The position numbers were made by a program, and so were the translations under genes. From Catajapyx aquilonaris (lineage: Eukaryota): a stretch of DNA of 64,000 nucleotides. The notes under the pieces are model-generated. The model was not told the DNA's origin. It ran no database searches and was given only the letters and a program-made list of their open reading frames with translations. Every line of letters starts with the position of its first letter. Position 1 is the first letter of the stretch. Location of the stretch: NCBI GenBank assembly GCA_000934665.2, contig KZ537981.1, positions 1 through 64,000 on the forward strand, in the 5' to 3' direction. This document shows, piece by piece, positions 1 through 64,000 of the stretch.

Positions 1-1129
1 ATATCCTCAAACTCCATTTCCTCCTTACTTTCTGGTTTTTCCAGAGGTCTTTGGAGATGTTTTTCATATGGCAATAAATCATATTTGTATGGAAAATGAG
101 TACAATGAATATTTCTCCTTTACCCACCTCTGCCCCCTTCCCGCATACCCTACCAGCAAGTTGAGTTTGTTTCCATGGCAACAACAAAATTATTCCATAG
201 TCTTCTGACATGTTTTCTGGTATTCTATTATTTATTATATTATCTTCATTCTTCTGGTATAGGTAGGCCTAGTACGTGGCAATAAAAACTCACATCAGGA
301 GGGTCGCGAATTTTGAGTGGCGGTTTTTTGGGGTCGCCGACGAAAAAGATTGGAAAGCACTGTATCCAAGGTACTGTATCAAGGGTATACAGAAGTACAA
401 GGCCCTGCCACACTTCTCCTGTGGCGCGGGGGAGCGCCCGTCTGTGATTGGCCGGATAGAAGAGCCATGTTCCTCTGGCCAGACGTTTGTGTCTGAGGAA
501 CGTCAGGATTGGAACGTTCTATTTGTTGCTGTTGACTGCCAGGAGGCGATACTATCGAGGTTGCGATATCTACTCGTGAATTGAACGGCCAGGTTAATCA
601 ACATTATTTTAATTTAACTAATTATATAAAAAAATAATTAAACGCCGGGTGTTAATTGTGCAATTAGCAGTGGTTTAACTGGAAATTTACACAACGTATG
701 CATAGTGATGAACCAGACAAGCTGATTGGTTGTTGCAGCAAAATTCAGGCGTGCCATTGGTTCGTCGCACTTACGTGTGCGCACCGGAGTAGCCCGTGTA
801 AATACTTAAAAAATGCGCGGTGAATTTCGAACATTCTTGCCCTGGAATTAAAGTGCCATTAATTGCCCTACATACCGTAAATGATGCCAATTTATGTTCA
901 GATTAATGTGCCCCATTCATGCCTATCCGAGTTGCATATTGCATCCGGACGAACTAATGTAATTTCAAAATAATGGCATATGCCACCAATAACATGCCCA
1001 TAGCATAATAAATAATGCAGAAATTGAATTTCCAGCAGCAGAAAACTGTGGTTTTAAAAATATATCATGAACAAATACGAACTATAATTTGTTCATGATC
1101 TTTTCCACAAGTGCAATGCTTGCAACTGT

Positions 1130-4100
1130 TCCATTCTTACCTTTCCTCAATTATCATTATTAGCCGCATAATCCTGCTCAACTACAACGGTGCAGCAGAG
1201 TCCAAATGAAACAAGCAGGTCGAGGAACGAGTCGAACGACAAATGAATTGAACGCTGTTTATTCATTGGATTTCATATGAAAAATATTTCTTAAGTGAAA
1301 TCGGCCACCCAACATTGGCTCTTGAGACTGTTATACAATTTAAAAACTTTAAAATGGGCACTGACACCCACAAGCCAATCAAGAAAAAAAAAAGGAGGGG
1401 GGGGGGNGGGGGGGGGGGAAACTGGGACACATTTTGTAAGTTTGTGCGCGCGTGTACTTAGAAAAGACCTTCCGCTTTCTTCAAATTGGTCTATGGCGCC
1501 ATGTCGGCCAGCTGAAGAACACCTTCCTTTGGGACATCCCAGCACCTCCTGGAATTATACATAATTAGACTGGGTGTGGCAATGAATGTAAATGCGGGAA
1601 TCACCTGAAATTCATCTTCACTTAAGTGTCGTATCTTCAGTCCTGCCGGATCAACGCCTCCAGAGTTCAGGTAGAGGCTTCTGCCGTAATTCCATGAAAG
1701 TGAAGGTCAATGGGTGTGATGGTAATAAGATCCGCTTCGTTGTGTTTTCTCTGCTGCGTAGTTGTGGATGCTCACTAATTATTTCAGTAGGTGCAGATAA
1801 GAACGAGGTGAAGTCCATCTTGGTGGTCAGGTCCGACCCTGAACCAAAGGGAAGTCCGGGGCTGCTCTGGAGTGTCGTGCGGAATTGTCGCAGCCCATCA
1901 GAATTCCCGGAGTTTCCTAAGCCCATCTTGGATTCCAGTGGTAGTTCCTCTTCTGGGTCACTCTCCGGCCCGGAGAATAAGAACAACATCGCAGACCTCA
2001 AGAACCAGCTCGAGGTTGCCAGGGAAGAATGGCGCAAGAGGCTTCAAGGGTGGACTTTTCTCGGGTCAGCCTTCGTAGCCGTGGCAGCTCCACCAAGGGT
2101 TCATCCGACAATGGTCCAGCCATGGGGCTCTTGTTGGTCAAAGGTCGCCAACATGTACAGACCAGAATGGTCCAACTAGTGGCGTCGTCCATCAACAGTG
2201 GTGACGCCTACATTCTAGTGACCCCAGCCAGGGTGTACATTTGGATTGGGGAATACTCCAACGTCATTGAGAGGAGCCGGGCATCCGAGGTGGCTCAGAT
2301 TGTTTGCCAGAAGAAGCAGCTCGGGTATAAAGGTTCCGGTGGTGTCACCACAATCTAGGAGGGCAAAGAGGCGGACAGGAGACATGTGGCCGCAATTCTG
2401 GGAGGCCCTGGGAGGCGAGGATGGATGCCAGAAAGGTGAGTTGCTCTTGAATATTTAACCTGAGTGTCTAGACTGTAACGTGTGCTTGAAGGTCTTGGGA
2501 CACATCGCACGGCCTCAGCTCCTCTGTGGCCCCCTGCCACTGGTGCTGTTGCTTGGCCGACTTCCCGCCGACCATTATGACCCTGCTGAAGTCCGGCCAG
2601 TCCTGGAACTTCTCCTGGAACAGAACTGACTGGGCGTTCTGGCTCACCGTCCTGAAGTAGGCCCACGCTGGATGGGAATCCGCCTTCCATGGGGACTCCT
2701 CTCCCAATGGGTTCCAATCAGAGCCACTGTAGTCACATCTGCAATACAAATATAACGTAACATAAGTAGCTACGACGTCAAACTTGGTGAACTTACCCTT
2801 TATCCCACTTCTTCTTGGCGAGCTTGAGTCCTTTCATCCTGAGATCGAGTGGTGCTTTGTTCCCGACCCAGCAGTAGCCTACATTTCGGACCCGAAGTCA
2901 AGAGTCTGGGAGCTCAGAAGACATATCCTTCCAGATACTCCACCAGCTCCAGTGTCCACTCTCCGCCATCCTCCACAGCCTCGTACCCCCCGCACCTTCA
3001 AGCACATGTTACATTCTATAGACACTCAGGTTTAATATTCAAGAGCAACTGACCTTTCTGGCATCCATCCTGGCCTCCGAGGGCCTCCCAGCATGCGGCC
3101 ACCTGTCTCCTGTCCGCCTCTTTGCCCTCCTCGATTGTGGTGACGCCACCGGAACCTTTATACCCGAGCTGCTTCTTCTGGCAAACAATCTGAGCCACCC
3201 CGGATGCCCGGCTCCTCTCAATGACGTTGGAGTATTCCCCAATCCAAACGTACACCCTGGCTGGGGTCACCAGAATGTAGGCGTCACCACTGTTGATCGA
3301 TGATGCCACTGGTTGGACCATTCTGGTCTGTACATGTTGGCGACCTTTGACCAACAGGAGCCCCATGGCTGGACCATTGTCGGATGAACCCTTGGTGGAG
3401 CTGCCACGGCTACAAAGGCTGACCCGAGAAAAGTCCACCCTTGAAGCCTCTTGCGCCATTCTTCCCTGGCAACCTCGAGCTGGTTCTTGAGGTCTGCGAT
3501 GTTGTTCTTATTCTCCGGGCCGGAGAGTGACCCAGAAGAGGAACTACCACTGGAATCCAAGATGGGCTTTGGAAACTCCGGGAATTCTGATGGGCTGCGA
3601 CAATTCCGCACGACATTCCAGAGCAGCCCCGGACTTCCCTTTGGTTCAGGGTCGCAACTGACCACTAAGATGGATTTCACCTCGTTCTTCTCTGTGCCTA
3701 CTGAAATAATTAGTGATCATCCACATCTACCCAGCAAAGTAAACACAATAATGAAGCAGATCACACCCACTGACCTTCACTTCCTTGTTGACCAGCCTCG
3801 GAGATGGCCGCCTTCTGTCACCATCAAGTGACTTTGGAACCAGCCAATGTTCCATTATCTTTTGGTTGAAGAGCTTGACCCTCTCCGAAAGTGGAAGTGC
3901 CGATGGTTCTTCACCATCACCGGCTTCCTTCAGGATCCTGGCGCCCACTCCCGGTGACATTGCTTTGCAGGCAGCTGCCATGTCAGCCTGAAATAAAACC
4001 AGGATGAGACTTTGGTGTACGGTTTAATCCACTTAATATCACCCTGTGCTCGGCATTCACCAAAAATATTTTGCAAATCATGTGCATGACTGGAGCTCAT

Positions 4101-4410
4101 CAATCGAGAAACAACCCAATTCGACCTCCAGTTACACAATGAGATTCAGTCTAAATGCAGCACGAATTTGGACTGATCTTTTTTTGTAAACAATTGCTGT
4201 CTACGGTTGATCCCCGATGAACTCATTGACGTAGCTACAGCCAATGCAAAGTGGCCTTTGCTACTTTCTAAAACGGGGTCAGCGGAGTGAAACCTGTCTA
4301 TAATGAACAACCATGTAGGTTCCCGCACCGTGGCCTGTTCTGTAACGATACACATTAGAATGTTTCGCTACTTTCGCAACTCTGACCTTATCGCCATCCG
4401 CTAACCAGGT
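1130..4410 (-). pseudogene. Rearranged, internally deleted duplicate of supervillin (DNA-level copy, introns retained)
   Basis: By-eye alignment to the parent: 1130-1263~6647-6762; 1300-1706~6848-7237 (headpiece exons); 2494-2993~8790-9360; 2994-3445~9360-9805; 3445-3520~10510-10582; 3520-3925~15020-15465; 3925-4410~16165-16670. 1698-2493 is an inverted copy of 2994-3782. There is a premature stop (ATC TAG at 2356-2358 where the parent has ATC GAG), plus deletions and an out-of-frame junction. Confidence 0.9.
1698..3782. repeat. Long inverted repeat: arms 1698-2493 and 2994-3782, ~500-bp spacer
   Basis: The ORF track gives near-identical peptides on opposite strands (2029..2358+ vs 3016..3459-; 1651..2037- vs 3451..3831+). 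A 120-nt block I compared (2041-2160 vs reverse complement of 3328-3447) has 2 mismatches. Confidence 0.95.
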
Positions 4411-4434
4411 TATGTCCAGGAGTACCTACTGCCA

Positions 4435-5791
4435 CCAGCTCCTCCGAGGACAACTGACTGACTGACACGCACTGCCCTCACTGAATAGAATGTGTAATAT
4501 CATGTGGACATGAGTGGCAGGCATTCGACTAGGTGAAACAGGCCACCTGAATACATGCCGAGGAGGGGAATGGTGCAATCCACTGACGTATTGGGCTTCT
4601 GTGCCATTGGGCTCTTATTCAATAGGACCAATACTTGGACTTTGGGCTTTCATTCGAAAATTGCATATTTTTTTTTGCAAAAATAAAATCTCTCTTTGTG
4701 CCATTAATTTGCAAAGCTGTCGGGTGACGAACTTTTTTTTTTCCCCAAAATGAGGAGACATTATGATTTAAACCTGCCAGGAGGTCAGCTCTAAAATAAA
4801 TTTTGTCAAGTGGCCACGGGTGACATATCCATGAGAACAAAGTTGAAGAAATGGTGAGATAGACAGATGCAAAGCAAGATAGGGAAACTTAGTCGATATA
4901 TGTACCACATGTTGTCCGCAGGTGCTGACGGCGTTAAATTTCGGGCCAGGTCGAGACGAAATAATACTATTGGCTTTTTGCTGATGACATCCTTAGTGAC
5001 AACCCTGGCTATAATGCAGAAAAATATTAATATGCTGGCCAAGTACTTTGACGGAAATGATCTGGAAATTAACTTTGGTAAGACTAAATTTGTATGCCAT
5101 CACAAAGGGGGGAGACAGCCTAATAAAAAATTCTTCTGGAATTCAGAGCTGTTATCACAAGCATCAACTTACACCTATTTGGGGGGTCCCATTCAAATGC
5201 TCCGGGAAATTAAATAATGCAGTAAAATTTTCCAACCACATGTCGCAAATTGGACAAGCGAAATTGAAGATCTACCACTGGCCGCAGTGTCGTGTGGCTT
5301 AAAGGAAGGGATATAATTAGGCGGCTCCAGGAGACCAAACGATATTTACTTTATAAGGAAGTAAAAGACACTTTTCAGATAGAAAGTTATTTCAACACGG
5401 ACTTACCACTATCACATATTAGGTTAATAACAATGAACTTAAGAAACAGCTCATGGACCTAAAAACTAAATAATCTCTCAACTTACCTCCACTCAAGTTT
5501 CGTAACCGACCTTCCTTGACCTTTTCACAAGCAGGAAACCAGATTATGGCCAGCTCCTCAGACGATGACTGACTGACACACACTACCCTCACTGAAAAGA
5601 ATGCGTAATATTATCACCAGCCCACAACCGGACAGGGGAATGAGAGGCAGGCATTTGACTAGGTGAAACAGGCCGCCTGAATATACAGCGAGGGGAATGT
5701 GAGGAGACATTATGATTAAACCTGCCAGGAAGTCAGCTCTAAAATCAATTTTGTCAAGTGGCCAAGGTGACAAAATCCATGAGAACAAAGT
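4435..5791 (+). repeat. Direct repeat pair (4435-4570 plus 4750-4842 vs 5550-5791) bracketing a LINE relic
   Basis: Shared strings include ctgactgacac.cact.ccctcactgaa.agaatg, gactaggtgaaacaggcc.cctgaata, gaggagacattatgatt and tccatgagaacaaagt. The first copy carries an ~180-bp insertion. Confidence 0.85.
4940..5530 (+). mobile_element. Degenerate non-LTR retrotransposon (LINE) reverse-transcriptase fragment
   Basis: A frameshifted FADD catalytic motif (ttt gct gat gac atc, ~4977-4991) is followed by QKNINMLAKYFDGNDLEINFGKTKFV...KGGR...FFWNSELLSQASTYTYLG, typical of LINE RT domains 6-7. YKEVKDTFQIESYF follows near 5350-5395. Confidence 0.75.
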
Positions 5792-6099
5792 CACCACAGT
5801 GTCGATGTGTGCAGAATATGCTTTCCTTAAAGTTGGGAACCTAGATATTGTGCCATATTCTATGTTATTTGTTTATTGATTTCGTAGTGACTAATCTGCA
5901 ACACTCGCCCCAGCAGGTCGTCTGCCCGCCGGGTCCTCCACTTTCTCTCACATGTCCTGCTCTTGGATGGCAGGCGCAACGGTACTGGTGGCCAGCCACC
6001 ATTAATAATTAATAATAATAATAATTCATACCCCGTTATCAGCCGGCGGCTCTTCAGGGGGGATATTTTTTTGACTGGAACTCTTCGTTTCGTTTTTAC

Positions 6100-6245
6100 T
6101 GCGCTTTTTGGGGTAGGAAACAACTCCGGAATTCTCTTGGAGGAACCGTGGGAAACCGCAGAAAACCACGGCTAGAGTTGCCGGCACCAGGATTCGAACC
6201 CAGGACTTCCCGATTAGCAGTCGGATACCACATCCGCCACCATTG
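6100..6245 (-). mobile_element. tRNA-derived SINE-like fragment
   Basis: caggattcgaacccaggacttcccga gives a Pol III B-box (GGTTCGAATCC) on the minus strand, within a gaaaaccacg...gccgg context resembling arthropod SINEs. No complete tRNA cloverleaf is visible. Confidence 0.45.
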
Positions 6246-6342
6246 TTGTTGTTTGGCACGTAGTTTTTCAGTGCATGCTTAAAACATTTAAAATTTCATG
6301 AAAATATGAGAAAATGCGGAATGATTGCGACCAGCCTCTCAC

Positions 6343-6555
6343 CGTTAATGGGCAGCGACACCAGCCCCGCGTCGATGAGGGCCTTGACGTTCTGTCGTTC
6401 CTATTGCGAGTGATCCGAGCGTGATTGCCACTTCAACTTGGATGTCCGCAGTGTGTGTGGGACGGACCAGCAGTTGGATCAGCCTGGGAATGACCCCTTG
6501 CTGGACGACACTTGCCTTCTGACGGTTGCTGCCAATCACAAAGTTCTTCAAGTTG
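6343..6555 (-). pseudogene. ARMC8: Armadillo repeat-containing protein 8 (ARMC8/GID5) exon with a frameshift
   Basis: An AG/GT-bounded exon encodes NLKNFVIGSNRQKASVVQQGVIPRLIQLL...EVAITLGSLAIGTT and then, in another frame, NVKALIDAGLV. This matches the ARMC8 N-terminus as I recall it (KNAVIGNNKQK...GAVPRLLYLL). The frameshift is at ~6392 and no further ARMC8 exons were found in the window. Confidence 0.75.
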
Positions 6556-6755
6556 CTGCATGCGATTGAAGCGTTGCGTAATTAAATGTAATAAAGAAAA
6601 ACCTTCGATGCAAATTGGTACTCACACGACTGCTGCAACATATCTTTCCATTCTTACCTTTCAACTTATTAGCCACAGAATCCTGCGATACTACAAAATG
6701 TGCAGAGTCGAAATGAAACAAGCAGATCGATGAACGACAAATAAATTGAACACGG

Positions 6756-6761
6756 TTTATT
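6756..6761 (-). terminator. Probable Svil polyadenylation signal (AATAAA)
   Basis: tttatt on the + strand, ~240 nt past the Svil stop. It is also retained in the duplicate (~1258-1263). Confidence 0.5.
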
Positions 6762-7002
6762 TACGGAAGCTAGTAAAATTAAACCTTGTAAAAAAAGGGG
6801 GGGTTAAAGACTAGATAGCAAGTATATTTATGTTAAATCCCCCTCCCAACCTTGGCGCTTCCAAATATTCCGGTTGACTTTATACATTTTAAAAAAGGCA
6901 CTGTGACACCCACAAGACAATAAAAGAGGGGAAAAAAACTGGGACACAATTAAGTTTGGCACTTTTGGTGTATTACATTCCGTGTGTGTGTGTGTTGTCT
7001 GC

Positions 7003-10000
7003 TTAGAAGAGATCTTTCTCTTTCTTCAGATTGGTCTGCCGCCACGTCGGCAGGCTGTAGAATGCATTCTTGGTAAATCCCAGCACCTCCTGGAATTAGA
7101 CACAATTAGAGTTCGTGTGGCGATGGACATAAATGAGGAAATTACCTGAAATTCGTCGTCGCTTAAGTACGACTCAAGTCGGGCTGGATCAACTCCTTCG
7201 GGAAGTGGCTTCTCCTGCAGTTCCACAAAAGTGAAGGCCTTCCGGTTCATGCGGGCCATCACCTCAGCTACCGGAACCGGCTCCTGGCTCAGTCCGTCAT
7301 CATCTTCATCCACAACAGGAAACCAGGTTGGAAACAGGTTCGTGAACTCCTCCGGTTCTGCCCCGGCGCACACCAGCATTGGGGCCAATCCATTGCTGGC
7401 GTCATCTCCGGCATAGTCGAGTGCGGTTCCAAGGGCACACCGCCTCTCCGAGTCCCACCTGGGCCCCTCCTCGCTTCCCGCAGCCCTCTGCCACACCCAA
7501 ATCCGGTCCACTCCGTCCACCAGGAAGAGTGCGGGCTGGTTGGCCTCCATCAGGTCATCTTGAGTGAATGGGAATGGGGTTGGATGCCCAGGGGCGAACC
7601 AGGGGCAACGGACCTCTCTGGCCACAAACGAACCGGACCAAGAGGACATGTGGAACAGCCGCGATGTCTGAAGCAACGGGCCTAGAGAGCTCCTCTCCAA
7701 GGGCGAGTCTTCGCTGATTCCTGCGAAACAATACCAATTACGGCCCTGCAATTAGCAGAGAGCAGGCGACATTTACCTCTGAGGAATTCCAGCGACTCCT
7801 CTCCTTGTTCCTCCTCCCGCACAGCCTTCCCTTTGCCCAGATTGCGTTTGGCCACTGCTGCAGCCAGCTCCCTCACATGCTGTGGCGACCTGGACCCGTG
7901 CCACACGATGATGGAATCCTCTGTGGTCATCACGAATGATGTCCTGTCCCGCAAGTGTGACCGTTCTGCCTCTACCTCCACCAGGACTGTCTCCTCTTTC
8001 AAATCGCCTCGAAGGTAGTACAGACGGCTGCTTCTAACCTGCGATTGTCTGCCCAGTTCGATCACCATTTTGCCTCCAAAGAGCCTGACAAAAACAGGAG
8101 GCTCCCTTCCTTCTTCCACCCGCACCTAGAAAAATAATATTATGCGTCAAGTACAATGCAATTACAATTGACGAGCAGTAACCAACCTGAGGACCTTTCT
8201 CCTCATCCAACTCGACCGTGATGAGGGCCGCAGCTCCTTGGGAGGTGATGGAGGATTGGCGTCCTTGCCAGAAGTAGTACGCACACCTGTCACGACCAGT
8301 TACAGAGTGGCGTGACTGCTGGCCTGAGAGGTCGCGACCTGTGAAGACGCAAATGTCCAAAATGAATTACCTTGCTTCGAGCTGAAAGGTGAATGAGCCC
8401 AAGAAAATTCAGTTCCAACACACTGAACTTACCAAACCTCTCTCCCAATGGGCTGGCTGCTTTCAGATAAGACAACAATATCACACGTGTCCATCAGTCG
8501 AATTTACATAACCGACCCTTGCAAGACACAACCTAGATCATGCGAATGAAACTGACCTGTCAGAGTGACCCTGTAGAGCCATCTAACAATGTAGGTGTCT
8601 GTAGAGCAGAACTTGCCCCACTCCTCCCTGGGGACCCGCTCCTTCCTGTTCTCCGAGGCCTTCCACACCGCCTTGTCCAGCGTGGCCAGCACGTGTCTCC
8701 TCTCCTGGCCCTCCCCTTCCCCTTCCCCTCCCCTCCCGATCTGCTCTCCTTCCAGTTCCAGTCCGCCTTCCCATTCCGGCTCCTGGGACATCTTGGACAC
8801 ATCGCACGGCCTCAGCTCCTCTGTGGCCTCCTGCCGCTGCTGCTGCTGCTTCGCCGACTTCCCGCCGACCATTATGACCCTGGTGAAGTCCGGCCAGTCC
8901 TGGAACTTCTCCTGGAACAGAACCGACTCCATGTTCTGGTTCACCTTCCCGAAGTAGGCCCACACTGGACGGGAATCAGCCTTCGATGGGGACTCCTTTC
9001 CAATTGGGTTTGAATCACAGCCACTGTAGTCATATCTGCAATACAAATATCATGTAACAAGTAGTTACGACGTCAAACTTGGTGAACTCACCCTTTATCC
9101 CACTTTTTCTTGGCGAGCTTCAGTCCTTTCCGCCTGAGATCAAGAGGTGCTTTCTTGCCAACCCAGCAGTACATCTCTGACCCAAAGTCAAATACGATGA
9201 CCTTTTCTGGGTCAAGTGTCTGGTACCTCAGAAGGCATCCTTCCAGATACTCGACTGGCTCCAGCTTCCACTCTCCGCCTTCCTCCACAGCCTCGTACAC
9301 GATGTTGGTCGAGACAATCGCACTCTCGTATGACTCGTCTTCCACTGGACTCTCCGCACCTTTAAGCACACGTTACATTCTAGACACTCAGATTAAATAT
9401 TCAAAAGCAACTCACCTTTCTGGCATCCATCCTCGCCTCCGAGGGCCTCCCAGAATGCGGCCACATGTCTCCTGTCCGCCTCTTTGCCCTCCTCGATTGT
9501 GGTGACGCCACCGGAACCTTTATACCCGAGCTGCTTCTTCTGGCAAACGATCTGAGCCACCTCGGATGCCCGGCTCCTCTCAATAACGTTCGAGTATTCC
9601 CCAATCCAAATGTACACCCTGGCTGGGGTCACCAGAATGTAGGCGTCACCACTGTTGATCGATGACGCCACCGGTTGGACCATTCTGGTCTGAACATAGC
9701 GGCGACCTTTGACCAACAATAGCCGCATGGGGGGACCATCATTGTCGGATGACCCCTCGGTGGAGACGCCATGGCTACGAAGGCTGACCCGAGTGAAGTC
9801 CTCCCGAGAAGCCAGGCCAGCCAAAGCTTCAACGGCCAGGTTTGACGACTTGGCAACTGCGGAACATGAATAATTACCTGATTGCCAAATAATGAGCATG
9901 GCATGACTTACGTTGCTTCACTTGCATGTTCCTTAGCTCACGCTCGGCTACTCCGGTGGAAACCTCCTCGTAATGCGCCTGGAGGTCAGTCCTTGAAGCA

Positions 10001-13000
10001 AGAGCCCGGAGAGGGTTGCGAGATGAGGCTGCCCTCCGCTTTTGAACCTGCACGCTCCTTCGCTGGACCAACCTGCAAACATTACAAAGTTTGGGAGAAT
10101 AAAGAACCATCAGGCAAAATCTGAAAAACGTACAATTCACTCCTTTCAGTCACGACATGTTCAAAAGCATCCTCCTTGACCTCCATTCGCTCCTCTCTGA
10201 GCCCCGCAACGCTGCTGAAGAATTGACCGAACTCCTCGTCGAAAATACTCGGCACCGCAACCACCTTTCTTGGCGACGGCTTATCCACTACGACTGTCTG
10301 AGTAACATTGACAGGTTCGTCAGGTGCCGACACGCTCCTCCTGGGCCTTGGTGGCAAGGGAAGCTCGTCCGGGCGTCCCATCACAATAGAGGAAGTGATC
10401 CCCCGGGTGCGGACTGGCTTCGGCTTCGTAACATAGTCCGCCGCAGTCACCAGACCCGCCTCCACCATCTTCCCAGCAACGGTGAAGCGGCTGGCATCTG
10501 AAACGGATCGCCTCTTGCGCCATTCCTCGCTGGCAACCTCGAGCTGGTTTTTGAGGTCCGCTATGTTCTTCTTATTCTCCGGTGACTACAAAAAAAAGCC
10601 AGAAAATCAGTTGATGAAGCAAAGGTTCTTTCGCTCAAAGCATGAACCTTCCCAGCTGAATTTTCATAATTCGTACACAAGCTGCTGTTCTCAATTGGCT
10701 AGTACAGTACATACCCAGTACTTGATTAGATATGCAACAATGCATGCAACCCCGAGGGCACCGAGAGCCCATACTTCCGACCACCCTGGCATCTCGGATC
10801 TAACAGGACGCGGCCACTTCCTAGCCCGCACATCCTGTGGTTGCGGAACATAAAAGCCACAAAGTCAACACTCACCTCTGGCGACACTTCATTGTCGTCT
10901 TTGTTATCAGCGGTGCCAATTGACGACAGCCTCTGGTTCCAGCTCTCCTTGTGCTTGACCAACGCGGCCAACCTGCGTGTGGATTTGGGATTAGTACACC
11001 GCACTTAGCTGCTTGTATAACCGCAATTACCTGTCTCGAATGCTTCCACCTTCGCTGGCAGCTTCAACCTCCATATCTGTCAGGGGCTGCGTCATGCTTC
11101 GTCGTGACAGCCTCCTCTCGACCTGCCTCGGCGACAAGCTGGCCCTTAAAGGAAGCTGCTCCGTGCCGGATGATCCTTGTGCAGCATAATTCAAGTCCTC
11201 GACGCCGCCTCCTCTGGACGACACCTGCTCTTGGCTCCAACTGAAGAGAACACAGAAGACGTTAGCGCAAAGACACTACAATTTCTCTGCACGTTCAACC
11301 CCGCAGTAATACCCAAATCCAGACAAGCTAATTTGGAAGGTGCATATGGAAATGAGCTCAGCCTCTGTCTGGCCAAGGCCAAGTATTTTTCCTGCCTCTC
11401 AGTTTACATAATCAACCTTTTTTTTTTTAGTTGCTACAACTCAGCCCAACTGCCATGCTGTCAATAGATGACTGCAAAATCTCTCCTCAGAACCGCGAGA
11501 CACTTTCGCATTTTTGGGAAAGCGACAAGTAGTCCGCAAAGTACACACAAGTGGGTTGTCACCCTGCGGTGGCGACGCATTTTTTAAAACGCAAAAAAGG
11601 AGGCCCAAATCCAAAGTTATCTCTTGGCAAAGGTCCAAAAACGAGGGAGGTCCATCCGAGGATATAATTGCAAGGCCCCAAAAAATAAAATAAAAAAGTG
11701 CGCGACACTTTAAAACTAAGTACTCAATAATATCTTGTTACACTTGCTCGAATTAAACCTGTAGACTGTGTGGTGTGCAACCTTCAGTGTCCGATTTGTC
11801 GTGCCAAAGAATCTTGCAAATATTTTCGCACGCTTTCACCCCAAACGTAGGATTCACGGATTAATCCCCCGCTTCATTGCACAAACCGCCGAGAATTTAC
11901 CAACACTTGTCAGATCCACGTAAATTGCTTTAAAAAAATTGGCGTGCCAATTCTGCCCATAGGTAACGTTTAAAATCATGCTAAATCCACAATTGAATTA
12001 CAATAGTGGGGAAAAAATTATCAGATTTTTGCCCTTGTGTGATATTATTGTAAGTGAAGATTACCCCTTTTATCATTTAATCTACAAGTTCCGCATTTTT
12101 TGCACTGAATTGGCGTGCCAAATCTAGCCGTAAGTAGTTGCAAACTCGCTTAAAATCCGCCTAAATCCACTGAAACAATAACAGTGGTGAAAAGGCCATC
12201 ATATTTATAACCCATTTTGCAAGTAAAGACTATTCGTTTTTATTATGCGACTGACAAGTTCCGCACAAAAATTTTTGCACTGAATTGGCGTGCCAATTCT
12301 GCATTTTTTCGCAAATTCGCCTATAAATCAGTTACAACAGTCACATTTATGAACGCATTGTAAGTGAATATTTCGACTTGTCAAGTTCCGCTAAAAATAT
12401 TTTTGCACCAAACACATTTCCGTACCGGTACCGCACGCACACGTGTGCATTGAAAGTCCTTCACCCGAATCAAAAGGTATAAACTGACAGGTGTCAACCG
12501 TAGCAGCATTTTAGAGGTCGTTCACACTGCGTCCATATACAAACTAGACCCGATTCACACCCGGTCCACTTACGATCACAATTTCGGCACAGTTTGAGCT
12601 GTTCACCTGCTTTTTTTTTTAGCGATGAGTCACCCAGTGGTGCAAGCAACACACAGGTGTTTTCCAGTGCACACAGCACAGCACCGAGCAAAGTCGACCC
12701 CGATACTCCTCAACCGAGAGGCTCAACTAACTGTACTTTTTTTTTTTCGGCCTATGAGTGTGTGTGTGTTGGAGAGCGTGTGGTCGTAATAATAATAAAA
12801 GGGGGCCCTCTCCGACTGCTGCTGGGTTGTGTACAAGAGCCAGCTGGACTGGCTTCTCCCCCCCAGCACAACAAACCCCCCCCCAAACACCACCCACCCG
12901 AGTCCAGCAGAGCGTGGGAGTTAGTCCTTCCAAGTGACGTCAGCACAAAATTGATGGTCCATTAAGAAGAAGTACAGCACCTTCCATATAATACAGGTCA

Positions 13001-16000
13001 TGCCCAATTACACCTCATTTTCGCACCTTTCCCATTCAACATCTTGTCATGTTAATTAGTCTAGGGATTACACCCCTTTTGATTGCACGACCCTGGCACG
13101 TCACTTTGCCTCTAAAACGGTACTCGCGAATTATTTTTTTTTGCATTGTTAGGTACTGTCCTACTCTCCTGAAATAATATAGAGTTGGCTATAGGCGTGA
13201 CTCTGTCCATGTTGGGGAGGAGCCTATTCGCCAACAGGTAAGTGGCACATCGCACTACGTTCACAACTGGCAAGGCGATTGTTGCTTCTAGCCAGTTGCT
13301 AGAGTGAGCCCAATCGGTATACATTAATCGTGCAAATAATTCCGTTTCGCAATTAATGATCCTCATCCTGTTTTTTGCACACCGCAAATATAGCTCGGGC
13401 TCTTCCTTCCTTCTCTCAACAGTCAGTCTGGGGGCAACGCACGTATATTTGGCCCACCCTTTAAAAAAAAAAAACAGGGGAGTAATTATACTCACTCTGA
13501 AGACAAGACAGCAATAAATACATTTCGCGAGCCAACTTGGGTGGCTTATTTTTGGGGGGGAAAGGTTTTACAGCCCCCCCTATCTCTGGCTAAGGTGAAA
13601 GGGTCATGCACCCGTTATATCCTCATATATTTGGCGAGCAGAAAAAAAATTCGCCAATTTTAAACATTACCAAGTTGCTGAAGCCTGTTGCAACACTGCA
13701 CCAAATCAATCACTGTCACATTGAGGCTGGGTTGCATAAACGATGGTAAATCATTAAGTAATTACTCCTCATCAACTCGCATCTAATGAGGCAACTCATA
13801 CACCAATTGCATATTTGCAACCTGTGTTAAGAATTGGTACATTGTATGCTCAATGTTCACTCAAGTGCAAACGCAACTTACCTGGTACTGCCAGTGAATG
13901 ATTCACAGTCTGTCGCACTAATCACAATCTAATCAGGTCGTCTCAAAGGATCGAAAACGGCAAACGCAACAAAAAAGATATGGCTTAATTGAGGCTACGC
14001 AAACCGCACCGATACGTGCTGTACACACACTCACATCCCGTGCACATGCAAACACTGAAAGGCCGAAGCACCCCAGTGGAGTAATTGGCCTGATCTTTAA
14101 GTGGGCTCCAAGGCTGTGCCACAGCAGGCAAGAATGGTCCTCAAGAATCAAGGAAGTGTGTTACAGGGGGGGAGTAACCCTTTCTCTCTAATAAACACAG
14201 CCTACACGTACGCACACCCGGCACGCACACACGAAAAAGGACGATTTGCAGATGAACGGAGAGCACTTTGGGCAGGCAGTTTCCTCCTGGCGAAAGACGC
14301 ATGCGGATGCTTAGAGAGTGTTGCCAGTTATGCACGGCTTGAAAGCGTGGCACACATCTGGCCGTATTCTTTAAGTGGCCACACAACAGGTGGCACACAT
14401 CACACATGGTGCCCGCAATTCAAAAGTACGAGCAGGCAATTAACAACCGGTAACGATGCTATATGCCAAAAATAATCAAGCATGCTCCAATTCTGCTGAA
14501 ATTGTCAGTACCAAGCAGTGCAACAGAAGAAAAGAAAAGAAAATTCCACACCTGAGGATCAGTCACTTTCAACATCCAGCCATTGCCTTTTCTTACACAT
14601 ACGAGTAATCAACACCCTGCTGAATTAATTTGAATTCGTTCGGCTCTTTCAAGTGCGAAGGCCACGTCTGGAATTCGACAGCTCGCTTCAGCCAAATTGG
14701 CAATATGCGATGCTTTGAGAGCTAATTTTAGACTTCAAGTCCACAAAGTTGGCCAAATGAATACATAACGATTTTGGATCCTTGCCTTGCACCCATTGCA
14801 CACTGTTTATGGCCAAATATGTAAACACACCTGGCAACATGCAGATAACTCACCCGACTTCCTTCCTCCGCATGGATGCCGTGAGCCGCCTGGCAACACC
14901 CTCGTTTCGGATTATCCTCCTGACTTCCCTTCCACCGGAGGAGGATCCCGTGTCCTGGTCATCCATCTTTTTGGGAGGTTGGCCCGCCTTATAGTCCCGG
15001 AATGCGTCTAGGATAGCGTCATCTGGGCCGGAGAGTGACCCGGAGGAGGAGCCACCAGAATCAGAGATGGGCGCTGGAAACTCGGCCGACTCCGGCTTCA
15101 GGATGGACCTCAGCTCTGGTAGTTCTGGGCTGCGACGATTCCGCAGGGCACTCCGGAGCAGCCCCGGACTTTTATTTGGTTCAGGGTCGGACCTGACCAC
15201 TAATATGGACTTCACCTCGTTCTTATCTGCGTCTACCGAAATAATTAGTGATCATCCACATCTACGCAGCAATGAAAACACAACAAAGTGGATCTTACCA
15301 TCACACCCATTGACCTTTGCTTCCTCGTTGACCTGACCCAGTGATGGCCGCCTTCTGGCACCGTCAAGTGGCTTTGGATCCAGCCGATGTTCCATTATCT
15401 TTTGGTTGAACAGCTTCACCCTCTCGGAAAGTGGAAGTGCTGACGGCTCTTCACCGTCACCGGCTCCGAATGACAGCCTTGCTGCAACCTGCACCTCCTC
15501 CGTTGTCACAGGCTGGGTTGCAAAACGTGCCGACCTGTCCCTCCTCTTCGGGCGTGTACCGGATGCCGCTGCCGAGTTCTCCTGCTCCAAACGTAAGAAG
15601 AGCGAGGCTCTACGCATAACACTGGACTGGCATACAGACTCCACCTCCTCCACAGCCTCTTCCACAGTTGGTTCCGGCTCCAGATCACTCTGCATGGCAC
15701 GCCTCATCCTCAGGATTGAACCCAACTCGCCGTCAACCTCAGCTTGCGTCTTCAGTGATGAGCGCCTCTTCAATATGCTGTGAAGTTGTGGCTCAGGTGC
15801 TGACCCGCTTCTGGCCCTGTGACCCTCTTCCTTCAGTATTGGCTTTGATATCGGAGACGGCGAGTTTGAAGGAGGCAGAGGCTCCTCCTCCGAAGCCCGC
15901 TTCTTCAGAATGGGCTTTGGCAGGTCGAAATCCGCCGCATCTTCGCTGCTGCTCTTCTTCTTGAGTATTGGCCTCCCTTGTGACTGGTGTCCGTTTGTGA

Positions 16001-19000
16001 CCGGATTCGGCTGGTTGAGTTCATCCCTCAGAGTGTCCGTCTTCCGCTTCAGTATGGAGTGTGGCTCCTCCAACGAAGCCCTCCGCTGCTTAAGAATGGG
16101 CTCAGGTGATCCTATCCCTGCTCGACTATTTCCAGAGAAGCCGTCCTCATCCAGACTGACTCGCTTCTTCAGGATCCCGCCCACTCCCGGGGACATTGCG
16201 TTGCAGACAGCTGCCATGTCGGCCTGAAATAAAATCAGCAGTAGACTTCAATGGCTTTCCACCTAATCCACTAATACCACCCTGTACTTGGCATTCACCA
16301 AATATATTTTGCAATGCATGTCACTGTTAAATGTGTGCATGACTGGAGCTAATCAATCGAGAAACAACCTTCAAATAAAGAATGAGATTCAGTCTAAACG
16401 CAGCACAACTTTAAACTGATTTTTTTTTTAACAATTCTGTTTACGGTTGATCCCCGATGAACTAATTGACGCAGCTACAGCCAATGCAAAGTGGCCTTTG
16501 CTACTTTCTAAAATGGGGTCAGCGGCGTGAAACCTGTCTATAATAAACAATCATGTACGTTCCCACCGCAACCTGTTATTTAAGTATGAAACATTGCCCC
16601 CCGTGGCCTTTTCTGTAACGATGCACATTAGAAGGTTTCGCAATGCTGACCTTTTCACAATCCGCTAACCAAATTATGACACGCGCCATTTCACAAATAT
16701 CCTGCCCAGAGGGATTAACCATATGTTCTGAGACACACTGTCATAACATGTTCAGTATGCTTGAACTATTACGATGGGACCATTTGACCAATCAACTCCC
16801 CCCACACTAATTGAAGGTCAAGCATTGCACTGTGCTAATGAGACCTCCTGCGATACAACGCATTAATGATTCACATTAGCAAGGAGCTACTTTACGTACT
16901 ATGTAAATACGATGGTTACAGTTGCTGGATATATATCCCACTTGCACTTGCACCACGCACATGCGTCTCTAAACAGAGAGGCGGGCCACCTGGGACTGCA
17001 GCAGCCGACGCTCTATCCCGCGACCTTGACTTTGACACCCCTGACCCTGACCTCGCTCCCCCAGCGTCATTACCTGCTCGGGTGAAGGTCGCCTCTTGAG
17101 GATCGATGGCGGGACGGACGACGACGCCACCGACGCCGCACAGGCGCTCCCGACGCCCGGCTCGTTCCTGGTCTTGAGGATGCTCGACTGGGCCCTGGGC
17201 AGCACCAGGGGCTGATGGTGCCTCTGACTGCTGGCCCAGCAGGCCTCCTCTGAGGATTCAGTCAGTCTCTGGACGCGGTCAGCCGTGTCCCTAGCCACCG
17301 CCGACAGCGTCTCCAGGCGTCCAGCCAGCTCCTCAGACGACGACCCAGTCGCCCTCGCTGCAAACAACGTGTCAGTCACACAACCCGCCCACTCAAAACT
17401 AAAGCCAAATTGAACAATACGAGCCCAAGTCCGAGCGAGGAAATGGGCCACATGATTCAATGGGACCAACCTGGCGAGAGGGTCTTGGCATCCTGCGTGG
17501 GCGATGACGACAGAAGCGAGAGTGACCTTGACCTCAGGACGGGGGGTATCTCCGGTCGAGGGCTGACCAGCGACCCGCCCCTGTCCCGCCCGCCCCCGGG
17601 TCGAGGAGGGGTCGGACTGGTGCTGGTGCTGACCACATCCGGACCAGCACTCTGAGAGACACCGCTGCTGACCTCAGTCGACGACCCTGACCTCTTCCGC
17701 CTCTGCCGTCGCCAGTTGTCATCTGAAACAAGTCACGAAACACCGGCGTCAACAACCACTGACCGCAGAAGAAGGGCGGTAACCGCGAAAAGAGATCCAC
17801 ATCTCTTCTCCGCAAAGTTCCGTGACCGTCGCGCAAACCTTTTTCGCATTAAAAAAAAATAACATTAATAAAAAAAAATCCGCACGTCACCCAACTTCCG
17901 GTCATGTCGACAAGTTTGTCGACCCTACCACGAATTTACCATCACGACATCTGAAGTGTTCCTATCGCTATCAATACCTCCGGGTGGAAAATGAAAGGTT
18001 CATTCACACGGTACAAAAACTGGACCGGGTCCGAACCCAGTTCACTTTGGTTGGCTGGGGAAGTCGCCAACCCAACTGCTCTGGGCAAATTCTTAAAGGC
18101 ATGTGTTTACGCCCTCGCGATTTGAGCCTCGGTCGCACGACCAGATGCTTTGCGACCGACAAAAAATCCGCACGACCAGACGATTTGCGATCGACAAAGA
18201 GTCGCACGACCAGGAGCCATATACTCATCAAGGTCACTCGCAATCGACAAAGTCGATTGACGTCAAAATGACGTCGCCAATGCCGACCAGGGCAGGGGGA
18301 GGAGAATTGGCGACGTCATTTTGACGTCAATCGACTTTGTCGATTGCGAGTGACCTTGATGAGTATATGGCTCCAGATGCTTTGCGACCGACAAAAAAAT
18401 CCGCACGACCAGACGATTTGCGATCGACAAAAAGTCGCACGACTTTCGACCGACAAAAATCGCACGACCAGACGCTTTGCGGCCTACAAAAAGTCGTGCG
18501 ACTTTGCGACCGACTTTTCCTGCTGGTTGCTAAGAGTCTGGTCGTGCGACCGAGCGTAAACAGGCTTTTACGAAACCAAATCGCGCACAACGACCCAACG
18601 ACGAACGACCTTCGTGTGAACCCAGCGACACTGTCCATATACTGGTTTCCGCGGTACCTCCTCTGGCCAAATACGCGACGCAGCTCCTGCTCCGTCTCAT
18701 ATGTCTCCTAGCACGAAACACTGAGGTCCAACAGGTGTCGGCCACATCCATCCCAAGACTTCCAAAAAAAAAAGAAAAAGGAAGCGACAACATTTCCTGC
18801 TGCCCGCAACCAAGGTGTGACCAAGACCAGCAGTGTCCAATTACATCTCACCTGCATGCTAATCGCCCCTCCCCCACCACCGCGATGCATGTAAATTACT
18901 TGCGCACTCACCGGAAATGCACGACCATCCTTTGCCCATGGCTGGTCACGGTCAGGTCGCCGACAAATGCCAGCAAGTAGCCGCATCTTTATTTACTAAA

Positions 19001-22000
19001 AACGTGGTGACTATACTTCGTATGCGTCATGTGAACGGTACTTGTGACGTGTCCTATCGATAAAGTCATGTTTCTCACACATGTCCATGGCTTATTGTTT
19101 ACCCCAGCAACCAGTGATTTTGCTGCTTCCCTGACCTCCGACCCTATGCCCAAAGCAGCCTTCCAATCGGACCAATCAGAGCCAGGCTGCTGTCTTACGT
19201 CTGTCTCCGGAATGCAGCTGCACAGGAAGAGTCAGGAAGGCAGCCTTGGGGGCCCCGTTTCTTTCACTTTTTTTTGTGTGTGTGCGCCCTTCCTCACACC
19301 CTGTACAGTGGGAAGGACACCCTCTTCTTTCTCACAACACAAATCTGCCCAGTTTTGTACCCATTTACTGCGCGATTAGCTATCGTGCTGGGCATTAAAT
19401 GGCGTGGCGCCACAATCCGATGGCTGCAAAAGAGCGAATCGACATTTCCCCTCCGTATGACCGCTTCTATACTTGGTACCGCAAACGTCATCCGGTCTGA
19501 CACCCCCCCGGTACTTTACGAGCAAACAATAAATCTACTGACCAATTATTGCTTCACCGAGTCCGATGACTCCGATGGCAGCTGCTTCGACCTCCTCTTC
19601 ATTCATGGACCGGTTGAGATTGGACTTCCTCTTCCCGCTCTTGTCCTTCTCCTGCTTCTCCTTCCTCCTGACCACGTCGCCGTCTCCAACTGCTGGAAGG
19701 AGGCGTCCAGAGGAACCGTTGCTGTCCGTGGTCGCACGTCGTCGCACGTTGGACGCTGCGACGATCTCAACAGGCGGCGAAGATCGCTTCCCAATCCTGG
19801 CCGGGTCTGTGGATAAAGGCATTGTTACGCCCTCACGATTTGAGCCTCGGTCGCACGACCAGATGCTTTGCGACCGACAAAAATCGCACAACCAGACGCT
19901 TTGCGACCGACCAAAAATCCGCACGACCACACGCTTTGCGATCAACAAAAAGTCGCACGACTTTGCGACCGACAAAAAATCCGCACGGCCAGACGCTTTG
20001 CGATCGACAAAAAGTCGCACGACTGTGCGACCGACAAAAAATCCGCACGACCAGACGCTTTGCGATCGACAAAAAGTCGCGCGACTTTGCGACCGACAAA
20101 AAATCCGCACGGCCAGACGCTTTGCGACTGACACAAAGTCGTACGACTTTGCGACCGACTTTTTGCCTCGGTCGATGGTCGTGCGACCGAGGCTTAAATC
20201 GTAAGCAGCATCTTATACCTGGTAGATGAGCGCCATTTCTGCCGGATGCAACTGTGGACGATGCGGCGGCGGCTGCTCGTAGACGAGACGTCCTTGTGCT
20301 TCGGACACCGGACATCTCCTCAGAGCCGGAGCTGTCTCTTGTTATGTACCTGCGACGGGGCTTACCATCGCTCGTTGTCGTCGTTGCCAAATTCTCATTC
20401 GTTGGACCAGCCGTCTGAGCCTTACCATCTCCATTCGTAGCCACCTAAATGTTCCAAAAATGTATACGGGGTCAACGTCTCTATACGTCTACGAGCATTT
20501 ACCTGAGCTTGGCCTGAACTCCTGGTAGCTGTAGGACCATCTTTGTGTCGATGCCTGTGGTGCCTTAGATCCCTGGAGCTGGACAGTTCCTCGCTGGACG
20601 ACCACTCTCCATGGATCGCCGCAAACTGACGCCGCCTCTCCTCCTGCCAACAATGATCACATATTGTCCATCAAGCTGCATTCAGATAATTTCGGACGAG
20701 GCAACCAACATTTCTTGACAAATGCTGTCAGTTGACCACTCCAATAATTAAATCGCGTGCTTTGTGATTGACGGCGTGTCATTTAGTGCGCCCCATTGTG
20801 TCGTAATATGTACTACAACTATTAATAGGAAATCGATTGTTACAAAGTGTCACTGACCTTGTACCGCCGTATCCTTTCCACCCTCTCCCTGTCAGAGCCC
20901 GAGGTGTCTGCGGAGGCGGAGTTGGCCTCGGGGCGACGCAGGGGCGGAGAGCAATCGTCCCTCCGGGTCGAGTTGCGCCGGGCTGACGAACCCGGGCTGC
21001 CCCGGGGAGCCCTGGGGTCACTGGAAAGGGGGTCAAGCCACATTGAACCCAAATTTCCACCAAGCTGATTAAATCCAGATTTAACTTAAGCCGTGCAAAG
21101 GGTGACAACCTCCTTTTTTTTACTTTAAAAAAAACAAGTGGGCGCCTGCATAATTAAACTTTCCCTTGATTTACATTTTCGCGGGGAAAAAACACTGCAC
21201 CTTCGTAAATATTGCATGGCAGCCACCTCCGCCAAAATCCCGGATTTAGCAAAAAGTGCTTCCTCTGCCTTGCAAGCCATCATCAACTTCTCCCCCGATT
21301 ATTTTTAGTGTACACAGGGTGGTCCAAGGATGCAGCCGACAAGCCACGAATATTGTTGACATGTCCCCCCACGACTAATTTCTAGGCCCTCCGCAACCAG
21401 CATGGTGTACTTCAACATTATCCGTATATGTACTGTCAACAAGCAAGAAGATTGTCGTACTAATACTTTTCACGTGTTGGCCCATGCACAAATATTTTTT
21501 GAACCGGAAACTTGCAGACCTTTCTGCTTATTAATAAGTCGTCCTTCGATGCACACGTGCTCAACATTTTGTAAAAACAAACGGCCGTCCTAATAGGGGG
21601 GGGGTGTAAACACCTCGCTTTTGATTGCACGAAGGCTGCTCACACTTCTGTTAAAGGGCCCCCATTGTTTCTAATCAGTGGCCTCAGGACTCGAAATATC
21701 CGGGTTGGCGATAATGAAAGTGCCGACCCCCTCAAAAATTCCAGCAATTAGTCGAGCGAGCAATGGCCAGTGCGACATGCAATAACAAACAATATTTGTA
21801 TAGCATTTTTGGTCACTCACCTCAGCCTGCCCATGGCGATGACGGGGACCTCCTGAGGCAGCACACCAGCTTCACATGATTCCGGCTGAGTGTCCCTACC
21901 TGCAACAAACAAGCACACACACACACAAAAAGAAATATAGTAATCACCGGGGAGGGTGCATGCGTTGTGTCTACTTTAGTACAGCCCCCTTTTCCTCAAG

Positions 22001-22454
22001 CATGCGCGCTCTTTCAAGAACCTCTCAAACACACACACAAAACATGCAGTGTACAGACGTCATACACTCTGTGGGGGCCATAATATCCGCTCCAATTCCG
22101 GTCCCCCCCAAAAAATTTTAAAGCCGCACGTCACACTTTCATGCTTTTATTGCAACGGTTGAACGGACCTGCATCGGCAACACGGAATCACGCACCGACT
22201 TAAACGCCTTCTTCACCCTCAAAGAGAGTCGTGGTTTGAAAACCGCAAGTACCGCGAAGAGAACGTCACGTGTGTATTGCCAACCGTCATGGGAAAAACG
22301 CTCGTGTTGGTTACAGTGCGCATTCCCATGTATAAGGGTATGGCCTGTACTGCAAGGTATGCACAATGCACCTGAACTCGCGGTGACGTTCGCGCCAACA
22401 ATTGAACCTACCTGTCACTACTTGACTGCAGCTCCTCATGACCGCACTTGACAT
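7003..22454 (-). CDS. Svil: Supervillin (gelsolin/villin family, C-terminal villin headpiece), proximal-start isoform, ~2031 aa
   Basis: Phase-consistent exons: 22412-22454, 21821-21899, 20858-21020, 20503-20643, 20219-20444, 19543-19806, 19199-19217, 18658-18707, 17471-17722, 17074-17357, 15299-16223, 14854-15232, 11031-11240, 10876-10972, 10134-10585, 9912-10072, 9416-9856, 9092-9359, 8557-9035, 8187-8338, 7777-8125, 7146-7720, 7003-7089 (6096 nt, divisible by 3). Supervillin hallmarks: [70 protein letters not shown] and the headpiece [25 protein letters not shown]...[16 protein letters not shown]. The small 5' exons are less certain than the gelsolin-core exons. Confidence 0.93.
11790..12410. 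repeat. ~170-bp tandem repeat (about 3 degenerate units) in a Svil intron
   Basis: aattggcgtgccaa recurs at ~11937, 12108 and 12283; caagttccgc recurs at ~12086, 12256 and 12382. Confidence 0.8.
18093..18570. mobile_element. MITE/foldback element with internal tandem repeats (copy 1), interrupted by a nested MITE
   Basis: The left end taaaggcat..gtttacgccctc.cgatttgagcctcggtcgcacgacca is shared with the copy at 19814, and the right end tggtcgtgcgaccgag is its inverse. Internal units are tttgcga(c/t)cgacaaaaa.tc(c)gcacgac. Confidence 0.8.
18214..18373. mobile_element. 160-bp palindromic MITE, 68-bp perfect TIRs, 3-bp TSD (CAG); PIF/Harbinger-like
   Basis: 18214-18281 is the exact reverse complement of 18306-18373, and cag flanks both sides. 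Removing the element plus one cag restores the host repeat cgcacgaccagatgctttg. Confidence 0.9.
19814..20215. mobile_element. MITE/foldback element with internal tandem repeats (copy 2)
   Basis: TIRs acgatttgagcctcggtcgcacgacca (~19836-19861) and tggtcgtgcgaccgaggcttaaatcgt (20176-20202) enclose about 10 alternating 26-35-bp units. Confidence 0.85.
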
Positions 22455-25017
22455 GTGCGACGACTCCTCCTGAGACTAGTCCACCAACACAGAGAGTGAA
22501 CACACCTGTGTGGCATGTATCCTTCCTACCTACGTTCCTTCCAAACTAAGTGTGGGAGGAGAAAAAAGAGAATGGAGAGGAGGAGGGGGTAGTACTACAC
22601 CCAGCAACTGCAGCAAGGTTGTCTCTCTTTTTTTCTCTCTCTTTACCTATATAACACCCCCCTCACTGGAACCGTAAGTATTTCAGGTCCTCCCCCAAAA
22701 AATCGACCTCACACTCAAACAGGACCGAACTGCAACACCGACTAGTCACTACTATGACTAAACCGCAGATAAAAAAAATAGGCGGCACATGATTATCAGA
22801 AAGCTCGGGGGAAGTGGGGGGGAGATGATGATAGCATAAAAAAAAAAACAAAGGGCCTTGGGTGACCAAATGCGACCGCATGCCAAGGAATGCAGAAACA
22901 CCCTGTAGGCAACAGCTGCTGGTTTATTTAGGTCGTGCATTGGGACTCGGTGAAACTCTGCTTGGAATTTGTGGTCGCAATTTCAGAAAAAAGGAGGAAT
23001 AAAAACACCCGAAATACACAAGCTGCCCAGGCGGAAAAACACGTCAACAAATTTACGCCAAATTTTGCGCCATACTGGTGTACTATCCGAGACTTTAACT
23101 TATGGCCTTTTCCAGGTTTCAAAATTTAACATTCGTAACAATAGTGCCATTTTCTGGTATATGAACATATGATGGCCCACCAACTACGCTGTTTAATTAT
23201 TAATTTAACCTCAGGATGACCTATCACACCTACACGAGTCGTTGCCATGCGTTGGTCCTACCTTTATTATGTTCGCACAAAGAAACTGAAGGATGCGACG
23301 TTTTTATTTAAGAGCCTGACTTGTTGAGTCACCTTACGAAAAATTAAGCATTCGCATTTTCTCAAGGTCGGCAGGTGGCCTAAAAAAATGTCCGTTTTTC
23401 GCGCGCGAAAAAAAATAAATTAAGAATTGCAGTACCGTATATGCCTGAGATCCACACCACATCCGAGCTTGAACCGCCACCTGTCGTCTCATGCTCTCAC
23501 TAATCTATACTGTAAAAAACACTGTATACTTTATGTACTGCACAAGATGCATGTAGTAGTAGTACAGTATTTTATTCATGTTGGTTGCGGTTACACACAA
23601 AAAAATTTCAAGTGAGAAATTGTATTTCGACATACTTTCCATGCGAATGTAAAATGTAAGCACTACATACATGCCAATGTTGTGAGATAATTTATTCTGG
23701 CAACTTAAACCGCAACTTGAATTAAGAGAGGTCGTCTTAACTTACCGTCTCTTTACCTGCAAACCCTATTCAAGAAGCTTCTCTGGTTATGTCAGGTTGT
23801 GCATTGTGAATACCTACGCATATAATCAAAGAGGTTACTTTATTTGCTTTTATACAAGCGACGCACTCCTGGCTTATAATGTACTAGCTTCCTACAACAT
23901 GTAAGTGTACGTTCAGTATTGGTCCACTGCATGTCTACGCCTACCACGCACCATGCTCCTCACCACCCATACACGTGCACACACATGCACGCTACTGTAG
24001 ACATCTACTCATTCAGTCCCCAACGACACAGCGGCAGCCACAGTTCAGAGAAAAAAAGAGAAGCCCCCTGACACAACCCTGCGATTTCAAACATGTACTT
24101 GTATTAGCAGGATATTTTGTAGTAGTCATATTACCTGGTGAATGGAACCACACAGGGGCAGGGAGGGGAGGATGAGGGCGGCGGCCTTACAAGCAACCTA
24201 AAACAGAAGCAAGACGAGTCAGGGTTAATGCAGCGCACGGACCGTCACAAGGGGGGGGCGGGCTAAAACAACTGGAAGCTCAACTATTCCCATGTTACAA
24301 AATGCTTCATTTCCGTGAAATGCGCAGGTGGCAACTATGTTATCATAACACGGGTAATATACGACAGCGATTGTACACTTCCAAATGTAGAGCAGGTACA
24401 GTACTATCGTAAGACTTGCCCTGCATTCTTGTGTGTGCGCTTCTGATAACACAGTGGATACTAGTTGACATCAACCCATTCCACGGAAACGGCTACAGCT
24501 ACTCTCCCACTTGTGCAGTCGCACTTGAAAGGTCCATACATTTTTTTAAAACCCTCGTTAGTAATTAGACATCTGCAGCTGGGTTAGTGCAGGGGTCAAC
24601 ACTTGGCACACTGTGAAAATTAACATCTATCCCTGACCTGGTAGCCATGGTAGCTAATCAAAAGTGTATGCAGCACAGGATGGTCTGTTTCGTCTATCAA
24701 CACATGATCCCGGAAAACAGGCATGACTTAAAGTACTACGAGACAAATATTCTTTTCACAAGGCATATTATGCGGGTGAGGAAAAAAGGGAGCAAGTTAG
24801 CCGAGAGGCACTCTTTATTTGCACTATTTCACTGGGATGCGTTTGGGGGTTTCCAACAAACAATCAGCAAATAAATCCATGCACACATAGGCCGCTAAAT
24901 CATGGCATGTTGTCGAACTGAGCACCAGATTGTGGGAAAACTACGCTTTGGAAAATAGAAACCCTGCCATGATCTAGCGACTCACTTCAGCAAAGAGGAC
25001 CTGAAAAGTATAGTGTT

Positions 25018-27833
25018 TTAGGACAGCATGATGGCAACAGCGGCCGCAGCAGCGGCCAGGACGGCAGCCAGTGCGGCAAGACAGTCGAGGCCGGCCAGCT
25101 GGTGCAGGCATGCGAAGATGTAGCATGCGGCCAGCACACTCCCAGGGCCCCACTTACTTGACTCCGAGGAAGCCCCGAACGCCACCGGAATCGGAGGCGC
25201 TGCTGGAGGAGGAGCCTTGGGAGCTGGAGGCACCGACGTCTCCCTTGCAAGCGCATCCAAAAGCGCATCCAACTGTGCCTCCTCGCTTGCCTGAACGCAC
25301 TGTGGCATCTGTGCTCGTGGCCAGCTGCTGACCTCGGCCTGAACCGTCTGGGCCACTTGGGCCCTGGGCCAGTGGTTAATCCTCACCTCAGTTAAGGTCT
25401 CGGTACTTGTTCCACCATCCAGTAAATGTCGGGAAACCCTGGGAGTTGATGCATCGGTGTCCCACATGAGGTCTGAGTAGCTCCGGGCACGTTCGGAATT
25501 GCGGTTTCGAGCTGGCGGCAGAGGAGGTGCCTGTCTCCCAGCACGTGGAACCAAACTTGCAAGATTGGCTGACAGTGACCTGACCGCACGTCGCTTTACA
25601 GACGCCTCTGGAAAGTCCTTCCGAAGGTTTCGTACTGCGAGATCATCAGCGACAATGTCTGGCCGCTTCAGAGCACTAAGCATAGGCCTTCTTGTCACCT
25701 TTGGGTGTGCCCGGAGGTAGTCTGTACTAGAAGATGGCGATAAAGGTCTCAAAGGTATGCCAAATGGAGGCTGCGAATCTGGAATTAGTCCGCTGTTTGC
25801 CCTCCTTATGTTTCGAAGAGCAACATCATCTGCAGTTGGATCGGCCTCACCAGGTTCTACTGGTTCAGAAGCAGGCGGAAGCAGCAGAAAGCTTCCAGCA
25901 CGGCCAATGACATTTCTGGGATCATTCACCCCGTTTGGAATGTCTTTTACTAAACGGCGCCGAGCCATATCATCTGCCAGTGGATCAGGCATGCAAGACC
26001 GGCGGCATGGTGGGGCCCTTGTCCTCGGTGCCTTCGGAGACCCGACTGAGCTTGGTGGTGAAGATGATGTTGATCCGCGCCTCTGGTGGGCTGTTGGCAA
26101 ATCCCTTCGTTCGGCACGATCCAACAAATCTTCATCGCTCAATCGTAAACTTTTGTAAATGGCCTCCAGCTCATTGAGTGCTTCCTCTAGATTGGCGTTA
26201 CGTTGCTGCCTTTCTTCCAGGGTTGGGAAGGGTGGAAACTTAGGCAGCGGTGGTGGCGGCGGTGGAGCTGGCCGCCACCTGGCTGTGGCTTCCCTCTGGC
26301 GCCAAAAGTCAGTGGGTCCCCCATTTGAAGGCCGAACCGAGTTGATGGTGCCGTAGTGTCCACGAACCAGCACATTCTGATAGTCGTGATGGGAATCAAC
26401 TGCCATGGAGTTTGGTCGTGGGTCAGGGTAGAGAACCACGCGACGCTGGGGGTCACGGGGAGGCGGAGGCGGTGGACTCTGCTTTGCATGGCTGAAAAAC
26501 AGAACAACATGTAAACTGCTAGTTTGTCTCAAACAATAAGAATAAAAAGCCATGAACAGCTTCAATGACATGACTTTAAAATATTAGTAATTTTTCACTT
26601 CATCATGCATCAAGAATATTTTAACTACAACACATCCAATAGCATGGTTAGCAGCCAATTCAAAATATTCTGGACATGTGTCAAAAAAATGCTTTGTAGT
26701 TTTCTTCAAAAAATTTACGTACACTGACATTTTCCAACATTAAATTTTTCACATTATGGCAACCATGGAGCAAAGCTACATTAGTAAAATTAATAAATTT
26801 AGTAATGCAAAATGCCTGCAATGGAATTCCAAGAATCTGACCTTCTGTGAAAGAATCGTGGTTGCGACTGAGCCTGCATCTGTATATGCCTGCTAGGCTG
26901 ATGATGAATGGGCTGTGCGTATGTGGGGAGCTGCGGATGAGACTGCGACTGGTTCACAAGGTGCCTGAGTGCAAACACGGGACTCCTCATTTGTGCTGTG
27001 AGTGGTTGCTGAGGCGATACGACCACCGAGGAGGCCCACCTGGTGCCCCACGGATGAGGCACAGGTGGAGGAGGGTGCAACGGAGGAGGCAGGCAGTCAC
27101 GACGGGGCTGCTGCTGAACCCTGCGTCCACTGTCCAAGCTGGACCTCCGGTAAGTCCCAATGTTGTTACCAGACGTGACTGACGACTCCTCCTCTTCTGA
27201 GCTACTGTTCTTCAACTTCTCCCTCCTCGCTTCAGCCCTTGCCTTCCTGGCATCCCGCCTCTCTTTACGGAGCAACACCTCGCTTGACCCGCTGGTTGAC
27301 CCACCACCTCGATATCGGCTCGAGTCGTGGCTGGAGTGTGACAACCGATCTATGCTGCCACTGAGAGAGTCTCGACTTCCACTTCGACCACGGGCCTTAT
27401 TGTTGTTGGGAATGGTTATCTGCCTGCTCCTGTGCTGTCCGTTGACAACTGGGAGGCCATCCTGGGCAGGGATCAGTCTGCCTTCATCGGCACTCAGAAC
27501 ATAGTTAAGCTCAGGCGGAGTTGGTTCAATCTCAAGCGTCACCCGTACATGACCTTCGGGCAACATTGGCTGTTGGGACTGCTGCTGTTGCTTCTTCTGC
27601 TGCCTTCTGGCCCTCCGTAACGCCAGAAACCCTCCCTGTTGCCTTGTCGTGTCTTTCTCCACCTCTTCCGAACTGCTTCCACTCCCTTTGCTCTTCTTTC
27701 GCCTGAAGAGGTTGCCCAGTGTCCATTTGCGCTCCTTCTTCCGCTTGGTCTGACCACCTCCGGCGGGCTTTCCATTGCTCATGGCCATGTTTGTGTTGCG
27801 GTGCTGCTCCTTCTGCGGACCACCAGTAGCCAT
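25018..27833 (-). CDS. Distal 5' coding exons of the supervillin locus (26842-27881 and 25018/25158-26491): either the N-terminus of a ~2790-aa Svil isoform or a ~820-aa protein ending in a hydrophobic tail
   Basis: Two long ORFs are joined by a phase-2 intron (AG|gtcaga...tttttcag|C). Conserved-looking motifs include KKERKWTLGNLFRRKK, NLEEALNELEAIYKSLRLSDEDLLDRAERRDLP and three ADDxAxR repeats. An internal donor A|gtaagt at 25157 is phase-compatible with Svil exon 21821-21899. The start codon (MATGG at 27833) is tentative because an acceptor lies at 27882. Confidence 0.8.
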
Positions 27834-30227
27834 GGCCGATCCAGCAGTCACTGGTGCGGCCCGGGAGCCTGAACTCACACTCTGCGGGGAAAGAACCAAA
27901 ATTAGTAACTCATCCTCAAGCGTCAACAACAATATAGCTAAATAAATGGGTCCCAGACATCCGATGATTGACATATGCCCAACTGATTCCTAGGTGTCTG
28001 CCTGCCTCTAAATTTGACATGTCTTTGGCTGCCATTGGCTGCAGTGTTGAATGACAGGGGTTCCCCGGCAGAAATAGTTCAACTCAGGCCTGGGTTATAT
28101 TTTCAGCTTTGTCGGTTGGTTTGGAGGATGTGGGGGAATGGTAAAAGTCTCTCGGTAACTGAGACCCCACCGCTGTTGCTGTCAGTTCAAGAATCCTCCC
28201 ATGAGAGAAACAAGCTGTCGAAGGATGCACTTTGATGCGACACGCTCCAACCAACTGCTACAGCAAAATCTTCGATCAGATGCCCCATAAAATATTGGCT
28301 GTCTGCGAATGTAACCAGTGATAACCAATGGCCATCTTCAAACCCACGCCCCATTGTGTGCAAAGAGTCGCAAAAATTTTGCGATTTAAATGCGACCTTC
28401 AACGCCCTTCATGCATACAGTTTGAGCCGTTTCAGCAAATATGGTCCTTCGAGTCATTTTTGCACATATCGTTACGTAATCGCATATTTGTTGTGCGAAA
28501 TGAGTGGTTCACCCACTTTGCACTCCACTCGCATTTTTTTTCATATCGCAACAGGGCCATTACAGTGCGATTAACATGCCAAAGAAATGAGGTCGTGTGA
28601 CGTATAAAAGCCATGTCACCCAGGGCGTACATTGTCACTTTGCATTAAACATCAATCGATCACTAGAATCACCTCCCTTGTCACCAACATGGCCCGAATA
28701 TTAATTAACGCGCCTAAAGATGCCCTCCCACCTTGTAAACACTCCCATTTGCATAACCCTACAGACCTGACAAGTGCGCCAATTACGTCAGGTGGCATTA
28801 AAATAGGTGCAAGGTCGTCTATTTCCGGCCGCAATAATATTCGCAATAGCCAATACCTGAAAGTCTAATTTTTTAAAAATTATTGCAATAATTTCATGCT
28901 GGCAGTAGGCGATGGAAGTGTCGCGGGCTGTACCCAGGTTTTTACGATGGTAATCAAGCCATTTGATGATGAAATAGGTTCAGATCCGCATGTGCCATAA
29001 ACACGAAGAGTTGTTTTTTCCTTCCTTCCTAAGCATGAAGCAAGCGGATGGAGCGAATAAAAATGATGGTGTGTCTGATGGTGGATTCAATTCAGGTCAG
29101 TAGATTTCTTGGGGGAGCCGGATTGCCTTGATCTGGCTGCCTGCTCATTACGTCGTCACGGGAACGCGGAAAGAATCATAATTATCATACTCCAAGCTCA
29201 ACTCCATTCACCCTATTCAGATACGCCTTTTTTTCTTCTTCTTCTTTCCCTCCATCCAACAATCCTGGCACATTTGATACGCGCAATTTCCGCCTCCTTT
29301 ATTTTTTTTTTGCAACTGAAACCTTCTCCAATCTAACACACTTTTCCGGCTGTGTTGCCCAAATGCAAAAATGTGCAAACAATTAGATGCTGCTCGTGAT
29401 TACAAGCCACTTTCCTTGAATGATGCTGATCGCTCATTTGCATCACAAAACGCATCAATAAGCCCGGGTCAAAGGTCGAGGCACCCAAGCAATTGTACCA
29501 ATATTCCACTCCCAATCCAATAAATAAATGGCGTCCCCCAATAGATCATTTCCGCAGTGCGATTAAACTCCAGCAGGCTCCGAAACGCACCAAGGACTCC
29601 GCACACCGTTCATGTCAAGCTCGAATAATTCGGGACGTAATTTTATTTATTATCCAAGAAGCAATGTAACCAACAGGACCTCCCCTTTTTTTTATTTCGA
29701 TGGCCTACTATAAAATGTAGTCCACACCAAAGTGTTGGTCATTGCGGTATCTAATTACTGGGCAAAAGGACCAGTAGCAGTTATCTGATTCAAAGTCATG
29801 CGGCAACATAACATTAGCGACTTGATCGCATCACTAGTGAACGGCCCCAATCATCAGAGTCATTAGGAGATAAACCGATGAACCAAATCACGCTTTCAAA
29901 GCGATGCATGTTTCATAAGAAGCTATTTTTGACAGCCATGTCCAAATGAATGTTTATGCTAGCAAGATGAGTCCGGCCACACAATTTAATGAATTCACTA
30001 GGAAAACGCTCGCTCTTTTCTAGGTCTACGGCCTGGGGTACCTATTCGGCGCACCATATCGCCGGGGAAGGGACAGTTTCCCCGGCAACCCAACAGTTGT
30101 TGTTTACACCCAATTGCGCATGAGTAGAACACGGGCCAATAGGGAGGTGGCGGTAACAATATGCGGCGGACCAATCAGAGGGCTCGGCCAACTCTCGCAA
30201 GGATTTTAATATTATAGATAGTTTTAT

Positions 30228-30560
30228 CCTTCTACTAATGTTAGTAGCAGCTGCTAACAAGTAACCAATGAAACTTATTACGCGTGGTGAACTAAGTAGC
30301 TATTATAACTCGAACGCAATAGTAAAATCCAAAAGTGTAGCAGACTATAGTGTGCTAACTAAGGATACGCTTTTCGACCACTTCTTTCTAATAACACTTC
30401 TAAACGCTTCTAATATATACATTAAAGAATTTCTTCTACTAACCAGAGTAATAACGTCGATGTTGAATTGGTTTTTCTTCATTATGCTAACGATAAATAT
30501 ATACCACACCTAATTTTCTGCTGTTGCCTTAGCAGCTGCTACTAACTGGAGCAGAAGTGC
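30228..30560. mobile_element. Degenerate TIR element (MITE-like)
   Basis: ttctactaatgttagtagcagctgctaa near 30230 is inverted relative to ttagcagctgctactaactggagcagaa near 30528-30555. Confidence 0.5.
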
Positions 30561-33280
30561 TAAAAAAACCACCCGAGCATCTTGATCCATCATCGGTGAT
30601 GAATATGGCCATCATCATCAGGTGATGATTGGTGACCTTCACGCAACCATAACCCTGCAACCTACTACGTCACTATATGGCAATTACTTATAATCTATCG
30701 ACGAAGCACGTCTCCTCCATTTATAATTGGCCATTACCTAACGTCTCGCGACAAGTACGGTCGAATTTTCTCTCTCCATTTCCAGCAAAAGTTGAGAAAA
30801 TGAAACGGTACGTACTGCACGACACTCGACTCATGAAACAAGAGGTTCATGCGATGTGCTTACTTTGCAGATATTAATCTGACGATCTGTGCGCTTCACT
30901 CCTCAACCATAATACGCCAGTGTTGCCTAATGGTCACCGTGCATACTCGACACTTAAATGACCCCCGTAGCTCAAGGAGTGGTCAGCGCTGACCTCGCAC
31001 ACTTCTCACGGAGTCTGCTCTAAGAAAAGTAAACGGACTGGAACTAGATCGCACGCCAATTACACACACTCTCGCCCATATTTGCGTGCAGAATAATAAA
31101 CCCGCTACGTTTCTAAACCAGCAGTTGTGTCAATACAAAAAACCGCAGGCATTTTCTTAAACAATAATATAACAATCGGTCACGAACACCGCAAGCAGCT
31201 CTACATTTAATTCCCTCTCACAAAAAAAAGAGGGTTTGGCACTTTGTGCAAAAATTCACTATTTAAGCAAGAAATCTGCGAACGTTTTGCAAGGTGGAAT
31301 TCTCGCACGATTGGTCAGCTGTCCTGATCCATGGCCATCTAATATGCAACTTATTTTTGAAGAAAAATATATATAAAAAAACCATGTGGGAGTGTAGCCA
31401 CTTGTAACAGGTCGTATTGCCAGACAAGAAGGCCTCTGTTTCGCACTGGTTTTTTTGGCAAGGCCCACCTGGGCGACCTACTTGGAAGTCATTTGCCTGC
31501 TCTGGCTATGTAGGAATAACGCGCAGTCTGAAAGAGAGATGTGTATAACAGACAGGATCTGCCTCGAGACACAAAACCCCAGTGAAACCGAGACTGAAAG
31601 AGAGAACAACTCCTCCGGAACAAACAATGGAGAAAACCTCATTGCTGCAATTGCAAGAAAGCTTTGTCCCGGATATTATACGTGTGCTATCGCATTGAAT
31701 ATATAGTATAGCCGTGAGAAAAGGCGATTAATATTGTTCATCCCCCGTTGGACACTCCCACATAATTTTTTTTTCCCTGAGCCCGAAGCCTGCTGATTTA
31801 TACCCAATAAAGCAGTTGTCTAATCCGAGGCCTTGGTCGCGAATAGGCACAAATAGGCACAAGGGCAAGTTATAATCTTCGACTGGAAGAGATGCAAAAA
31901 CGGCGTGATTCAAATGGCCATGGGTATGATTTTCAAGGCATTTTGCAAACTAGTAGGAATTTCCACCCCGGAAATTACATTAGAACGTGCCTATTTATCA
32001 CCTCACACTGCCACCCTAACTATGGAAACGAAAGTCACGTTAACTTCGACGAAAATGGGAAGATCTTTACTATACGCTACGAATGGGGCGGGAGTCGGGG
32101 TGGAGGCAAAGCCACAATAACGTTCGTCGGGCTGCGCCGCCACTTCGTCGCGTCGTAAAGATCAGCAAAAAAGATACGCGCATTAAATGGAGTAAATCGT
32201 GTAATAAACCATCGAAACAAACAGCTCGACAGGACACAGCCATATCGTGAATGCTCTTATTACAAAAAAAATAAACAGTCCTCGGCTAAAAGAAACAGTT
32301 CATCGCTCACCCAAACCCCAAGTGACAAAGCAATAACCCCCCAACGTAAATAATGGCATAGAAACTACTCCTTACACATAACAAACACGACGATTAATAT
32401 TGCTAGCAATAAATCGTAATTATTTATAACAGCGCGTTTCCCGTTCCCAAAATGTGATATGGCTCATTCGCAACAGACCCCCACATTAATATTTTTGGCA
32501 GCTTCCCTTGTTGAACCGACCCACCCCTGGCGGCAGCAGCAGCATCTGGATCCAATGTCAGAGACGCAATTATTTGGAGCACCCGATACCCCTGCTACTC
32601 AAAAGTGTAAGGTGAAACTACGCATGTCGGTTACACAAGGGCCTATTTGTCTGTTAAGACCTTTAGTAGCTTCGCTCCTCCTCCCACCGACTAACTACAG
32701 GGTGATGCTATTTTTATACCCTAACAAGTTCATCTCAGAGTGGAAGTTCCCACCCTTGACGAAGAAGATGCGTCAGGACGGATCTTAATTAGCCGTCGAA
32801 GTCATTACCCCGCCCTTTAAAAGCCTCTGGATTGATTGAATAGGGTCGGGATCGGCCCATCTTACGCAATTTTGATTGAAAACTTCCCGTCAGGATCGGT
32901 CTGACTTGACCAGCAGTCTTCGATCCAGTTCCTCCCCCTAAAGGAAAAAAGGTCCCTCGCGGGCCCATTGCGTGATTCGCAGTCTTGGGACTGGCCAGCC
33001 TTGAAACAGCTGTGCAATTACATTCCATTCGACTTCCATCTATGTCACACACACAAGGAAAAAATAAAATGGCGATCTGATAATCATGGAGCAGGAAAAG
33101 TAGAAAAGGCTTAAAATAAATGTAGTACAGGGCCATTCAAAGATTACATGATGTGACTGCAATATACAAGGTGTGGTATATTGCCAAAGAAATACATTAC
33201 AGCAACCAGTCCACATGAGATTGTTGTTTCTCTGTAAATGAGTGAACTCATTGCCAAAATTTGCTGTTACCAGTATGACT

Positions 33281-33445
33281 GACAATTAAACGATTTACTG
33301 AGATGGCCCGCCGATTTACCACGTATAGTTCTATTCTTCACGCATAGATCTCCCTCTGCACATTCCTGCCACCTTCAGGTCAATAGCGATACTATCAGGT
33401 CGGACAAACATCCGACGGAGAGAATAAGCCTATTAGGAGAAAGAT
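33281..33445 (+). repeat. Dispersed ~170-bp repeat, copy A
   Basis: Matches 39022-39191, for example atagcgatactatcaggtcggacaaacatccgac.gagagaataagcctattagga. Confidence 0.85.
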
Positions 33446-36400
33446 TGGCTTTGCTCGGAATAAACAATCTTCCACTTCACTGTCTGATGCCATCAGTGAA
33501 ACACCCTGTACATAAACCAGACGAGGATTTCCACATGGCCCAATTTCTTTTAACTGATCGTCAAGAGCTACGCTGATGTGGCACTTGACCTACAGTTTGC
33601 CCCTAACCGACAGTTAAATAGTTGAAGAAACTTGGCATTAATCCGCAAATATTAAAAGCCATTGTGGTAGATTGTGCAGGTACGAACAATTACAACGTAA
33701 GGTTTTGGCCAAAAATTTTGGCAAGTTTTGGCTCCACATGCGACAACGTCAGGACGCCACAACCGAGCGTAAAATTCGAGGAAGAAGGAAGCCACGATCA
33801 GCAAGTAAGATAGAGGTACACGCTCCCGGGTTGTGTTTATCTAAAGGTGATGTTGAACCTGCTCCTCAGCCCGGAAATGACTTGCACGTTTTGGCACACA
33901 TGTGTTTATAGATGGGCAGGTGAACTTTTTGGTTACCTTCGAGGTCCATCTGCCGTCCCAGGCCACACACTCGCACAGCAGGCACGGACACATGGTCACT
34001 CACACACTGCCCCGACAGCAGGACCTCACACACTCATGTGCTGCCCTAATACACGCCCCCTCCCCCGACACATCCAGCCAATCACAGCCTCCCTCAGGAC
34101 TTGCATCCTAGTCATCCAAAAGTCCCAAATCTATTCCTGGCCACGCACATTTTCTAACTCTGTGATTTGTGCCCCAGAGTCCGTTGCCTCTTTGGGGTCC
34201 ACACGCGGTAATGACCCTCTTCAGCAAGTACTTTCACATATTTCTTCTTGTTGCCCGGCGTGAATACGCAACATGACCTCCGGAGGTCAAGGTGGAAATA
34301 TTTTCCTGTTCGCTAAACCAGTATTGCGCCCTTCGTGTATTTAAAAAAAATTACTAAATTATTAATTGATCTTAAAACTTAAAATCTCCTTTGCAAATAT
34401 CACTGCAAATCTTATTAAATCTGTGTCATACAAAGTACGTGACTTCATCGTGTACCAGGCCCACTGTGAAAACGGTGATCTCAGCAACCGTTCTCAACAT
34501 ATGAAATTAAATTCGTGTGCATAACTTGTAAGTACTCAGAACAGTGATTCACCTGCGAAAATTTACATAGCGCGTACCGTTCACGTTGCAGATTTACAGG
34601 TTGGACATAAACGTGCGCAACTTTACGGTGACAACGGCTGCCTTTCAACCGGTTTCCGCATCACTTTCTCGAGTAAAATAGATAGGACAGTCCTAAATTG
34701 CGCAAGACTATATAGTGGGGAACCGCACTTTTTTATTTCCCAAGCAACCATTTCATTAATTTTTTTTTTGGTCTGTCGTCGGCGACTCTTGATGGGAACC
34801 AGGCGAATTCCCTTAACCTACTGCCTTCCTCTTCCGATTATTTCCTGCCAGTGAGAAAAAGGGTCGCCAAAATCACTTATCCAGCCCCTCCCACCCCAGT
34901 GTGTTTGCTGTGAAGCAAGCATTGGACCGCTTTCCACCGTCATTTTTATACTAAACATCATGGCATGCCCACCCTGCAAAATGTGTACAGTTACGAGACT
35001 TATGAGCGGACTGCCAAAACAGCCTGATGTCACGAAGTGTCGAGTGACCAAAGGAATTCGTGCCTGAAAAAAGTGTCACCAGACGGGTGACGAATCAGGC
35101 AGCTTCCGTGTAATTCCTGTGACCGATGCGACACAGCATGAGAACACGTTGAAAGGCAGAAACTTCGGAGGTTCATCACATACACAGTAGTTGCAAAATT
35201 TGTCAAGTATTTACAACGTGCTCGCACAATTGCACAAAAAAAAAAAAAAACGTGAGGTCCACACAGTGATGTAACGTGACCAGGTCATCCTGAATGTTAT
35301 GCTTCCTCCTGAATGGCCATGAAACGTGTCACTTAATGTCATCGGCCCATTTCGACAGGGCATAATAAATCTGGCTCGGACTTTGCACGACGGCCAATTT
35401 GACACCTGGCGCCAACGGGTCATCGTCACCACTGTTTGAACTTTGCCCCCTATCCTCCCATCGCCTCACCCCCTCGTACTCGTCACCTGCTTTGCTACTT
35501 CCCCTTCCGCCAGCACCTATTACATTGTTTAGAGGCCATGACATGTAAATGAAACCGATACATGGGATCAGATAGGACAACAGCCAACTTCCGCTTACCC
35601 GGCCATCAGGACGTGTCACCTCCGCGGTCATCAATTGACCTCTCGGGTCCAACCAATTCAATGCAGGCCAAACGTTGACAATTTACCCATTTGCACCTCA
35701 CATTCGCAGTTAATCCCTTGCCACTTTTTTTTTGGCTATTGAATGACTAATTGGCGTGACGTCGCCCATCGCGCCTGAAGGTCGAGCGTTTTGTAAGGTT
35801 CCCAACTATTTCTACCCAGCACTTGTTTAAAAATCGAATTTATTATAGACCTTTCTCGTGCTTTTACCGCCCGGTGTATCGTACAAAGTAGGTCCAACTA
35901 ATTCACTTTCGCTCGAAATCCCGTTGCCAACTGCAGGGGGATGAAAAGCGAGAATGACACAGATTCCTTTTGCAAAAAGTGGCGATTAAAACAAAAAAGT
36001 GCGAATGTCCCAGTTGAAGGCGGATCCTCGTTGGCCTACCTGGAGCACCATGGTCGGTTGGAGAGCACCCTCAACAACAAACCATCCACCTCGGAGGACA
36101 ACGCAGCAACTACTGGCAAAACCGGCCTTCTTTTTCCCGCCACCCCAATCGCCCCCCAGCCCCCCTTTCTCTCCTCTCAACTGGCTAAAAACCTTGCAAC
36201 ATTGCCAGCCAAATTATACTACTATCCATCATAATATACACAGCACACTCAGGGTTGTCAACCTTATAGCTATCATTATAAGTAACACTAAATTCAGTAC
36301 CATGATTTTCGACATTTGCATCTTGCTTTCTGACGACACGAATATACGATTATTTCCCTATATAGCTCAATTTGGCTCATTTGCAAGGTTGCCACCAGCA

Positions 36401-39021
36401 CACGGTCATCCAACTGCACCTTTTCTTAATTTATTGCACCCAATTATAACCTAGGCTGCGTAACTTTTATCATCCTGCCCGGATATCCCTCCCAGGTTGT
36501 GTTTACATATACAGTCTTGATATACCCTGTGTTTACGTCCAGAATCCGTTGACCTCCGCTTCCCTCAGGCCAACCCCAAATATATACTGGACATTATCCT
36601 CTCTCGCCCTGAGTCCTATTATTTCCAAACATTCCTTCAAAAGGCTCGTTTTTTACGACCAGGGACGTCTTCTTCTTCCTCGTACAGTACATAGTGGAGC
36701 ATGGCCGTGCAACGAGGGGAGCCTTGTACATTTGCCCAACATGGAGATCCCCAAGTATGCCAGTGGGTCGTCCACCAAATCAGAAGGTCCTTCCACCCCA
36801 CCCCACTTCATGGGAGGGGGTCGTCCCTCATCCCCCTGCCAACAAAGGGGCGCCCCTTTTGTACCCTGTACTCCGCCTACCTGGGTTATAATACAGGGTG
36901 GTGAACTGCTCAAAATCCCTCAACTCCCTAAGGGAGCATGGGAAGAATCACGTTATGGCGCCAGGACAGGTAAGTGAATGTTTCCAACCTGTCGAACTGG
37001 TTGCCAGAGGAAACAATCCACACCTTTGTTGACACCCTGATCGTTCCAAGACCCCAGACTATAGTTACTTCCAACGAACTGCTGGGGCAAACAATTCGTG
37101 ATTCTTCGCCACTTTGGTAAGAAGTGGAGGGTTTTTTTGGGGGGGGAGGTCGAATTACTGGCAACAATGAGCAGAGTTTCAACACTGGTGTCTTATGACC
37201 AAAGCAAGAGGGCTAGTTAGAATAAATGGCATGACGACATACGCTCAAGTGTGAATCCTGGATGTTGCGAGTCGCGTGTTATGGACACCCTGAGTAAACA
37301 CGAGCCCCCCCCCCNACACACTCCCAAAAAAGAAAAATTCGAAGGGTTAAAAAAAAAAAAATTAAATAGCGGACCTGCTTACCCTTCGACCATTTGTATT
37401 TGTGCCCGTCGTAAAATTCCAGGGTCGGTTAGCACGGAACTCGGGCCATTATTACTTCGAGGGGCTGAAGGATACACGTGTTCACCAACATATAGCTTAG
37501 GAGGACCTAACTAGAAACAACCAAAAATTCCTACCGCCGCAACATTTTCAGCTGTTTTGTAACAATTATGAAAGCCTTGACAGGACCCTGTGAAGCTATC
37601 ATTCCATTGTTAGGTAATCTATACGTACTTCCGGAGATGAATTAATGCCCTATAAGGACCTCCCTCTTCACGGCCTCAAACCTGACAAGTGTACTTGACA
37701 AAAATTAAGACCATCCAATATAACCCTGACATCGAACCTTGTCAGGACCTCACACGTCCTACAGGTGATATAAATCGGCCTCGCAATGTCGCTAATGCAA
37801 TGCAAACCCGACAAAAATTTCAGATGAAGAAACAGCATACACAGCAGGCAACTTCAAACCAAATCGCGAAATCGTACACACGCAAACCGGCAAAATTTTT
37901 ACAAGTGGTTAAACAATCGAGGTGAAAGCGCAAAGTAAATAATTGCACGGGAGAGAAGATGTCAGACGCTTCCTGAATTCCCACGGATCCAGAAGATATT
38001 CCGTGAGCGCAATGATGGAAAAAAAACAACTTCACGCGATCGAGATTCTTCTTGTCAAAATCGCCGGATGGTCCACGTCATCAGCTGTATCAACTAAGCA
38101 GCTTTTTTTAATGCACTAAACAGTTTCTTTCGAATAAATCAATTCAGTGGGCTAATATTAGCTTGGAATTTGCAGCTAGCAGCTGAATGTAACTTTTCGA
38201 CAACTTAGCAGAAGAAATCGCTTGGACCAAAATAATGAGATGGGATCATTTTTGTACAGGGCCATCATCATCATCATCCCTGGTTTTTGGTGGTGCGCGT
38301 CAGCACACATGGCATGGTTGTTTGGTGGTTGGGGGAGGCTTTAGAACCCGGATTTAGAGCCTTCTCATTGGCCCCATGCCAGAAACAGAGCCGGGCCAAA
38401 AATTCTGACGGGGTCCGTGCTCTTTCCATGGCCTCCCCATGCCTCACTCGTTCGCATACAAACACGCCTCCGCCAGTTCAGAAGATCAGTAGGGTGGGGT
38501 CAGCCTCGAGCGGTCAAGTTTGACCCCAGTCCAAACTCTTACCGATGACATGAACCACTTGACAACCCACCCCCACAAAAAAAACTAAAGAGCAACGGGG
38601 GGCCGGATTTTGTCCCCTTCCAAAGACCCCCTCCTACTTTTCAAAGCTGAAGAGCCTCGCTATTTCTGGTACGCAGAGTATCTGGCTTGCAGCTTGCGAG
38701 GTCGAGGGAAACACTAGACTTTTGACGCGCGTTTGCAGTTCAGGTCCACTTACACCCGATGACTTCATGCCATTACAGCAACCACCCGAAGCCACAAGAT
38801 TGCCACGTGAATTACTGGGGAAGAATATGTCGCGGTTAGTTCAGGCTCCGACGCCTAAAGCTGGCGCCAAATCGAATATATCCAAACTGGAAATGCTTGC
38901 AGCTTCTATAAGAAAGAGGCATCAGATTTATAGCAAATGCTTCTGAAGTCATATTCCCTAGTGATATCGCCCAACCTGCGAACTAGTGAGCCAAAATTTG
39001 GCCAAAAATCAGTATGAGAGT

Positions 39022-39191
39022 GACAATTAAACAATTTAATGAGATGACCCGCCGATTTACCACGTAGTACTATTCTTCGCTCATAGATGGCGCACCCTCC
39101 CTCTGCACACTCCCGCCACCTGCGAAAGATAGCGATACTATCAGGTCGGACAAACATCCGACAGAGAGAATAAGCCTATTAGGAGGAAGAT
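39022..39191 (+). repeat. Dispersed ~170-bp repeat, copy B
   Basis: Direct match to 33281-33445. Confidence 0.85.
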
Positions 39192-42100
39192 GTCTCGACA
39201 ACTATAAACACGAAGAGTCCAAAAGCTACTCGCTCCAGCAGAATTTGGTTTCCCCCGCCGAAAATGCCAGGTATGGCCCTTTGCACCTACGACACTTCCC
39301 CAACCCGCACCCCCTCTCTCTAGTGACGCCACTGACATTCACTCCTCTTAATATATGTCGCTAATTATAGCCGGGGCTGGAAATACCGATTTGCATCTCT
39401 GAGGACGAGGGATGTATCGCCGGATCACCGTTCCTGGCTGGGTGTCACCTTGAAAAAAAACAAATCCAATGCGCCACGCTTTCTCTGCTATTAAACTAGT
39501 GTCTAGTCCTCCGATGGTGACATTTCCTGCACGACGGACGGATATTGCGACATTGCGGTGACAGGTCGCACTCGGGACGTTTTCAGCAAGCTTTTCGAAG
39601 CTGAAAGTAACTGCTACTTTTCGAACCAAAGAATTGTCCAGCATGAAATTATGCTTTTCCAAGGTGGTACTCCTGGACTTGGCAACCAAGAGGTTTCCTC
39701 AGCTGATGTGTACGCACCCAGCCGCAATTAGTCGCGCGTATGAGTGCGTGAAAAGAAGCGTAAACAAACAAGTTCTATGTCAGGGTTGTTGTCCCACTGC
39801 AGGAGTGATAGCCCTTTTTATCAAGCGCATGTGTCATGCAGCTCCTATAAAATGTCACCGTGCTGACAGCACTGGCCAGGACAAATCTGCTCGGCTCGCC
39901 AAAAATTCGCGAACCTGCTGACCACATGTTTAAGATCATCTGTAAGATCAGTATTAGCAACCTAACACACAACTCTTTGCATGTCAATATGGATTAATTC
40001 TGTTGGCGTCAAAGGCAACGTTAATGAAACGACCTAAAGACACAAACACTGCCCATGTGAACCCTGTCGATGTATCCTGAACTTACCGGCAACCCACCTT
40101 GCTTCACTTTTCCCTCAGCTGACACGCTCACTCGCACACAACACGTGCACTACGCACTTGACACACGCGCACTGCACATTACGTCATCACACACACGCAT
40201 TTTCCTTCGCATTTTTCTTAAAAAGATCCACTAGTTGTGTGGGTTTAGCATATTCCCCCACCGCGATACGATGCACGACACTGGAAACTTCCGACTGGCT
40301 AAATCCGACCCCAAGGGAACGGAAAAGCTGCCAGACTTTGTAGCCTGCCAGTGTTAGAAATACCATACACAACATATGCACACACTGCACTGGTTGGAAT
40401 CAGACTCAGATATGGCGGAAGTCATTACAACCTGGGGAAGAATTTCGCACGATCTGAATTCCAATTTTTTTTTGCAGTTCAGTGTGTGGTTGATTAAAAG
40501 CGGTCTGGTTCCCATCGAGTGAGTTGGCCAAATTGCAGTGGGCTATTATTGTTATTATCCGGCTCTAATGCGCGATAAAAGCCGATGAGAAAAGCCTTTG
40601 TTGGCTATCTGAAAGTACATATCGTAAAGATGTATTGCCGGCCAAGTTTATGCAACCGGACTGATAAGACCAGAAATGACACAGCGCAAATGGCGTAATA
40701 CCCGCTCGGGAGTTGATAGAAGGTACCGGCGCCCCGCCTTGAAGACAAATAAATACTGCCACCATGTCCAGAAGAAAAAACTTAAGATTAGATTGAACGG
40801 AAGCACACTCGCAATTACAATTAATCTGAGCATCGCTTATATTCAATTATTTGCTCTGTTCATTTTTGTTGTCAATGCCACTGGGTCATTACATCTGACT
40901 TAAGAGTTGGCAGATCACTCATCGTACACCTGCAGCATAATGAGCTTCACCACCTTTTGTATGCAAAGAAAACAACTGTTACATGAGCATAGGCTGCCCA
41001 AGTGCCAACATATGGCATGTCGGACACACTGTGGGCTCATACATTACGTGCCAAATTGCATGATTCGCATTCAACCAGCATGCTTTTCAAGCCAAGAGCA
41101 AGTGATTTGTTTCTCTGGAAGGAGGCTTACTTCCAACTCTTGCAAGTTTATTTTGGAGCCCCAGTTATGGTTAAGAGGGAGGTTGTCAAATGTCAAGTGG
41201 CCTGGAGAAAACCATTCTAAACATGTCTTAACCGATGCCCACCCCCTTCTAAGGCACATCCCAATTAATCCGCATTGACTGCTTCTTGGGTTACAGAGAG
41301 GAGTCGTCCCAGCTTTCTGAATGGGGATCCGCTCTTCAGAAGTGCCGGGGCTTGTGAATAAGATGGGCGGGATACCCACTTGGCTGAAGATACCTCAAGA
41401 GCAGACCCGTTAATCTACTTATGGAGAATAAATATGTCCTTGTGCGCATTAGCCAGGGTGCCAGCTGCATTTTTCAAGACAAAAAACCAAGTGGCATTCC
41501 TTCATTAGCAGGCATCTTCATTGTCGTCTTCCAAACATTAGCGTACCTCATCCTTTTATCACCATGCGGCACACGCCGCCTGACTATTTTTACCAGCATG
41601 GGTATTTCAAGCATTTATCATTGCCTTGCACCTATCTCGCCACAGCGAACTTTGGCCAGACCGATATTGCAAAAGCGCAACTGTCATCATGGAGCGTTAA
41701 CAGAAACTTCAAACCTAAGATGGATTTACAAGCTCATGGTGTTTGCAAGTGTATTCAGGTTGCAAAGAAATAAATTTCTTGCATCCTCATCTCTTGTTAC
41801 ATGTTCTGGTCATGCTAAAAAAGCAAAAGGTTTTTAAAACAGGATGACAGTGGAGTTTTTTGCAACTGAAATTTGCTCAAAAACCACTTCTCGTGATCTT
41901 GCGGTCGATTAATTGCGCAAACAATTACTCCAATATTACACAAATGTTTCAATATCATGCAGATCAGCTTGTGCAAATGGCAGTCCCTCACTGCTGTACA
42001 ATACAGCAAAGAGGTGCACATTTATGGAAGAGAATCTTACAGGACATTTCAAGACTCTTGCCACAATCTCGCAATGAAGCTGAATCGTAGTGAATTTTTA

Positions 42101-44039
42101 CTAAATCAGTCCGGATGTCTGAAGTGACCTACCCTTTCTTATTGGGCAAAGTGGGAAAGAATGGACGTAAAATTACACAAGCAAAATTTTTCAGGCTGCT
42201 TCTGACTGGATATAAAAATTATTTCCATCCTCTCCCTACTGCCCCGGCACAGGAGAACAGATCATAAAATAATGCTCACCCATTCTGGTAACCATCCTGC
42301 GAGAAGTCGGCTCGTAACTAGACCTGCAACAGAACTTGCACATTAGTTCTGACATAAGGCTCCCAACAATCACTTACTTACCAGTCGCATCCCAACACAG
42401 CTGCTCCTATCCAAACCACCAGTTCCACAAGACGACATCTTGCAGCCTCAGAAATCACACCAAAATGATACAGATTCAACCCCAAACGCATACTAAAAGT
42501 ACAGACCATCCTGTGCAATTACCTGAAGTGCCTTATTGAAGTTACTTATTTTTCCTAAGGTTGGTTAGTTGGAACGTACGATACATCAAACGGAAGCCAT
42601 TAGAACCAAAGCAATACCACCAGAATTCATCCAGCAATGTTTGCGAACTGAGTCCAGTTCCATCATGTGTCAATGACCTCTAAGGTCACCGCAGGTTATT
42701 CAGTGCTGCGGCAGTGACATGCCTGTACAGCACCTGATGGAACATTGCCATGACCCCCAGGCTGCCCAGTGCCCCTCTGACCTACTTCGACCTGTGTTGA
42801 CCCCCCCATGAAAACCCAGTGACCTACTTTCGAACACCCAAAATTATACCAATGATCCTGCATGTCCCGTTGTTCTCACCGACACCCCCCCGTCAGGCAC
42901 TGAAGGCAGTTGGTGTTGTCCTGGCAGTTGATATCACATTATGGATAACGAAGGAAGGCGTCGCGACGCGTCGGGAGGACTTATCGTCGCTTCATCGTCA
43001 CCGACACAAAACTTTTTTTTTCTGTCCGGCGAGAGACGTTCCAAAGGCCGCGTCCGAATGGAGTCGGGCCGCGTTCGAATCGGCTGAGAAGTGACGTCAC
43101 GCTCAGAGTTTGGGCGCCAAAATTCAAAGCAGGGTTGTAGGTAGCCAGAAATACTAATTCCAACCCTTTTTTTTTTTGACTTCCTGGTCTATTTCATATC
43201 AACATAAAAAAGGCATATAGGTGATTAATTTATGCGGAAGGTCGTTGCGGTACTCAAGGTCGGGAAAGACGTAAAATCGGGCGTCATATTACGTAATGTT
43301 TGCAATTGCAATGTGTGCTGTGGAAAGGAGAAAAAAAAATACGGGTAATTCCCACGGATAATTGCGCTGCCATGGTTTTTTCTTCTTCTTCTTCTTCTTC
43401 TTCGTCTCACGCTAATTTTTCCAGACTGTTCCATAGAAGGCAATACCCGAAAGAATAAAACAATACAGGATTAATCAGCAGTTATTGTGAACATGCAATT
43501 AAAAACGTGTATAAACAAGTGCAAAATTAGTGTAACAAAACAACTGACATATGCACAATAATTTAAATTAATTACATAAATTACTGGCACGTTTTAAATA
43601 TAGGAATGTTTTTTGACACCTAACCTTTTTGGCAGGTAAAATTTTCGCACAGTTAGACGTTGTTTAAATTGGCCCACGTACATAAATAAGAGAAAAAAAT
43701 TAATGTAATAAAAACTGGTACAATTACATTAAAATTACAAGTACGTTGTGTAAGAAGTTTGTTGTTTTGAACCCACTAAACCAGGTAAATTGTCATAAAT
43801 TTTCACACAATTTTAGTGTAAAATTACCAGTACTGTACATTACGTAAGAAGATTGCTGTTTCGACACCTACTACGACAGGTAAATTTCCGCAAATTGTTT
43901 TAATCGGCATAATTTTGCACAAAAATTTGCATTTTCATTTCGACGGAATAGAAAACAGTCTCATAGAACGGATCTATCTAGTGCCCGTGGACAGATGGCT
44001 TAATAAACTGCAGGAGATAGCAACAAAACGGTTTTCGGA

Positions 44040-44110
44040 TTCGGATTCAGCTGATTCAACTTCCGGGTGACCGGCCACTTCCGGTGGGTTAGCCGCCAGA
44101 AGGTAAAGTC
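44040..44110 (+). promoter_or_regulatory. Probable cueball promoter with tandem ETS-type motifs
   Basis: Two acttccgg motifs (~44059 and ~44077) lie in a GC-rich patch ~380 bp upstream of the cueball ATG, with a possible non-coding exon donor at ~44102. Confidence 0.35.
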
Positions 44111-44454
44111 CACACCGGGTTTCCTTGGACTGCCAACATTCAATGTCATCGTGGCGTATCGTATGCAATCTGTAAGTGCCCAATGAGAAAAAGTCTACTC
44201 GAATCACGTCTTTTTTTATTCGTATCCCCCCCGACCCCGACCCTACCCGCCGCGGCCGCCTGCAAGTGTAGCCAACCCCAAAGGAGCAGACCACCCCTGC
44301 CATCTGCCGTCGTCTTTCTCCAACCCAGTTTCCCCTCTTCGCTTCCTGTGGTGCGGTGTCTCTGCCTCTCCCCCCGTCTCAGTCATTCGGCAGTAGAGAC
44401 GGAGGCTGTGCGGAAGTCCGGGGCGCTGGAGGGAACACACCAAGGGCCGACCCC

Positions 44455-47400
44455 ATGGCGGCCCGGACCCTCCTCCTCACCACACTCCTCCTCGTATCAG
44501 CTGCTGCTGCCACCCCAGGTAAATCCCCTTCCCCCAAAATAATAATTCTTTATCGATTGATTATCCCGCCCTTTCCGCACGATGCCATTGGACCCAAGCA
44601 ATTCCGCACGTAGGCCATCCCTATACTACAGTAGTATGTACTACATACCCTCTGTAGTACATCAACCAGAAAATATGTAGGTTACACCCGGCCACGTAGC
44701 AGCAAGGAATACGCGTTACATAAGCTGAATTGGCTCACAAAAATTTGCACGCCAAAAAATATTGTTTTGCGAACGGGAGGAAAATAATTCGCGATTTTAC
44801 ATAAGTGTGTTGCGCGTATCAAAAAAATATTTCGCCATGTTAGTAAAATTTGAATTCGCGAATTTTTCGCAAAAAATACGTTGGGTCGAGTACCAATTGA
44901 TAATTAGCATTAATATTGCTTGTTGTTGGGTCAAAATTTTCGCGGAGTTGAAATATTTTTTTAAAGGTGATAACTTGAATCCGCGAATATTTTTTGCAAG
45001 AAATATTTCGCGATGTTAATAATTTGAATTCGCGAATTTTGTCGCAAAAAATACCTTGCAATTATAGTGTCATACCAATTGATAATTAGCATTAATATGT
45101 GTTGTTGGGTCAAAATTTTCGCGGAGTTGAAATATTATTTAAAAAGGTGATAACTTGAATCCGCGAATATTTTTTTTGCAAAAAAGTGATCATACCAAAG
45201 AAAACCATAATTTGCATTATTCACAAATAGTCGTAATTGTGAGTCGTGGCTAAATTTTCGCGACGTATTATGTGCAATAATTTTTGAATTCGCGAATATG
45301 CTCGCAAAAAAATCCGTGTTCCAGTTATGCAAGCCATACCAAACGATAAATGTTCAATACTTACAAAATATTGTGTGTGGAAAGTATGAAAATTTTCTCC
45401 GCGTTGAAATTAATTCGCAAATATTCGTGTAATGCGGGTCATGCTAAATATTTCGATAATTTGCAATATTTACAACCATGTCATGACACCAGCAATTAGT
45501 GCTAATTACAATTACAATCGCGAGCAACATTTGCCAAATTTCCCAATCATCACGCTCGTTTGATAGAGAGTTTTGCAAAAAAAAGAAATTGAGCAAAACG
45601 TTATGCCAAGTTCCGTTAAGGTCACCTTCAAGAGATTCTTTTCCTGCTTTAAAAAAAATTGTTTCGCATGCTAAAAAAAAATAATTAAAAGTGCACTGAC
45701 CAGTCGTTAGTAGACCATGCATGCCCTTCTCCCCGTGTATTGTTACCGTTCGCATGTAAGTACTTTCTCTAATTATTGTTTGCAAAGAGTGCACCAAGCG
45801 TGTACCCTACTTATAGCCAAGGCTATAGACACTGCATTATTTTTCACATGTGGAGGGCATATCTGTTCAATTATAATTTTTCATTAATTATACGGTGTAA
45901 TTAGTGTGTACGTATGGACGGTGTACATTTTTTATTGGGTACGATCATCATGGGGAATTTTTCTTAGCAAACTTGTAGCTCCCACACTTTTAACGTAACG
46001 AAATGACGTACAAGACGCTACTTAAAAAAGTAAATAATGCGTTTGTAAAGCGCGATAAGACTTTTGAGTAAAATGATAAGGCGATAGTCGTCAAAAGGCC
46101 TTGAACATGCTCAATGATAGTTGGAGGATTTACAGTAATGTTCCGCTTGAAATGATTGAAGCCCACATTTGTACAACATGTGCGCAACCAGACCTGGTTT
46201 AAAAAAGTCAGGTACGCTATGATTCATTGCAGGTGCGATAAACAATTGTACCTAGCAGATGTATAAATTCAGGTGTAAGTACAAGTACAAGCGCTTTAAA
46301 AAGAAGTACAACTATTCGCAAGGTCATAAGCCGCTGTTATTATTTCCGTTTTTGCATGATAAGCGGTTATGATCATGTGTCAGCAAAATGTCAGTAACAT
46401 CAAGCGGAGTTGACATAAATTTTACTACCGCATTGGTTAACGAAGGAAGCGATTTGACTTCCGTACAATTTGCAAGCACCGCAGTTATTACTTTTTCTCC
46501 ATAACACCGCAACGTACACACCAACCTATATTTCTCATGCACTGTACGGCCTGACATTGCCATGTAACGAATTGCTTGTAATAACAATGGGCTATTTGTT
46601 CACGGGTAATCCCAACCAGTTTTCACAGAATTTACCCCCTTCAAGGGCACCAATTAAGTCGTATATTTTTTTTACCTGTCCCTGACTTGGGCATATTGTG
46701 ACTTCCCCGCTTTACGACACATGCTATATGATTCTTTGTCTCCTAAATTGGGTCCTAAAAGGTGGACATTGGTTTCCCATAGTGTCAATCTTCTAGAGGT
46801 TCTAGGGGGAAGGTTTAAAAATAGGCCAATGTTGGAGGTGGAAGAATATTTTGTCGAGGTCTGCTTGGGGGAGACTTATTCCTGGACACGGATAAGGGGA
46901 GCCAAAATGCTCCGTGGAACGAACCATGAAAAAAAATTAAGTGCGTCAAGCCATGTCTGGATTGGAAATTGGCAAGGTTAACCTCATCGACATATTAATT
47001 GATCTCTGTCGTCATTGAGTTGTTAACGAGCACATTTTGCTTCCAGATTTCCTAGTTGCGATCCAGAACCGGCTGGAATTGGGCCGAATAGATCAATCTT
47101 CCAGCGACCAACTCAAGCCCGACCATCTTCCTGGCCAAATAGTGGCACTGGAGTGGGATCCGATCAACTCGGAACAAGTCTTCTTCAGTGCCAGCGATGG
47201 TCTACGTGCCTCAATCCATGCCTTTAACCTCACGGACAATTCCAGCAGTCTCGTCATATCTCGTAAGTTGCAAGTTTGCTAATTATTTGCAGGTCAATAC
47301 GGTGTACTTTTTTGCAGAGAACTACACGGGAGCTGCTGAGGGACTTGCGTACGATCCATTTGATGGGACGCTGTACTGGACGGAAAGTGTTAACAGGACG

Positions 47401-48725
47401 ATTAGTTACGTGAACATCTCGGAGCCCTCAGTCGAAGTGCTACATCGATTCAGAGATGGACGCCCTTGGGGGATTGCCATTGACGTCTGTCAAAGGTGCG
47501 AATTAATTGATTAAAATCGGATGCATAATTTTAACAATTATCGATCATTCCAGACATATCTACTGGAGCAACGTGAACCACAGCTCACCGAGTATAGACC
47601 ACTCCGATTTAGATGGCGGCCTACCGTTCAAACTGGTCACCACCGACCTGTATCAGCCTCGTGGGCTGACCCTCGACTCTTCCACATCGCTCCTGTACTG
47701 GGTGGACAACCAGCCGGGTATTCACTACAGGGTGGAATGCATTTCGTTGGACGGATCCTACCGAAGGGTGCTGCACCAAGGAGAGTACCAGAATCCGTTT
47801 GCAATCACGCTAACCGCATCGAGGCTTCTATGGACCGACTGGAGTCATAAAGCGGTTTGGGAGATGCGGCTGGACACACCTGAACTTGCGCCGAGGCAAG
47901 CGCTTAACTTCACGCAGACGCCGTTTGGACTCGTAGCACTCAAGTCGGATCCAGTCTGCTCCACATTGGAAGTAACGGTGGTCCACAGTCTTCCGCATGA
48001 AATCGAAGAAGAGCCGTCATCATCCGAGCTGGCTTCGGCTGACTATGTATGTCTTGATTTTTGTCTTCACGGAGGCAAGTGTCGGATGGAAGAAAACGGA
48101 GAAGCCAACTGCACCTGTCCGGCAGGGTATTTCGGAGCGAGATGCGAAAAGACTGACTGCAAGTGTCAAAACGGAGGCACCTGCGTTTCAGGCCACTGCC
48201 TGTAAGTACCGCAATTGCACTTTCATTCCAACCGTTACTTACTCGGAAACTATTGCAGATGTAACTCAAGCTTCTCCGGCGCATATTGCGAGATTCCAAT
48301 GCCTTCCATGCAAACTGAAGCAGTTGCGCATCGAAGCGACTTCATTCATCTTTCCAAGACTGTGTTTGGGATGCTGATTGGAATCATTGTTGCTCTGATG
48401 CTCCTCTCTTTGACCCTCCTTTTCCTCATACTGAGGCTGAGACGTAGGGGAAGACATTCTGTCCACATCAAGCGGACAAAGGTCAAGAAGCCCAACCGCA
48501 ACAACTGCGGCATCATTAGCAACGCAGCTGTCCTCAGCGTTGACATCGAGGACTGCTGCAACATGAACATATGCGAAACGGTGAGTTAATCGCTCAATTC
48601 CGTGATATTTCCACTGCTACAATCTCGCTCATTTCCAGCCTTGTTACGAGACGGGAGTGAAGTACCAAAGACCTTCCAAGTCGGACGATCAAGCGTGTCT
48701 TCTCCCGCCAAAGGACTCCGCGTAG
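44455..48725 (+). CDS. cue: Cueball (LDL-receptor-related: signal peptide, YWTD beta-propeller, EGF repeats, TM, short tail)
   Basis: Exons 44455-44518, 47047-47262, 47318-47495, 47554-48201, 48259-48580 and 48639-48725 are all phase-consistent. Features: signal peptide MAARTLLLTTLLLVSAAAA, LYWTE/IYWSN/LYWVD/LLWTD repeats, EGF motifs, TM GMLIGIIVALMLLSLTLLFLIL and the cueball-type tail DIEDCCNMNICETPCY. Confidence 0.9.
44845..45425. repeat. ~175-bp tandem repeat (two good copies plus one degenerate) in cueball intron 1
   Basis: 44848-44999 and 45022-45181 share tttgaattcgcgaat...taccaattgataattagcattaatat...gggtcaaaattttcgcggagttgaaatatt...ggtgataacttgaatccgcgaat. Confidence 0.85.
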
Positions 48726-49717
48726 CGATGTGCCTGCTCAATAGTTGCTGAGATTGGCCGCCATTTGGCTGCGTTTTCCTCTGGAAATTTAAAAGAGGTT
48801 TTCTGTTGGTTGTTTTTGTTGTTGCAAAGTTTCAGTATTTGGCGAGACTGTTGGTGCAGCTCTGTTCATAAGCCAAAGACGATATTTAAATACCTCCAAT
48901 CCTGTTGAAATTCTGGTTTCGCAAAAATGAAATCGCAATATTGTATTTGGCGAGAGAACAGGAAGCAATATCCAGCAAAAAAAGGATGCCAAATAATCCC
49001 AGGGTATTTATGTATTCAGATCGCTGCAACATCCGAGTGTCGCTTGAACGTTGCAGTTTGCCCTCCCATCGTAGTCATTGAAGTAATGTTCCTAATTAAA
49101 TTAAAAATGGAAAATAATTAATGGGAAGTGGGCATGGTTGTGAATGGTGAGATTCACTCTGCTCAAAAGTAAACCGTAGCTTTCAAAGCCGCATTCCACA
49201 TTTCCTCTGATTCTCGTGAAGCTCTTTTTTTTTCTGCCTGGATCCCACTGCCAGTTGATCTGTGACCTCTCGTTTCCAACTCAATTGTTTGGGGGGTCAA
49301 ATCCTGTCGGTACTGATCAATAGTGGAAGGTCACTTTTGGAAAATAGGGAGTGATTCGTGTTCATTACTTGTTGGTAGAGTTCAAAGGCCCAGCAACATT
49401 GCGTTGAATTTTTTTCTTCCTTACGAAAGAGATGTATCCAGTTGGTGGCCGGGTGATTTATTTTTTTAAACCTGGAAAAATAAAAAAGATGCGAGCCGGA
49501 GCCGTATTCCTGCGACCACTCATTCCGAGTGCGAATAGTGGCAAATCGCAGGGCGGTTCTTACTCACTCTTTTTTTTTATAGTAACTTGGTAAGATATAG
49601 TTGGAAGCAGATTTCAAAAAAATACAAGAAGAGCACCATGGGCTTTAATTTATGAACAAGAGAGCAATAAAGCCCTTTTTGGAAAAACAAATGCGTTTTG
49701 GATTATTTTTTCACCTT

Positions 49718-52700
49718 TTACGCAGTGGCTAACTGGTATTGGTCCGTGAATGGGTCCAGTTCTTGTGCAGCCAGTCCGCCTTGGGACGGCTTACAGAAAC
49801 TGTTGAAGGTCTGAAGGAACACAAGGGCGTTGGTCACTTCGGATGGGAAGTCCGGCGACTTGGCCGCATTCCTGGAAACATTACCAGCGATTAGATAGTT
49901 AGACATGAAGCCGCAGCAGAAACGTACCCAGCACAAGAGTCGGTGTGTGATCGGATGTACTGATTGAGATACGCCTGGAACTTTGTAGTGCAGATGCTGT
50001 GGAACTGTCGAAGAAACGTGAGGACTCCAACCACTAGCGGCATACCATCTGTCGGATCCTGAACCTTCCTAGCTATCAGTCCTCCTGAAAATGTGAGAGA
50101 TCCAATGATACTATGCTTTCGATGCGAGTCGCTAAGCGTGACTTACCCACAGTTTTGACGTATGTGAGCCTCTGCAACTGGGTGAGAACCAAGAAGAATG
50201 TGACTAGCGGCAGGTGCGGAATGGAATTGGTTGTGACGTATATTTTGGCCAGCGGATCGCTCATTCCGGCCCAATCCAAATAACTGGACAGCTCATACAA
50301 AAGCGGGCTTTCATCACGAGGATACCGCTTAGACGAGTCCTTATAATGCGACTGAATGTCCGTCATAAGTGCCCTGAGAAGAAGTTATCCCCGTTACACA
50401 GGCATCGCCAATAAGTGTAAGCTACGTACTCGTTCATAGTCTGAAGTGCACATGCCAGTTGCTTGGAGTCGAATTTGCATGACGTGCTCAGCTGGTACGC
50501 GATGTGTCTCCGCAGAAGCTGAATCTGCCCTAGCTTCAGAATGCACTCCAGGAATCCGGGGATCAAACGCTGGAGCCTCGATGCATACTGGGCGTACGAT
50601 CTTCCAGGCTGGCCTGCTTACAAGTGCGCCAGTTTATTACTTGCGCCAAAAGCAACAACGAACATTACCTATTAGCGACGTCGGATGTCCCAGTGCTTTT
50701 GCGATACTCTGAAGTCCTTCCTGAGTCGCCTTGTCCCCCATATCCTTCTCCAGAGTCTTCAGAAACGCTTGAAGATCGGACGACACCATGAACGAATAGA
50801 GCTGGTCAAGTCCGGTAAGTCCGGATGTTCCGACTGATTTCTCCAGCTTGGAAAACAGGCCCAAAGCCACCAGCTCCTGGTGCGATCTCAAGTCGAACCA
50901 AGCCGCACTCTGAGTCACATAAACCGTTGCGTGCGGATCAGTAACACGCATGAGTTCACGACCTAATCTGCCCACAAAGTTGACCGAGTGGGCATCTGTT
51001 GGAGGAAAGGTCGGAATAGGTATCGTCCGACTCTGATGTATGCTCTGCCAATCTTGAACCTGCAATTGTACGATTCAATCGTGCTGTTCCTGTACGAGAA
51101 CGTTCAGTACCTTTGTGCGCAGAAACGAGTTGCATTCTTGCTCTACGTTGTACGCCACAATCCTGGAAACCTCCTCCTGCCAGATGCGAAGACCATGCAT
51201 ATTCACATAGTCTTGTATGTACTCGAAGGATCGCCGGTATCCATCCATTATTTGCCCCAGTACCTCCAGCTTTGACGCAAGCTCAGAACTGGACACACCG
51301 GCTGACGAAGACTTAGTTTTGGCCCCAAATGTCAGCCCGTTATGCATGGCCGTCGCCACTTGACGAACCAGCTCTTTCTGAATCCCATCCTCCAACAGCT
51401 GCTTCGGGTCAACCTGGACAAACAACAAATAAAAGTCGCAATCGATCCTAATGAAACTCGAGTGACGTACCTGTATGATTCCTACGAGCGTCGTTTTCAT
51501 GGTGAGTATCCCCTGCGTGAAGACTGAAATGGCGTGGGTCAACTTGGCGACCTCCCGTCTCTCCTCCAGCTGTGCAAAGTCCCTCAGCCGCTCCTTCTCC
51601 AGGCGGGTAGGCACCTCTTTAATCCTGCAGGTCTGGAGGCGGATGATCCGATCCAACAGGCCAAACATGGATTCAGGCACGATCTGCAATACTCTCCTAA
51701 CGTACGCCACCAGCTCGGAGGAGTAGTACTGCGACACCGAGACCAAATCGGGGCTGTGAGCCTGGTTGATCCGCAGCAAGGGAAGGTCAAGTCCGGAGCT
51801 CAGCTTGAGGAAAGCGGCTCGTAGCTTCGTAGCCAACGACGGATCTCGCTTAAGCCCCTGCTGCATCAGGCCTGTGAAGGCGGAGTCGACAAGCTCCCAG
51901 GCGTAGCTCAGGTCGCCCACTATCTGGAGTGTGATCAGGCCGTCTTCTTTCACGCTTGCGGTTCGCAGCATCTGGTGTAGGAAGCGTCGAGTGTCAGACA
52001 GAAACTGCCGAACTTGCAGCTGGCTCTCAAGCTGGTGGAACTCTTGGACTTCCTCTAACGCCTGAATTAACTGCACTATTTTCCTTCCAGCCGCCATTGC
52101 ATCATCGTAATGAAGCGAGTCGATTTGCTTACTCATCTCTGCGAACCAAGCTTGCAAGTTCTCTGGAGGAAAAAATTAAAATGTGATACAGCTACATAGG
52201 TCGGATTATTTCAACGGTGCAGATGTTGGCTTGAACTTACCGTTCTTTTCAACTCTGGTCAGCGGTTTGGTCCCGGAGAATACCTCCCCCAACTCCTTCA
52301 CCCTTTCCGAAGCCTCCTGCCTGCACTTCTCCCATCTCCTTTGCTTCTCAGCCAGAAGATGCTTGTACATCTCCTTAACCAGAAGCTCCAACTGTGCTGT
52401 GTTCAGCAACAGTTGAAACACCTGCAATGCCTCATATTTCGAGTCAACCAACACCTGCTCCCGAACCTGTCTGCACTTCTTGTTAGCCTCTCCGCCTGGC
52501 GACAACGGCGCTGTGTGGAGCATCATCCAACGAAGCGTGACGTTACAGTCCCGCAAGACGTTAAGCACACGGCTCATGTTGTCCAACACACTTTCCTCGG
52601 TGAGCACGCCCTCCTTTAGCAAGTGTGCCGTTTGCGGAACCAGCTTGTGAACACGTCCGGCATGGCGAGTAGCATGTTCCTTCACGTTGGTCGGATCCAG

Positions 52701-54292
52701 GGTGTTGGCCAATGCAAGTCTGGCCGCTCTGTATGGCTCCCACCATTCGGCAAGGTTGACCGGAACTCCCATGTACACAGACACGACCCAGTTGTCTGGG
52801 AAGTAACGGTCCACAGTCTCTCTCATCCGTGCCGTCTGATTGTGCAGCAACGGAGCCGAGAAGAAAAGGCAAACGTAAAGCATCGCAGCCTGGGTTGCCA
52901 AGGCGGTGCTGCGATGCTCTGGGAACGGGTATGCTTGGATTTGGTTGTACAAATCGTCCGAACGAAGGCGGCCAATGCAGATGCTCGTGTACGTTGAGTT
53001 CAGCGGGATGCGCCTAGGACAAATGCGTAAGTAAAATTCTTACACCGCATGACAATTCGCTTACTGGAAGTAATCCTCTGGGTAATTCAATGGCCTTTTC
53101 GCTCCCGGGGCGAACCCAGTTGATCTCAGCAGTTTACAGACATCATCCACGTTGCTTTCAGAGCTCGACCTGTGTCCGCCGCTGTATCGATAGAAGGAGA
53201 CTAGTATTCGCTCCCGTACAGTCCCATCCACATGCTGGTCAACCACAAGCAGCATTACGCCATACAGGTACAGCGCCTCGCACTGCAGAAAAGTACGGTC
53301 CATTCACCTGCATAATTCCAAATCGCAAATATTACCATAAGTTGCTTCCCATCTTCATCCTGAAAGACGCTCTCCATCGAATGCTGGATGTAGATGCCTT
53401 CGTTCAGATCGTCCAGGAAGTGATTCAGCTCCACGACGTACGTGTGGATACTCTCGAACGCCGAGTAGAACCGGCTCAGAATTTCAATGTAGTTTTCACG
53501 AAACTCGTCGTCCAAATCTTGCAAGTTCTGAAAACATTTGGAGTCAAACATGATTTTTCCACACCTTTCCCATGATTTTATTAGTTAATTCATTCATTCG
53601 TTTGTTTGTTTGTTTCTTTACTTATTTCTTGAGCTATTTTTGTCTATTTATTTATTTCTTTATTTTTGTTTATTTCCTTAGTTACTTTTGTTTATTTATT
53701 TATTTATTTTCGTCCATTTATTTATTTATTTTTGTTTATTTCCTTAGTTATTTTTGTTTATTTATTTTCGTCCATTTATTTCTTTATTTATTTTTGTTTA
53801 CCTATTTTTGTTTATTTATTTGTTTATTTAGTATTGTTTATTTCTTTCTTTATTTATTTTCGTTTATTTATTTGTTTATTTAGTATTGTTTATTTCTTTC
53901 TTTCTTTATTTTTGTTTATTTATTTCTTTACTTATTTTTGTTTGCTTTTTCAGTTATTACCCCTTTACATAATTTTGATAAACTTATGTTTACCGCATTC
54001 GACTCAATCTTGTGGTCGAAATACTCGGCAGTCTTGAAGTAGCTGAAGTCGCAGAGGATCTCCCCATACTTGGCCTGGTCCTGCTTCCTTTCCAACCTGC
54101 AACGAGACCACAAATTGTTAAGTACACCGTTCATCATGTATAACAACAATGCAATTGTACGAAGGAGTACTTGAAGACTGGCGGTATGTAGTCCTTCAGC
54201 CTGAGCAGCTCTGCGATGATGGCGTTGCCTCTGGAGACCAGACGAAGAATCTTCTGTCCACACTGGTTGTTCTCAGCCAAAAAGTCAACCAT
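49718..54292 (-). CDS. WASHC5: Strumpellin / WASH complex subunit 5
   Basis: Exons: 54171-54292, 53994-54096, 53336-53527, 53065-53282, 52241-53013, 51471-52162, 51111-51413, 50669-51059, 50430-50613, 50147-50373, 49928-50084, 49718-49871. Motifs: [99 protein letters not shown]. Confidence 0.97.
53575..53950. repeat. Low-complexity (TTTA/TTTG/TTTC)n repeat expanding WASHC5 intron 2
   Basis: Directly visible. It explains the spurious F/Y/L/I-rich ORFs at 53572..54037. Confidence 0.95.
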
Positions 54293-54925
54293 TTTTCTCT
54301 GGCTGAATGTTCTATTATTATTATCAAGACAAAAGTGTTCTATAATATTCTCTAGGCTCAGTCAAATTGCAGTTTGTGCGCTGTTGAGTGTTACGTCGGT
54401 TGATCCCACGTGAACTGCAGCATCACAATGCACAGGCCATACACTTGAAATTACAACAAATTGCACTAATTGGCTGGTAATTAAGATAATTTGATGGAAA
54501 AGTCATTTTCAGCTGACTTTATGACGTCACATCTGAATTAACGGAAGGAACGGGGCGGAACCGGTGGCATCGGAACGGAACGGACCGGTAACAAAGGAAC
54601 TGAACCAACCTGTACGAACCCGCACGAAACCGCATTTTACGTACACGCAATCGGCAGTAAAACGTGTCTAAAATCAGGGCTAAAATTGTACGCAACTCAT
54701 TATTGTGTTGTAATATCTCAATTAGTGCCTCCAACACTGAACTTGACTCACAAAAACAAGCGGCTACACGAATAGCAGCTTTCTTCAAAGGCTGCTTCTT
54801 TCGGCCCCCCGTCCTTCCCATTCCAGGAACATTTTTTGGTCGATCCAGATAATTTTCCTGCGGATCTTTTCCACCTCCCAAATTCTTCCTGAAGGACACG
54901 AAGAGGAATCCCCCCAACAACAAAG
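54293..54925. promoter_or_regulatory. Bidirectional promoter region between WASHC5 and ATP synthase epsilon
   Basis: Divergent ATGs are ~630 bp apart. There is a CRE palindrome TGACGTCA at 54522-54529 and a run of cggaa motifs at 54540-54585. Confidence 0.6.
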
Positions 54926-55532
54926 ATGACGTTCTGGCGACAGGCTGGACTCAAGTAAGAGCCATTGGCCGTTACATAACATCTTTTTTAAAAAAAAGTG
55001 TTTGAGGGTGGTAGCAAAGGCTGTAAAAATAGAATTTGACTTATTTTTACACTAATAAGAAAAATGATCGGCTTAAAATATTTATCAACTAAAGCAATGT
55101 GCCATCAACAACAATCAATCGCTTGTTGCTGATGCCGTAGCAACCGGTTGCCGTGGAAATCCGTTGCCATGGCGACCCCGGACAAACGAACAAACGTTGC
55201 TTATCTATTATTATAAATGGGTATGAAATGGACCCGAACTTTTCCCCCATTTTTTTGTGTGGAAAAATATGAAGTGTGGCAGACTTTTTAAATGTGTTTT
55301 GCCTTCTGACTTGCAGCTATGTCCGTTACTCGGCGATTGCGGCGCGAGTTGTCCGCAGCGCTCTGAAGCCGGAGTTCCAGGCTGAGGCGGCCAAGAGGGA
55401 CAAGAGCACCCTTCGCTTCACGCCTTGGAAGGATGGGAAATCAATCAGTTAGTATTGCCGGAATCGCACCCGCCTCACAAATAATACATATATAATGTTG
55501 GACTTTCCGTTTTTCCAGCTGCGACGGATTAG
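54926..55532 (+). CDS. ATP5F1E: Mitochondrial ATP synthase F1 subunit epsilon (Drosophila stunted orthologue), 57 aa
   Basis: Exons 54926-54954, 55317-55447 and 55519-55532 give MTFWRQAGLNYVRYSAIAARVVRSALKPEFQAEAAKRDKSTLRFTPWKDGKSITATD, with the WRxAGLxYxRYS...WKDGK signature. It is too short and too split to appear in the ORF track. Confidence 0.95.
55045..55218 (+). mobile_element. Possible Helentron-associated (DINE-1/HINE-like) element in ATP5F1E intron 1
   Basis: It ends in gacaaacgaacaaacgttgcttatctattattata (short microsatellite plus AT-rich end) and contains ccatggc.ac-type palindromes. This is a resemblance only. Confidence 0.3.
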
Positions 55533-56556
55533 GAGGTGTAGCCACCTGGAATCATTTTTGGGGGTTTTTGATGTGGTCGTAAGTCAGGCATGACTATGGA
55601 CTTAATAAGTTCATGTTACTTTTGTTGACTTGTCCAAATTGTTTTGCTGACTTCTTATCTACATATGTTACTAACATGTTATTGCTTGGGTTTTGCCAGT
55701 CTTTGAAGCACTGCTTCATGCAAGTGTATGAAGGTGGATTAATTTACAATGTTAACATTAAACTGTGCCAACATTTTCATTGACTATATGCACGGAACTT
55801 ACTGTCCAGTTCTGAGTTACCAGCCTTGTTAAAATGACGGTTACCTGAACAGACACATATTTATGCAATTATTGTGATTTTTGCTGTGATTTTTTCCCTC
55901 CACTCTTGGTGTGTGCATGACATAACAAGAGGAAGTGTATGAACCAGCTTATCCTGACGAGATGCGATCAGGTCCACTTGCAACACGTGGACGTTAATGG
56001 CATTTTGTCAGGCATAGTTTAGTTCGTACACCTTTAATTAAACAGCGTATTAATGCCGATAAATTATGTCATTCCAGAGCAAGTGCAGTGAATCGCCAGG
56101 AGCTGATGCCCGTGAGGATACCTTTGTCACCATGTGTACAGTAAATTGTTAGCCATAAACCAAAAAGGATGAAACTGAAACCATGGTTTGACTCCCACAC
56201 CCACTCCCATCATTGCAGGAAAGGATTTAGGCGCAAGGTTCCCGCGGGACATTACCAAACCCAGAAGGAAAAGCGTGCGCTTTTAAATCGAACCAGCATG
56301 TAAGTCGTTAACGTACTACAGACGATAAAATGTTTTTTCATCACGGACACATGCACTTACACAGAATTATCCAGAGCTTTTGAATAATTCAGTGACTAAT
56401 CAGAGCCGGCAAAGTTCATGCAGCGTAAGAATTGATTTCTTAGGCGCCAAGGAGCACGCCTTCCAAAACAAAAGGTTGCATGGAGAGGGTCTCCGTTGGT
56501 TACCACTTGCTGCGCACTCATTCTGGTGCAATCTTGAGAGCTGGCTGGTCGCAACA

Positions 56557-57309
56557 ATGGCTCTCCTCAAGGTGGCCATAGTGCTGGCAAGCATGTACAT
56601 TTGCGCAGGTAAGACTCGATTAAGTCGCAATGCATTTCGCAGATACTAACCGCTCGTAATGCAACCAGGCGGAGTGAAGCCAGGGCAACAGGAGTGCTTA
56701 ATCGACGAGAAAAAGGGAAGGGACGACCCCAACAATATATACCCCTGCCTAACCGGGACCAAGTGTTGCATGGAGGCCGGGGAGCCCTCCTGCTGCACGA
56801 ATAAGGACACCAGCGAGTCCATGTAACAACAACGCACCTGTTCAGCTAGTTCGCAATGCTAATCTATTTTACTCCGCAGAATGGAGCAGGTGAAGTTGTG
56901 GGGAAGCCTGCTAGGATTCATCTTCGGCCTCTGCATATTCGCTTGCTACTGCAACAAAGAGATCCAGTTCTGCGATGACGCGGACGAACGTACTCTGGGC
57001 GAGAGATGCTGCCCATGTTCCAACAGCGGAAAAGGACGTGAAAGGTACGTCTTTCCCATGTCGTCTCCAGGAGGTCATTTTACTACTGACGTCAATTTCA
57101 GGTTGTATGCTGACACAAAGCCTAACAAGATATACTCACCCGACGACTTGAAGGATGGAAAACCGGCCAAGACCCTGTCCGAATCCATCCCAGCCATTGC
57201 GTCCACTTCAGGCGCAGTCCCACCGGCTGCGACGTCCGTGGCCGATAAACTGGCTGCCAAAAGGGTGGCTGAAACTCTGGCTGGTCCCTCAACCTCCGCC
57301 CACATTTAA
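56557..57309 (+). CDS. Uncharacterised single-pass membrane protein, Shisa-like (six-cysteine ectodomain), ~190 aa
   Basis: Phase-consistent exons 56557-56608, 56669-56822, 56880-57044 and 57102-57309. Signal peptide MALLKVAIVLASMYICAG; ectodomain C-x17-C-x5-CC-x7-CC; TM LWGSLLGFIFGLCIFA; juxtamembrane CYC...C...CCPC; low-complexity tail; AATAAA at 57333. Confidence 0.75.
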
Positions 57310-57372
57310 CACTGTCTGGTTTTCTCGCATGCAATAAAAACGCACAGGTTCGGCCACACATTTATTTGTTAA

Positions 57373-58637
57373 TTAGAATCCCCCCAAGTCGAACTTGAAC
57401 TCAAAGTATGACGGATCGAAATAGTTCACCCTCACGTATCCGTCCTCTCCTCCACTGCTGTAACTCCGCCCGTCCGGATGGAATGCAACCGAATTGATAG
57501 GCCCGAAGTGACCTTTCAGACGGGCAAACTCCTCCTCAAACACGACGTGGAAGAAACGTGCATCGAACTTCCCTACACGTGAAGACGTCGTCGTTACTTC
57601 CATCGCATCCTGGCCTCCACCGAGAACAACCTGTGGGATGTCGGGTAATTTATATCAAATTGTTAGCCTGGCGATTTGAGCAACTTACGTGATCATATAG
57701 AGGCGAGAGGGCCGCGCTGTTGATGGGCCTCTGCGTCTTGTAGCACTTGAGACACTCCAGCGTGTCTGTGTCGAACAGCTTGGCTGTGCAGTCCTTGGAC
57801 GCCGTGAGGAACATGGTGCCGTCCTTGTTCAGCTGCATGTCGTTTATGGTTCCCCGGTGCTCGTCATTCACCTGGTTGCCCATCTTCCCCGTCTTCAGAT
57901 CCCACTGGCACAGCTCCCCGTTTTCATGCCCGGATATGATGGTCTCGTCGAGCGGACCCCACAAAATGGACGTCACCTTTGGGCCGGGGACTGGGATGAT
58001 CATGATGGGCTCCACACGCTCGCCTGCAAAATGGCGTAATTAGTATGTATATGGTTGTACCGTGAGTAACGGCTTACCGGCTCCGATGTTGCGCACGTCG
58101 ATTATGAATATCTCGCAGGTCTTTCCATACTGTTGGTCAGTGGAGTACACGGCCATGTTCCCGGAGTAGGAGAACCCGCATGTTCTGACGGCCGTCTTGG
58201 TGTCGATCATCCCTATGTTGGAGCCTGTGTGGCAGTCCCATAGCCGCAGGGTGTTGTCAGCCGCTCCGGACATGAACCGGGTGGTCTCCCAGTTGATGTC
58301 GAGGGTCCAGCAGGCCCCGTTGTGGCCATCAAACGTACCCAGCCGCTCGCCATTCAGCGTGTACCACACGTTGGGATTGTGATCCTTTGCGCATGAGAAC
58401 AGCAGGTCGCCCTCACGGCTGTACTTGATCTGCGTAATGGAACGCTCGTGACCATGCAGCAGGATCGGCTTCTGCAAAATATTAAATATGATTATTATGA
58501 GGCGAGTTGAACCACATGGCGCAACCTGTGCTGACATATGCTTATGACGTCTGAACCCAACATGTGTCGGTTCAGCGCAGCATACGTTGTCGCCGTGTTC
58601 TGCATGCGATGAGGAAGCAGGCTGGGACACTCACCAT
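57373..58637 (-). CDS. EIF3I: Eukaryotic translation initiation factor 3 subunit I (TRIP-1), WD40
   Basis: Exons 58635-58637 (ATG only), 58078-58471, 57689-58023 and 57373-57630. Motifs: [81 protein letters not shown]. Confidence 0.98.
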
Positions 58638-58710
58638 GTTGGAATCGGAGCGGAATCCTGGGGATTTGGAAGCTAAAAAGACAGGCCGCCCTTCTCCTTG
58701 AGCCTAACAC

Positions 58711-58724
58711 GCCGCCGCCATCTT
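58711..58724 (-). promoter_or_regulatory. YY1-type motif (AAGATGGCGGC) at the eIF3i 5' end
   Basis: gccgccgccatctt lies ~75 nt upstream of the eIF3i ATG, oriented as AAGATGGCGGC in the direction of transcription. Confidence 0.5.
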
Positions 58725-59114
58725 GATTCACTCGGACCTTGTGACGTAGCCATGCAGGGTTTCCAACATGTACTTACCATTGCTTTTAATGTACAGTACA
58801 TTTAATGTGATAAGAATGGTTGTGTCGCAAGGAAATATTAATCCATATCACCATTTATAGTATTGAATATAATATTTAATTGCGGGCAGATGTTGGAAAC
58901 ATCCCTTTTGGTGCCACTGGCATTATGTTCCGGAATCCACACCATTCGGTCCCTGGTCCCATGGACCCGCGGTCCAGGTCCCAATATTCAGGCTTCAGCA
59001 ACCGCTGTAATTTATTTCTAGGTTTATACGAGTACAGTGACCAGTCGCCAGTGTGTGTAATCTATAAAATAGTGCACATCCATTTCAGTGATCCCCCAAT
59101 GTAATAAATAGAAG

Positions 59115-59250
59115 CGGTAGAATTTTCGTCCTACTGCTATCTACTGCTGCCTGCCAGTTTTAATACTGCTAACTTATAGGAGTACCAGTGTTGGCAATAA
59201 CGGTACTGCTAAGTTAGCAGTAATTAGCAGTGGGACGAAAATTCGACCCA
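59115..59250. mobile_element. Small MITE-like inverted-repeat element
   Basis: ggtagaattttcgtcctactgcta pairs with tagcagtgggacgaaaattcgacc (inverted, 2 mismatches), around internal tactgcta repeats. Confidence 0.65.
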
Positions 59251-59711
59251 AGGTCTCTGTTGCAGATAAACTATACTAATTAAGTAATTAGTAATTACTG
59301 TAATTAGGAGTTTATTGTCCACCCATACGTTACTATACAGCAGTTTTATTGCGAGTTGGCATCAACAACACTAAAAATTGCACAAAACGCGGTATCAAAA
59401 ATACTATTATTGTTATTATTCTTCTTATTATTATTATTGCCCCCCAAGCCCTCACAATATTATCGGCAGCTAATACTTTCTATAATATTTATTAAGATTA
59501 GAGTAATCTAAATGCCATATCTTAATGCATGCCACTGTTTATTGATCGGATCAGTTTCCTGATATAAAAATTGCAACTGAAGTATTTCTTTCAAGCGACA
59601 TTCGAACTGAAATGGTCCGGCGAGACACAATGCAATTAAAATGGCTACTTAAGTTTAAGCGCTTCCCACTGAAATTTCTTCTCCCTTACGTATTATATTA
59701 CAGGTTGCCAA

Positions 59712-60125
59712 AGTGGTTTCTCTCTGGAGAAAAGTCATTTCAGTCAATGGGTTTCTCTCCGCAGAGAAGCCAATTATGTCAATATGTTTCTCCCTGGAGG
59801 GAAGCCAAGTCAGTCGATGTGTTTCTCTCTGGCGGGAAGGCAATTTAGTTAATGGGTTTCCCTCCGCAGAGAGTCCAATTAAGTCAATGTGTTTCTCCCT
59901 GGAGGGAAGCCAATTCAGTCGATGGGTTTCTCTCCGGAGAGGAGCCATTATATATATTTGCTTCTCCCCTTTCTGACGGTATTGCAATTGCTTCTCTTCG
60001 GCGAGGGACCATTTTAGTGGAATTGCTTCTCTCCTTCCCAATTTAAGCTAACTTGATTGGCTTCTCTCTGGAGAGAAACCATTTGTACTTGCGTGCATCC
60101 CAGCGAAATGGCTTCTCTCCGAAGA
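59712..60125. repeat. ~35-bp minisatellite of mini-hairpin units with a ~105-bp higher-order period
   Basis: The unit is gtttctc(t/c)c(t/c)g(g/c)ag(a/g)gaagccaat. 59745-59850 repeats at 59851-59950. Confidence 0.85.
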
Positions 60126-63100
60126 TAACCGCATTACAGAAATAGCTTATTCTCTCCTGCACTCTTGCGGTGTGTTGAGGCTTCTTCTCTCCTGCGATAT
60201 GCCAAGCTTTCGACAACAATGTGGTTGATGGACGGTTGGTAGTTCAAAAATAAAAAGTTTCACAGAACACAAACATCATTAAAAATGGTTATTTCCATCT
60301 AGTAGACCGGTAGTTTCCTCTATATACAGTCATGTCTCTGTTGGATCAAATCTGATTTATTGTTTTCAAAGGTTTAATTGAGTTTTAAGGTTGCACTTCA
60401 TCTGTCGAAAAATGGTGTCGAGTTGCACAAATCTGCAAACAAAGAATTATTCTGCTGCGGAGACACACCATACGCAAGGAAAAGAATCGTGCGGATGGAA
60501 AAAGAGCTCCAATAATTTTTTTAATTTTTGTACAGGGGTGTCCGCCGTGGACACCATTGATAAACATGTACACTTTTTTTTATTACGTGGTTATTGCAGC
60601 CAACAGTAAAAATGAAGAGAAAAAAAAGAGCAGTAACAATCAAAACACATCTTGGCGGAGAGCCAGCTTCGGTGAGGAGGATTCAACGAGCAAGGTGCCA
60701 ATTTACGACATGGACATTCAGGAGAGGATATCAAAAGAAAATTTGTAACATGCTTACAAAAAAATATATATTAAACGAACATGTAAAAAAAAATGAAACT
60801 TGCTTCGATTCCAGCTGGCTCGCCATCATATTTACTTGTTTCGTTCTGATTGCGTCATTAGGAGATTCTTCTTGTCTTTCACACCTGACGAAACACTCGA
60901 GGTCATCTCCACCTTTGACCCCGCCCCAGGTCACTTCCAATTGGCTCCACAACAATTGAGCAATTATAATTTTAATCTCGAGAATCTGGAATTAGGTTAA
61001 TAAACCCCTTTCTTCCCTCAATATAATTATCTCTTGTCAGCAGTCAAACACTCGCGATAACATTAATATCACATGTCAAAAAAGTACATATTATTACAAT
61101 AATTACATACCATTCGCGTACTTTTTAATTCCTTCTCTGGCTTGAGCACTTAATCACATTATTTCGCATTTGTCTGCTTTCGTGAGATTATTTTTGCAAC
61201 AATTTTTTTGCGCAAATTAGATGGAACAATTTTCATGTAAAAGGGGCGAGGTCGTATGATGAAGACGACACAGCTCCAATAATAATAAAAATTGCGGGCC
61301 GGCCGCTAGCCTCTACATATTTTTAAAAATAACTATAATTAAAACCATAATTTTACGGGTTTCCTGACCACGTATTGCGGAGCATTAAATACACAGGGGG
61401 ACAACTTGTTTTTGTGTGTTGTACAGAGGCGCACATCCAAAACAAACAAAAAATCCCGCGAGATAATAAAGTCATACACCTCGCGAGGTTTTACAATAAA
61501 TAATAATAATCAAAAAATTGAAAAAATGCACAGCCATTTAGGTGTAAAAAGAACCAGTTTTTTGTACACCAAACAACTTATAAAATAACTTGCTAAAAAA
61601 TCCTCCCTACGGAAAGCTCGCCGGTGTTTTTTTTATATAATAAAAAGTGGAATTGAAATCTCAGAGCCCTTTAAATTGGTGGTTTTTTGAGCATTGGGGG
61701 GAGGGGGTGGGTAGGGAGGAAGTGACGTCACAGTGTTAATTAATTCGTAATTGGTGGCCCGAGAGACGGCTTGTTTAACAGATAATTAAGAAAGTGAAGA
61801 AAATGATCCTTCCTTAGCTTCCATAATTGGAGTCCACCTATACTTGGGTGTAATTATTAATTATTAATTAATAAATAATAATTAAGAGTCGTCGTAAATT
61901 AGGGCTCTTATAAGTCTTATTACACCCGTTGTAACTGGCATCGTGCGACTTATAACGGTAGTAATAATAATAATTAAAGATAAATACGTGACAATTATTG
62001 ATGAGTAAGGAGCGTGAAAATTGAGCAATTAATTTGTAGGAAATGAATCAAATCCGGTTTGAATTTATAGACTCAAGTTATTACCCGTTTTTGAGCAAAT
62101 TGCGCAGAAACCAATATTCCCGTAAGATTGCAGCAGGGTAGCCAGATGAACAAGGCTAAAAATTCTTTAAATATATAATTTGTTAAAATCTCATTTTTTA
62201 AATATAATATCTTACAACGCACCCAGCAGCTTCGTACTTTACACATATACATATGTTTACTCTACATATGTTTTTCAAGACGAAAAAACCGACAAATGTA
62301 CACCTTCCGCCTTCCCAATCTCCACCATTCATTATTTTACACATACAAACACGATTCTATGTACAAGAATCTTCATTATAATAACAAGGTTTTGCGCATC
62401 TGGCAACCTCAATACTCTGCAGCCTTACACGGCCTGTGTAATACAGCGAGGGGGGACCACTTTGTCCGAAACTTTTCTGTTGGGAACGAAACCAGCTGGC
62501 AACACCGGTTGCCATGTGCATGTTGCAATGAGTTGATTTGCGAGGATGGCAAGATATGAACGGAATGTATTTTTTTAAAAAGCCTCTCGGATGCCACAAT
62601 CACGAATTTTTAGTCAAACTATAAAAAAAAGTGAGGGTTTGTGGGTATAGGGGGCCGCCCCTGGTGTTTTTTGAGATTAAAGATAGCAGAGTCACACTGG
62701 TTCAGGGGCGGAAGGGTCGAAACATAAAACTTTGCAAAAATTTTCCCGTTAGTCCCTGACACTGCATATTGCTTTGGGGTTGTTTTTCTTCAAAAAAGAC
62801 ACACCACAATACAGGGATCCCGTTAAACCGATGCCAGGGGGGTCAAAGGTCATAGGTCACACAGAGACTCTCACATTTGAGTCCGGTTGGGGGGGGGGGG
62901 GNCAGGTGGAGGGGCAAAAATGTGGACAAATTGAACGGTGCAAACCAGCAAAAATCTCATTTTTGGCCCTAAGATGTCCAAAAGCGCGTTATGACGAAGG
63001 AGGTTTTTTTTCGCATTTTGTGTGTATTTTTTTTTGCAAGCAATTGCCTATCCTTCACTAGGCTCCGTCAGTTCAAGGGGTGGGAAGGGAGGGTGGGTCT

Positions 63101-63539
63101 ATTTTTAGCACTTTTTCATTACTTTTATGCATTTTTTGGAGGGGGGAAGGGTAAAAGGATTTATTAAGGGTATAAAGTGTGCAATCTCCAAAGTACCTTT
63201 TCACCCGGATAGATGTCACTGCTAGTCTATAGGCGAGGGTGATGCGACGTTGCAACAGTGGCGGTGTTGCCACACGTAAAAATTGGCTCTCGCTGCGCTT
63301 CATCTCGTTAAGTTTGCAAGCCTGATATAGTCTACTATTAATAGTGCTTAGAAACACTGCCGGTCACGATATCCAATCAAGTAGCAATTCAATCGACTTA
63401 ATTTTAAAGTATGATTTAATAAATTTAAGTAATTAATACACATTAAGCATACTTTAAGAAATTTAGGTAAATAATATAAATGAAATATCATTTGATGAAT
63501 TTAAGTAACGAATATATTAATGTGTATAAAAGGCAAAGG

Positions 63540-63690
63540 TTGTCGTTGTGTCCCATTCCCCTCTACCACCCTACTCTGTGCCATAGCAACAGGTCGCCAT
63601 GGCAACTGGGTCACCATGACAACAGTGTGTTACCATAGCAACGGGGTTCTTCCATTCCCGTGTACGAAGAGCGGGTATAAACCTGTTGGT
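63540..63690 (+). mobile_element. Possible Helitron-like 3' end carrying four X-box-like palindromes
   Basis: An attcccg...cgggta hairpin at ~63655-63677 is preceded by four GT(N)NCCATRNCAAC motifs at 63578-63642. Confidence 0.35.
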
Positions 63691-64000
63691 ATGTTAAATA
63701 TAATATTCTACATGTTTAAGTAGTGCATACAAATTAAATGTCATTTAATAAATATAATTAATATTGCTAGGCTTACTCGGGCTTTTTCTGTGAAAGCCTT
63801 TGACTGGGTTTTGATTTGAGGAGAACCCCCGAGAAAAACCACACGATCACTGAGAGAACTGTGTCGTAAAAACATTTCAGCAGTTTACCATTGGTGGGTT
63901 TTTGATCACGTGACCAGCAGGGTTGCCACATTTGTCATGTATAATCGGCTGTGCCTCGTCCCGGACGCCCCTAAAAACTCGTTAACTTTTTTTTTGTTGT

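Follow-up and report, generated by a model that had tools for sequence, protein, structure and literature searches.

Does an inverted repeat assembled from the exons of a neighbouring gene act as a hairpin-RNA gene directed against that neighbour, or is it a by-product of genome rearrangement? The question is raised by a locus of Catajapyx aquilonaris located just downstream of the gene for supervillin (Svil). The locus lies in the window, that is, the whole 64,000-nt stretch of DNA analysed here (contig KZ537981.1, assembly GCA_000934665.2, positions 1 to 64,000 of the forward strand). In the original prediction, the repeat was regarded as a candidate endo-siRNA locus lying next to its target. 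In the present analysis, the architecture of the locus, its reality in the genome, its history, its transcription, and the signs of selection on its arms are considered in turn.

The Supervillin Gene and Its Downstream Copy

The parental gene, located on the minus strand, is supervillin: gelsolin-type repeats are followed by a C-terminal villin headpiece, and the best matches are supervillins. A Pfam scan covered nine frames of the parent, the arms, and the loop, taken from both strands, and a Gelsolin match was found for the parent frames. In the PDB, the parent matched villin and the supervillin headpiece 2k6m. Matches at E <= 0.001 were obtained for 174 proteins, and among the best 120 of these 174 nearly all named entries are supervillins. 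The best supervillin matches are 38-43% identical to the parent, with about 40% identity to the insect, mollusc, and fish proteins, and three supervillins aligned collinearly on 7006-10573 using tblastn. The animal has introns of 55-66 nt. The last exon and 3' UTR occupy 6728-7088 (minus strand), with the stop codon at 7005-7003 and an AATAAA signal at 6761-6756. The RNA contig of the parent ends at 6728, which is 2.95 kb from the end of the right arm at 3782. The predicted location of the locus, about 3 kb downstream of the Svil 3' end, is thus correct, the distance being 2.95 kb beyond the poly(A) site.

The arms had also been placed inside a pseudogene oriented like Svil, and collinear blastn blocks bear this out. 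Positions 1457-1706 correspond to parent 7002-7237, 2493-3448 to 8791-9813, 3446-3518 to 10510-10582, 3514-3925 to 15022-15465, and 3923-4414 to 16163-16678, while no equivalent of parent 7237-8791 was found by blastn. The tail of the pseudogene (1129-1706, minus strand) copies the last two supervillin exons, which encode the headpiece, together with the 3' end. Its headpiece frame is broken, an AATAAA signal is kept at 1263-1258, and a 56-nt intron with GT..AG ends on the minus strand lies at 1548-1603. The upstream collinear part (3783-4414, minus strand) copies parent 15318-15465 and 16163-16678, the latter with intron sequence. Parental introns 7089-7144, 9036-9091, and 15233-15298, as well as intron sequence above 16240, are retained in the copy. 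Consequently, the pseudogene arose at the DNA level, and the surrounding copy is a non-processed (duplicated), disabled, tandem partial pseudogene of supervillin.

Two internal deletions in the pseudogene have brought parent position 9813 next to 10510, and 10582 next to 15022. Each junction falls within exon sequence. At the first, 580 exonic nt are lost, and the frame therefore shifts; the intron positions behind this reasoning come from RNA joints. Because the 73-nt piece between the two deletions resembled the outcome of precise intron loss, a retrocopy was considered as well. It was ruled out, since the RNA joints put both junctions inside exons and neither junction is edged by GT or AG. 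The region was also searched for a host gene carrying the repeat in an intron. Among 33 minus-strand frames of positions 1-6800 submitted to Pfam, one match was found, a single Armadillo repeat at 6348-6581. These frames, of at least 40 aa, were taken from 49 found; the 16 excluded were arm and loop frames, one frame containing N, and one entering the parent.

Architecture of the Inverted Repeat

Comparison of the window with itself using blastn aligned 1698-2493 with 3782-2994 at 93.383% identity over 801 columns (36 mismatches, 4 gap openings, E = 0), so that the two predicted arms and the 500-nt loop between them are present. A repeat search returned a 655-nt core (1740-2394 / 3094-3748) with 96% complementarity. 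Within a 5-kb distance limit, three pairs were found in the 64 kb, two of them belonging to this structure and the other being a 69-nt repeat at 18213-18374; no other long local inverted repeat is present.

The right arm (2994-3782, minus strand) is a collinear segment of the pseudogene, in which parent pieces 9358-9813, 10510-10582, and 15022-15317 appear in direct orientation. The left arm (1698-2493, plus strand) is an inverted copy of it, with 1703-1897 matching parent 15317-15126, 1970-2042 matching 10582-10510, and 2040-2493 matching 9813-9358. It reads in the supervillin sense on the plus strand and is antisense to supervillin within the minus-strand RNA. In the parent (minus strand), piece 15022-15317 comprises parts of a linker exon and the 66-nt intron 15233-15298, defined by an RNA joint. 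Piece 10510-10582 consists of 73 nt from the 5' end of exon 10132-10585, and piece 9358-9813 contains the exon of the first gelsolin repeat with a putative small intron at about 9358-9420. The predicted make-up of the arms from these three parental pieces is therefore confirmed by blastn. Their description as Svil coding pieces holds for the supervillin origin and fails for the purely coding character, as two small parental introns lie inside the arms. The spacer (2494-2993, minus strand) belongs to the pseudogene as well; it corresponds collinearly to parent 8791-9358 and has undergone several deletions.

Each arm also carries lesions of its own. In the left arm, a TAG stop occupies 2356-2358 and one nucleotide is inserted at 2394; in the right arm, the retained copy of the 66-nt intron has lost its 5' splice site to a complex indel at 3749-3760. 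Rfam at the gathering threshold gave no matches in 1-20000, and ARAGORN gave no genes in 1-7000. No known miRNA, snoRNA, or tRNA is present within or near the inverted repeat.

Is the Inverted Duplication Real?

Inverted repeats can be produced during assembly, for example when two alleles or a chimeric read are joined head-to-head. This explanation was evaluated using four DNA runs of one sample and run X5, which comes from another sample and study and is of unlabelled kind with RNA-like behaviour. X5 shows no depth over the large intron of the parent (bins 11681-14600) and is therefore not genomic DNA.

Two observations speak for an artefact. Among the contigs listed, no single DNA contig spans an arm-loop junction; de Bruijn contigs break at such repeats. 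In addition, depth in the left-arm bin 1753-2336 is 3.4-5.4 against a baseline of 20-31. However, this deficit is offset by an excess in the right arm (28-54), and the mean of the two arm bins (15.9-29.8) is near baseline, as would be expected if collapsed contigs were assigned to one arm. Relative to unique flanks, DNA contigs at arm sites are 1.4-2.1 times as deep, and a ratio of 1 would be expected for alleles. A technical palindrome is excluded, as 42 substitutions and 3 indels separate the arms. Variants of both arms are present in the reads: all five alternative right-arm letters in the DNA runs (3200, 3249, 3357, 3414, and 3616) are left-arm variants, and at 3357 and 3616 runs of one sample carry different variants. 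Finally, an RNA contig of the independent sample (X5 contig 25) covers 1604-1807 with no differences and crosses the outer-left junction, in a region where the arms differ by 17 substitutions and an 8-nt indel (1698-1807). An assembly artefact is thus highly improbable, and the inverted duplication is real.

Origin and History of the Locus

The breakpoints of the inversion are readable. At the outer-left breakpoint (1698-1706), a 9-nt microhomology, AAGTGAAGG, is common to the end of the arm and the copy of parent 7229-7237, which points to a fold-back or template-switch origin. The inner junction at 2493 has a 1-nt microhomology. Along with junction microhomology, the locus shows the other marks of such events, namely an inverted copy adjoining its template and a unique 500-nt spacer. 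Fold-back inverted duplications with a spacer have been described in human, as large, chromosome-scale events, in passages of a published study (PMC3907307). As far as those passages go, the present locus resembles the human cases in its unique spacer (500 nt) and short breakpoint microhomology (9 nt), and differs in being 0.8 kb in size and old enough for 5% divergence.

Relative ages can be read from the distribution of changes. Compared with the parent, over 779 gap-free columns, both arms have in common the two deletion junctions, a 30-nt deletion, and 57 substitutions. Private changes number 15 in the left arm and 26 in the right arm over the same columns. The inversion is therefore younger than the pseudogene copy. 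The tail of the pseudogene is 78.4% identical to the parent, compared with 89% for the rest (p = 0.0003), which makes the history of this one locus more complex than a single event.

An order of events may be inferred from these data. A genomic duplication of the 3' region of the gene would first have been placed just downstream of the gene. Two internal blocks of the copy would then have been deleted, bringing 9813 next to 10510 and 10582 next to 15022, with a frame shift at the first join. Subsequently, fold-back or template-switch repair would have copied 2994-3782 backwards, and the 9-nt microhomology would have joined this backward copy to a copy of the gene tail that was older and had diverged further, replacing the equivalent of 7237-8791. 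Since then, the arms would have drifted apart by about 5%, roughly neutrally, and gene conversion between the arms may also have acted.

Transcription

The evidence of transcription consists of one contig of one run, among the contigs listed. X5 contig 25 is 340 nt long and matches 1412-1547 and 1604-1807 without a mismatch, the intron 1548-1603 being removed. It extends 110 nt into the outer end of the left arm, where it is mostly intron-derived. The pseudogene tail is thus transcribed on the minus (supervillin) strand, and transcription reaches the left arm.

Whether such RNA includes both arms is a separate matter, since neither a transcript spanning both arms nor read-through from supervillin is seen among the contigs listed. 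The pseudogene RNA could start inside or downstream of the loop and contain the left arm and the tail only. It would then form no hairpin and would be an inert, at most weakly antisense, non-coding RNA. This reading accords with the end of the sole mapped RNA contig (among those listed) at 1807, without a loose end or a splice acceptor. Indirect evidence against it comes from an unstranded X5 depth of 1.18 somewhere in bin 3505-4088, on the upstream side of the loop, and from the X5 share of sampled words (0.17), which exceeds what contig 25 alone supplies. X5 contigs are missing from bins 2337-3504 and 4089-5840, which has no bearing on expression either way. On balance, a start within or downstream of the loop is regarded as improbable.

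Folding, Divergence, and Tests for Selection

The prediction of a long duplex, whichever strand is transcribed, agrees with computed folding. The predicted minimum free energy is -1756.8 kcal/mol for the minus strand, with 754 inter-arm pairs, and -1733.8 kcal/mol for the plus strand, with 757 inter-arm pairs. Perfect arm-arm stretches extend up to 155 bp. Identity to the parent region 6700-17700 was found for 112 of the 776 21-mers of the left arm and 107 of the 769 of the right arm; this region takes in introns, which form part of the arms, so that some matches may be intronic. Two defining features of hairpin RNAs (hpRNAs) are therefore present: a long near-perfect inverted repeat able to pair intramolecularly (93.4% over 801 columns, with the predicted fold), and arms homologous to the target with fully complementary stretches of siRNA length.

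If the repeat functioned as a hairpin-RNA (endo-siRNA) gene, a transcript of the minus strand containing both arms would be diced, and selection for supervillin regulation would keep the locus. Antisense siRNAs from the left arm would cleave supervillin mRNAs containing the linker and first-gelsolin-repeat exons. Several observations favour this reading: a long near-perfect inverted repeat of target exons adjoins the target, the left arm is reached by spliced minus-strand RNA of a copy that has kept its poly(A) signal, and this arm holds the parent-identical 21-mers counted above. The perfect 155-bp run is, moreover, longer than expected from random placement of 37 differences (simulation p = 0.0099), and it could reflect preserved pairing rather than gene conversion.

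Other tests do not support maintenance of the hairpin. Transitions and transversions between the arms stand at 17:17, and the 17 transversions, half of the arm differences, break pairing. Neither strand shows an excess of G:U-compatible mismatches, the check that had been proposed (6 on the minus and 11 on the plus strand among 17 transitions; binomial p = 0.33). For exon-derived sequence, identity to the parent is 89.4% in the arms (590/660) and 88.7% in the loop and upstream pseudogene (580/654; Fisher p = 0.72). The arms are thus no closer to the parent than non-arm pseudogene sequence, and arm-specific conservation was not found in this comparison. A signature of selection is absent in these tests on the arms. 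This absence is weak evidence, because in Drosophila, too, young hpRNAs were duplicated from their targets recently and because 42 differences give little statistical power. The lack of an arm-spanning transcript among the contigs listed and the nature of the target, a housekeeping cytoskeletal gene unlike the young selfish targets of hpRNAs, also weigh against a functioning hairpin gene, which is consequently considered rather unlikely.

A protein-coding role is hardly credible. The candidate product is a small single-gelsolin-repeat protein encoded by an open frame of 163 aa in the right arm (3016-3507, minus strand), whose ATG was created at a deletion junction. The frame has a Pfam Gelsolin match (2.3e-05). 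Nevertheless, the left-arm copy contains a stop codon, the frame is without an RNA contig among those listed, and the changes private to the right arm in the gelsolin part look neutral, with about 5 amino-acid-changing against 2 silent, as read from translations.

Comparison with Known Systems

The locus belongs to a known kind: it is a real, transcribed proto-hairpin locus. A literature search for a supervillin pseudogene with an inverted repeat found none, supplementary files aside, the sole match being an unrelated circRNA review; in a broader search, supervillin was unmentioned among the best matches, supplementary files again aside. For hairpin genes as such, precedent exists. Drosophila hpRNAs, including Dsim-hp58, are described in sections of one study as inverted repeats from a fragment of a protein-coding exon, born near that gene (PMC10317233). 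The same sections define hpRNAs by Dcr-2-dependent ~21-nt siRNAs and a primary transcript whose level goes up in dcr-2 mutants, report a weak long-RNA signal for the duplex arms, and present the known targets as mostly young, testis-expressed, or selfish genes (PMC10317233). Judged against these sections, the present locus is alike in being a gene-derived inverted repeat near its source whose arms contain fully complementary 21-mers. It differs in that the target is a conserved cytoskeletal gene, the host is no fly, and the locus is known from DNA and a long-RNA contig.

A second precedent is the human pseudogene psiPPM1K, portrayed in excerpts of its report as a transcribed pseudogene with an inverted duplication, whose hairpin can be diced into siRNAs acting on the parental gene (PMC3616710). 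With respect to those excerpts, the supervillin locus shares an inverted duplication inside a transcribed pseudogene. The pseudogene here, however, is a DNA-level tandem duplicate in cis and no retrocopy located elsewhere, and a long-RNA contig stands in place of sequenced small RNAs. Pseudogene-derived hairpin endo-siRNAs have reportedly also been found in mouse oocyte studies, to which the same likeness and the same differences apply, as far as these are described. In plants, an origin by inverted duplication of target genes has been proposed for MIRNA genes. Inverted duplication of a target gene is the starting material in both cases; the comparison is an analogy only, as kingdom and processing pathway differ.

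Functional Interpretation and Significance

The reading considered moderately probable is that of a genuine inverted duplication within a dead tandem copy of supervillin. Such a copy would be an incidental, unselected source of dsRNA (a "proto-hpRNA") and a by-product of rearrangement, with no tuned regulator involved. The dead copy retains a usable last intron and poly(A) signal. Any transcript through both arms would contain a duplex of about 750 bp, expected to be cut by Dicer, and the strand from the left arm would be antisense to supervillin mRNA. The locus could therefore make dsRNA against its parent and is at most a putative regulator of supervillin.

A bolder and quite unlikely reading is that of a nascent hairpin-RNA gene of a non-model invertebrate, soon after its birth. 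It would have arisen by a microhomology-mediated fold-back in a tandem pseudogene, borrowing from it the surviving intron and poly(A) site, and its antisense siRNAs would tune solely the supervillin mRNAs containing the linker and first-gelsolin-repeat exons, in cis-linkage with their target. If true, the Drosophila model of an hpRNA born next to its progenitor would hold in another animal lineage as well, and for a cytoskeletal gene that is conserved. Without small RNAs, the locus would be an ordinary rearranged pseudogene. The birth of small-RNA genes is known from few model species. A dated example would usefully illustrate the earliest stage; here, the two breakpoints can be read, the live parent lies at a distance of 3 kb, and there is a sign of transcription. 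The locus would also offer a simple means of asking whether accidents of this sort are silenced, tolerated, or recruited.

Anatomy and reality of the inverted repeat

An inverted repeat is genuinely present where the original prediction had placed it. In a self-blastn of the window, the left arm (1698-2493) aligns with the reversed right arm (3782-2994) at 93.383% identity over 801 columns, with 36 mismatches and four gap openings, and a repeat search recovers a core of 655 nt with 96% complementarity. The arms enclose a spacer of 500 nt (2494-2993). Within a 5-kb distance limit, the window contains only one other local inverted repeat, of 69 nt, at 18213-18374. It is perfect (18213-18281 and 18306-18374, spacer 24 nt), lies among tandem or dispersed repeats of ~35-60 nt (18100-20200) in the supervillin gene region, and is shaped like a small hairpin or a MITE.

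An assembly artefact is very unlikely. Between the arms there are 42 substitution sites and three indels, which argues against a technical palindrome, as its arms would be identical. At five right-arm positions the alternative letters in the DNA runs are always (5/5) those of the left arm; at two of these positions, runs of one sample differ in the variant carried, and contig depth at these sites is 1.4-2.1 times that of the unique flanks. Mapped contig depth in the DNA runs shows a deficit in the left-arm bin (3.4-5.4) against an excess in the right-arm bin (28-54), which collapsed de Bruijn contigs placed on one arm would give. The outer-left junction is bridged without mismatch by contig 25 of X5, a run of undeclared kind whose sample and study are distinct from those of the four DNA runs; over the stretch covered by this contig, the two arms differ by 17 substitutions and an 8-nt indel. 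Among the DNA contigs listed, none reaches across both arms.

The parent gene and its copy

Domain and protein matches identify the minus-strand gene from about 6730 upward as a supervillin orthologue. Gelsolin repeats are found by Pfam, PDB matches of the C-terminus are to villin and to the supervillin headpiece, and one exon used as a query retrieves 174 proteins (E <= 0.001); among the 120 listed, the named ones are nearly all supervillins at 38-43% identity, and three supervillins from these matches are collinear on 7006-10573. The stop codon (7005-7003) and AATAAA (6761-6756) lie on the minus strand. X5 behaves as RNA: its contigs skip nine introns of the parent, each bounded by GT..AG in minus-strand orientation (9/9), and its depth is nil in the large-intron bins (11681-14600). 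Of the introns defined by RNA joints (7089-15298), eight measure 55-66 nt and the ninth 290 nt; ~3.5 kb or more of the parent (roughly 11.1-14.6 kb) is without RNA cover. Three A>G differences in this run (8190, 8193 and 8210, close to a contig end) recur in DNA, in a minor contig from run X2, and are thus polymorphism; RNA editing was rejected.

A partial copy lies downstream of the parent in the same orientation. Its blastn blocks pair 1129-1263 with parent 6646-6761, 1457-1706 with 7002-7237, 2493-3448 with 8791-9813, 3446-3518 with 10510-10582, 3514-3925 with 15022-15465, and 3923-4414 with 16163-16678. The junctions 9813|10510 and 10582|15022 fall within exons, as placed by X5 RNA joints, and lack splice dinucleotides, while small introns and the intron sequence above 16240 are kept. 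These features mark the copy as a duplication of genomic DNA that afterwards suffered deletions, and a retrocopy origin was rejected on the same grounds. The lesions of the copy mark it as disabled: the frame is shifted by the first deletion, which takes out 580 exonic nt, a TAG stop lies in the left arm (2356-2358), and the headpiece reading frame is broken. AATAAA is kept (1263-1258).

Origin of the inversion

The right arm is a collinear segment of the copy, equivalent to parent 9358-9813, 10510-10582 and 15022-15317. Reversed, this stretch forms the left arm, which occupies the place expected for the equivalent of 7237-8791. Compared with the parent, the arms have 57 substitutions, a 30-nt deletion and the two deletion junctions in common, and private changes are fewer (15 left, 26 right, in 779 gap-free columns); consequently, the inversion occurred well after the copy had diverged. 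Microhomology of 9 nt at the outer-left junction (1698-1706) and 1 nt at the inner junction would fit a fold-back or template-switch event that yields an inverted duplication with a spacer, of the kind reported for human rearrangements in PMC3907307. The tail (1457-1706) is 78.4% identical to the parent and the remainder (2493-4414) about 89% (87-93%; p = 0.0003). The locus seems to be made of duplicates from two periods or to be partly gene-converted: the fold-back may have linked an old remnant to a more recent copy, or the remainder may have been refreshed by gene conversion.

Two copies of a ~240-nt element (4435-4843 and 5550-5791, 73-93% identical by blastn), one of them split by some 180 nt, border the stretch that separates the pseudogene from a high-copy repeat. 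A third, weak match at 16636-16678 suggests remnants of another partial duplication.

Transcription of the pseudogene

The pseudogene is transcribed in the supervillin direction. Contig 25 (340 nt, 0 mismatches) covers 1412-1547 and 1604-1807, with the intervening 56-nt pseudogene intron spliced out, and the splice sites place the transcript on the minus strand. Over the 110 nt by which this RNA enters the left arm, it is antisense to the parental sequence; the bulk of these nucleotides corresponds to the parent's 66-nt intron. X5 depth is small in bin 3505-4088 (1.18), and the run's share of sampled words (0.17) is above contig 25's own contribution; these values suggest a second short X5 contig somewhere upstream of the loop, on either strand. 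No X5 contig crosses the arms or loop, a gap that counts neither way.

A very high-copy element (5995-6363), probably a dispersed repeat, lies in the gap that separates the pseudogene from the 3' end of supervillin and could be a promoter source. In bin 5841-6424 the contigs of the DNA runs reach depths of about 26,000-33,000, where unique sequence has 20-31, and those of the RNA-like X5 reach 1273; in the DNA runs, contigs stop at 5995-6030 and restart at 6364. Rfam and ARAGORN gave no match to this element. On the minus strand, shared with supervillin, an open frame (6348-6581) containing one Armadillo repeat (Pfam Arm, 4.8e-05) starts about 150 nt past the poly(A) site of supervillin. This frame could represent a fragment of a gene or a neighbouring gene's first exon; no RNA contig was placed there, and it was the only one with a Pfam domain among 33 minus-strand frames of at least 40 aa scanned within 1-6800, outside the arms and loop. 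A second repeated element (1-584) has a DNA contig depth of about 800-1200, and its contigs vary by indels and substitutions.

Hairpin capacity and selection

The main rival reading, that of the original prediction, is a working hairpin-RNA regulator of supervillin, with putative read-through from the parent and putative isoform-selective silencing. RNA from either strand is predicted to form the expected long duplex, with 754 inter-arm pairs on the minus strand (MFE -1756.8 kcal/mol) and 757 on the plus strand (MFE -1733.8 kcal/mol), and 21-mers identical to the parent region number 112/776 in the left arm and 107/769 in the right. The proposed one-strand excess of G:U-compatible mismatches is absent: among the 17 transitions outside one complex block, 6 are compatible on the minus strand and 11 on the plus (p = 0.33), alongside 17 transversions. 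For exon-derived sequence, identity to the parent is no higher in the arms (590/660, 89.4%) than in the loop and upstream parts (580/654, 88.7%; p = 0.72). The sole irregularity in these tests is the longest perfect arm-to-arm run, 155 bp, which exceeds random placement of 37 events (p = 0.0099); it is attributed to arm-to-arm gene conversion, and preserved pairing is possible. A working regulator is considered unlikely.

The anatomy corresponds to that of Drosophila hairpin-RNA loci and of pseudogene hairpins yielding endo-siRNAs in mouse and human cells (PMC3616710). Loci of that class are defined by small RNAs that depend on Dicer and by a primary transcript containing both arms; this locus is known from DNA and a long-RNA contig; a literature search found no paper tying supervillin to such a hairpin locus. 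The locus is a real inverted duplication within a partly transcribed supervillin pseudogene, and on balance it is probably an unselected by-product of repair that would be able to make dsRNA.

Follow-up and report, generated by a model that had tools for sequence, protein, structure and literature searches.

Our analysis of the window, a 64,000-nucleotide stretch of Catajapyx aquilonaris DNA (contig KZ537981.1), indicates that a single supervillin (Svil) transcription unit, beginning with the ATG exon at 27833-26842, very probably gives rise to two proteins that share their first 775 residues. Should the 5' splice site at 25158 go unused and the RNA be cleaved inside the 3.26-kb intron, translation would run on for 46 codons to the TAA at 25018. 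The resulting short form would be an otherwise hydrophilic, largely disordered protein of 821 amino acids, in which the last 21 residues make a membrane helix at the C-terminus, with a conserved helix bearing Cys, His, Gln and Asp ahead of it. Splicing of the site to 21899 would take out the tail together with its stop codon, and supervillin motifs, gelsolin repeats and a villin headpiece would follow, in an actin-binding long form of about 2,800 amino acids. Which form is made would depend on whether splicing or intronic cleavage/polyadenylation prevails at a composite terminal exon. Such a switch had been proposed in a first-pass annotation of this DNA, and it is supported here by tail conservation, fused models and isoform pairs in other arthropods, a conserved donor and an open reading frame; in C. 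aquilonaris itself, use of the 25158>21899 junction and the position of the poly(A) site are predicted.

Organization of the locus and its RNA

Table 1. Features of the putative two-product supervillin locus (positions in the window)
Feature	Position	Strand	Remarks
Exon A, first coding exon	26842..27833	-	ATG 27833-27831; 992 nt; end phase 2
Intron A-B	26492..26841	-	350 nt; GT..AG; joint 26491/26842 in run X1
Exon B, common part	25158..26491	-	1334 nt; end phase 1
Alternative 5' splice site CAA|GTAAGT	25152..25160	-	exon end 25158
Read-through extension	25021..25157	-	46 codons with base 25158
Stop codon TAA, short isoform	25018..25020	-	
3' UTR, at least to 24611	24611..25017	-	contig record 4; holds AATAAA 24814-24819
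Next AATAAA in alternative intron	23839..23844	-	candidate distal poly(A) signal
Alternative intron	21900..25157	-	3258 nt; GT 25157-25156, AG 21901-21900; removal predicted
Exon C	21821..21899	-	79 nt; open in the frame arriving from exon B
Supervillin N-terminal exons D-G	19537..21020	-	X1 joints, GT..AG ends, open frame
Supervillin body	7003..16247	-	PILKK-repeat exon 16247-15299, gelsolin-repeat exons, villin headpiece 7095-7006, stop 7005-7003

By its domain content, the locus and its predicted long isoform can be assigned to supervillin, of the villin/gelsolin superfamily. A C-terminal headpiece (Pfam VHP, 50.8 bits, cut-off 27, at 7006-7095) directly precedes the final TAA, and upstream of it lie a Gelsolin match of 24.9 bits (cut-off 21, at 9396-9917) and a second one of 17.4 bits, below that cut-off, at 7685-8125. 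In tblastn, the supervillin body is collinear with five models of 2821-4645 aa (P0153, P0154, P0182, P0201 and P0191). Expression was followed in X1, one public run available as contigs, from which RNA ends and levels are not visible; we took it to be RNA, a point not on record, because its 11 listed joints have GT..AG ends. Six further X1 joints fall in the region of the supervillin body.

Exon A encodes a hydrophilic N-terminus including KKERKWTLGNLFRRKK, with an N-terminal motif common to aphid, wasp and mayfly homologues, and matched no Pfam family in our scan. Exon B, entered through the acceptor tttttcag|C at 26492/26491 and open from 26491 to 25018, encodes in translation a conserved module consisting of a LEEALNELEAIYKSLRLSDEDLLDRAERRD helix, three DDxAxRxL(R)KD repeats, PPFGIP and QLDALLDAL. 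Its parts occur in 31, 274 and 258 homologues, respectively, with invariant columns in the alignments, and the module forms helices in an AlphaFold model. X1 contigs cover exon B at 25155-25791 and 25853-26491, and spliced contigs confirm both the exon A-B junction (26842/26491) and the four junctions beyond exon C (C-D-E-F-G). The donor side of exon C is established by the joint 21821/21020, the shorter side of which is 76 letters long (21896-21821). Downstream, exon D spans 21020-20858, E 20643-20503, F 20444-20219 and G runs from 19806 downwards; no donor was found for exon G. Exons D-G encode motifs, KRKSNLNRS among them, that are common to the fused proteins of crayfish, mayfly and Daphnia. 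Exon C also carries an in-frame GCCATGG, and its ATG (21834-21832) is the probable start of a shorter supervillin.

As the first-pass annotation had claimed, the ORF at 25018-26491 contains a donor, with 25158 as the last exon base and 25157 as the first intron base. It matches eight of the nine positions of MAG|GTRAGT and is the sole site scoring at least 8 in the 2,466 nt of both coding exons; the RNA-confirmed donors of the window (n = 11) score 6-8. The claimed phase-1 fit to the acceptor at 21900/21899 also holds: the split codon A|GT encodes Ser either way, and the frame stays open across exons A-G, from the ATG at 27833 through 25158>21899 to 19537.

An RNA check of junction against read-through had been suggested, and X1 answers it in part. 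Record 4 spans 24611-25174 and covers the tail, its stop, the UTR and the first AATAAA, with 17 letters on the exon side of the donor. Record 5 (663 letters) fits 25791-25155, and its last 26 letters diverge from the read-through of record 4; the break falls directly after the GTA common to the intron (GTAAGT) and exon C (GTAGGG), and the 76 letters on the exon C side of the C-D joint are exon C minus GTA. The joint 25158>21899 is not among the 11 listed for X1, a list that excludes two joints at a TG repeat abutting the acceptor, so that removal of 21900..25157 is a prediction, and no single X1 contig has at least 31 letters on both sides of the donor. The bins spanning 23608-24935 also show contig depth. 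A good alternative donor, CAG|GTAATA, lies at 24135, and a contig at approximately 24300-24473 has a depth figure equal to that of the exon C-D contig; from these two observations, exon C may also, or instead, join from 24135.

Besides the tail codons and their stop, the alternative intron contains poly(A) signals. The AATAAA that the first-pass annotation placed about 200 nt beyond the stop is there, beginning 199 nt after it, but record 4 continues for 203 nt past this signal, which is thus not the only 3' end and may be no 3' end at all. Minus-strand copies include this one, that at 23839-23844 and six more; since the window holds 128 copies, an AATAAA alone means little.

The read-through tail as a predicted membrane anchor

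The read-through adds SKWGPGSVLAACYIFACLHQLAGLDCLAALAAVLAAAAAAVAIMLS to the common N-terminus, made up of SKWGPGSV, LAACYIFACLHQLAGLD (25134-25084) and CLAALAAVLAAAAAAVAIMLS (25083-25021). The first-pass description of a 46-residue extension closing on about 20 uncharged hydrophobic residues is borne out, with a hydrophobic end of 21 residues. On the Kyte-Doolittle scale, the best 19-residue window reaches 2.62 at residues 802-820/821, compared with 0.63 for the best window elsewhere; the first 40 residues average -1.59, and no window outside the tail reaches 1.6. By hydropathy, the short isoform has neither an N-terminal signal peptide nor a second membrane segment, and its single hydrophobic segment lies at the extreme C-terminus, as in tail-anchored proteins. 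Such proteins are inserted post-translationally, with the N-terminus in the cytosol. Given its terminal membrane helix, the short form is predicted to be tail-anchored, with the bulk of the protein facing the cytosol. It is the N-terminal module with this anchor, lacking the actin-binding part, and not an anchored gelsolin/headpiece core.

The tail, for which a search among arthropods had been suggested earlier, is conserved well beyond the window. By our hydropathy rule, 159 of 291 homologues have a hydrophobic C-terminus, and 155 distinct homologous tails share the pattern A-C-Y..A-C.HQLAGLD, which argues against chance. The columns under the window's A, C and Y are kept in 115/145, 125/150 and 117/137 sequences, and those under its second A, Q and D in 106/153, 83/144 and 130/155. 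Tail forms come from insects and crustaceans, many of them as standalone homologues of 650-2,500 aa, and they are also encoded by transcript-sized Logan contigs, such as one of 6.3 kb with 1807 aa and one of 7.2 kb with 1993 aa; the tick, scorpion and spider proteins in our homologue lists end without a tail.

A rather unlikely reading accepts the switch and gives the tail a non-classical anchor, in which two helices of 18 and 20 residues, with the invariant Asp between them, would form a hairpin or lie in the membrane plane (on lipid droplets or in one leaflet), possibly with acylated cysteines. The AlphaFold model would suit this, as its helices 449-466 and 470-489 (pLDDT 83-96) are broken at L-D-C; moreover, the first helix is also hydrophobic and carries the best conserved residues (the C, Y, Q and D columns given above), and the window's last helix is Ala-rich and of moderate hydrophobicity. 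However, 112 of the 155 tails end exactly 20 uncharged residues after that Asp, their last charged residue, the length of a helix that spans the membrane and leaves no lumenal tail, and the first helix, which has 16-18 residues and includes His and Gln, would make a short second span. The terminal helix, 470-489 of 490 residues, is itself modelled at pLDDT 90-96. A single spanning helix remains the preferred prediction.

Fused and tail-ended proteins in other arthropods

All 29 matches of 3559-5000 aa carry the exon A-B module; precomputed annotation gives both Gelsolin and VHP in 27 of them, VHP only in one and neither in one, and our own Pfam scan found both domains in six of ten long homologues. 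Fused models come from mayfly, beetles, sawfly, many flies and crayfish, and in part from horseshoe crab. Those with source names (Neocloeon supervillin isoform X5, Cylas supervillin-like X2, Onthophagus supervillin X1-X6 and Drosophila takahashii Svil X4) are all automated gene models, with no full-length cDNA among them. A model from Bemisia tabaci, "Svil isoform X4", has the tail as its C-terminus.

Where both forms are available, they part at one point. Two Daphnia proteins (P0148 and P0129) share 99.5% identity over 864 aa, as far as ...SSPG|, after which the fused form continues with RKTS..ERIARYKEERRKQ and the tail form with EVTP... Decapod proteins are common up to ...SSEG|, followed by ERDD in the fused form and by KQ, KE, NK and NW in four tail forms, and those of mayflies up to ...FQG|, followed by HRSP in the fused form and by KQCA or KQCE in the tail forms. 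A K or E after the divergence is the phase-1 translation of GTAAG or GTGAG. The donor itself is also kept: five other arthropod contigs (L001, L002, L003, L004 and L010) have AAG|GTGAGG in phase 1 upstream of the tail, 57, 66, 66, 66 and 65 codons before its stop, respectively; as L002-4 are close kin, these loci add three further lineages. In four of the five (ORFs of 657-2054 codons) it is the sole site scoring at least 8, and in L004 there is a second such site, at the 5' end. With the eight-of-nine donor, the read-through contig, the conservation and the point of isoform divergence, we find a 5' splice site within an exon that can be read through.

Both isoform classes are already present, unremarked, among automated RefSeq models, which contain the same pair of products, a tail form and a fused form, as uncommented predictions that mention neither the anchor nor the conserved donor nor the switch. 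Judging from these models, the switch architecture appears to be arthropod-wide and not peculiar to the window's locus. These models go by varying names ("serine-rich adhesin for platelets", "serine/arginine repetitive matrix protein 2", "uncharacterized"), and some Penaeus entries name the module gene apart from supervillin. Our literature search found no paper describing either isoform class or the switch.

We give little credence to the alternative of two neighbouring genes, a tail-anchored one ending at about 24.8-23.8 kb and a supervillin starting at the exon C ATG (21834), in which the GTAAGT would be unused and the fused models would be artefacts of gene prediction, through read-through or merging. 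Exons A-B do form a complete ORF with a start, a stop and a downstream AATAAA; many homologues stand alone with a tail end; the Kozak-like GCCATGG lies just before the conserved supervillin motif ERxxRYKxERR; the B>C joint is not displayed in X1; and the separate naming in Penaeus would fit. Yet fused models recur from mayfly to crayfish and in part horseshoe crab, the phase-1 donor is kept in three further lineages despite unconserved flanking residues, the members of each isoform pair part at exactly one point, no stop interrupts the frame across the proposed junction, and record 5 departs from the read-through exactly at the donor. It is extremely improbable that the read-through RNA is a retained intron or an unprocessed precursor of the long message, with no meaningful tail protein: X1 is the sole run, its contigs show neither RNA ends nor levels, and one of them reads through the first AATAAA, but a 46-residue frame conserved in 155 insect and crustacean sequences would not persist in an intron start that has no function, and transcript-sized Logan contigs encode tail forms.

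Returning to one transcription unit with two products, we tentatively suggest that the 40-residue tail could be an undescribed, arthropod-wide anchoring module and that the switch could be ancient, as a donor within the ORF is common to insects, branchiopods and decapods. One promoter would then split a scaffold into membrane-fixed and actin-binding versions, and the short form could act as an antagonist of the long form or as its membrane receptor, through the N-terminal helices. One might also speculate that the shared module binds one partner, which the short form would fix to the membrane and the long form would tie to actin.

Comparison with known systems

Vertebrate supervillin/archvillin (SVIL) is similarly built, in that its gelsolin repeats and villin headpiece come after a long and mostly disordered N-terminal region, and it has an ER(I/V)xRYKxERRRQ motif near its N-terminus; motifs of this type are also present in the window and in arthropod fused proteins. 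SVIL is tightly membrane-associated and has many isoforms. The protein is peripheral and binds actin and myosin, and its tie to the membrane is still discussed. We know of no transmembrane or tail-anchored vertebrate SVIL isoform, and a literature search found no such SVIL isoform. In a 2013 paper, the N-terminal sequences of vertebrate supervillin are described as absent from the fly homologue CG33232 (PMC3842989).

If our reading is true, arthropods have an integral-membrane isoform that shares some 800-1,600 N-terminal residues with a long actin-binding isoform, and the tail and donor would offer a genetic handle, in Drosophila or Daphnia, on scaffold placement at membranes. There is a consequence for annotation as well: many genomes list these products under unrelated names.

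In the immunoglobulin mu heavy chain, a 5' splice site in a terminal exon competes with a poly(A) site further downstream, and the presence of a membrane anchor depends on which of the two is used. Two papers describe a choice between splicing and intronic poly(A) that likewise decides the anchor in Flt1/sFlt1 (PMC2926593, PMC7554721). In both of these, use of the intronic poly(A) site yields a secreted form that has lost the anchor, whereas in Svil it would add one; the spliced Svil form would be a soluble cytoskeletal protein. A further parallel is SLMAP, described as membrane- and cytoskeleton-associated, with a C-terminal tail anchor that is determined by alternative RNA processing (PMC2712456). 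In SLMAP one tail anchor takes the place of another, while the alternative in Svil would be some 2,000 residues of actin-binding protein; as far as Pfam goes, which has no family for the Svil module, SLMAP and the short form show no sequence relation. Set beside these systems, Svil would offer a clean natural decision between splicing and polyadenylation in which polyadenylation adds, and does not remove, a membrane anchor.

The supervillin locus and the donor inside exon B

The minus strand of the window carries the supervillin (Svil) locus, the 3' part of which is unmistakably supervillin on its villin headpiece (VHP) and gelsolin matches and on exon collinearity with supervillin proteins of 2821-4645 aa (mayfly, beetles, sawfly, crayfish). 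The first supervillin-like exons are preceded, at a distance of about 5 kb, by two large coding exons, A and B, which encode a conserved N-terminal module. The reading frame is open from the ATG through A, B, C, D, E and F and into G, to position 19537. Exon C contains a GCCATGG in the A-B frame just before a conserved supervillin motif; this is the probable start of a shorter supervillin made from another promoter.

Coordinates of features in the window
Feature	Coordinates	Strand	Remarks
Exon A	27833-26842	minus	begins with ATG; hydrophilic N-terminus
Exon B	from 26491	minus	acceptor 26492/26491
TAA of the read-through frame	25020-25018	minus	
First AATAAA	24814-24819	minus	
Exon C	21899-21821	minus	
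Gelsolin repeat	9917-9396	minus	Pfam, 24.9 bits (cut-off 21)
Villin headpiece	7095-7006	minus	Pfam VHP, 50.8 bits (cut-off 27); TAA directly after
Gelsolin-region copy	2493-3448		copy of 8791-9813, same orientation, 85-91% identity
Gelsolin-region copy	2040-2493		inverted copy of 9358-9813, 92%
Repetitive open frames	17900-20220	both	long; recurring 20-residue stretch
Membrane-protein exons	47143-48589	plus	LDL-receptor class B (YWTD) repeats and EGF domain, then hydrophobic stretch
Strumpellin (WASH complex subunit)	50637-54272	minus	Pfam Strumpellin, 522 and 369 bits; two exons
AATAAA-bearing short repeats	53577-53924		dense; about 40 minus-strand matches; within or beside the strumpellin gene
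eIF3 subunit I	57650-58630	minus	Pfam EIF3I, 202.7 bits (cut-off 200)

The first-pass annotation had proposed that a donor within exon B is either spliced, leading to an actin-binding C-terminus, or ignored in favor of intronic polyadenylation, leading to a membrane anchor. The sequence elements behind this proposal were confirmed: the acceptor of exon B and the AATAAA lie where they had been placed, and the donor-like site CAA/GTAAGT is present, with 25158 as the last exon base. Read-through of the donor yields 46 codons ending ...LAACYIFACLHQLAGLD CLAALAAVLAAAAAAVAIMLS, followed by TAA. The donor is in phase 1, which suits exon C, and the split codon is AGT (Ser) for both read-through and splicing. 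It agrees with eight of nine consensus positions, equal to the best value among the RNA-confirmed donors of the window (n = 11, range 6-8), and no other site in the coding part of exons A and B (2,466 nt) scores at least 8.

The 821-aa product has a single hydrophobic window (hydropathy 2.62; best value elsewhere 0.63). Its AlphaFold model (34-row alignment) is mostly of low confidence (mean pLDDT 57.8), as expected of a disordered protein, with confident helices at conserved motifs and two terminal helices at 449-466 and 470-489 of the 490 modelled residues (pLDDT 83-96). We found no Pfam family for the module in 14 of 14 module proteins or in exons A and B, and its matches in the ESM Atlas were only "hypothetical protein" (best score 0.84).

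Partial extra copies of gelsolin-region DNA lie about 3.5 kb past the 3' end of the supervillin gene; being opposed, they form a palindrome-like pair, and may represent pieces of a pseudogene or an artefact of the assembly. The repetitive open frames point to a tandem repeat array in and around the supervillin F-G intron (19807-20218). The exons with YWTD repeats run in the opposite direction to the neighbouring genes.

Contigs across the donor and the tail

The only run covering the stretch (X1, a public sequencing run) consists of contigs, 20 of which were fitted to the window, and is not recorded as RNA; since the segment skipped at each of the 11 listed joints has GT..AG ends on the minus strand, we took the contigs as spliced RNA. 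The listed joints leave out two at a TG repeat (21901-21941) adjoining the exon C acceptor, and the run is uninformative where it has no coverage, for example at 16304-17631 and 22280-23607. The contigs confirm the A-B junction (26842/26491), the C-D-E-F-G chain (21821/21020, 20858/20643, 20503/20444 and 20219/19806) and six more junctions further downstream in Svil.

One contig, record 4 (554 letters), spans 25174-24611: it starts with 17 letters of exon B and goes on through the donor, the full tail with its stop, and 3' UTR to 203 nt past the AATAAA. Under a rule of 31 letters on each side, the stop and the AATAAA count as bridged by it and the donor does not. A second contig (record 5, 663 letters) matches 25791-25155, and its final 26 letters were not placed on 25154-25129, where the read-through sequence of record 4 equals the window. 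Because these letters leave the path of record 4, the two contigs part exactly three bases past the exon end. The three bases at the branch, GTA, begin both the intron, with GTAAGT, and exon C, with GTAGGG. On the exon C side of the C-D joint there are 76 letters, as expected if the same GTA is taken off the 79 nt of exon C. The branch and the 76-letter side are the pattern expected of a 25158>21899 junction but no more than suggestive of it, the joint itself being absent from those listed. On all the evidence we infer that this junction is likely to be used in this species.

Exon C may also be joined from a good donor at 24135 (CAG/GTAATA), a possibility raised by this site together with a contig at about 24300-24473 whose depth figure equals that of the C-D contig. 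The segment 24473-24135 could be a 5' supervillin exon in its own right, although the several ATGs in it would fit a 3' UTR better.

Run and window differ by a 10-nt deletion at 24723 in the 3' UTR and by substitution clusters at 24305-24436 and 25792-26035; one cluster has roughly half the depth (4.07 of 9.82), which would fit two alleles. A repeat at 18762-18789 was also skipped when the contigs were placed.

Conservation of the tail and of the donor in other arthropods

Both transcription and conservation of the tail, on which the proposal had partly been staked, were found: record 4 covers all tail codons, and 155 distinct tails align. Relatives of the module are many in arthropods, with 31 matches of 269-858 aa, 274 of 859-2450 aa (120 of them listed) and 258 in a 1.84-billion representative library (150 listed), the last search having no length limits and so also covering 2451-3558 aa. 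A hydrophobic C-terminus, defined as an 18-residue window of mean hydropathy of at least 2.0 inside the last 30 residues, is present in 159 of 291 homologues. The columns that hold the window's tail residues are conserved (A 115/145, C 125/150, Y 117/137, A 106/153, Q 83/144 and D 130/155), and in 112 of the 155 tails the last charged residue is followed by exactly 20 residues to the protein end. Judged by sequence, the tail is a conserved C-terminus of the module family.

Tick and scorpion homologues (P0006-P0008, P0060 and P0112) lack the hydrophobic tail: after ...QLDALL(A/T)SL... come about 20 residues and a final V(R)I(P/T)A. Spider homologues terminate earlier still. Either the anchor may be absent from chelicerates, or a last exon may be missing from their gene models.

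Long forms fused to supervillin also carry the module, which is present in all 29 matches of 3559-5000 aa; precomputed annotation gives both Gelsolin and VHP in 27 of these, VHP alone in P0153 and neither in P0164. Our Pfam scan of 10 long homologues found both domains in six (P0182, P0191, P0201, P0216, P0252 and P0153) and neither in four (P0184, P0225, P0255 and P0202). Fused proteins with source names, automated gene models in every case, include supervillin isoform X5 of Neocloeon triangulifer (2821 aa), supervillin-like X2 of Cylas formicarius, supervillin X1-X6 of Onthophagus taurus and Svil X4 of Drosophila takahashii; no full-length cDNA of a fused form was encountered. A Bemisia tabaci protein labelled Svil isoform X4 terminates in the tail, and a horseshoe-crab model has the module and a supervillin N-terminal motif. 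Both Svil products are already in automated gene models, unremarked and inconsistently named.

In three lineages, fused and tail proteins are alike up to one point. In Daphnia, P0148 (fused) and P0129 (tail) have 99.5% identity over 864 aa and are common up to ...SSPG, after which the former continues RKTS... ERIARYKEERRKQ and the latter EVTP..., with the tail 227 residues further. In decapods, the fused crayfish P0153 and the tail forms P0055, P0074, P0067, P0184 and P0215, together with a Penaeus model, are common to ...SSEG (or ...SNSEG), followed by ERDD in the fused protein and K or N in the tail forms; the Penaeus model ends 12 residues on. In mayflies, P0182 (fused) and the tail forms P0043 and P0046 (84% and 81% identity to P0182) are common to ...FQG, followed by HRSP and by KQCA or KQCE, respectively. 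Glycine (serine in the window) followed by K, E or N matches phase-1 read-through of GTAAG, GTGAG or GTAAY.

DNA sequence bears this out. Five of 10 metagenome loci encoding relatives reach the tail, including three close kin with termite-like tails (L002-L004), and all five have AAG/GTGAGG in phase 1, at 57 (L001), 66 (L002, L003 and L004) and 65 (L010) codons before the stop. It is the only site scoring at least 8 in four of the five ORFs (657-2054 codons), L004 having one further at its 5' end, and the residues flanking it vary between lineages. No supervillin motif was found in 10 kb of L010 DNA. A splice site is thus kept within the codons of the tail form, and its conservation would be difficult to account for if it went unused. 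Details differ by lineage: the lepidopteran tail seems to have an exon of its own, following ...KKG.

A probable switch between splicing and polyadenylation

The most likely mechanism is that one pre-mRNA can take either of two paths at the end of exon B, which would act as a composite terminal exon. Cleavage and polyadenylation within the 3,258-nt intron would leave donor 25158 unused, and the ribosome would then translate the 46 further codons into a predicted tail anchor; splicing to 21899 would take out the tail together with its stop codon and the poly(A) signals, and translation would run on into supervillin. Membrane insertion, its topology and a role for the shared module are inferences. 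The intron holds eight minus-strand AATAAA hexamers, and the contig reads past the first. The core of the switch proposed in the first-pass annotation is supported, with corrections to its choice of AATAAA, which the contig passes, and to its uniqueness to this locus, as other arthropods share it.

In vertebrates, supervillin is a peripheral protein of the membrane skeleton. Among the papers listed for supervillin/Svil, Drosophila isoforms, CG33232 and tail anchoring, none described an anchored form. One study describes vertebrate supervillin N-terminal sequences as missing from the fly homologue CG33232 (PMC3842989).

The Svil switch is most probably real and is conserved, and it would be of the known splice-versus-intronic-poly(A) type. 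Alternative tail anchors are known in SLMAP (PMC2712456), and two reports present Flt1/sFlt1 as a splice-versus-intronic-poly(A) switch (PMC2926593, PMC7554721). The mechanism proposed at Svil is akin to that of Flt1/sFlt1 and to the switch of the same kind in immunoglobulin mu, with the sign reversed.
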